A stretch of 49,213 nt of DNA from Octopus bimaculoides (taxonomy: Eukaryota). The DNA is taken from the NCBI RefSeq assembly GCF_001194135.2, contig NC_069003.1, positions 7,063,631 through 7,112,843 of the forward strand, in the 5' to 3' direction. Made by a program: the position numbers and the translations under genes. The notes under the pieces were generated by a model that was not told where the DNA came from, searched no databases, and worked only from the letters and a program-made list of their open reading frames with translations. This document shows positions 1 to 49,213 of this stretch, one piece after another (position 1 is the stretch's first letter; each line of letters begins with the position of its first letter).

Positions 1-1031
1 CCTCCCTCCCTCTCTCTCTTCCCCCCTCTCTCTTCCTCTCTCTCTCTTCCTCCCTCCCTCTCTCTTCCTCCCTCTCTCTCATGAGTTAACAATCACTTTT
101 TACTGAAGACCCCTGAGTTGTGAGTGACACTTTGAGCAATGAACTTGAAATATAATTAACCTATGCAATAATTCTTTTGTTGTACAAGCTGTATGCAGCC
201 ATTTATGTTAATTATACAGCTGTCTGTCTGTCCACCCGTCCATCAATCCATTCGCCCATCTATCTATCTATCTGTCAAGCTGTCTATTCAACTATCTGTC
301 TGTCTATCCATCCATTTGTCTACCGTCCATCCATCCATCCATCCATCCTTCTGTCTGTTCACCCATTTATCTCTCCATCCATCTATTTGTCCACCATTCA
401 TCTATCTATCTACTTTTTTTCTTTTTTTTCTCGATCCCTTTTGATCGAACTCTCCCCCTTTTTTCCTTCCTATGATCCCTTTTGATCAACACCCCCTACT
501 CCCCTTTTTTCCCCTTCTTCCTCCCAAAAAAGAAAAGCTCTACATTGTATTTGTCCCATCTTTGTTGAGCTTTGTGTGGTTAATAAAAGAAATGTATCTA
601 CCTATCTACCTACCTAATACCCACCCATCCATCCAATCAATCAATCAATCAACCAGGGAGGAAGAGAGAGAGATAGTGTGTGTGAGTGATGCTGGTATAG
701 TTGTGTGGTTATGAAGTTTGCTTCCCAACCATGCAGTGGCCATGCTGGAGCACCGCTGTCAGTCGAACAAATCAACCCAGCACATGTGCCGGTAAAGAGA
801 CGCTCACGCTCGAATGGTGCTTTTCACGTGTCACCAGCACGGGAACCANNNNNNNNNNNNNNNNNNNNNNNNNNNNNNNNNNNNNNNNNNNNNNNNNNNN
901 NNNNNNNNNNNNNNNNNNNNNNNNNNNNNNNNNNNNNNNNNNNNNNNNNNNNNNNNNNNNNNNNNNNNNNNNNNNNNNNNNNNNNNNNNNNNNNNNNNNN
1001 NNNNNNNNNNNNNNNNNNNNNNNNNNNNNNN

Positions 1032-1385
1032 GTGTTCAAATTCTGCCAAGGTCGACATTACTTTTCATCCTTTCAGGGTTTATGAAATAAATACCCCTCC
1101 CCCAAACTTACTGGCCTTGCATCAAAAATTGAAGCAATTATTATTATTATTATTTTAATTATCATAAATTTAGGTTGTAGGCTGGTAGTCATGAACATGT
1201 TGGGCAAAATGCTTTGTGGTATTTTGTTTGCCTTTACATTCTCGGTTCAAATTTCTCCGAGGTCGACTTCCCTTTTCACCCTTTCAGGGTTGATAAAATA
1301 AGTACCAGTTGAGCTCTGGGGTTGATGCAATCGACTTACCTTCTCCCCTAAATTGCTGGCCTTGTGTCAAAAATGTGAAACCGAT
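1032..1385 (+). mobile_element. Two family E SINE copies
   Basis: gtcgac...ttttcatccttt core repeated twice. Confidence 0.75.
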
Positions 1386-2542
1386 GTTGTGATAGACAGC
1401 TGTTGACTATGTCAACAAAACTTGACCTGTTTTACAGCACTGTAAAATTCCATCAGCATATCTATTCTCTCTCCCCACCTTCTCTGCCTGTCCCCTTTCT
1501 CTCCCCTCCACCCTCTCTGTCTGTCTCCCTCTCCCTCTCTCTCTCTCTCTCTCACCTTCCTTTATTCATTATATTGTTTCCTTGGTATTTCTCACTCACT
1601 AACTACCCCCCCCCCCTTCCTCTTTCCCAGTTTGGTTCTCTATCAAAAGACTGATGAATTATTCATCAATTATATTTCATTTGTTTGTAAGTAAACTCGT
1701 TAACTAACGAGAAGGAAAGGGTTACCTGATACTCACCTTAATTCATTCTAGTCTTTGTTTTGCACTGATTATCCTCCTGTGTGGAGGAGGAGAGTAAACA
1801 TGTTTATACCTGTGTTGATAGCTTTCATATTTATGTTGTTTTATTATTATTTTAATTACAATTACAAAGAGACAAAGAAGAAGAAGAAAAAAAGCGAAGG
1901 GAATTAAGCAGTAGATAGGGGAGATGGAGAGGACGATGGTCCCTGCATCCCCAGAACAAATGGTGTGCTCAACCGCGTCCTGTGGTCATGATCACAATGG
2001 TGTTACTGCAGAGAATGGACAATGATACTTGCTGTAGTAGCCACTCCACCTTGTGGGGCTCATTTCTCAGACGGGCCCTTGTTATCCTGGTTTTGCAGAA
2101 GAAATTGGTCGTTGGGGTCCAAGAAGACTTCAGGTCTCAACGGCGACCATCATAAACTGATAGCGGTGTAAATTGGCATAACCGATAAATAAATATGGGG
2201 TCAGGTCTCTGTATTTATTTACTTTCCTCTCTTCTGCATATATGGGTGGGCAATACCTGGGTTTGTCACCAATACAGCAAAGTAGGAGTATGTGCCACTG
2301 CACGTCACGTCCCAGAAGAGGGATCTGTTTTCCTCGAATGGGAAGAGGGTTATTCTGTCAGGAGCTTACTGTCCCTGCAGTTAAAACAGGAAACCAGCCA
2401 CATCAAGGTCCCTTCTAATTATGTCATTCAAAATAGCGTGTCAGGGGAATTGTCCCCCCCCCCCACTATTATTCCTCTCTGATGGGTTTGCTAATATCAA
2501 TTATAATAGGTGTCTGTTACTAATTACTCTGGAGGACAAACG

Positions 2543-2573
<31 letters not shown>

Positions 2574-2998
2574 GCAAAAATACTAAATACAAACAAAAAG
2601 AAGTTAATTATTAATTTTATTTTTGTACTTGTGAATACCTGTGCGTTTTCTATAGGTGATAAATATCCATAGCTGTAGTTAATTTACTTTCAGCATAATG
2701 CATTGAAAGGATTTCATTGAATACAATGTATGTTCTTTGGTATCATTTATAGTATATAGGTAGAGGCAAAGGTGTGTGATTAAGGAAAACGCTTTTGGGT
2801 TCAATCCCCACTGTGCGGTACCTTTGACAGGTGTCTTCTACTGTGGCCCTGGGTCAACCAATGCTCTGTAAATGAATTTGGTAAATAGAAATATGTATAT
2901 ATGTACATACATGTGTATATGTGTGTGTGTGTGTGTATACATAATCTTAAAAAAATAATAATAGTATTTTATAAGCTTTAAGCTTATAAGCGATCACC

Positions 2999-3080
<82 letters not shown>

Positions 3081-3085
3081 GTATG

Positions 3086-3116
<31 letters not shown>

Positions 3117-3755
3117 GTATATATATNNNNNNNNNNNNNNNNNNNNNNNNNNNNNNNNNNNNNNNNNNNNNNNNNNNNNNNNNNNNNNNNNNNNNNNNNN
3201 NNNNNNNNNNNNNNNNNNNNNNNNNNNNNNNNNNNNNNNNNNNNNNNNNNNNNNNNNNNNNNNNNNNNNNNNNNNNNNNNNNNNNNNNNNNNNNNNNNNN
3301 NNNNNNNNNNNNNNNNNNNNNNNNNNNNNNNNNNNNNNNNNNNNNNNNNNNNNNNNNNNNNNNNNNNNNNNNNNNNNNNNNNNNNNNNNNNNNNNNNNNN
3401 NNNNNNNNNNNNNNNNNNNNNNNNNNNNNNNNNNNNNNNNNNNNNNNNNNNNNNNNNNNNNNNNNNNNNNNNNNNNNNNNNNNNNNNNNNNNNNNNNNNN
3501 NNNNNNNNNNNNNNNNNNNNNNNNNNNNNNNNNNNNNNNNNNNNNNNNNNNNNNNNNNNNNNNNNNNNNNNNNNNNNNNNNNNNNNNNNNNNNNNNNNNN
3601 NNNNNNNNNNNNNNNNNNNNNNNNNNNNNNNNNNNNNNNNNNNNNNNNNNNNNNNNNNNNNNNNNNNNNNNNNNNNNNNNNNNNNNNNNNNNNNNNNNNN
3701 NNNNNNNNNNNNNNNNNNNNNNNNNNNNNNNNNNNNNNNNNNNNNNNNNNNNNNN

Positions 3756-4048
3756 TTAGTCGAGCAAATCGACCCCCAGGACTTATTCTTTGTAAGCCTG
3801 GTACTTATTCTATCAGTCTCTATTGCCGAACTGCTAAGTTACAGGGACGTAAACACACCAGCATCGGTTGTCAAGCGATGTTGGGGGGAACAAACACAGA
3901 GATACACACACACATATATACATATACAACGGGCTTCTTTCAGTTTCCGTCTACCAAATCCACTCACAAGGCTTTGGTCGGCCCAAGGGTATAGTAGTAG
4001 AAGACACCTGCCCAAGGTGCCATGCAGTGGAACTGAACCCGGAACCAT
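3756..4048 (-). mobile_element. tRNA-derived SINE family D, partial
   Basis: High identity to the copies at 6652, 15378 and 38084; internal (CA)(TA) tract. Confidence 0.85.
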
Positions 4049-5057
4049 ATATATATTTGAGGAAGGGATTAGAACAATACCAAATGTAGAGGTCCAAGTT
4101 CGATATGCAGGGGTCCATTTTTGCTTTTCTTGAATGCTGATAGAAAGAAAAACATCAGTATTAAATAATAATAAAAAAAGAAAAACACTTGTCTTTAAAT
4201 CTATGAGAGTTGAGAAAACATCTCTTTTCTCCTGTGTTACGTTTGTCTGTTTGTCTCGTTTGGTATTGTCCCTTGCAAGCACTGACATGTTTGGTCTCTG
4301 TTCTTCGTCTCCCTGGCACCTGTTACTTACCTCCAACTCCAAGCATTCATTCATTCATTTGATTCTAAAGTCTGTGTTTTTTTGTTTTTTTTTTCATTTT
4401 TCGATAACATTTTTCTAGGTTGGATTAATAGTAATAAAAATTCTGGTTGTGAGCATGATGATGATGGTGGTGATGATGGTGATGATGATGATGATGTGCG
4501 CACACATGTAAGTATTCGGCTTATATTTAATTAGATTGTGTAACAGTGGGTAGTATTGAAGCTACACACAACCACATGTATGTGTATTGTATATGAATTT
4601 GTGTGTGTGTATGTATGTATGTATGTACACATACACACGCATACAATATATATAATGTACATACTTAATTATCCAAAATTATGCCAAACCAGACTGGAGT
4701 CTGGTGCAGCCCCCACCCCAGCTTACCAGCTCTGGTCAAACTATCCAGCCCATGCCAACATGGACAACAGACATTGAATGATGATGATGATGATGATGAT
4801 GATTACACACACATGACAAGCTTCTTATCAAATTCTGTCTTTGAAATTCACTCAGATGTCTTTGGTTGGCCGGAGCTATAGTAGAAGGCACTTGCCCATA
4901 GTGCCATGCAGTGGGACTGAACCAAAGACCACATCGTTGGAAAGTAAGTGTCTTAACCATACAACCATGTCTGCACCTGTTGTACTTTGTTTTGAAATAA
5001 TATTATGATTTTTATATATTTCTTTTTTCTAATGTTGTTTTTCTTTCTGCCTGATAG

Positions 5058-5124
5058 GTATTAAGAGTTCCCAATGCAGCTCCCAAAGAATCCAGGAAAA
5101 TTAAGCGGAAAGTTGTTCCTTGTG
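5058..5124 (+). CDS. CEP350: CEP350-like exon (VLRVPNAAPKESRKIKRKVVPC), phase 0-1
   Basis: ctgatag acceptor, gtaagt donor, open frame joins the next exon in phase. Confidence 0.7.
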
Positions 5125-8100
5125 GTAAGTAGCAATTCATAATTGTTGTTGTTGTTCTTGTTACTGTGAGGACCCTCAGTCAGCTTCACATGAGACATAA
5201 TGTGCAGACAAGCCATCAAGGGAGCTTCTACATCGTTGCTTGATCTGCTAGAAATAGCAACCAAATCTCCCCTCAGATCACATCCTACTCTCTTGAAAAA
5301 TAGAGAACACACGGGATAATGTAATTAGGTTGGGGAAGAACTGTGCCCAAGAAAGATGAGTTGGATTCCATATTCGACCAACGACTAAACTCGGAAACTG
5401 GGATTCACCCTGTTACTTGAATGATTCAGCAGTGTTAACTTAGACTGTTTGGTCATGTCGTTTGATCTTCCTAGTTGGATCCTGCTTATTGTATGCTCTT
5501 CTCTGAGGATCTGGCTAGGGTGTTGGCTCATGCTGGTCGGTTACATGCCTCTTTGTCACAGCAGATAAGAAAGTATCTTGCTGAGATGGAGATTGACTGG
5601 GAGACTTCTTGGAGGCAATAGCACATGCCTCCATAGTGGAGGTACCAGCACATGGCTCTATACCCGACCTGAATTATTTACATTTCATTTCCCCCTCCTC
5701 ACTTAATTTTGATTTTTTTTCTATGTATTTCTCTCTTTTTTTTTTTCTCCTTCTCTTCTATCTCAGCAAATGGTAAAAATTACGGTACTAACCATGCTTA
5801 TGCTGTGAATCTTCCCAAAAGAACTTTAGATGTGAATCCTAAAAAAGTTTGCCATTCAAATGAAGACACATTCAAAGATCAATGGAGGGCTAATTCCAAA
5901 GTGGTGGGCACGTCCGAAGCAGGCCGAAGAATGTTTGTCCCCACTGATGTGCGTGTTTTGAACGAGAGCTATGTCACTACAGCCATCGCTACGCCAAGGC
6001 CCGATATGTTGGACTCTGCCATTCCAGCTAGCCGCACTTCACACGTAAAAGCCGCCTTGCCACTTGCTGGTAATTCAACAGTTGCTACCTCGTGGAAAAA
6101 TTTTCATCAGGGAAACGCATTTAGCCACAATCTCGAACGGGAATCTGAGAATTTCGATTGTCACTCTCTTATTACTAACGGTGACCTTGACAAAGGGAGT
6201 GAGACACAGGAGACCAAGATCAGGTTAAACAAAGCTTTAACAAGATCCAGTAAGTCAAACCCCCACTTTTTTTTGTGTTTTTTTTTTGTTTTTTGTTGTC
6301 ATCTGTTGTTTTATTTGTCTGAATGGCAATGGGATGAAGTGTCAGAATGTTGTCCAACAGTTTATAATTTTCACAGAAACTTGGGAACAAACTAGCTTTT
6401 ACGATGATGCTTTTCATTTACAACCATTACATAATGGCTAGACAAAGGTACACACAAACACATACATAAACACATGCACACATACACACACATTTGGTTA
6501 TGTAGGGACACATGCTTTTATCCAGACTATCTGCTCCATCCTCTCTGGACTTTTTCCACTTTCCAACGAAGAGCCATGCTCAAAACATTAGTTTGATTTG
6601 AGGGAGACTTGGCTGCTATTTCTAGCATTTCTTTTTATACAAGAGGAGAAATACTCTTTTACTTGTTTCAGTCATTTGACTGCGGCCATGCTGGAGCACT
6701 GCCTTTAGTCGAGCAAATCGACCCCAGGACTTATTCTTTGTAAGCCTAGTACTTATTCTATAAGTCTCTTTTGCCGAACCGCTAAGTTACGGGAACATAA
6801 ACACACCAGCATCGGCTGTGAAACGATGTTGAGGGGACAAACACAGACACACAAACACACATATATATATACGTATATACGACGGGCTTCTTTCAGTTTC
6901 CGTCTACCAAATCCACTCACAAGGTTTTGGTCGACCGAAGGGCTTAGTAGAAGCCACTTGCCCAAGGTGCCGCGCAGTGGGGACTGAACCCGGAACCATG
7001 TGGCTATGAAGCTAACTTCTTGCCACACAGCCACGCCTGCACCTATTGTGTATCACAATAGGTATTGATAACTAAACTATGGTCATTGCTCAAAAGTGTC
7101 ATGAGAGATATTTAGGAAACCCAGCCATGTTTCTACATGTTGAGCTGACCAGTTTTATTTTGTATTAATAGGAGAGGCAAGTCCTGTCTTGTCCCTTTCT
7201 CTTATCATCAGGCAGCAACCACTCCCTTTCCCCATAGAACATTCTCACCCTCTGACCTCTTTCTTTCTACCCCGGTGCCTGTCTTTGGCATTTACTGCTG
7301 CGGCTGCTACATTTTTGATTGGTTGTATTTTTTTGGGTTGATTGATATATTCTTGGTTGTGGCATGTAACCGGTTGGGAAGTTACACTGGCTTCATGTCT
7401 ACTACCATCAAAACCATCACCACTACCACTACCACCACCACCACCACCACCACTGTCACTGCTACCACCATCACTACTACCACCACTACCACCATCACCA
7501 CCACCACCACCACTATTGCCTCTACTACTACTACTACTACTACTACTACTTTATTGAGAAGGTTGCAAGAAGCAATGAAAGAGCTTTGACAAACAAAAAC
7601 AAAACAATCGGATGTTGAATAACTGAGTGGAATTGAACCAGTGTATGTGTGTTAATTATATCGGTGTAGTGACTCTCCCTAGACACAACAATATTTTCCT
7701 CTTAATCCTTTCTGTCAAAGAGTGTAGGCTTGAAATGTAAAAGACTTTTCCATTCTCCTCGAGTGTTAAACTAACACACATGCTTGTTGTTCCTACACCT
7801 GTCTTTGCCTTTTGTTTTCTCTAAATTTGAAATATATANNNNNNNNNNNNNNNNNNNNNNNNNNNNNNNNNNNNNNNATATATATAATACAACAAGCTTC
7901 TTTCAGTTTCCTTCCACTGAATCTATTCACAATCTGTTCTGTATTTAACAAATAAGATAGGAGAGTATTGTAGTTCGCTTGAAGCATTGTGTATTGTTTG
8001 TAAAGAATGAAAAGTTTTGAATGATACAACAATGCACTATAAAACAAAAAATGGACTGTATACCTGTTGTAATTTAGTTATCCATAGTTCTATAATCAGA

Positions 8101-11100
8101 TTATAGCAGCGACTCCATCTAAGAATATCTGAAGAAGGAATTGTATTCCGAAATATCATAGGACTATAGATAACTAAATTACAACAGGTATATAGTCCAT
8201 TTTTTGTTTTATAGTGCATTGTTGTACCATTCAAAACTTTTTATTCTTTACTAACAAATAAGATTTTTTTTTTTTTTGCAGGTGGTTTGGATAAACTTAG
8301 AGAGAAGATAAAACAGCAACAGTTGGTATGTAAAGGTATGTTCACCGGATACTGTTGTCTATGGTTCTTAAAAAATTCTACAAAATTTTATACCTCGAAT
8401 GTCAGGTATGTTTTAATGGCAACCAAACACCTATAACGTAGTAAAAAAAAAAAAAATTGTATTCTTAATGCTTGACTGCACCAAGTTCCACTGTCTGTTT
8501 TGATGTGGTTTCTATGGTTGGCTGCTCTTCCTAATATCAACCACTTTATAAAAGTGAAATGGGTGTTTTTATGTGGCACCAGCAATGGCAAGATCTGATT
8601 TAATATGGATTTTATGGATGGGTGCCCTTCCTAATGCCAACTGCTTTACAGAGCAGACTGCTTTCTCTCTCCATCATCACTTAACATCCGTTTTCCATGC
8701 TGGCATGGGTTGGACGGTTTGACAGGGCCAGGCCAGCCGAAGAGCTGCTAGGGCTCCATGTCTGTTTTGGCATGGTTTCTATGGCTGGCTGCCCTTCCTA
8801 ACACCAACCCCTTTACAGAGTGTACTGAGTGCTTTTACGTAGCAGCAGCACCCACGAGCCCACAAGATTAAGAACGTTCAGCTGGAGAGGGATGCAGGGG
8901 ACATGCCTGTATGCAAGGACAACCCTGATTTTGCTTAGCTTGACATGTCTTCTTAAGCACAGCAAACTCCCAGGAGTCTGTCATTCCCCTCTCTGAGACC
9001 CAACATCTGAAGATCCTTTCTTGCCACTACGTCCCACATCTTCCTGGGTCTGTTCCTTCCACAATTAGAGATCAGCACCTTAATTTTTGGGGCTTAAAAT
9101 TTGGAAAAATTGTTTTGTAAGGGATTATAATACTATCCATGCATAAGAAACGTCCATATTTTTTAACCTAATTTTTAACAAAAAAGGGTTCCTTATACCT
9201 GTTAAAATACGGTATATATGTATATATATATGTGTGTGTGTGTGTGTGTGAATATGTGTGTGTGTGTGTGTATACGCTCGTCTTGATATCATGTGGTGGT
9301 TGTAAACGAGCATCACCGTCATACAAGCGGTGTTGTTTGTTTCCAGTCTTCCACGCGAAGCATGTTTGGCCATGGGGAAAATATTACCATTGCTTAGAAA
9401 CAGGTGAGAGAGTTAGTGACCGGAAGGGCATCCAGTTGTTGAAAAACTTGCCTCAATAAATTCCATGTTTAACCAACGCAAGCGTAGAAAAACAAATGTT
9501 AAATGATGACGATGATGATGACATTTTACCTTCTATTGTAGAACACAGCTCCTCAAAAATAACTGAATCATCAGCCCATGTTGAGAAGACTTCTTTGGCA
9601 AGTACTACAAACGAAGGCGATGTGGACATGGTGCCTGAAACAGACTGTCCATCATCCGCCGTTGATTCTTCTGATTCAGTGTGCAGAGCTTCTCAGTCTT
9701 GTGATTATAACAACAATGGACTCGTCTCGACCTATACTTCCAAGAAGACCATCCAGAATAATAAGAATAACCATGCTGTGAAGACACGCAAGATAGCTGC
9801 CAGTGTTTCTACACCATCATACAAAGGTTTTTATCTCACGATAAATTGTTGCTGTTGTTGTCGTTCTTCTTCTTGTTGCTTTTGCGTTGTCATGTGAAGG
9901 TACACGGGTTAATGGTTAAGGTATTTCGTTTGCGATCATAAGGTCTTGAGTCTGAATCCCAGTGGCACATTGTGTTCTTAAGCAAGGCAATTTATTTCAT
10001 GTTGCTCAAGTCCACTGAATGGCCTTCTGAACATTAACCACTTTACAGAGGTACTGGGTGCTTTTTACGTGGCACCATCACCAGTGCATTTTAAACGGCA
10101 CCATCAGCAGTGCTTTTTATGTGGCACCAGCACCGACAGGGCCACCAAGTACCTTACAAGACAAAAACCTCCTCAGCTAGGAGGGAGGAATAGTATCGAG
10201 GGTGTGTGGCTTTGTTCCAGTTGGAAGATTAAAGGTTTAGAGGGACTTCATCATGTATAAATCCTTATACTACATTACATAGTCTTGTATATTATGTTGA
10301 TGATAATTAGTATATTGTAATGTCTTTCTCTCTGTCTGTTTGTGTATAATTATACATGTGCGATTGTGCGTATGCCTCCATTACCAAAAAGTACTACCAC
10401 TAAAACAGGCTGAGTCTCCAGTCAACCATACAAAATCATCAGAAGCCAAACAACCATGTCCACTTGTCTCCTTTCACTTTAACCTCATCATCATAATTTA
10501 TTCATCGTTATATTTTTCTCCTCTTCCTCCTCCTTCTTCAGGGTTTTCAAGACTTAAAGAAAAGAACACAGAAAATGTTAGTGGGGCCAGGGGAAAAGTG
10601 AAACGAACTGATGCAAAGTCTGCGACTACTACTACTGGAAAAGGTAAGTTTATTGTTAATACAATATCTATTTAGCCCTGGGTCAGTCCTGATCCAGGAT
10701 TGACAATCCAGTCTTTTATTCAATCATAGTATATATATATATATATCATCATCATCATCATCATCGTTTAACGTCCGCTTTCCATATATATATATATATA
10801 TTTCATGATCACCATCATTTAACGATGGTGGTGATATATATACTGTGATTGTATAAGCTTATAAAAAAAAAGGTTAGAGCATTGAGCTTATGATTGTGAG
10901 GTTGTGAGTTCAATTCCTGGACCAGGTTGTGTGTTGTGTTCTTGAGCAAGACACTTTATTTCACATTGCTCCGGTTCACTCAGCTGTAGAAATGAGTTGT
11001 GATGTCACTGGTACTGAGCTGTATTGGCCCCTTTGTCTTTCCCTTGGATAACATCGGTGGCATGGAGAGGGGCAGTTGGTATACATTGGCAACTGCTGGT

Positions 11101-14100
11101 TTTCCATAAACAACGTTATGTTTTGAGTTCAAATTCCGCCGCGGTCGACTTTGCCTTTCATCTTTTCTGGGGTGAATAAATTAAGTACCAGTTGCGTACT
11201 GGATCAACCTAATCGACTGGCTCCCTCCCCCAAAATTTCAGGCCTTGTGCTTAGAGTAGAAAAGAATATTCTGTTAAAAGTAATGCTTATTCATTCATAT
11301 TGCTATGAATTAATCATACAATATTTCGTAGCTTTGAGATTTTAATGACGTAACTGTTAATCTTTAGAATGATGTTGTAGTGTTGGTGTGAGAGGCCAGA
11401 TCTAGCCAGTTTAGACCAAAATAAAACAGAATATTTTGGCTGGATGTCGCTCATTTAAATATTAAAGGGTTAATGATGAAACTTTTAATTTATTTATTCT
11501 GTACAGCTGTTACAAGGACTAAAATGAAGAAGGCAGCCAAAACTCAGGAAATACGAGAAAATTCCAAACCAAAGGCTGCCAGAGCAGTCTGTCGGNNNNN
11601 NNNNNNNNNNNNNNNNNNNNNNNNNNNNNNNNNNNNNNNNNNNNNNNNNATACGAATGTCTGAAGGCATTTATCAATGACATTCCACCTAAATGAGCTGA
11701 ATAAAGCTCTTAGTAGGAGACCAAAATGCTAAACATTGCGAGTTCGTGACTATCTAGCCACAACTCAGAATTGTTCAGTTCTTAACTCTTTTATCATTCT
11801 GATTACTCTGTCAAATATCATCATCATCATCATTTAATGTCTGTTTTCCATGCTGGTATGGATGGATTGGATGGTTTGACAGGAGCTGGTGAACTGAACA
11901 GCTGCACCAGGGTTAATATCTATTTTGGGGCATGGTTTCTGCATCTGAATGCCTCTCCTAATACCAAAATGCAGCAAAGACTCATTTTTCCCTCTTAGTG
12001 TTTTGTTTCGTTTTGAAAAATAAAAATTTATTTTATGGTTTGTTTTTGTTTGTTTTGAATTACATAATCTTTTATGGGGACACCAACATCTTTTAAGTGC
12101 CTAGGGCCTTGATGGGTCTTAGTCCGGCCCTGGCAATATTGATAGTTACAGAGAAAGTGGTGGTGAGAGTGATGATGATGGTAACAATGATGGTTACCAT
12201 GACAATGACAACAGTAATGGGGATTATTGTGATTATAACTGTGACATATCAAACCTTGAGCATTCTTCAAGGAGTTCCTCACCATTCATTATTGTATAAT
12301 CTGTTTTTTTTTTTTTTTGGTCACTTTCTGCAGACATTATAACTCCTTCTTCTTGGAAGAAAGGTCATGAAGTGGTGCTACGAATTCTGGGTTCCAAACC
12401 AAAAGTTCAGCCTGCCAAAACGAAGCCAGGTCTTCAAATAGTTGATCTTCAGACCATTCCAGCCAAACTTCCACAGACTGCTCGTGAAATGATAGAAGAT
12501 TTACAGCTTGGAAGGCAAACTGGTACCTCCTTTCATTCTACTATCCGCCCCCCCCTCTATGTGTCTGTCTGTGTGTCCCCACTGTGTTTTGTGATTATTT
12601 CTTTACACTTTTCTTTTGTTTTTCTCCTCCTTTCTTTTGTTTGTTGTTTTCTTCATTTTCCTCTCTTACTCCTTTTAATTCTTATTTTTCTTTTCTTCTT
12701 CTTCCTCTTTATTCTCCTCCTCCTCTGCCTTCTCCTAGTCTGCTTTCTCTTCTTCCTCCTCTTCTGATACTTTTCATTGGATATGAATAATAATTGCTGC
12801 TAACAGGGGCACAAAGTCTTAAGTTTGGGGGCAGGTTAGGGTCAGTTGATGAAATCAACCCCAATAGTTGACTGGTACTTAATTATATCGATCCCCAAAA
12901 GAGGAAAGGCAGAGTTGACCACATTGAGATTTGAACTCAGTGCACTTTGAATAAAGAGCAAAAAACATGGTGCCAACCACTGCATGGTTGCAGTCCAATG
13001 AGCAAAACAAGTAAAGTAAGTAAGATCCCTTACTGGTGTCCTCTCAACCAATATTCTGCTATAGGTGCCACTGGATGACTGCTCTGGTGATGATGTCATT
13101 CTACACTTGCTGACCCATGGTGCTAGCCTTAGCATGCTCAAGGTCGAGGTGCTGCAACTTCGGGTCCTCCTTGACTTTTTTTTGCCCATGGCAGGCTTTT
13201 GAAAGACAAAGGGGTGGACAGTTTGGCACCAACAGATCTGTAATCTACCTCATCTTTGCCAATGACAGTGCCATCTTCGCTTCACTGCCAAGCTATGGAT
13301 ATACAACATTCCCTGCTTCACTCGGCCTTACGGTCTCAAGATCAATGCAGACAAGATAAAAGTTCTAGCAACAAATGGCTTTCTGGCTATCATGCATCTT
13401 GATTAAGTGAAACAAGTAAAAGATAAAAGATATTTTCTGCTGCTGATTTGTTTTTTTTTTCTTTTTTGTTTGTTTGTTTTAATTTTTCAATGATGCATCT
13501 CTGTTTGTTTCTTCACGTATGCCAGACACCTGTATCAACGGTAACCATGAGTACGAGTCGAAAACTTTTGAGAGACCCAAAACCAAAGAAAAGGAGTTTG
13601 ATAAACCTCCTCCGATTTTATCTATCTTAAAAAGGAAACCCAAATTTACAGGTAAGAACATTTACCTTGTCTTCTTTCTTTCCTCATGCAAATTGTAAAA
13701 GTTTTTGCTTAGATTTCAAAACATCCTGATGATGTCTTGAGCTAACTGGATCCTATAAAGGAGCTGTTGTGGTAGCAGACCACGAAACATGGTTGAGATT
13801 TCTTTCCTGTATGTACGTGTGTGTCTTTGTGAGGACAAAAACCATTTTCTTATAATGTAGTGATAATGAAGCTTAACGACCCATAAAGTTATTTCTTGCA
13901 TCAGTTTTGAAAAATTACAATTTCTGTCAAGGTTTGATAAAAAATAAATTCAATCAGTTTTAAGTCTAAAAAACACATTTTTCTGTCTCTTTCGAGTAGT
14001 CCTAGACTCTGAAAAACAACCAAAGGTTCGCCATTATGACCCGGAAGAAGTTCGTAAATTTATTGCAAAGAAGAAAACTGAGAGAGTTCAAAAGGCAAGA

Positions 14101-16886
14101 GAGAACCAAGAAGCTTTGCACAACGAATTTATAAAACGACAAGAAAGGCTCCAAGAGGTCTACCGCAAACAGAAAGAGTCAACTGCATTAATTATGAGAA
14201 AAGAAAATATCTACCCAAGTAAAAAGCCTCTCAAAGAGTCAATGTGTTTTGATATGGTAAGGGTGGTGCCTTTTGTTGTTTTTTTGTTTTTAACTCTTTA
14301 GCATTCAGATGGTGCTGTCAGGTGTGATGAATTAATTATTTGGATTGTTTTAAATTAAGCATGCATTGTCTTATGGCTTTGAGGTTTTGATAATATACGA
14401 TTGTTTATTTTTAGAATAACATTGTAGGGAAGGTGTAAGAGGATGGATCTGGACTTATTTCATTTATTTGATGGTGTGGGCTTTAAGCTGTTGGGATGGC
14501 TATGTTGTTTAGAGATTGTAACTGGAGTTACTTTTGATGGCGGCGGAGGAGGAGGTGGTGGTGGTGGTGGTTGATGGTGTTAATATACTGAACTGGTCAT
14601 TACAGTTATGTGCAAGTGGTTAACCTCGTCAATGTAGTGAACCAAAATAGGTCAATAAATAACCATAAAAACACACACGGGTGTATTAGTTGCACCCCAA
14701 TTTCAGCAATGTGTTTTCATGGAAAAAATGAATGTTTTTGATGCATTGAAACTTATGGGAGGCTTAACTTCACACATACGACCCAAAGTGGGTGTTTTTT
14801 TTTATTTTAATTTTCTTTTTTGAGACATTTTTTGTTTTTGGAAGAAAAGTGCATCTTATATGCCATCAAACACGATAATTAAAATTTCCTGTATAGTGGT
14901 AATGAGATCGTTGGTTAACTGTAGTCGTGACGAAAGGGAGACGACTCTAAAATCGACATTAGCATTCTGTGAATGAGATGAGACATTCATGCGTAGGGTG
15001 ATAATATTTTAATCAGTTTGACAGTGGTGGAAAGTGCAGGAATGTTTCTGCCTTATTTAACCTTATCAGTGAAGCATAGATTTTTTTTTTCCCCAGTGAT
15101 TAACAAATCTAGTGATAGATTATCCTTAGGTAGATGCGTAGCTGTATTTCATCTGCTACGTTCTGTGTTCAAATTCCGCCAAGGTCAACTTTGCCTCGCA
15201 TCCTTTTGGGGTTGATAAATCAAGTATTAGTACTGGGGTCAATGTGATCGACTGTCCGCCTCCCCTCAAAATCCAGGTCTTGTGCCTATGGTAGAAAGGA
15301 TTGTTATAGATTACTTAAATATGAAGTATTACTTGAACTGCTACCTCATCTCCATAGCAGCATATTGCATTCCTTAGTACTCTTTTACTTGTTTCAGTCA
15401 TTTGACTGCGGCCATGCTGGAGCAGCGCCTTTAGTCGAGCAAATCGACCGCAGGACTTATTCTTTGTAAGCCTGGTACTTTTTCTATCGGTCTCTTTTGC
15501 AGAACTGCTAAGTTACAGTGACATAAACACACCAGCATCGGTTGTCAAGCAATGCTAGGGAGACAAACACACACACACACACACACATATATACGACGGG
15601 CTTCTTTCAGTTTTCGTCTACCAAATCCACTCACAAGGCTTTGGTCGACCCCAGGCTATAGTAGAAGACACTTGCCCAAGGTGCCATGCAGTGGGACTGA
15701 ACTCTGAACCATGTGGTTCGTAAACAAGCTACTTACCACACAGCCACTCGATGGATTATTTTTGTTGAATTCTTGATTTCTTCCCTTTTAGTCGATGTTT
15801 GATTCAGAGGACTCCACAGCTGTCAGTGCTAAAGCTAAAGTTAGCGAAAACAGCGAGGATTCAACTGAAGAGACGGAAGAGGGTTCTACAACTTCAAAAA
15901 CTTCTCCGCATGAAAGGTAACATTTATTCTTATTTTTACTGTTTCAGCTGTTTTTGTTGGTCCCTTTTATCCTATTCTCCCCGCCCCCAAATCTCCTTTC
16001 TTGCATCATTGGTGGTCTCCCACTTCCTCTTACTGATTCTCCATGTCTTACTCCCCCTCCACCAAATCCTCCTGCACCTTCCACCCATCCGCACACTCGG
16101 TCCTTCTGCCCAACTCATTTCTACCCACTTCACACCTATTCTCTGCACTGTCAGTCATCCCACCCCCTACTCGCTTCCTCCCTCCTGGTCCCTCTACCCC
16201 ACTCATTCCTACCCTCCTCACACTGTCAAGGGTCCACTCAGACACCTCCCCTCTAAAATGTCAGTAGTTATGTATCTCCTCCGCTACAACAAGAAACCTG
16301 TCCTGCTCTTCTGGTCTTTTCCTTCTTTTACCCCCCTCATCTTCCAGTGTCAAGCCCCCTCTTCAGTGTTTGTAATCTTACGAGCTGCATAACCACCTTA
16401 TCAGTGGTAGTGGGCGTGAAAAGAAGAACCTTGTACATGCTGTAAAGTGGTTGGCGCTAGGAAGAGCATCTGACCATGGAAACCATGACTTCGAACAGAA
16501 GTTTGAGAAAACAAAAATAGAGGTTATTAAGATGGTCACCACCTCCACCCTCAGACTATTTGTTATCTTTAAAAATGTTATTCTTCTGATATTTTCATCT
16601 TAACACACGTACACACAAACACTACAATAATAACAATAACAATAGTAATAATAATAATAATAATAATTATTATTATTATTATTGCTGGCAGAATTGTTAG
16701 CATGCCGGGCAAAATGCTTGGTAGTATTTTGCCCATTGTTACGTTCTGGGTTCAAATTCCACCGAGGTTGACTTTGCCTTTCATCCTTTCGGGGTCAATA
16801 AATTACATACCAGTTAAACACTGGGGTTGATGAAATCGACTAGTCCCCTCCCCTAAATTCCAGGCCTTGTGCCTATAATAGAAAGG

Positions 16887-16924
<38 letters not shown>

Positions 16925-17931
16925 GATAGCAAGCTGGAGGACTCATTAGCATACTGGACAAAGTGCTTAGCAGCATCTCTTCATCCGTCTTTACATTTTG
17001 AGTTCAAATTCCACTGCAGTCAACTCTGCCTTTTTGGATCAAAACCATACGAGTGGAGCATTATCTAACCTATGCCAGCATGAAACATGGACATTAACCC
17101 TTTTGATACCAACCCACCTAAAAACTGCCTCTAGCTCTGTCGTACAAATGTCTTGTTTTCAAAAGTAAGCTGGGACAGTAGAATGTCTGACTATCAGCCA
17201 ACAGGTTTTTTTTCTCAGCACAATTTTGTGTTCACAATAAAAGGCCACATTGCTCTCTCAATTGTCTCAGTTGACCCAGTTGTCTAATAGGTACAATGTA
17301 TTGCTATACAGCTCTCTGTTTGTATAGGATTCTGTGCCAGCCCAGCTTCAAAAAGAGTGCAAGAATTTTTGAAGAAGTAATTGCCCATGTTTGTTCTTAA
17401 AGATATCTATCCCTATAGCTTGCCAGATTTGAACCCGTGTGAGTTTTGACTATGGGGTGCATAGCACTTATTTCAATAAGTGCTAAACACTCCACAATAA
17501 ATTGGCATAAACATAAAACTTGCAGCGTTTGATTTTTCCAAGTTATAACAATTATATTAAAGCTATTTAGATGGTCCCAATTTACCTGTTACACCCTGTA
17601 TGTGTACAGGGTATGAATGACCATGGGATTACACCTAGAAAGTTCCCCTCTGAGGCACAAGTTCAGGCAAGGTTGTTTATAAAAGACCAGCAGTCGCGCA
17701 TGCATCACAGCTTCCCCTCTTTATGCCACCGATCTTATTCAAGGGAGAAGCAAAGTCTATACAGCTTTGCACTAGTGATGTTGTAACTCAATTCTACAGC
17801 TTAGTGAAATAAAGTGTCTTACTCAAGAACACAACACACTGCCTAGTCTGGGAATCGAACTCATTACCTCATGAGTGTGAGCCTGATGCTCTAACCACTA
17901 AGCCATACACCTTATAGAGACATACATACAT

Positions 17932-17964
<33 letters not shown>

Positions 17965-19803
17965 TTGTTGGCACTCCGTCGCTTACGACGTCAAGAGTTC
18001 CAGTTGATCCGATCAACAGAACAGCCTGCTCGTGAAATTAACGTGCAAGTGGCTGAGCACTCCACAGACACGTGTACCCTTAACGTAGTNNNNNNNNNNC
18101 CGACCCATTGAATTACAGGCACAACAGAAACAGGAAGTAAGCGTGAGAGAAAGTTGTGGTGGAAGAGTACAGCAGGGTCCGCCACCCACCCCCTGCCGGG
18201 AGCCTCGTGGAGCTTTAGCTGTTTTCGCTCAATAAACACTCACAACGCCTAGTCTGGGAATTGAAACTGCGATCCTATGACCGCGAGTCCGCTGCCCTAA
18301 CCAATGGGCCATTGCGCCTCCACGCACACACACACACACACACACACACATACATATGATAAAGAAATTTCTTTCTCCCTTATTTGTTATTCTCATTTAT
18401 GAATATATTCTAAATGTATTTCAGTATGTCTGACCAGCTGAGTCAAGACAGTGATGCTGCCTACAACAAATGTTCATGCCACTTACCAAGGACCCATTCT
18501 CTGCAAAACCCTGCTGCTGACCGAAAATCTTCCGACTATTTCTATCACAGTCTTCTCTCAACAAACAAACCTGTAAATCCACTGGTACCTGGACCCATCT
18601 CTCGTACTCAATTAGGTAATACAATAGAAGAAGATTTATGTTATGTTATGTTATAGAGCATTTGGTTACATACATAGATATACTTATGTTGTGATCATTG
18701 ATTGATTATTGTGTTTTAGATTGCTAAAGAAAATACCATGTGGGATTTAGTTAATTACTTTTAGACTCATCTGCCATTACCATGTGGTATGTGGCCAACC
18801 AGATCCTCACAGAACACGACATGGTATTCATGATGCAAGTAGAAAAAATCAAGTAACTTGACAAGACGGTTTTTACCTGGATGAGGAAATATCTGACAGA
18901 GACAGGGGACTGACTGGGACATTGCTGGGAGGGTTGCCCAGGACACCCTGAGTAAATACCAACAAATGGTTGATGCAGTGATGTGCTGCAATGGTGTATG
19001 CCCCTCCCCATACCCTTCAGATTCACGGTTCAAATTCAGCCAGGGTCAAGTTTGTCTCTGATCCCTGGTGTTGTTAAACAAGTCACTGGAATATACATGA
19101 CTCAGTCAACTGATTTCTCATCTACAAATTTGTAGACTTGTGCTATTGTTCACCCTCCTCTTTTCCTCTCCTCAGGGGCAGACCCAAGGGAGTACCTGAG
19201 GCACACATGCCCCTCACTTCAAGAAAAGAAGTGTGCCCTTCTAAATAATGTTATTACGCCCTTTTCTCCTGGAATTGTATTCCCTTCTGACCTTGTGCCC
19301 TCCTTTCAAAAAATGCCTGCTCCTACTGGTAAGGAGCCCTATTGATCCACTGCTTCAACCCGCAAATTAACAGTCGATCAGAGTTGAGCTGGTGGCTCCT
19401 ATGAAAACATCAGGGCAGCTGCAACCACCACCATAATATACACTGCCACCACCACCACCACCACATAGCTATACATTGCTACAAGCAACGATCAGAGAGT
19501 TGTCTATACTGATAGTTGGTAGCCTGCTGCTGCATCACATCATCCGACAGTTGGTGAGTTGCATACAGCAACGATTGGATGTTTGTTTACATCAATGCTT
19601 GGAGAGTTGGTTACACCAATATTTGGAGAGTGACTGCTAGTGCCACTAACATAACACTGAGGAATTTGAATGGGTTAATGGAACCTGTAAAACAAGGCAT
19701 TTCCCAGCCGGTTTTATTTCTGAGGATGGACCTTTGTGCCAGAAATATAAAGGTTTTGTGAAACTTTCCGCTTTCAGAAGCTTTCTTATTTTCTCTTCCT
19801 TCT

Positions 19804-19835
<32 letters not shown>

Positions 19836-20593
19836 ATTTATTTATTTATTTATTAATGTTTGTATATGATATTTCTGTTATTTTAGTTACTCGACAATGG
19901 TCCGCAGATTTGAATAGATTACATGATCTTCGGGAATCAGCTGCCACCCTGACTCATAAGATCAAGGAGATGTGTCAAACCAGCAATTTCCCCAGTAAGT
20001 ATGTGTGTGTGTGCGTGTGTGTGAGATCATTGTCATCATCATCATCATTATCATCGTTTAACGTCTGCTTTCCATGTCTAGCATGGGTTGGACGATTTGA
20101 CTGAGGACTGGTGAAGCCAGATGGCTACACCAGGCTCCAGTCTGATTTGGCAGAGTTTCTACAGCTTGATGCCCTTTGGATGGTTTGACCAGAGCTGGTA
20201 AACTGAGGGGCTGCACCAGACTCCAGTCTGATTCGGCATGGTTTCTACAGCTGGATGCCCTTCCTAGCGTCAACCACTCTGAGAGTGTAATGGGTGCTTT
20301 TACATGCTACTGGCATGAGTGCCAGTTGTGTGACATCAGTAGCCTCCACAACTACAATTTCACTTGGCCTGATGGGTCTTTTTCTCATTGCTAAGACTGT
20401 TATTAATATGACAGTGATTATGGAAATAGTGACTGTAACAATGTTATAAAGATATTTAATATATATCAGTCTTTTAAAAAATGTTTTTTTTATTATTTTC
20501 ATAGTTTCTTCTTCCAATATCGTAATACCTGAAGAAGAGCCCGTTTTTGCTGGAACCAAAACAGACCAAAGTTTACCAGGTAAAAATTATTAC

Positions 20594-20636
<43 letters not shown>

Positions 20637-23600
20637 GAGTGAGAGAGCAGTGCATGCCATCAAAGTGACACTGGGGTAAAATATATGAAGCCCAATATAC
20701 CCATCAGGATTACTTGTCTGATAAGGGTACACCAGGCACATGCATCACAACCATATACGCGTGACATAATGATCTCATATCAAAAGGTCCCTGAATAAGG
20801 GTTGTTTAAGGATGATGAATGAAACACCCATGTTTCCAGAGGTGAATTATCCAAACCCAAAAGAATTCCTCTCAACACATGGCTATGATGCTCCCCTACT
20901 ACTTCTGCTCACGATCAGAGATGCACATATCGTCAGCCACCAAGGGACATGCTCAACTAGTTACGGTCAAGCAACTGACAAGCAAATCTGTGGTATTGAG
21001 CAGAATATTTGCTGTAGCCCATCTTTTATACCAAGACAAAGCAATGTCCATGATTGCACTGCCAATCAGTTAAGATCAGAAGACATGAGAGCCACTGCCT
21101 GGTACTGCATCAGGGCATTTATTATTATTACCTCTGCCTGGAACCATGTGGTTGAGGAACAAGCTTCTTACCACACAATTCTTCTTCCTCCTCCTCCCCC
21201 TTCCTCCTTCTTCGTCTTCATCCTTTAACATCTGTTATCCATGCTGGCATGGGTTTGACAGGAGCTGGCAAGGTAGACGACTGCACAGGGTTTCTCTACC
21301 TCAAATAGTTTCATTTCTTACCTGTAATTCTTTCTTCTCTTTCAAGGAGTTCAAAATATTCAGCAAAAAGCAGCGGAAATATTTGACAAGAAGGAAAAAG
21401 ATGCGGCTACGTGCATTCAGGCAGTTTACCGCGGCTACACTGTACGCAAGAACCTCCATTGGCAGAGACTGACTGGCCAAACAGATTTCAGTGAGAAGGT
21501 AAGTTCTAATCACTACAGCCATTGCCTTTCGACTTCTGTGTTTGTTCAGTTTTAATCTTCCTGGATTATAAGCATCATCGGGTTGGACAGAACTTGTTGA
21601 GACAGATTTTCTATGGTCAGATGCTCGTCCTGTCATCAACCCTCATCTATTTCCAAGCAAGCCTTTTCGGTGACACCAGTATCTGTGCTTTTAATGTGGC
21701 ACCAGTGTTGAGAATGTGGTAAGCAGTGATTAGAACGTGGTCTGATTCTGGAAATCTTGCAACTTGGCCGAACAGTCTGTGCCAATACTCGCAAATCATT
21801 CAAGACATACAGCTTGGCACTAATTCCTAATGTTTTTTTCAGTGGGATTCAAACAGTGAAAGTAAATTTTATTTATCTTTTACTTGCTTCAGTCATTAGA
21901 TTTTGACCTTGAAGAATTTTAGTTGAATAAACTAACCCCAGTACTTATCTTTTTGTATAGCTTGGTACTTATTCTATTGGTCTCTTTTGCCGAACCACTA
22001 AGTTACGGGTACATAAACACATACACAAGCAGTGGTGGGGGACAAACACACACACACACACACACATATGATGAGCTTCTTTTAGTTTCTATTTACTAAA
22101 TCCACTCTCAAGACTTTGAATTGCTCAAGGTTCTGTGCAGTGCGACTGAATCTGGAACCATGTGATTGGGAAGAAAACTTCTTACCGCAAGCCATGCGTA
22201 AAACTCATTATTGTGAAACATTAATTACTGCCAGGCAATTGAATACTTCCCTTATTTTGTGCCATTCCAAAACTGACCTTATTCTCAAACGTTACAACTG
22301 ATATATATCTCTTTCAGGCTAACCTCTATCTTGAAAGAAACTCAGTTTCTTCAAGCGATGAGGCACAGAAAACTCCACCCAGATCTAAAGTAAAGGTAAA
22401 TTTTTTAAAATTTTGTATTTATGTTGTTTGTTGTTTATTTGTTTTTATGAAGTTTTATACATGAAGCATTGTTACTGCTTATGAGAAGGCCATATCAGTA
22501 TACCTTGAGTTTTTTTTAAAAAGCCCTAACAATAAAATTCTTTCAGTATTTAGCAAATCAAAGCACAGCACAATTATTTCTGCATAAGCTTTGTTTTCAC
22601 ATTGTAGTGACTCCTTTTTAATTTCAAATTCACCTGCAGTTTTCCTTACCTGGACTAGAATTGAACCAGAATTATGTATTAAGATTATTATGTTAACCCT
22701 TGCACTCGTCATCGTTTTAATGTCCACTTTTCCATGCTCCCATGGAATTCGTTGAGGCAGATTTTCTACGGCTGGATGCCTTTCCTCTCACTAACTCTCA
22801 CCTGTTTTCCAAGCAAAGTATTTTCTCATAGCTAGACATGTTTTTCATGGAAGACTAGAAACAAACAACCCTTTCTGCCCATCCTGCTCTTAACCATTAC
22901 TTGTTTCCAAGCAAGCTTTTAACTGGCTGTGTTTTCCATGAAAAACTGGAAACAAGCAGCATAGATTATATGATGGTAATGATGCTCATTCATGACTGTC
23001 AAAGGGCATAGGAACTCAGGTGAATCAATGACCATCCAATACAGTCAAAGGTAGATGGGGCTCACTAGACGTAGTGAAGACAATCCAGCTAAGAGAAGAA
23101 GACCTCTGAAATAAAAACCATTCTGTGAGAACTTGCAACCAACTGATACTATTTTGCAAAGAAAATACGACATGTGAAGATGTTATAGTCTTGTTCATAG
23201 ACAGCAAATGTCTATGTATGTACTTATATATGTCTGTCTGTACTATTTCTTTTATTTTCAGGGAAAACTATGTTTTGAAAATATATCAGCTTCATCAGAT
23301 GAGATGACAACCCCTCCTCAAACTACAGATTTTCCGAATCCAACATCAAGATTTAAAGTAAATATAATAATTTTATATCCAGACTTCTTCATTAAATGTC
23401 TTCTACATAAACAGGGAGCATGATCATTGTGCTTGTAAGGAGAACTTTATTTATATGTATATATATATATATATATCATCATCATCATCATCATAGAACG
23501 TCCGTGTTCCATGCATGGGTGGAACAGTACCACAAGAGTCGACCAGGCTGAAGCCTACACCAGTCTTCTGTGACTGTTTTGGCAATGTATATATATATTC

Positions 23601-25845
23601 TTTTATTTGTTTCAGTCGTTTGAGTGCAGCCATGCTGGGGCATCCATGAACAAAACTATAACATCTTCACATGTCGTATTTTCTTTGCAATTTATATATA
23701 TATATATATATATATATAAATTGCTTGCGTTGTGCCAAAATTTGAAACCATTATTAATCAACTCCTTTTTTTTTTTTCTTTTTTTTCTATAAAGAATCTG
23801 CATTGTGATTATACTGAATTATTGCGGGGGAATGAAGTGGATGAACACATTTCGGATAATTCTCAAGAAATGGACACATCATGGCTGTGTAAACCTGCTT
23901 CCTCCAGATATCCATGGAAGAAGAATGATATACCTCCTGATAAATACAGTGTTGTCAACATATTCACATCAAAATATAGGACATGCAACAACACAGGTGA
24001 AATTATCATTTATTATTATTATTATTATTATAACTAATAATATTGTTAGGGTGGCAAGTTGGCAAGAATGTTAACATGTCAGACAAAATGCTTAGCAGCA
24101 TTTTGTCTGTCTTCACGTTCTAGGTTCAACTTTGAGGTCGACTTTGCTTTTCATCCTTTGGGGGTGTCTATAAATTAAGTACCAGTTACACACTGGGGTC
24201 AGTGTAATCAACTAGTCCCCTCCCTCTGAAATTTTCAGGCCTTGTGTCTTTAGTAGAAAGGATTATCATCATCATCAACAACAGCAGCAACAACAACAAA
24301 GTGGCAAGCTTTGTTAGCATGCCAGGTGAAATGCTTTGCTGCTACGTTCTGAGTTCAAATTCTGCCAAGGTCAACTTTGCTTTTCTTCCTTTCAGGGTTG
24401 ATAAATTACGTACCAGTTACACACTGGGGTCAGTGTAATTGACTAGTCCCCTGCCCCCAAATTTCAGGCCTTGTACCCATAGTAGAAAAGATTATTATTA
24501 TTATTACTGTTATTAGTGTGGATAGCTGGCAGGAATGTTAACACACCAGGCAAAAATGTTTAGCGACATTTTGTCCATCTTCACTTTTTGGGTTCAAATT
24601 CCATCGAGACCAACTTAACCTGTCGTCCTTATGGGGTCTATAAATTAAGTACCAGTTGAAGACTGGGGTTGATGTAATCGACTTACCAACTCCCCCAAAG
24701 TTGCTGGCTCTGTGCCCAAATATGAAATCCTCATCATCATCATCATCATCATTATTACCTCTCATTTAGCTAATCATGGGGGTGTACAGATTCCCCATAC
24801 AACATTTACGTTCTGAGCACTAGTGTAGCACTAGTGGGTGGTGGTAGGAGTGGTCTGCCTCAGGTGGCACTTTTGGGTCTGCAGTAGCCAATATGTGTTT
24901 TTTGGGGGGCGGAGGTCCGGGGGCAACAAACGGAAGGGCCGCACTGGGCAGCACACACTTTGGCTATGCTAATGGTTCTGAGTTGAAATTCCATCGACAT
25001 CATCTTTGCCTGTCATCCTTCCAGAGTTGATGATATAAGCACCTAGGTCAGATGAATCGGAACCCTCGTCATCAAAGCTGACAGAGTGTCATTGTCCGTC
25101 GTCATTATCGTCGTCCTCATTATATATATATATATTATGACACATACTTTTAAAAATACATTACAGAAACAGAAGATTCAGCCCAACAGGAAACACCAAG
25201 TTTGGAGAATTCTCAGCCGAAGCCATTAATTTCTTCTTTGTTACATTTGAACACTAACGACTTAAATGTACCTCCACCACAACACCACCGTCCAACCAGC
25301 CAGCTGCTGGAAAATATTCACAGTGGACTGCCACGTTTAAAGGCCCCTACAGCATTCAGCGTGAACCCATCCGTGAGCTTGGACACGTTTGAGAGGAATA
25401 ACAGTTGCAAGCGTGAGATGTATGATGTAATGGCAACCGCTTCGCTGATTAGTTTACCTTCTCAAAAGATTTCGTTAGTCGGTGGTGAAAGTAAAGAAAT
25501 CCACTCTGATAAGTTACCTGAAGAAATTCACACGTCTTCCAGAATAAAATCGTAAGTCTAATTCTATTAATGCCCCCACCACCACCACCACCACCACCAC
25601 NNNNNNNNNNNNNNNNNNNNNNCCTTTGTTAATCTTTTTACTTGTTTCAGCCACTTGACTGTGGCCATGCTGGAGCACCGCCTTAAAGGTTTTTTTTTAG
25701 TTGAAGAAATCGACCACCAGGACTTATTTTTTATAAGCCTGATACTTATTCTATTGTTCTCTTTATGCCAAACTGCTAAGTTACAGGGACGAAAACACAC
25801 CGACACTTGTTGTCAAGCAATGGTGGCAGGGTCAAACATAAATAG

Positions 25846-25879
<34 letters not shown>

Positions 25880-28800
25880 GATGGGGTTTCTTTCAGTTTC
25901 TATCTACCAAATCCACTCACAAGGCTTTGGTTAGCCTGAGGCTGTAGTAAAAGACACTTGCTCAAGGTGTCACACAGTGGGACTGAACATGGAACCACAT
26001 GATTGGGGAGCAAGCTTGTTACCACACAGCCACACCTGTGCCTATGTTTTTTTCATCATCATTGCCATTTAATGTCTGTTTCCCATGCTGGCATGGGTTG
26101 CACGGTTTGACTGAGGACTGGCAAGCCAGAGAGCTGCACCAGGCTCTAGTTGTCTGTTTTGGCATGGTCTCTATGGCTGGATGCCCTTCCTAATGACAAC
26201 CACTTTACAGAGAGTACTGGGTGCTTTTTTTTTTGTGACACCGGCACAGGTGCTTTTTACTTGGCACCAGCACTGGTGGTTTTTATCTGGAGCCAGTATG
26301 GGTGTTTTATACATGACATAAGCACATGGAACCAACACAGGTGCTTCTTATGTGACACCAGCACAGGTGATTTTACATGACAGGAGCTTGGGTGCTTTTT
26401 TTTACATGCTACCAGCACAGGTGTTTTTGCTATGGCACCAGCATAGATGCTTTTGTTGTGGCACCAGCACCAATGGGGTCACTAAGTAGCTTGCAAGACA
26501 GATCTTTCAGCTGAGAGAGGGAGTGGAAGTGAGGGAGGTGGCTGTGTTCCAGGTGAGAGGTTAGGCATTTTCAATTTCCACAATTTTTTTATTTTCACTC
26601 CACCCTAGACTACACAATCTATATACCTGCACCCACAAACATGTGTCCAGTCCTTGATGTTGTCGAGCCAGGATTTCCTCTGCTTTTTCCTATGCCTGCC
26701 CTCAACTGTGTCCTGAAGAATGGTTTTGGGCAGAGAGTTGTGGCAGGGTACATGACCGTACCAGACAAGCTTCTCTCTTTTTACTTGCATAAGGAGTGGT
26801 TCCTGTCTGCCAGTGTATCTGTTCTCTTGCTGCTTAACAAAGCTGCTCATTTTGTGCCCTGTGTAGAGGATGTGTAATAGCCCTCTAAAGCATTTGTACT
26901 TAAATGCCTTGATTCTTCACTCCATGTCAGTTTCCAACAAGAGGATTGAGCAAAATATATGAGACTCTTCCATGATTTAGCTTGGAAAATGGTCTTGAGA
27001 TAATTGGCTGTGGTGCTGTAATGGTAATGAGTCTAATTTGCATTTCCTTGCCAAACCTAATTCCATTTTAGCGTTTTTTTATAAACAAAATACATTACTG
27101 TTATGCATGTATGCGCAACACTGCTATTGTGTGTGTGTGTGTAGTGTATATTGCTTTTGTGTGTGTGACATGCGCTACTGTTCCTCTGTGTGTGTGTATG
27201 TGTGTGGTAACACATAACGCTGTGTAACCCTAATTTTTTCTGTCTGCAGCTCGTATTCCGTCAATCCAGTCATCCAAACCAATGGAGACTGCTATGGTTT
27301 GCAGGATTTACATTCATCATCATCATGGTAAGTTTATTGTCAATTTCTACTCTAGATTCTTACCTAAAATAGTTTTTTTTTTTAATAAAATAAACTGAGT
27401 CATGAAATATTTTTTAATGAATATAATTAACTTTATATGTTTCTTTATTTATTTTTATTTCGAAATATCATATCAGACTATGGATGATTAAATTACAACA
27501 GCTATTATAGTCCATTGTTTGTATTATAGTGTATTGTTGTGTCATTCAAAACATTTTATTCTTCATATATATATGGCACCAGCACAGGTGCTTTTAATAT
27601 GGCACCAGCACAGGTGCTTTTAATATGGCTCCAGCACAGGTGCTTTTAATATGGCACCAGCACAGGTGCTTTTAATATGGCACCAGCACAGGTGCTTTTA
27701 ATATGGCTCCAGCACAGGTGCTTTTATTATGGCACCAGCACAGGTGCTTTTAATATGGCNNNNNNNNNNNNNNNNNNNNNNNNNNNNNNNNNNNNNNNNN
27801 NNNNNNNNNNNNNNNNNNNNNNNNNNNNNNNNNNNNNNNNNNNNNNNNNNNNNNNNNNNNNNNNNNNNNNNNNNNNNNNNNNNNNNNNNNNNNNNNNNNN
27901 NNNNNNNNNNNNNNNNNNNNNNNNNNNNNNNNNNNNNNNNNNNNNNNNNNNNNNNNNNNNNNNNNNNNNNNNNNNNNNNNNNNNNNNNNNNNNNNNNNNN
28001 NNNNNNNNNNNNNNNNNNNNNNNNNNNNNNNNNNNNNNNNNNNNNNNNNNNNNNNNNNNNNNNNNNNNNNNNNNNNNNNNNNNNNNNNNNNNNNNNNNNN
28101 NNNNNNNNNNNNNNNNNNNNNNNNNNNNNNNNNNNNNNNNNNNNNNNNNNNNNNNNNNNNNNNNNNNNNNNNNNNNNNNNNNNNNNNNNNNNNNNNNNNN
28201 NNNNNNNNNNNNNNNNNNNNNNNNNNNNNNNNNNNNNNNNNNNNNNNNNNNNNNNNNNNNNNNNNNNNNNNNNNNNNNNNNNNNNNNNNNNNNNNNNNNN
28301 NNNNNNNNNNNNNNNNNNNNNNNNNNNNNNNNNNNNNNNNNNNNNNNNNNNNNNNNNNNNNNNNNNNNNNNNNNNNNNNNNNNNNNNNNNNNNNNNNNNN
28401 NNNNNNNNNNNNNNNNNNNNNNNNNNNNNNNNNNNNNNNNNNNNNNNNNNNNNNNNNNNNNNNNNNNNNNNNTATATGGCACCAGCACAGGTGCTTTTAA
28501 TATGGCACCAGCACAGGTGCTTTTAATATGGCTCCAGCACAGGTGCTTTTAATATGGCACCAGCACAGTTGCTTGTAATATGGCTCCAGCACAGGTGCTT
28601 TTAATATGGCTCCAGCACAGGTGCTTTTAATATGGCTCCAGCACAGGTGCCTTTAATATGGCTCCAGCACAGGTGCCTTTAATATGGCTCCAGTACAGGT
28701 GCTTGTGGGAGCAACACTTCATTGCAGGCCTCGTCTGGGTTAGTATTTGTTATGGGCCAAAATATTTTCCGGCTCCAAAGAGGAAACTCAGACTGAAATC

Positions 28801-29457
28801 TTGAGGGTATAGATTCACAAGGAGAGAACCCTCGCTGATGTTAGGGGCCTAACATTTGTAACACTCTTGAGAGCTCTAGTTGTGTAATGTTCAAGTTGAT
28901 GGATGGCGATTGTAGAAGTTAGCCTCTGCACTAGTAACACAAGTATTTATATTCGTAGCAAGGTGGACTGAGCCGGCAGTAAAAATTGTCTGTCTTTATC
29001 TTATTATACTTTGATATTTCAGTGGAGACAGTGAAGCAGAAAATCAATCAACCATCGAGATGTCCTCACAGATTCTTTCCAGTGTCGGAGATGGTACAGA
29101 CTCTGATGTTTCGAGTTTACAGAATGATTTGCCAAGTAAATCCATGTGCCCCTATCAGTCTCAGGTGAGAGTTTAATTCATGTGATCTTCTCTTAGATCC
29201 CTTTGTGGCTCCTTTCTCATTTCTCAAGTGTTACCTGTCTTCGAGACGCCACTGGTTTAGGGGTTCACTGTGGCACAACTGGCAACTGCCTTTTTATGTA
29301 GTATACCCAGGATTAGTCAGTTTGGCAACTTTGTTATGTGCATCATCATAATAATAATCATCATCATCATTTTAATACCCACTTGGCGTCACTGATTTGA
29401 CTCTGGTTTATTTGACATTCAGCATTTTAATGTTTCTTTCATTTTAATATTTCTTTT

Positions 29458-29512
<55 letters not shown>

Positions 29513-29836
29513 AGCTCTATTTATCTATCTATTTGTCTGTCTCTGTATATCTATCTGTCTGTTTGTCTGTTTGGTTTGTTTACCTATGTATCTGTCTGTC
29601 TGTTTATCTATCTGTATGTATGTATGTATCTCTCTCTCTCTCTCTCTCTCTCTATCTAACTATCTATCTATCTATCTTTCTATCTATCTATCTATCTATC
29701 TATCTATGTATCTATCTCTCTCTCTCTCTCTGTTTCTGTCTGTCTGTCTGTCTATATATGTGTGTGTGTGTGTGTGCACGTGCATGTCTATCCTATCCTT
29801 TCTCTCTGTATGTGCACATTTCTGCATGCATACATC

Positions 29837-29889
<53 letters not shown>

Positions 29890-32317
29890 ATGCCAAGAAA
29901 TACCAGTGCCATGAAATACCATCTCCAAAATCACTTCAGTATCAAGTCATCCATGCCAAACCATCACCATCCACACAACCACACTCAGTCGCCCCGTTCC
30001 ACCCTTAACGCATACATGGATATATATCTGGGTAGAAACAATTTGGATTGTAAAGTAACGACAGTATTGTCAACATGGGTGTTTCATTCCTCGAATCTTT
30101 GAATCTTCGTTTCCTTTACCAGTTTCCTGCCATTGGTGGCTACTCCACAAAAGAAGGTGACCCTATTGAGAGCCCTATGAAAAAGTATTCCCCTGCACAG
30201 CTTCCAATGAAGCTACGTGCTGAGCTGTATAACTGGGAACAGACAGTGGAGTCCATATCGTTAGCTCAACAGGAAACGTTTTCGTTGGGCAGAATATTTC
30301 AGGTAAGACAGTTTTATTTTTACTTCGTTTTTGTATCTGGTTTGCAAGATTCTTTATGTGAATTTGTGTGTTGAAACAAATTTTGTTGTGTCTAGGGAGA
30401 GTCATTATGCCAATATTATTAACACATGCCTTCCAGCACTTGTGCTGGTGGCACGTTAGAAAATCATTCGAGCGAGGTCATTGCCAGTGCCGCTGGACTG
30501 GCTCCCATGCAGGTGGCACGTAAAAAACACCGTTTTGAGCGTGGCCGTTACCAGTACCATGTGACTGGCCCTCGTGCCGGTGGCACGTAAAAAGCACCCA
30601 CTACACTCTCAGAGTGATTGGCATTAGGAAGGGCATCCAGCTGTAGAAACTCTGCCAAATCAGATTGGAGCCTGGTGCAGCCTTCTGGCTTGCTAGTCCT
30701 CCGTCAAATCGTCCAACCCATGCTAGCATGGAGAGCGGATGTTATGCGATGATGATGATGATGATGATGATGATGCACCAGTTCAATTCCATTTATTTAT
30801 TAAAGATCCAATGTTTTTGTTTGCCAAAGCTCATTCATTGCTTCTTGCAGCAGTCTCAGTGACAAGCAAAAACAAAACAATTGGATATTGAATAAATGAG
30901 GAGTGGAATTGAACCAGTGTATGTGTGTTAATTATATTGGTGCAATGACTCTCCCTCGGCACAACAAAGTTTTATTTTTATTTTTTGTTATCAACCCTTT
31001 AAAAGTGTTTCAATTACTCTGCCAAATGTGAAACTTAATTATTCATGCTGTTTTGATTTAATCATACATTATCTCATAGCTTTGGGATTTCAATGTTATT
31101 GCCTATTTTTAGAATGATATTGTAGGGTAGGTGAGAGAAACCAGATCTGGCCAGTTTGAACATAAAACATATTTGGGCCAGATATGGTTGGCTTAAATGT
31201 ATGTGATAGTCGTAAACAAGTGTCACTGTCATACAAGCAGTGTCCTTCATTTCCAATTTCTGTGAAAAGATGTCTAGTCAAAGGAAAAATGTTACCTTAC
31301 TTGGAAACAGGTGAGGGTTCATGACAGAAGGGGCATCTGGCTGTTTAAAAAACCTGCCTCAACAAATTCTAACTCCTGTAAAGTGCAAAAAAGATCGGAC
31401 GTTAAAATGATATATATGTATATATACACACACACATAGACATATACATGTACACATATATACATATACAAGTGTGTGTGAGTGTGTTTATGTCTCCGTA
31501 TGTTGATATTGTGTGAGAGTTGTAAATGAACATCACTGTCACACAAGCAATTTCATTTGTTTCCGATTTTCAGTGAAGAACATGTCTGGCTATGGGGAAA
31601 AAAAATTACTTCGTTTGGAAACAGGTAAGGGTTGGTGAATGGAAGAGCATCCAGTCATAGATAATCTGCCTTGACAAATTCTCCCCTTTTGACCCATGCA
31701 AACATGGAAAAGTGAACATTAAATTAAAATGATGATGATGTTGATGATGATGATGATGTTACGTTATGTTTATAATTTCAGACTCAGAGTCAAAATCCTG
31801 AACCGAATTTGCATTACCTGGAGCAAATGCGACGTGCAATGGCTATGTTGGACAATAATACTACAAGTCGTGTCCCGCCAGCAGAACCGGTCATCTCATC
31901 TCCAGAGCATAGTGACCATTCCGGTGTACTGAAGAGCATTATGGCTGAAGACAAACAACCAGCATCTCAAAAGTCTTTCTCACATTATCATTCCCTCAAC
32001 AGCACAGTTACATCTCAGGTAAATGGTATTTCTCGGAGTGGTTGGTGTTAGGAAGGGCATCCAGCTGTAGAAACTTTGCCAGATCAGATTGGGGCCTGGT
32101 GCAGCCTTCTGGCTCACAAGTCCTCAGTCAAACCATCCAACCCATGCCTGGTTTGAGGCCCAACCTTCCGAGTTCTTTTACAGGTCTTAAAAAAGCTGAA
32201 GGACCACTACAGTAAGTGTGTGAATCTGAGAGGGGTATATGTTAAATAAAATCATAATTAACTGATCCTCCTGTATTTTCTTTTACCCAAAGCCAGGAAC
32301 TTTTCAGCACTCCCTCG

Positions 32318-32348
<31 letters not shown>

Positions 32349-35300
32349 ATNNNNNNNNNNNNNNNNNNNNNNNNNNNNNNNNNNNNNNNNNNNNNNNNNN
32401 NNNNNNNNNNNNNNNNNNNNNNNNNNNNNNNNNNNNNNNNNNNNNNNNNNNNNNNNNNNNNNNNNNNNNNNNNNNNNNNNNNNNNNNNNNNNNNNNNNNN
32501 NNNNNNNNNNNNNNNNNNNNNNNNNNNNNNNNNNNNNNNNNNNNNNNNNNNNNNNNNNNNNNNNNNNNNNNNNNNNNNNNNNNNNNNNNNNNNNNNNNNN
32601 NNNNNNNNNNNNNNNNNNNNNNNNNNNNNNNNNNNNNNNNNNNNNNNNNNNNNNNNNNNNNNNNNNNNNNNNNNNNNNNNNNNNNNNNNNNNNNNNNNNN
32701 NNNNNNNNNNNNNNNNNNNNNNNNNNNNNNNNNNNNNNNNNNNNNNNNNNNNNNNNNNNNNNNNNNNNNNNNNNNNNNNNNNNNNNNNNNNNNNNNNNNN
32801 NNNNNNNNNNNNNNNNNNNNNNNNNNNNNNNNNNNNNNNNNNNNNNNNNNNNNNNNNNNNNNNNNNNNNNNNNNNNNNNNNNNNNNNNNNNNNNNNNNNN
32901 NNNNNNNNNNNNNNNNNNNNNNNNNNNNNNNNNNNNNNNNNNNNNNNNNNNNNNNNNNNNNNNNNNNNNNNNNNNNNNNNNNNNNNNNNNNNNNNNNNNN
33001 NNNNNNNNNNNNACCAGGCTCCAATCTGATCTGGCAGAGTTTCTACAGCCGGATGCCCTTCCTAATGCCAACCACTCCGAGAGTGTAGTGGGTGCTTTTA
33101 TGTGCCACCGACACGAGGGCCAGACAGGCGGTACTGGCGACGGCCACGCTCAAATGGTGTTTTTTATGTACCACCTGCACAGGAGCCAGTCCAGTAGCAC
33201 AGGCAATGACCTCACTTGAATGTTCTTTCACGTGCCAGTAAGGCGACGCTGGGAACAATCATGCTCGAATGGTGCTTTTTATGTGCCACCGGCACGGAAG
33301 CCAGTCAGTGGCCCTGGCAACGACCACGCTCGGATGGTGCTTTAACGTTCCATGTGATTGCAAGGGAAACTTCTGATCACACAGCCATACTTGTGCTTAT
33401 AATTACAACAAGTAAAACCAACACACACACACACACACACACATGCATGCACGTGCGTGCGTGCCTGACATAAGCAGGACTTGAGTTTGTAGTGATTTAC
33501 TCCACCAGAAATATTCTCGTGTTTATTGCCCATAAATGAAATGTCTTCTTCTCATTTTTTTCATCCATTAAATTCTCAGCCATTCCCACCGAGCAAGTTC
33601 ACAGAGGAGCAGCAGCAATTTCATAAAGACACTCAGTGATGCAAAGAACCATTCTGACAGTTCTTCTGGTACAGTAACAGAAGATATTTCCGGTAAGTGT
33701 CGCTCCAGTTTATCAGTAGCATTTCAATTTGAACACATGCCTTTCACCATCACCATCATCCTCCTCATCATGATCCATTTTTCTGCAGATTTTTCACATT
33801 CAGTCTCCATGCGCCCCCACAAATCGTCCACTTTCAGTATTTATATTTTCACAGATTTTTCCACATCCAATATCCATGTCTTCACAGACCTTCCACATTC
33901 ACTCTTCATTTCCACATTTAGTACCCATGTTTCCACAGACCCCCTACATTCAGTGTCCATGTATCACTACCATGTAGATGACACTTACACATGTTTCATA
34001 CAATCTGTCTTTTACACACCCATTGCCAACAAAATGTAATTATTTTCCAGATTTCTTTCACTCCGGTCTTACTGTTGTGCCAACCATTTCAGTAGAGTCC
34101 AATTTCCATTAGAGTCACTTCTATAATGGAGGACTCTAACAAACTGAACAGTTTAGGGACCTGTATTTCATACTTTTTTTATCTAGAAAAATCTTTTCTG
34201 TTGTTGTTCAATTTGAACTTGCAGCCAGTTCCGGTACTGAAGCCAGTTCCACGTCTCAGCCATCGAAATATCTCACTAAGACCAGTTCCTCATCAAAACG
34301 GAGAGTTCTACATAACAAGGAGAATCTACCGTCAAAGAAGGTAAATATGTTAAAGAATAAAAATTTTTAATGATTCGTGTTTAGCCTCCGACCACCACCA
34401 CCAGGTGGGCCCAAATTGACCAGGTCAAAAGTGATCAAAGGCATTCCAGTTGTGACCATTCCATTTTTTTTTTTTCCAAATATAATATCTATAAATTTAC
34501 AATGTTCATAGTGTTATTCCTTTTTAAGACATTAGTGTGATTTGAACACTAGGATTGATGTAATCAATTTACCCAGCCCCCGCCCCCAATTTCTGGCCTT
34601 GCGCCAAAATTTGAAATTAGTATTTAATCTTATCCTTGATTTCAAATGACACTAAATCCACTTAGCCTTTCCATTCCTCCAGGGTCAATGTGATAAAATG
34701 AGTACAATTCTGTTAATAAGGAATTGACTAAGAATGGCCGCCAATTAAGGGGCAGCAGTAACAGAATAATTGCCTTGCAATATTTAGTTTCATACCAAGA
34801 TTAACTTTGGTTTTCATCTCTCCAGGATTATTAAAATAATATATTCGGGTCTTCTCTGTAATCTCCTGTAAATGTTTTACTTTTCAATCATTACCAGAAA
34901 TATATATGGGTCTTCTCTGTAATTTCCTTAAAATGTTTTGTCTTTTAACAGTTGACCATGTTGCTAAGTAAGGAATCTAGTGTGTAAGCGGTTGTGTCTG
35001 GTAAGCTCCTTCATCACACAGCCAGTTTCACAACTTGATGTTTCCTTTCCAGTTGAAACAATTCCACCTCACTGATGTTGCTAATGACTTTGTTTTATTC
35101 TTTGTCTTAAGCAACATGTTGATGTAATACAATTCTATATTTCCAAGATGAGGAACTTTATTCTGTATGCTTTTTATATTAGCCAGACCAACTGGTGTCC
35201 TCATCTGATTGTTGCTCTCATTATATTTCAGCTGTTGTACACTTTTTCAGATGTCTTGTGTTGAACTCGGTTGTTGATTTGGAATTTCAAACCTAACCCT

Positions 35301-38300
35301 TAATTTGATCCATGGGGTGAAATACTGTCCTCATTCCACTCTCTCCATTTTGTAACATTTCTTTGCTTCAGTTGATAATTTTTGTGACCTGTTCCAGTGG
35401 CATGCAAAAAGCACCATTCGGACATTGGGCCTCATGGAGGCTGTGACAGGTGACCAAAAGTTTTGGGGATATACACCATGTTTGAGAAGACCTGTCAAGC
35501 CAAGTGAAATTGTAGTCATGGCTGATGCTGGTGTTTTGTAACTGGCATCTATGCCAGTGGAATTTAAAATGCACCCAGTGCACACTGTAAAGTGGTTGGT
35601 GTTAGGAAGGGAATCCAGCCATAGAAACCATGGTAAATCAGATTGGAACTTGGTGCAGCTCCCTAGCTTGCCAGTTTTCAGTCAAACCATCCGACCCATG
35701 CCAGCATGGAAAACAGATGTAAAAGGATGATGATGATGATGGTGAATTACCTTAGTGCCTTGGATTGAACTCGAAACCTCTAGGTGGCTGCACTGCGTTA
35801 ACCAATGCCTTTATCTACGACTCTATATCACAAGACGCAGAGAGTGGAATGAGAACCGTGTACCCCCGCCCCCCATGGATCAAATAACGAAAGGGTTAGG
35901 TCCAAACTTCCAATACAACAACTGAGTTCAACCCAAAACACCTGAAGAAGGGTGGAGTGAGCAACAGCTGAAAGCATAGTGAAAGCAACACTCAAGAAGA
36001 GGACATCAGTCGGTCCAACTAATACAAACAGTGTACACAATGCTAATATAATGCATGACACTATAAGTCACACTCACTTGTGTTCACACACACATGCATC
36101 TAAGCACTTACACATTTATACACAAAAGCACTCAATACACACATGCATGCATACACATGTATGCACAGATCATACAATCATCACCATCATCATCAACATC
36201 ATTAACTTTTGGAACGTTACTCTCTCAAGTCCTAGAACACATAGAGCCACCTACCCAGTTTCCATGGTGCATTAGTAAATAAGATCACAACTATTAATGA
36301 TCTGTCAGGACACCATACTTTGTTATGCAACCATGATATACTACAGAGTGTGGCTCAGTGGTTAGGCCATTCAGCTCACGATCATAAGGTCGTGAGTTCG
36401 ATTCCCGGCGACACGTTGTATCCTTGAGCAAGACACTTTATTTCACGTTGCTCCAGTCCACTCAGCTGGTAAATATGAGTAGTACCTGTAATTCAAAGGG
36501 CCAGCCTTGTCACACTCTTTGTTACGCTGAGTCCCCCCGATAACTACGTTAGGGGTACACGTGCCTGTGGAGTGCTCAGCCACTTGCACGTTAATTTCAC
36601 GAGCAGGCTGTTCCGTTGATCGTATCAGCTGGGACCCTCGTCATCGTAACCGACGGAGTGCACCTTACTACAAAGTATATTAAACGTATTTTATAAACCA
36701 ATACTGTGTTCTACTGTGTTAGCAGTGCTCTTACATCACTTGTTAAAGTTATCTCTGAAGATTTTCCTATAAGAATTACAGTCAGCACTTATTTTTGTTA
36801 CGACGTTTCGTGTCCATGATATCAGATGTCAACAAGCAACAAGATCAAAGATGGAAAAAAGGGTAATGGGTGTATCTGCCATACTTAGGGTGGTTTTGCT
36901 CCTTCATCAGGACCCATCTAACCTCTTTATCATCCCCGAACACATTGCATAGAGAGCCACTAAATACAGTGGGGTACCATTATTGAATATATCAGTTTAC
37001 ATATTAAATGCATTCCTGGAAGTCGGTACAGCAATCCCTCGACCATCGCAGGTGTTACATTCCAACCCTGTGAAGTGGAAACAGTGCTGTACTGTATATT
37101 TTAAAAAATTATTTCTATAATTTGTATATATTTATTTTATTAGAAATATAAAACAACACCACAGAGAAATTGATGTAAGCTTAAATAATAAACTGCAATA
37201 GGTGAACCGCAATATAGCAAGGGGTTGCTGTACATGAATAATAATGACCTGTAGGTATACCATATTTTGTTGTATGACCATGATATACAACAAAGTATAC
37301 TGAATGTTTTTTATAAGTCAATACCATATTCTACTGTGTTAGCAGTGCAATTTACATTACTTGTCAAGGCTATTTCTACAGATTTTCAAATAGAGATTAT
37401 AACCAGCACTGACTTTATTATGAATTAAACATTTCTACATCAGGCGTCTCGGATACGAAATGTTGTAACAAAAATCAGTGCTGGTTATTATTTCTATAGA
37501 GAAATCTGTTGAGATGACCTTAACAAGTAAGATGATACCATTCCCACTGAGTGAACTGGAACAATGTGAAATGAAGGGTCTTGCTCAAGAACACAATGCA
37601 CTGCCCAGTCCAAGAATTGAAACCTCAATCTTGCAATTGTGAGTGCAATATCTTACCCACAAGGCCCCTTCCTTTTTTTTCTTTTTTCCGTCCCTCTTAC
37701 AAGACACCCTTCTGTGTTTGTGTTGTGTAAGTTAGCTGTAATGTCTGACCCAGGTGTTTGTCTCCTATTTCAAACTCAGCTGAATGGAGTTACCAGGAAA
37801 GATCTGTCAGAAGCCCAAGAGACTGCAAACAGCATCCAGCATCATGGCATCATGAAGGGCATTGAGGAAATTCTACCACAACTGTCGAAGAAGAAGCAAA
37901 ATATTGTCACAGAAGTACCTCGGGTGATGGTAAGTGACATAAACATCAGCATTGTGTGCCAGTGTATGTGTGTGTGTGTGTGTATGAAAGAGAGAAAGAG
38001 AAATGTTCTATGAGGTCCTTTATTGATATGAGTTGATCCACGTCCTGCTAGGCAAAGAGCACCTTTGTCACTTACTCTCTTTCACTCTTTTACTTGTTTC
38101 AGTCATTTGACTGCGGCCATGCTGGAGCACCGCCTTTAGTCGAGAAAATCGACCCCCAGGACTTATTCTTTGTAAGCCTAGTACTTATTCTATCGGTCTC
38201 TTATTGCCGGACCGCTAAGTTACGGGGACGTAAACACACCAGCATCGGTTGTCAAGCGATGGTGGGAGGACAGACACAGACACACAAACACACACACGCA

Positions 38301-39182
38301 TATATATATACATATATACGGCAGGCTTCTTTCAGTTTCCGTCTACCAATTCCACTCACAAGGCTTTGGTCAGCCCGAGGCTATAGTAGAAGACACTTGC
38401 CCAAGGTGCCACGCAGTGGGACTGAACCCGGAACCATGAACATGAACTATAAATCATACAGTCTGAAGGACTAATGTGGTTGTGCCACTGCTAATTTTGC
38501 TATTACTGGCTTTGGTGGTGATGGTGATGCTGGTATAGTGGTAATAATGGTATGGTGATGCTGGTATAGTGGTAATAATGGTATGGTGATGCTGGTATAG
38601 TGGTAATAATGGTATGGTGCTGATGATAGTGGAGGTGGTGATAATAGTATGGTGGTGGCAGTGGTAGTTTAGGTGGTGATGATGGTATTGTGGTAGTGGT
38701 TTAAGTAGTATATCAGCTATGGACACTGTCCTGGATGAGGACTTATTGTCCAGTCCCATACCATCTGGACACATACTAGCAATGCTCAGCTGGATGTTTG
38801 TTGCTATTGCAACATTTCTTCCTTGTTTACCTCATTCCCCCTGGGGGGGGGGGGTTCTGAAGTTCAGCATTGCACTCCATCTAAATACTTGTCATCTTAC
38901 ACAATGTCTTTGTCAGTTACAGCATTGGTCTCTACCTGTCCATCATCATCATCATCATCATCATCATCGTTATCATTTAACAACCATTTTTTAAAATTTT
39001 TATTTTTATTTAAATTTAATCTAACTTTTATTTTCCAGGCTGAATTTCAACTCCTCACAGCTCAACAAGAAAGTGAACGAAGAGCTTATTATGCCAAAAT
39101 GAAGAAGTTTTTTACATCAAAGGTGAACATGCTATTTAGTATATTTTTCTTTTTGATGATTTGTGTGTGTGTGTGTATGTGT

Positions 39183-39259
<77 letters not shown>

Positions 39260-41061
39260 CTTTATGTGGAGTTTGATCTTTGCAGTTTGGCATCCATTTT
39301 GTGTCTAGTCTCCAGACAACGAGAATCCATTAGCTTTGAGATTTCAATGATGTGTTTGTTTATTTTTAGAATGACATTGTAGACAAGATACAAAAGGCTG
39401 GATCTAGCCAATATGAACATAAAACAGGTCAAATATAAGTAGTATATCAGCTATGGACACTCAGCAGGCTCTTAGTCATCTCTTTCAGCATGGTTTCTAT
39501 GGCTTGATGCCCTTTCCTAGCACCAACCACTTTATAGAGTGTACTGGGTTCTTTTTATGTGGTACTGGCATTGGTGCCTTGTAGATGGAAGCGGCACTGG
39601 TGCTTTTTACATCCCTAATAATTGAGATAGGTACAGGCATAGATGCATAGTAAAGAGCTTTGCATTGTAACCACATGATTTCAAGTTCAGTCCCACTGTG
39701 TGGCACCTTGAGCAAGTATCTGCTACTTTAACCCCATGATAACCAATGCTTTGTGAGCAAACTTGGTCAATGGAAACTGTGAAAGACCTTACTTTCATTA
39801 AACACAATATTTTTTTTTTCATAGATGGTACCCTCACACATCATAAACTTAATATTCCAACAGAATCGTTAAACAGATCTGTCTGATTATTCAACACTTA
39901 TAACTAGTTTTACTGCAAGATCTTAGCGTCTCTGCCTCAGGTTTTAATAAGAAAAAATAAAAAAGTTATACTTCCTTAACTAACAAGAATCTACATGCTT
40001 AATACTCATATTTATTACAACCAAAAATCCTCTGTCTATATTCCTATTTCAGTTTTTATTCCAACTCTAACCTAATTCTTATTCTGTCTTATTTTTACAG
40101 GAAACACCTGAAAGTGAGAAAGCAAACTCAAATAAAAGTAAGTCATTTAAGTGTGTGTGTGTGTTTCAGCACTTTTATGTGTGTGTTTCCTGTGCCAACA
40201 GTTGCATCCCAATGTTCTTGATGTGTGTGCAGCATTGCTTTTTTTCTGTCAACATCAGTTAGCATCCGCTTTTCATTCTGGCATGGATTGAACAATCTGA
40301 CAGGAGCTGGTAAGGCTAGGGGGCCACACCAGGTTCCGTAGTCTGTTTCGGCTTGGTTTCTACACAGCTGGATGACCTTTTTAGGGCATGTAGCTGAAAA
40401 GCCAGGAATCAAACTGGAGAGAAGCGGAAAAGACAACCCAGAGTCAGTGGAGGAAAGTTGTCGATGGCCTACACTCCAGAGGGAGCGAAGGGCTTAAGTA
40501 AGCAAGCAGAAGGTTTTCTCCTCCAGCTGTTGACTTGCAACTGTTGAACTGGAAAACCAACTGCATCAGTCTCACTGGCCCTAAAGGGTCTGTAAGGGCT
40601 ATGTGCACGGGTGGATGGGTGGACAGATTAAAACACACAGGTAAAACGATGCAGATTATGAGGTAAGGAAGAGACATGCAAATAAATAAATAAGTAAAAT
40701 GAAGTGGAGAAAATGTACAAAAATGAAAGAAAACATAACAATGAGAAGGTGTAGAATGAAAATAAACAAGTGATAAGAGATGTAGGGAGGAAAAGATGTC
40801 CTCTGCACTGTAGGTACTGCTTAGTGGGACTGAAACCATAGCTAGGTGGTTTAGAAGCCAGCTTCTCCAGCACACAGTCACACCCTCTTAACAGCTTTAT
40901 TCTCTTTGCCAGCTTGGCCACTACACTCTTCTGAGATTATTTGTACTTAAACGATTTACCATTGCTATCTCTTCTGTAGATAAGAGCAAGTCAGATTCAG
41001 AAGTTTCCAAGGCTGATACCCAGGCTGCGAACACATCTGATTCCCTGCAATTTCATATTGA
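5058..41061 (+). CDS. CEP350: Multi-exon CEP350-like (centrosome-associated protein 350 family) gene; 29 reconstructed coding exons, 5' end not found, 3' end uncertain
   Basis: Chain of AG/GT-bounded open exons with matching intron phases. Several peptide blocks resemble CEP350 conserved motifs as I recall them (RHYDxxEVR...RLQExYRKQKE; SSW...ILG; SVxNIF; SP...AEL...ISLAQQE). No search was run. Confidence 0.8.
5340..5682 (+). mobile_element. Decayed RTE-type non-LTR retrotransposon 3' end
   Basis: Residual LRLFGHV...DPAY motif with stops; ends in acctga. Confidence 0.6.
5767..6249 (+). CDS. CEP350: CEP350-like exon (ANGKNYG...LNKALTRS), phase 1-1
   Basis: Pyrimidine tract plus ctcag, gtaagt donor, 483-nt open frame inside ORF 5709-6395. 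Confidence 0.85.
6652..7044 (-). mobile_element. tRNA-derived SINE family D, near full length
   Basis: Minus strand reads a pol III A/B-box-like head (gtggctgtgtggc...ggttcagtcccc), CCTTGGGCAAG core, microsatellite, tail ...gactgaaacaagtaaaagag. Confidence 0.88.
7405..7550. repeat. (ACC/ACT)n trinucleotide tract
   Basis: Directly visible. Confidence 0.95.
8000..8251. mobile_element. Fold-back (MITE-like) element with about 90-bp inverted arms
   Basis: gtaaagaatgaaaagttttgaatg... left arm matches the reverse complement of the right arm with few mismatches; degraded right-arm copy at about 27450-27570. Confidence 0.85.
8249..8255 (+). promoter_or_regulatory. Consensus branch point TACTAAC
   Basis: Exact heptamer 26-32 nt upstream of the 3' splice site at 8281/8282. 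Confidence 0.7.
8282..8335 (+). CDS. CEP350: CEP350-like exon (SGLDKLREKIKQQQLVCK), phase 1-1
   Basis: TACTAAC at 8249, T-tract gcag, gtatgt donor; resembles the CEP350 LEKLKERI motif. Confidence 0.85.
9542..9826 (+). CDS. CEP350: CEP350-like exon (EHSSSK...TRKIAASVSTPSYK), phase 1-1
   Basis: ttgtag acceptor; weak AAG|gttttt donor supported by restoring YKGF with the next exon. Confidence 0.85.
10542..10643 (+). CDS. CEP350: CEP350-like exon (GFSRLKEK...TTTTGK), phase 1-1
   Basis: cttcag acceptor, gtaagt donor, in phase. Confidence 0.8.
10874..11115 (+). mobile_element. SINE family C (B-type head and core, different tail)
   Basis: cttgagcaagacactttatttcac core followed by a distinct 3' region. 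Confidence 0.75.
11507..11595 (+). CDS. CEP350: CEP350-like exon (AVTRTKMKK...RAVCR); 3' end lost in gap 11596-11649
   Basis: gtacag acceptor, phase-1 entry, open until the N-run. Confidence 0.75.
12334..12522 (+). CDS. CEP350: CEP350-like exon (IITPSSWKKGHEVVLRILGSKP...GRQT), phase 1-1
   Basis: ctgcag acceptor, gtacct donor; SSW..G..V..ILG motif typical of CEP350. Confidence 0.88.
13200..13410 (+). mobile_element. Decayed non-LTR reverse transcriptase fragment
   Basis: LIFANDSAIFA (degenerate FADD box) followed, after a frameshift, by YGLKINADKIKVL. Confidence 0.65.
13526..13651 (+). CDS. CEP350: CEP350-like exon (DTCINGNHEY...KRKPKFT), phase 1-1
   Basis: gccag acceptor, gtaaga donor, 126 nt open. 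Confidence 0.8.
14006..14256 (+). CDS. CEP350: CEP350-like exon (DSEKQPKVRHYDPEEVRKFI...RLQEVYRKQKE...FDM), phase 1-0; alternative in-frame acceptors at 13997 and 14000
   Basis: Strongest family motif; gtaagg donor; coiled-coil-like composition. Confidence 0.9.
15130..15305 (+). mobile_element. Family E SINE (other copies at 11118-11270 and 44120-44288; antisense copy at 12830-12960)
   Basis: Same core and tail. Confidence 0.78.
15378..15748 (-). mobile_element. SINE family D, full length
   Basis: Same modules as 6652-7044. Confidence 0.88.
15792..15916 (+). CDS. CEP350: CEP350-like exon (SMFDSEDSTA...SPHE), phase 0-2
   Basis: ttttag acceptor, gtaaca donor, acidic S/T-rich open frame. Confidence 0.8.
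16687..17040 (+). mobile_element. Two head-to-tail family E SINEs (Nin/Deu-like central domain, (ATT)n tail)
   Basis: gttcaaattccaccgaggttgactttgcctttcatcctttcggggtcaataaatt core; resemblance to the Nin/Deu domain is from memory. Confidence 0.8.
17600..17910 (-). mobile_element. SINE family C
   Basis: Reverse complement matches 10874-11115. Confidence 0.75.
17965..18323 (-). mobile_element. tRNA-derived SINE family A inserted in (CA)n
   Basis: Head gtggaggcgcaatggcccattgg...tttcaattcccaga; (AAC) tail; near-identical to 42119 and 46937. Confidence 0.88.
18425..18615 (+). CDS. CEP350: CEP350-like exon (SMSDQLSQD...ISRTQL), phase 2-1
   Basis: tttcag acceptor, AG|gtaata donor, phases fit both neighbours. 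Confidence 0.78.
19887..19994 (+). CDS. CEP350: CEP350-like exon (VTRQWSADLNRLHDLRESAATLTHKIKEMCQTSNFP), phase 1-1
   Basis: ttttag acceptor, gtaagt donor; resembles the CEP350 R...LK.TAASL..RI motif. Confidence 0.85.
20038..20400 (-). mobile_element. Two overlapping family F copies (also 8560-8860, 11820-11960, 26045-26560, 33013-33350, 40240-40400)
   Basis: (CAT)n-gtttaacgtctgctttccatg...ggatgcccttcct signature. Confidence 0.8.
20505..20579 (+). CDS. CEP350: CEP350-like exon (ISSSNIVIPEEEPVFAGTKTDQSLP), phase 1-1
   Basis: ttcatag acceptor, gtaaaa donor; forms LPGV with the next exon. Confidence 0.8.
21347..21498 (+). CDS. CEP350: CEP350-like exon with IQ motif (AATCIQAVYRGYTVRKNL), phase 1-0
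   Basis: ttcaag acceptor, gtaagt donor; canonical IQxxxRGxxxR. Confidence 0.88.
21876..22198 (-). mobile_element. SINE family D, degraded
   Basis: Recognisable tail, core and head with deletions. Confidence 0.75.
22318..22395 (+). CDS. CEP350: CEP350-like exon (ANLYLERNSVSSSDEAQKTPPRSKVK), phase 0-0
   Basis: tttcag acceptor, gtaaat donor. Confidence 0.8.
23262..23357 (+). CDS. CEP350: CEP350-like exon (GKLCFENISASSDEMTTPPQTTDFPNPTSRFK), phase 0-0
   Basis: tttcag acceptor, gtaaat donor; similar to the preceding exon. Confidence 0.75.
23795..23996 (+). CDS. CEP350: CEP350-like exon (NLHCDY...PWKKNDIPPDKYSVVNIFTSKYRTCNNT), phase 0-1
   Basis: Long T-tract plus aaag acceptor, gtgaaa donor; SVVNIFT motif. 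Confidence 0.88.
24049..24750 (+). mobile_element. Three head-to-tail family E SINEs
   Basis: Three successive copies separated by (ATT/ATC/AAC)n tails. Confidence 0.85.
25167..25551 (+). CDS. CEP350: CEP350-like exon (ETEDSAQQETPS...SSRIK), phase 1-2
   Basis: ttacag acceptor, gtaagt donor, 385 nt open. Confidence 0.82.
25634..26044 (-). mobile_element. SINE family D
   Basis: Same modules. Confidence 0.85.
26620..27060 (-). mobile_element. RTE-clade LINE ORF2 C-terminal remnant
   Basis: KLVWYGHV...KTILQDTVEGRHRKKQRKSWLDNIKDWT, preceded by AFKYKCFRGLLHI. Confidence 0.8.
27250..27327 (+). CDS. CEP350: CEP350-like exon (SYSVNPVIQTNGDCYGLQDLHSSSS), phase 2-2
   Basis: ctgcag acceptor, gtaagt donor, phases fit. 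Confidence 0.78.
27571..28704. repeat. 26-bp minisatellite (atatggcaccagcacaggtgctttta)n spanning an assembly gap
   Basis: About 7 copies before and about 9 after gap 27760-28472; ggcacc/ggctcc variants. Confidence 0.95.
29023..29164 (+). CDS. CEP350: CEP350-like exon (GDSEAENQSTIEMSS...PYQSQ), phase 2-0
   Basis: tttcag acceptor, gtgaga donor. Confidence 0.8.
29456..29890. repeat. Compound microsatellite block (CT)n/(TATC)n/(TCTG)n/(TG)n
   Basis: Directly visible; explains the overlapping spurious ORFs. Confidence 0.95.
30123..30302 (+). CDS. CEP350: CEP350-like exon (FPAIGG...KYSPAQLPMKLRAELYNWEQTVESISLAQQETFSLGRIFQ), phase 0-0
   Basis: accag acceptor, gtaaga donor; SP...AEL...ISLAQQE is a CEP350 hallmark as recalled. 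Confidence 0.9.
30425..30775 (+). mobile_element. Family F short retroelement with (GAT)n tail
   Basis: ggcattaggaagggcatccagctgtagaaac...catgctagcatggagagcggatgtta then (GAT)n; other plus copies at 32035-32150 and 35340-35740. Confidence 0.82.
31782..32018 (+). CDS. CEP350: CEP350-like exon (TQSQNPEPNLHYLEQMRRAM...TVTSQ), phase 0-0
   Basis: tttcag acceptor, gtaaat donor, 237 nt open. Confidence 0.82.
32184..32211 (+). CDS. CEP350: Candidate 28-nt micro-exon (VLKKLKDHY), phase 0-1
   Basis: ttcttttacag acceptor and gtaagt donor, open; the downstream phase does not close without another exon. Confidence 0.45.
32351..33012. other. Assembly gap (other large gaps: 849-1031, 3127-3755, 27760-28472, 41250-41571)
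   Basis: N-runs, mostly next to simple or tandem repeats. Confidence 1.
33580..33692 (+). CDS. CEP350: CEP350-like exon (HSHRASSQRSSS...TVTEDIS), phase 2-1
   Basis: ttctcag acceptor, gtaagt donor; only the phase-2 entry is open. Confidence 0.75.
34225..34340 (+). CDS. CEP350: CEP350-like exon (ASSGTEASSTSQ...HNKENLPSKK), phase 1-0
   Basis: ttgcag acceptor, gtaaat donor. Confidence 0.8.
36346..36665 (+). mobile_element. tRNA-derived SINE family B with 7-bp TSD
   Basis: tggctcagtggttagg...gagttcgattcccgg head, ccttgagcaagacacttta core, tail shared with family A; tactaca at 36339-36345 and 36666-36672. Confidence 0.88.
37780..37929 (+). CDS. CEP350: CEP350-like exon (LNGVTRKDLSEAQ...EVPRVM), phase 0-0
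   Basis: actcag acceptor, gtaagt donor, 150 nt open. Confidence 0.8.
38084..38437 (-). mobile_element. SINE family D, young, 5'-truncated
   Basis: Very close to the other copies; head ends at ggaaccatg. Confidence 0.88.
38521..38617. repeat. 31-bp tandem repeat x3 (atggtgatgctggtatagtggtaataatggt)
   Basis: Three exact copies starting at 38521, 38552 and 38583. Confidence 0.9.
39039..39122 (+). CDS. CEP350: CEP350-like exon (AEFQLLTAQQESERRAYYAKMKKFFTSK), phase 0-0
   Basis: ctaac branch-like site, tttccag acceptor, gtgaac donor. Confidence 0.8.
40101..40137 (+). CDS. CEP350: CEP350-like exon (ETPESEKANSNK), phase 0-1
   Basis: ttttacag acceptor, gtaagt donor. Confidence 0.75.
40980..41061 (+). 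CDS. CEP350: CEP350-like exon (NKSKSDSEVSKADTQAANTSDSLQFHI), phase 1-2
   Basis: ctgtag acceptor, gtaagt donor. Confidence 0.78.
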
Positions 41062-41136
41062 GTAAGTATTCATATTATTTGCTGTATGCCTTGTATAGAA
41101 GACTGTAACGAAAAGTGTACATTTAATATACATACA

Positions 41137-41174
<38 letters not shown>

Positions 41175-41571
41175 TGTCATATATATATATAAATGTAAAA
41201 CACACATTAAATGATGATCATAATAGATCTTATAAAGAAAAGCATATATNNNNNNNNNNNNNNNNNNNNNNNNNNNNNNNNNNNNNNNNNNNNNNNNNNN
41301 NNNNNNNNNNNNNNNNNNNNNNNNNNNNNNNNNNNNNNNNNNNNNNNNNNNNNNNNNNNNNNNNNNNNNNNNNNNNNNNNNNNNNNNNNNNNNNNNNNNN
41401 NNNNNNNNNNNNNNNNNNNNNNNNNNNNNNNNNNNNNNNNNNNNNNNNNNNNNNNNNNNNNNNNNNNNNNNNNNNNNNNNNNNNNNNNNNNNNNNNNNNN
41501 NNNNNNNNNNNNNNNNNNNNNNNNNNNNNNNNNNNNNNNNNNNNNNNNNNNNNNNNNNNNNNNNNNNNNNN

Positions 41572-41618
<47 letters not shown>

Positions 41619-41705
41619 CATACATATAAATATATATACATACATACATATAAATATATATGTTGTATATATATATATACGAATATGTGTATATATATGT
41701 GTGTT

Positions 41706-42058
41706 CTATCTTTTACTTTTCTTAGTCAATTGTCTGTGGCCATGCTGGGGCACCATCTTGAAGGGTTTTTAGACAGACAAATTAACCCCCGTACATATAT
41801 TTTCAAGTTTATTCTTTCAGTCTCTTTTTGCCAACCACTTAGTTATGGGGCCACAAACAAACCAACACTGGTTGTCAAGCAGTGGCGAGTGAAAAATCAC
41901 ACACCCACACTCAACAGGCTTCTTTTGAGTTACTCGCCTACCAAATTCATTCACAAAGCATTGGTCAGCCCCGGCACCCAAAGTGTCATGCAGTGGGACT
42001 GAACCAAAAACCACTTGGCTGTAAAGCAATCTTCTTAACCATTCAGCCATACCTGCAT
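41706..42058 (-). mobile_element. SINE family D, diverged
   Basis: Same modules. Confidence 0.75.
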
Positions 42059-42118
42059 CTATATATATATACACCTGGCTTACAAACAAAAATATAACTG
42101 TTCCTTTATGATGTGTAT

Positions 42119-42510
42119 TGTTGTGGTTGTTGGCACTCCGTCGCTTACGATGTTGAGGGTTCCAGTTGATCCGATCAACGGAACAGCCTGCTCGTGAAAT
42201 TAACGTGCAAGTGGCTGAGCACTCCACAGACACGTGTACCCTTAACGTAGTTCTCGGGGATATTCAGCGTGACACAGTGTGACAAGGCTGACCCTTTGAA
42301 TTACAGGCACAACAGAAACAGGAAGAAAGAGTGGGAGAAAGTTGTGGTGGAAGAGTACAGCAGGGTTCGGCCACCATCACCTGCCGGAGCCTAGTGGAGC
42401 TTTAGGTGTTTTCACTCAATAAACACTCACAACGCCCGGTCTGGGAATCGAAACTGCGATCCTATGACCGCGAGTCCGCTGCCCTAACAACTGGGCCATT
42501 GCGCCTCCAC
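42119..42510 (-). mobile_element. SINE family A, full length, with 13-bp target-site duplication
   Basis: TSD ttatgatgtgtat at 42106-42118 and 42511-42523. Confidence 0.92.
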
Positions 42511-42568
42511 TTATGATGTGTATACACTGAGAAATAAATACTATTTATTTATTTCATTATTGTGTCAG

Positions 42569-42656
42569 GCTGTATAACATGTTGGCTAAAGGACTTGCAG
42601 CAAATGTCTCTCACCCAATTGACTCCAGGCTCCATTGTTTTGTATTTCTTTGGTAG
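42569..42656 (+). CDS. Candidate terminal coding exon (ELYNMLAKGLAANVSHPIDSRLHCFVFLW*)
   Basis: Good acceptor (tttcattattgtgtcag), open with the required phase-2 entry, TAG at 42654-42656. No homology support. Confidence 0.35.
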
Positions 42657-43174
42657 CAGACATACCAATTTTTTTTCTTTTTTTCCCCTTGGGCTATGCA
42701 CTTGTAATATTCAAGATGTCTTAGTTTCAAAAAAACATTTCTTCTCAAAGCATATAATTTTGCTTTTAACATAATTTCCTTGTTGGCTTAACACTCTCCT
42801 TCTCTATTTGTCTGTCTGCCTCTCTCTGTCTCTCTCTGTCTCTCTCTCTCTCTGTCTCTCTCTCTCTTTCTTACTTAGACACACTAATACTATCTTTCTT
42901 TCCTTTCAGCATAACATCTCAAACACATACTTTCTCTCTGTCATGCACATATAGTCTCTCCCCTTCCTCTCTCTCTCACTCTCACTCTCACTCTTTCTCT
43001 GTCTCTATCTCTGTCTCCCTTTCTCTAATACTCATACAAATATTACTTTCTCATACTTATACCTTCATATTCTTCCTCTCTATCACATACAAGTATTACT
43101 CTCACACACATAACTACATTTTCTCTCTCTCTCTCTCCTTTTCTCTCCGACTGTCAGTCAGTCTGTCTGTCTGG

Positions 43175-43206
<32 letters not shown>

Positions 43207-43377
43207 AGTATTACTCTCACACTCACACATCTATATATTCATTCTCTCTCTCTCTCATCTACACTCACATATCTACATATTCTCTCCCCCCCTCTCTCAC
43301 GCATACACATGCAGTCACCCATGTAGACATAACATCTTAATCTTTCTATGTATATTTATCAGGGTTTCACACATACA

Positions 43378-43404
43378 AATAAATAAATTAAAAAAATAAA
43401 TAAA
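43378..43404 (+). promoter_or_regulatory. Cluster of AATAAA/ATTAAA hexamers, possible polyadenylation signal
   Basis: Overlapping AATAAA copies about 720 nt after the candidate stop; the region is A-rich, so chance is plausible. Confidence 0.25.
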
Positions 43405-43702
43405 CAAAATAAGTCAGAGCAAAAAGAAAAAAAAAAGTCACAAAAATATCAACAAAAGTAAAAAAAAAAAAAAATCCAGTGAGAACAATAACAAAACATT
43501 GTTTTGTTATTGTTGTTGCTGCTGTTGTATATTATAAAGAAGCAAAAACAGACAAGTTTAGTAATTGTATGAGAATGTGTGGTTTCAGTGAAGCAGTTAT
43601 TTATACAACCATGTCATTATCTGTAGTTATAGGACAACATACTAACGAACTGACCGTCCGACCAACCAGCCAACAAGCAACAACAACACCGACAACTATA
43701 TA

Positions 43703-43756
<54 letters not shown>

Positions 43757-44050
43757 TATATGTGTATATTTTAGATCTACCTTGTCAGTAGGTGGTTTCT
43801 TGGTGGTCGGTGAGATTTTTCTTTCTGTGTCTTTTAAAAAAATTCTTCGGTCGACACCTTGCTTTTCCGGTCAGTATTGTTTTTTAACTATTAATGCAGT
43901 CTCATTGTCGGCTACTGGGTCTTTGGATTTACATGCATACTGTTGTTATTGTTGTTAACGTGATAATCTGTGTTCTTGTTGTTAGTCCTATACATGTTTC
44001 TTCTTCAACTGTAAGTCGACCTGTGTCAAAAAATTATATTCATTTATTTG

Positions 44051-44101
<51 letters not shown>

Positions 44102-44288
44102 CATTATTATTTGTATTTTGCCCATCACTACGTTTTTTGAGTTCAAACCCTGCCAAGGTTGACTTTGCCTTTCATCCTTTCTGGGATCGATAAATTAAGT
44201 ACCAGTGAAACACTGGGGTCGATGTAATCGACTAGTCCCCTCCTCTAAAAGTTCCCCTAATCCTTCAGTAGAAAGGATAATTATTATT

Positions 44289-45205
44289 TATTTGTTTCAG
44301 TCATTTGGCTGTGGCTATGCTGGGGCAATCGACCCCCAGCACTTATTTACTTCTTTCTTTTTTTCTTTTTCGTTTTTTTTTGTTTTGTTTTCATGTTTGG
44401 TTCTTATTCTATTGGGCTCTTTTGCCAAACTTCTAAGTTACAGGGATGTAAACAAGCCAACACCGGTTGTCACAGGATAGTGGGGACGCACACACACACA
44501 CACACACGCACACACACATGCATATATACAGTGGGCTTCCACACAGTTTCCGTCTGTCAAATTCACTCACAAGGCATTAATCAATGCAGGGCTGTGGTAG
44601 AAGATACTTGCTCAAGGTGCTGCACTGCTAACTTACAGGGGCATAAACACACCAAGACCAGTTGTCAAGCACTGGTTGGGAGACAAACAGACACACATAC
44701 ATAGATATATATACACACACAGACACACATACATAGATATATATACACACACAGACACACATATATAGATATATATACACACACACAGACACACATACAT
44801 AGATATATACACACATAGACACACATACATAGATATATATACACACACAGACACACATACATAGATATATATATACACACACAGACACACATATATAGAT
44901 ATATATACACACACAGACACACATATATAGATATATATACACACACACATAGATATATATACACACACAGACACACATATATAGATATATATACACACAC
45001 AGACACACATACATAGATATATATACACACACACACACACATACATAGATATATACACACACACACAGACACACATACATAGATATATACATGCACACAC
45101 ATACACACACACAACAGGCTTCCTTCAGTTTCCACCTACCAAGTCCACTCACAAGGCTTTGGTTGGCCTGAGGCTATGGTAGAAGACACTTGCCAAAGGT
45201 GTCAC
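44289..45205 (-). mobile_element. Two tandem SINE D units, the second with an expanded internal minisatellite
   Basis: The element restarts at about 44625 (ctaacttacaggg) and resumes after the repeat at about 45112. Confidence 0.8.
44690..45110. repeat. About 30-32-bp composite minisatellite (acacacacagacacacatacatagatatatat)n
   Basis: About 13 imperfect units. Confidence 0.9.
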
Positions 45206-45679
45206 ATGCAGTTTGTTTATTTATATGCTTATTTGTGGTGGTAACAGTGCAAATGAGAGGTGGGAACAGTTCCCTTATGACTGCTGATGTTGTATACGGA
45301 CTGCAAACAAGGTCTGGGCAAATTAAGCATTGGTAATGATGCTTCTTGTCGTGTTGGGCTGCCTTCAGTTTTTTCCAGGAACAATGACAGGCAGGGCTGA
45401 TCAAGCAGAATATCCGTATTGTGGTTTCTAGTCTTGACGACACCCAGAAGTGTGTGAGTTTGTTAAGGAACACAAACTCCCTCGTGTCTATACTGAGCGA
45501 CTATGTATTAATCCCTTCCCCTTGTCTTATGTGTTACTTGTGCTAGGGACAGCATAGAGTTTGTGAGATCCTTACTCTCTTGTTTTAGACATGCTAGGAA
45601 GTTAAATGTGTTGAAATGTCAGCTGGTGCATTGAGATACATAGCAGTGCAGCACTTAAAACCTTTCACTTTTGTTTCGA

Positions 45680-46100
45680 GGTGCAGCCATGGCTGAGTGA
45701 TTAAGGCACTTGCTTTATTGCTACCTGGTTGTGACTTCAGTCCCAATTCACAGCATCTTGGGCAAATGTTTTTTCTACTATAGCCCAAAGCTGACCAATG
45801 CCATGTGAGTGAATTTAGGAGACAGAAACTGCGTGGAAGCCCATCATGTGTGTGTGTGTGTGTGTGTGTGAATATGTGTGGGGTGTGTGTTTGTCCTCTC
45901 ACTTCACCATTTGATAACTGGTTTTGGTTTGTTTTCATCCACATAACTTAGCGATTCAGCAAAAGAGACCACCAATACAGTAACTAGCAGACTTAAGAAA
46001 GCAAATAAGTACTGGAGCCAATTTGTTTGACTAAACCTTTCGAGGTGATGCCCCAGCATGGCCACAGTCCACTGACTAAAACACGTGACAGTTAAAAAGA
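45680..46100 (+). mobile_element. SINE family D, diverged, sense orientation
   Basis: Head, cttgggcaaat core, (TG)n, ccccagcatggccacagtc tail. Confidence 0.75.
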
Positions 46101-46512
46101 TGTCCCTTCCCTTGTTATATGGTCTCTGTTTGTATGGACCCTATTTATATAGCCTTTGTTTATATGGTCCCTGTATATATGATCCTTGTTTTAAAGGGGC
46201 TCATCAAAGGTAGTTCATATGTCACATTGTATAAGTTGATCAACTGCATGGATCAACTGTCTTTGACCCCAAATCTACTCAACCAATGGTGTCCTGCTCC
46301 CCACTCTTCTCTCTTATTTTAAACCCCTCATCTCCCAGCATAAAGCTACCCTCAACTTCAGGTTTCATAATCTTAGAGTCTACATGCTGACCTCACTAGT
46401 GATGGTGGCATGGAAAAAGCACCCAGTATATGCTGTAAAGTGACTGGTGTTAGGAAGGCCATCCAGCTGTAGAAACCATACCAAAGCCTGGCTCTGTGTT
46501 GGTTATGATGAT

Positions 46513-46812
46513 GAGCGTTTCAGTTGATCTGATCAACTGAACAGCTTGCTCATGAAATTAACATTCAACTGACTGAGGACTCCACAGACACGCGTAACCT
46601 TAATGTAGTTGTTAGGGAGATTCAGCGTGATGCAGAATGTGACAAGATTGGCCCCTTTGAATTACAGGTACAACTAAATTATTGCCAGCTGAGTGAACTG
46701 GAGCAATGTGAAATAAAGGGTCTTGTTCAAGGCTACAATACACTGCTGGTAATTGAACAGATGACCTCAGGATCAAGAGCCAAATGCCCCTGACCACTAA
46801 ACCATGTACCTT
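46513..46812 (-). mobile_element. SINE family B, diverged
   Basis: Reverse complement matches 36346-36665. Confidence 0.8.
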
Positions 46813-46936
46813 CATATGCCAAAGCAGTCCTTGAACCCACTGGGATCTCGTCAAACCATCCAACCCAGGCTAGCATGGGAGATAGATGTTAAATGATGAT
46901 GTCCTAGTTTGAATGATGTTAAATGATGATGTCCTA

Positions 46937-47339
46937 GTGGAGGCGCAATGACCCAGTTGTTAGGGTAGTGGACTCGCGGTCATAGGATCGCAGTTTTGAT
47001 TCCCAGACCAGGCATTGTGAGTGTTTATTGAGCGAAAACACCTAAAGCTCCATGAGGCTCCGGCAGGGGATCGTCGTGAACCCTGCTGTACTCTTTCACC
47101 ACAACTTTCTCTCACTCTTACTTCCTGTTTCTGTTGTACCTGTAATTCAAAGGGCCAGCCTTGTCACACTCTGTGTTACGCTGAATATCCCCGAGAACTA
47201 CATTAAGGGTACACGTATCTGTGGAGTGCTCAGCCACTTGCACGTTAATTTCACGAGCAGGCTGTTCTGTTGATCAGATCAACTGGAATCCCCGTCGTCG
47301 TAAGCGACGGAGTGCCAACAACAACAACAACAACATCAA
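46937..47339 (+). mobile_element. SINE family A, full length
   Basis: A/B-box head, (AAC)n tail, cctagtttgaa on both sides. Confidence 0.9.
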
Positions 47340-47835
47340 CCTAGTTTGAAATAACATAAACAATATTTGATCCCAACCCTGCTCTATCAGCAATGACTTG
47401 GTTGAAAATAACAACACATGTTTACATGTAAATTGATATAATCCACATCTCGAAATCGATGAAAAAGTTTTCAGCTTTTCTTGGAAATTGTTTGTAGATT
47501 TCTTTTTTATAATTAACACCTTTTTTTTATTTTGTTTGTTTGTTATGTTTCTTGTTAAGCTGATCTGGATCAAGCTAATTGCCTCTCTATATAATCTGCT
47601 TATAATATTTTCCTCTCACCCTTTTTTGTTAGTCGAACCAAACACTTGTCGAGTCGACATTTGTTTTTGATTGCACATAAGTCGTGACTGCTACAACTTC
47701 ATTCAATTTCCTTCTTGTTCAGTACACAGTTATTATAACGAGCTCTCATTTTCATTTTTCATTGTTGTGCTTTGTTTTTCTTTTCTTTTCTTTTTTTTTT
47801 CCATTTTCTTTTTTATTCACTGAAATATAAACCTC

Positions 47836-48140
47836 AACCCTTTAGCATTCTGATTCTTCTGTCAAACTCAATGCTTATTCATTTGTGTTGTTTGGAATTA
47901 ATCATGCATTAGTATCACATAGCTTTGTGATTTCACTGATGTGATTGTACACTTTCAGAATGACATTGTAGAGTAAGTGTGAGAAGCCAAATCTGGCACA
48001 TTTGAATATAAAACAGGTAGAATATTTGGGCCTGAAAATGGCTGGTTTAACCCTTTTAGCATTCAGATTCCTCTGTCAAATCTAATGCTTATTGATTCAC
48101 ATTGTTTAGAATTAATCATGCATTGTCTTGTAGCTTGAGG
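47836..48140. mobile_element. MITE family with aaccctttagcatt termini, full copy plus truncated second copy (relatives at about 11290-11472, 14295-14470, 30990-31200, 39325-39430)
   Basis: Termini aaccctttagcatt / aatattaaagggttaa next to TTAA in some copies; piggyBac-like by inference. Confidence 0.6.
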
Positions 48141-48404
48141 TTTTCTTGGCTGAAATTTTGGGGTGGTTTGCCCTGTCGCCTTCTTCAACTGGATGGCTGT
48201 TGGTCCACAGTGAGCTCATCCACCCTTTGACATGTCTTGTTTTTGGTCCTCCTGGGTGTCCACACACCCTCCTCCAAGCTACTCAAGTGAGGAACAGAGT
48301 CAGTTTTGTCGCTGGTAACTCAACCATGAAACAGGTAGTTCTGGTTTCCGTGGTGACCGTAGCAGGTCTCATCAGCCTGACTAACATCACATCTTTTATT
48401 TCTT

Positions 48405-48609
48405 ATTTATTTTATTTGTTTCAGTCATAAGACTGTGGCCATACTGGAGCACTGCCTTGAATTTGTAGTCAAATGAACTGACCCCAGTACGTTTTTTTTT
48501 TAAGCCTGGTATTTATTCAATCTGTCTCTTTTGCTAAACCACTGAGTTAAAGGAACATAAACACACCAACACTGGCTGTCAAGCAGACATGAAAACACAC
48601 CTAACAGAA

Positions 48610-48658
<49 letters not shown>

Positions 48659-48825
48659 TAGACATACATATGATAGGCTTCTTTCAGTTTCCGTCTACCA
48701 AATCGCCTCACAAAACTTTTGTCAACCCAAGGCTATAGTAGAAGACACTTGCCCAAGCTGCCACACAGTGGGACTGAACCCAGAACCATGCGGGAAGCAA
48801 GCTTCTTACCACACAACCTTGCCTA
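48405..48825 (-). mobile_element. SINE family D
   Basis: Same modules. Confidence 0.8.
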
Positions 48826-49213
48826 TATTTCTAATGTCTATCCACTGTCTCAGATCACTTGAGCTCTGCCTGTCATTACATATCCTTAACTTTACATATC
48901 CTACAGGCCATCCTTTGTTTCTTCCCAATCTCCACAGATCCTCTTGGTTCAGTGCCTTAACATCATTGCTGTGCAGCGTTGCATATCTTGCACGTGCATT
49001 TCTACAAACTCTGCACAGTGCTACTAAAAGTCTTTTACTGATAACAAACCGAAAGGAATTACCAAAAAAGAAAAAAAGAAAAAAAAACAACCTCTTTCAC
49101 CCTTTTTATCAGTCTTATCTGTTTTGCTACATCTTATCCTCACTATTTTATTACATCCACCTGGTTAGCTAACATGAACTCATACACCATGTGGCATGCA
49201 ACATGGTGTGTGT

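Follow-up and report, generated by a model that had tools for sequence, protein, structure and literature searches.

In LINE-mediated chimeric retrocopies, which include U6/L1 and mRNA/L1 chimeras and complex L1 insertions, the 3' part of a 5'-truncated retroelement is fused without filler to another sequence (10.1101/2025.02.02.635956; PMC11702581; PMC2104539). The fused copy has the orientation of its source transcript, a target-site duplication surrounds the composite, and the 5' junction shows microhomology. For L1, insertions in which the reverse transcriptase switched templates and nearby sequence was duplicated in inverted orientation are also known (PMC11702581). The locus analyzed here, in a 49-kb window (the whole stretch of DNA that was analyzed), resembles these in its fusion, its orientation and its microhomology, and has a candidate target-site duplication made up mostly of (TA)n. 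Unlike L1 chimeras, it involves a cephalopod SINE tail of only 45 nt with no poly(A), and unlike other chimeric retrocopies, the captured piece is the host gene's own intron from about 400 nt away, for which a DNA fold-back template is possible. Because the captured source is local to the insertion, the product is a local inverted duplication, not a dispersed chimeric pseudogene.

The locus can also be compared to inverted Alu pairs in the introns flanking an exon. Such pairs have been linked to loop-out exon skipping, especially of short exons with short downstream introns, and an inverted intronic Alu pair turned a constitutive exon into an alternative one in minigenes (PMC13019027; PMC2533698). 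Here too, complementary sequences lie in the two introns around one short exon, the downstream intron is short, and the duplex is predicted to be stable (PMC2533698, PMC13019027, PMC13019944, PMC4201285). Unlike Alu pairs, the arms consist of unique host intron sequence probably duplicated in one event, rather than of two transposable-element copies; they span 48 bp instead of about 300 bp, but are nearly perfect.

Two further systems produce inverted segments. Twin priming, the source of 5'-inverted L1 copies, also leaves an inverted segment at the 5' end with possible priming microhomology (TTGC here), but the inverted part there is the retroelement's own RNA, whereas here it is local host sequence. 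For twin priming at this locus, the template would have to be an antisense transcript or minus-strand DNA, and the orientation of the copy fits template switching, not twin priming (orientation rule: 10.1101/2025.02.02.635956). Fold-back templated insertions at double-strand breaks likewise introduce inverted nearby sequence, mostly about 5-34 bp (PMC11724301); unlike those, the copy here is joined to a retroelement tail. The locus is a new example of already known mechanisms.

An octopod CEP350-like gene lies for the most part within the window, on the + strand; the label CEP350, for centrosome-associated protein 350, is the name used by the source records. Octopus sinensis isoform X1 gave 26 colinear + strand matches to the window by tblastn, covering residues 47-1537. 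Arthropod and fish CEP350 proteins matched weakly in an HMMER scan (E about 1e-5 to 1e-4). Word-indexed protein searches with the putative exons returned no match, but the full HMMER scan did reach the O. sinensis ortholog; Pfam identified zero domains among the nine putative exon peptides scanned.

The original prediction placed a 96-nt phase 0-0 exon between the arms of an inverted repeat, and this exon is borne out by a match to O. sinensis CEP350 with the same boundaries. The exon (23262-23357) is bounded by AG/G and AAA/GTAAAT, and reading frame 0 is its sole open frame. Its product, GKLCFENISASSDEMTTPPQTTDFPNPTSRFK, matches isoform X1 residues 844-875 at 31/32 positions, with 96.8% nucleotide identity (92/95 aligned positions). 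The exon is present, with identical boundaries, in each of the three isoforms annotated for O. sinensis, the upstream junction reading ...ANRYLERNSVSSCDEAQTPPPRSKLK/GKLCF....

The 45-mer at 23154-23198 does recur, as had been noticed, in reverse complement at 23646-23690 with one mismatch, and 100 dinucleotide-preserving shuffles yielded 0 such matches to this core. Gap-free extension brings the arms to 48 nt (23154-23201 and 23643-23690; 2 mismatches, 96% complementary), spaced 441 nt apart, with arm 2 lying 285 nt downstream of the exon. At each of the two mismatches an A opposes a C (C23190/A23654 and A23199/C23645). The arm homology stops inside the first half of a small palindrome (23196-23216). 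The 49-kb window holds no further copy of the 45-mer, and the concern that it might be a common dispersed repeat is ruled out within 137 kb of repeat-rich sequence (the 49-kb window and the 88-kb O. sinensis locus). Metagenome scans with a 24-mer from the arm and with a back-translated exon-3 peptide found no match.

Arm 2 had been described as fused to a SINE tail and followed by (TA)n, and both observations hold: the SINE homology ends at 23642, where arm 2 directly abuts, and (TA)13 occupies 23693-23718. The segment 23595/8-23642 is about 87-89% identical to the last 45-48 nt of the SINE, as compared to at least eight copies in the window. In the window and the O. sinensis locus together, 40 copies have a common end at reference positions 386-398 and starts ranging from 1 to 371, forming a 5'-truncation series whose common 3' end marks the start of reverse transcription. 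ARAGORN and Rfam returned no tRNA and no other family call on the SINE head and the window, so the SINE label is based on how large and how numerous the copies are, on the way they are truncated, and on box-like motifs recognized by eye; a search of the literature did not find the tail sequence. The junction between the SINE and arm 2 has no filler, is ambiguous within 23643-23645, and shows microhomology of at most 2 nt. A unique local copy at the truncation point is found in 1 of the 40 SINE copies and in 0 of the other 39 with intact 3' ends.

The composite of SINE and arm lies between the two copies of a 17-nt direct repeat, which differ by 1 mismatch, and no direct repeat was found around the SINE piece alone. 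Other SINE copies have direct repeats of about 8-10 nt. Since 11 of the 17 nt belong to (TA)n, the significance of this candidate target-site duplication hangs on its GCAAT prefix. The first 4 nt of the right copy (GCAA) overlap the end of arm 2, constituting a 4-nt microhomology. Coordinates of all features are collected in the table.

Table. Features of the inverted repeat and its surroundings, in window positions.
Feature	Positions	Strand	Description
Upstream coding exon	22318..22395	+	ANLYLERNSVSSSDEAQKTPPRSKVK; CEP350-like, approximately O. sinensis isoform X1 residues 818-843; tblastn
Arm 1 (source copy)	23154..23201	+	Ancestral intron sequence, 60 nt upstream of the exon 3' splice site
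Small 8-bp palindrome	23196..23216		CATAGACA-GCAAA-TGTCTATG; within a 23-nt segment missing in O. sinensis
96-nt phase 0-0 coding exon inside the inverted repeat	23262..23357	+	CEP350-like residues 844-875
TA-rich run beside older repeat insertion	23449..23476		Common to O. sinensis
Older fragment of a second dispersed repeat	23477..23588	-	(CAT)n end, then AACGTCCG...GGCA; first 38 nt common to O. sinensis
Left copy of candidate target-site duplication	23582..23598		GCAATGTATATATATAT
3'-terminal 45 nt of ~398-nt dispersed SINE	23598..23642	-	Reference positions 351-398; 5'-truncated, antisense to the gene
Arm 2	23643..23690	-	Minus-strand reading copies + strand 23154-23201; secure core 23646-23690
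Right copy of candidate target-site duplication	23687..23703		GCAATTTATATATATAT
(TA)n tract, rest of TA-rich target	23691..23718		Perfect palindrome of 38 nt when its flanks are included (23687-23724)
Tail of a third SINE-like repeat	23719..23767	+	Common to O. sinensis
Downstream coding exon	23795..23996	+	NLHCDYTELLRGNEV...KYRTCNNT; approximately O. sinensis isoform X1 residues 876-942

Comparison to O. sinensis helped to distinguish source from copy. The ortholog of arm 1 lies at 47097-47124 and 47184-47209 of the O. sinensis locus, on the + strand only, and carries an 87-nt tandem expansion, which indicates that the arm 1 sequence is unconstrained. Neither arm 2 nor the SINE tail occurs anywhere in the 88-kb O. 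sinensis locus, and no inverted arm match longer than 13 nt is present there. The surrounding intron is orthologous, with window positions 23358-23514 aligning to 47350-47505 of the O. sinensis locus at 91% and 23718-23759 aligning to 48075-48116 at 93%. At the mismatch position 23190, O. sinensis has a T, the same as arm 2, and their agreement implies that arm 1 changed after copying. The stretch at the composite site has been replaced in O. sinensis by a Tc1/mariner DDE_3 fragment, leaving no intact empty site, so a gain in the window lineage is inseparable from a loss in O. sinensis. The divergence between the arms (2/48) is not significantly different from the 6-11% by which the introns of the two species diverge, making it uninformative for dating the copy.

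We consider the best explanation, and on balance a probable one, to be a single retroposition event in which synthesis switched from the SINE to a local template, producing arms whose predicted duplex would then act on RNA processing. A switch to a local template during retroposition had been proposed at the outset, and is well supported by the fusion, the orientation, the mostly (TA)n direct repeat around the composite, the ancestral state of arm 1, the lack of arm 2 and the SINE tail in O. sinensis, and the finding that the 45-mer is not dispersed within the 137 kb. By target-primed reverse transcription at a TA-rich site, a SINE would have entered the intron downstream of the exon in antisense orientation relative to the gene. 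After just 45 nt of the SINE RNA had been copied, synthesis would have jumped to a second template, the + strand of the preceding intron some 400 nt upstream (23154-23201), of which 44-48 nt were copied. This template could be either the nascent CEP350 pre-mRNA or a resected + DNA strand folded back. The new end may then have been joined to the far side of the break by means of the 4-nt GCAA/TTGC microhomology, generating the 17-nt target-site duplication. One such event would account for two arms, one per flanking intron, that make up a 48-bp inverted repeat with almost no mismatches.

We infer both the single-event origin and the nature of the template. When followed on the strand of the SINE, the inverted copy is sense to the + strand CEP350-like gene. 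We lean slightly toward a pre-mRNA template over a DNA template; a DNA template would yield the same product, and sequence alone cannot tell RNA from DNA.

A stem that loops out the exon, another element of the original prediction, is strongly predicted by thermodynamics, with an arm duplex energy of -66.8 kcal/mol, predicted pairing probabilities of about 1.0 in a 1.2 kb context, and a z of -6.6 for the 591-nt fold. In the pre-mRNA, the arms would form a very stable duplex with a 441-nt loop holding the exon and both of its splice sites. From general ADAR biology, a 48-bp near-perfect duplex is expected to be edited. The duplex would be expected to serve as an ADAR substrate chiefly at the A:C oppositions A23654 and A23199, and to make in-frame skipping of the exon somewhat more frequent while giving rise to hardly any circular RNA, or none. 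We infer all of these effects on RNA processing from the predicted stem. Strong skipping would probably be selected against, since the exon is conserved and present in 3/3 O. sinensis isoforms, and because the 441-nt loop is transcribed ahead of arm 2, exon definition may finish before the stem forms. Back-splicing of the 96-nt exon, also suggested originally, appears to be the least likely outcome, as exons of 400 nt or less were circularized inefficiently, if at all, in minigenes (PMC4201285).

The inverted repeat could instead be real but neutral, a reading to which we give not quite an even chance. The stem would then form too late, be unwound, or be tolerated, with the exon remaining constitutive and the repeat a decaying by-product of retroposition. 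The conservation of the exon and its inclusion in 3/3 annotated isoforms of O. sinensis, which lacks arm 2, are consistent with neutrality, as are the absence of constraint on arm 1, given the 87-nt expansion within it in O. sinensis, and the transcription of arm 2 about 490 nt after arm 1. The same pre-mRNA also has many other inverted repeat pairs, some of them around exons. Arguing for an effect, the predicted stem is unusually strong and near the exon, and ADAR editing, at least, is expected for a duplex of this length and perfection. Exon-flanking inverted Alu pairs, moreover, are statistically associated with exon skipping (PMC13019027, PMC2533698). Should the stem be without effect, the finding would be an unremarkable by-product of SINE activity within an intron rich in repeats. 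We think it quite unlikely that the most specific version of events applies, in which the SINE cDNA jumped onto nascent pre-mRNA and created a dsRNA switch around the conserved exon, with the exon alternatively skipped or heavily ADAR-edited here and not in O. sinensis or O. vulgaris. If true, regulation of splicing or editing specific to one lineage would have arisen in one event, and cephalopod SINE activity would seed ADAR substrates out of unique host sequence.

An origin in two separate events, with a truncated SINE inserted first and an inverted intron copy placed at its end by later break repair, is rather unlikely. The repair could have proceeded by fold-back or polymerase-theta-type templated insertion, or by replication template switching. 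Templated inverted insertions at breaks are well documented (PMC11724301), the TA-rich palindrome (23687-23724) might make the site fragile, and the small palindrome at 23196-23216 shows that fold-back-type changes happen in this region. However, two independent events would have to explain why the copy starts within 0-3 nt of the SINE truncation point and why the 17-nt repeat flanks the composite, with no direct repeat around the SINE piece alone. The fold-back insertions of PMC11724301 are also mostly about 5-34 bp, compared to 45-48 nt from about 400 nt away here.

We rejected an assembly or sequencing artifact in a gapped draft as very improbable. The window does contain nine N runs and the region is rich in simple repeats, but no gap falls within 1.9 kb (the nearest are at 18090-18099 and 25601-25622), the arms differ at 1-2 positions, and arm 2, not arm 1, retains the ancestral base found in O. 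sinensis at 23190. The junctions, in addition, show a coherent retroposition anatomy.

Least probable of all, and effectively refuted, is that the 537-bp segment is a MITE-like DNA transposon with the arms as terminal inverted repeats and the 'exon' as cargo: the arms do resemble 45-48-nt terminal inverted repeats about 440 nt apart, and a genuine fold-back element exists elsewhere in the window, but the arms have no abutting target-site duplication (flanks ...GATACTATT (...ACTATT) and TTTATATAT... (TTTATA...)), the 49-kb window and 88-kb O. sinensis locus together contain this single locus and no other copies, the interior is a conserved CEP350 exon and orthologous intron present in O. sinensis without arm 2, and unrelated SINE fragments also lie inside the segment.

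Under a single retroposition event with a template switch, the locus suggests that cephalopod retroposition can duplicate nearby host sequence in inverted orientation, and that a near-perfect dsRNA element around a coding exon may be built in one step, without two transposable-element copies. The window species and its close relative O. sinensis, which has the exon and arm 1 and no arm 2, form a natural with/without pair. This pair bears on exon skipping by short perfect stems in vivo, on cephalopod ADAR editing, and on the choice between an RNA and a DNA template.

We observed other inverted repeats in the window, including the fold-back element, which has 103-nt arms, and many dispersed-repeat inverted pairs in the same pre-mRNA, such as 30590-30676 with 33013-33099 around the exon at 31776-32066. 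As some of these dispersed-repeat pairs bracket other exons of the CEP350-like gene, an exon-bracketing stem is not unusual here.

A full HMMER scan with the open reading frame at 13948-14298 matched a 1418-residue protein (92% identity, E = 1.5e-42) whose source names it centrosome-associated protein 350 isoform X2 of Octopus sinensis; its cluster also holds isoforms X1 and X3 and an O. vulgaris fragment. Word-indexed protein searches with the putative exons found no matches, and a Pfam scan of them found no domain. The exhaustive HMMER scan detected O. sinensis CEP350, whereas queries sharing 80-93% identity with it drew no match from the indexed search, so we do not read negatives of the indexed search as absence. 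A tblastn search of the window with isoform X1 gave 26 colinear plus-strand matches spanning residues 47-1537, so the window represents most of a CEP350-like gene from a related octopod. For some O. sinensis exons (for example, residues 601-641 and 1287-1331) the window has no match; its nine assembly gaps, which add up to 2,634 N, may contain some of them.

The original prediction placed a 96-nt phase 0-0 exon at 23262-23357. All three O. sinensis isoforms carry the corresponding peptide, GKLCFENISASSDEMTTPPKTTDFPNPTSRFK, between ...PPPRSKLK and NLHYDYTELL..., with borders exactly matching the exon, which makes it a genuine coding exon; 31 of its 32 residues are identical (96.8% nucleotide identity), and since frame 0 is its sole open frame, the predicted phase holds as well. 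Differences among the annotated isoforms are confined to the C-terminus, and none of the three skips this exon. An acidic, serine-rich motif (E-x-[IS]-S-x-S-[SQ]-[DE]-E-...-T) is common to the exon and its two neighbors. Shuffle tests found peptide likeness of the 96-nt exon to the upstream exon (p = 0.002) and to the downstream exon (p = 0.01), and none between the upstream and downstream exons (p = 0.74); from the sequences, this likeness suggests an old exon duplication in a disordered part of CEP350.

The inverted repeat around this exon was confirmed: the 45-mer at 23154-23198 is the reverse complement of 23646-23690 with one mismatch, has no further copy in the window, and was matched in 0 of 100 shuffled sequences. 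Gap-free extension gives arms of 48 nt (arm 1, 23154-23201; arm 2, 23643-23690) that are 96% complementary and 441 nt apart, with A opposite C at both mismatches (C23190/A23654 and A23199/C23645). The (TA)n run reported after the second arm is a (TA)13. A 38-nt perfect palindrome, GCAATTT(AT)nAAATTGC (23687-23724), lies immediately 3' of arm 2 and is predicted to fold into a separate hairpin that stacks beside the long stem.

The SINE tail reported next to arm 2 aligns with one end of a dispersed repeat about 398 nt long, present in at least 10 copies within the window. Forty copies, drawn from the window and from the O. sinensis locus, keep this end (reference positions 386-398) but start at varied points (positions 1-371). 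That is the 5'-truncation pattern of retroposons, which marks the common end as the 3' end and hence as the start of reverse transcription. We call the repeat a SINE on the basis of this pattern and of promoter-box-like motifs seen by eye; neither ARAGORN nor Rfam called a tRNA in it. The fusion itself stands: SINE homology ends at 23642 and arm homology starts at 23643-23646, with the TC at 23643-4 assignable to either, as judged from a related copy at 44287-44327. On the minus strand, the layout is 5'-copy of plus-strand 23154-23201, last 45 nt of the SINE, TA run-3'. This composite is exactly flanked by a 17-nt direct repeat (GCAATGTATATATATAT at 23582-98 and GCAATTTATATATATAT at 23687-703), and no direct repeat surrounds the SINE piece alone. 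Because the repeat is mostly (TA)n, it is only a candidate target-site duplication; in other SINE copies, the direct repeats measure about 8-10 nt. GCAA both opens the right repeat copy and closes arm 2, giving 4 nt of microhomology at the 5' junction. Of the SINE copies that retain an intact 3' end, the window has 9 of 10 antisense to the gene and the O. sinensis locus 19 of 30; because some insertions are orthologous between the two, these counts are not independent. An antisense excess is typical of intronic retroposons.

Features of the window and of L001, the 88-kb O. sinensis CEP350 locus (window coordinates unless marked L001)
Feature	Position	Strand	Detail
Exon trio	22318-22395, 23262-23357, 23795-23996		consecutive
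Older second-repeat fragment	23477-23588		part of intron mosaic
SINE tail piece	23598-23642	minus	last 45 nt of SINE
(TA)13	23693-23718		3' of arm 2
Third-repeat tail	23719-23767		part of intron mosaic
Tc1/mariner-type transposase fragment	L001 47486-47967	minus	Pfam DDE_3, E = 3e-10
Inverted repeat pair	30590-30676 / 33013-33099		87 nt, 95%; dispersed repeats around exon 31776-32066 (residues 1206-1302)
Further inverted pair	32031-32100 / 33013-33082
Fold-back (MITE-like) element	7994-8257		arms 103 nt, 93% complementary; loop 58 nt
Assembly gaps	849-1031, 3127-3755, 7839-7877, 11596-11649, 18090-18099, 25601-25622, 27760-28472, 32351-33012, 41250-41571

In O. sinensis, the ortholog of arm 1 is found on the plus strand only (L001 47097-47124 and 47184-47209), split by an 87-nt tandem expansion of a ATGACATGTGAAGAT...TATAG motif, and no inverted match longer than 13 nt occurs anywhere in the 88 kb. 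Downstream of the exon, window 23358-23514 aligns with L001 47350-47505 (91% identity) and 23718-23759 with 48075-48116 (93% identity); the intervening sequences (569 nt in O. sinensis versus 203 nt in the window) are unrelated, with the transposase fragment taking the place of the SINE tail, arm 2, and the remainder of the older repeat. These comparisons identify arm 1 as the ancestral source and arm 2 and the SINE tail as absent from O. sinensis; the proposed comparison of orthologous introns thus yielded this difference but no clean empty site. On this two-species comparison, arm 2 may formally have been gained in the window lineage or lost in O. sinensis. At position 23190, O. sinensis has T, as does arm 2, so arm 1 changed after copying. 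Colinear intron sequence differs by about 6-11% between the species, and two differences in 48 nt are compatible with an origin at or after their split.

The expansion at L001 47097-47209 comprises about three copies of ATGACATGTGAAGAT(GT)TATAG and is species-specific, and the arm 1 sequence in O. sinensis is unstable and apparently unconstrained. In the window, an 8-bp perfect palindrome (CATAGACA-GCAAA-TGTCTATG, 23196-23216) lies within a 23-nt segment, TCATAGACAGCAAATGTCTATGT, that is absent from O. sinensis. Arm-arm homology stops inside this palindrome, and the final 7 bases of the extended 48-nt arm (TCATAGA) fall in the missing segment. The palindrome itself may be another, minor change of fold-back type at this site.

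The simplest history of the composite would be a single target-primed reverse transcription event, in which a plus-strand 3' end at a TA-rich nick would prime on SINE RNA, synthesis would move after 45 nt of SINE to a template with plus-strand sequence (23201 back to 23154), and the new end would be closed via the GCAA microhomology. Along the SINE strand, the captured piece has the sense of the host gene, as expected for template switching onto RNA, here nascent CEP350 pre-mRNA; twin priming would need an antisense template (10.1101/2025.02.02.635956). The same product would result if the extended 3' end folded back onto its own resected plus strand. Experimental L1 insertions have shown template-switching reverse transcription as well as local inverted duplications (PMC11702581). 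Two independent events producing the SINE piece and arm 2 would be less parsimonious, given that the junction is exact and that the direct repeat flanks only the composite. A MITE was excluded by the lack of a target-site duplication next to the arms, the lack of other copies in 137 kb, and the conserved exon as its interior. The same 137 kb shows the 45-mer to be a local copy rather than a common dispersed repeat. The proposed retroposition with a template switch onto local sequence is supported, and both the identity of the gene and the comparison with O. sinensis strengthen it. Of the 40 SINE copies with intact 3' ends, one has a unique local copy where it is truncated, making such events rare. 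The mechanism is of known kinds, a chimeric or template-switched retro-insertion and an intronic inverted repeat that brackets an exon; what makes it interesting is a stem that would have been built from unique host sequence in a single step.

The arm duplex has a predicted energy of -66.8 kcal/mol, with pairing probabilities of about 1.0 in a 1.2 kb context, and the fold of the 591-nt region has z = -6.6. The stem closes a 441-nt loop containing the exon with both its splice sites; arm 1 is 60 nt from the 3' splice site, and 285 nt separate the 5' splice site from arm 2. An effect on RNA processing is a hypothesis. From general ADAR biology, editing of the arms would be likely if the CEP350-like gene is expressed where ADAR is abundant. 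Some in-frame skipping of the exon is possible; exon-flanking inverted Alu pairs are enriched at skippable exons, especially short exons with short downstream introns (PMC13019027), and an inverted intronic Alu pair has experimentally turned a constitutive exon alternative (PMC2533698). Back-splicing of the 96-nt exon is unlikely by analogy with minigenes, where circularisation needs only inverted repeats of about 30-40 nt, yet exons of ≤400 nt form circles poorly or not at all (PMC4201285). A strong effect of the stem is doubtful: the exon is conserved, and its O. sinensis annotation is constitutive; arm 1 appears unconstrained in that species; arm 2 is transcribed late; and the pre-mRNA contains many other inverted pairs of dispersed repeats. 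The window species and O. sinensis form a natural with/without pair for testing the stem.

Inverted repeats bracketing an exon are not unique to the 96-nt exon, as shown by the 87-nt pair, whose second arm adjoins an assembly gap. The fold-back element sits in an intron of the CEP350-like gene, and its arm sequence is found again at 27477-27563, indicating that this element is dispersed.
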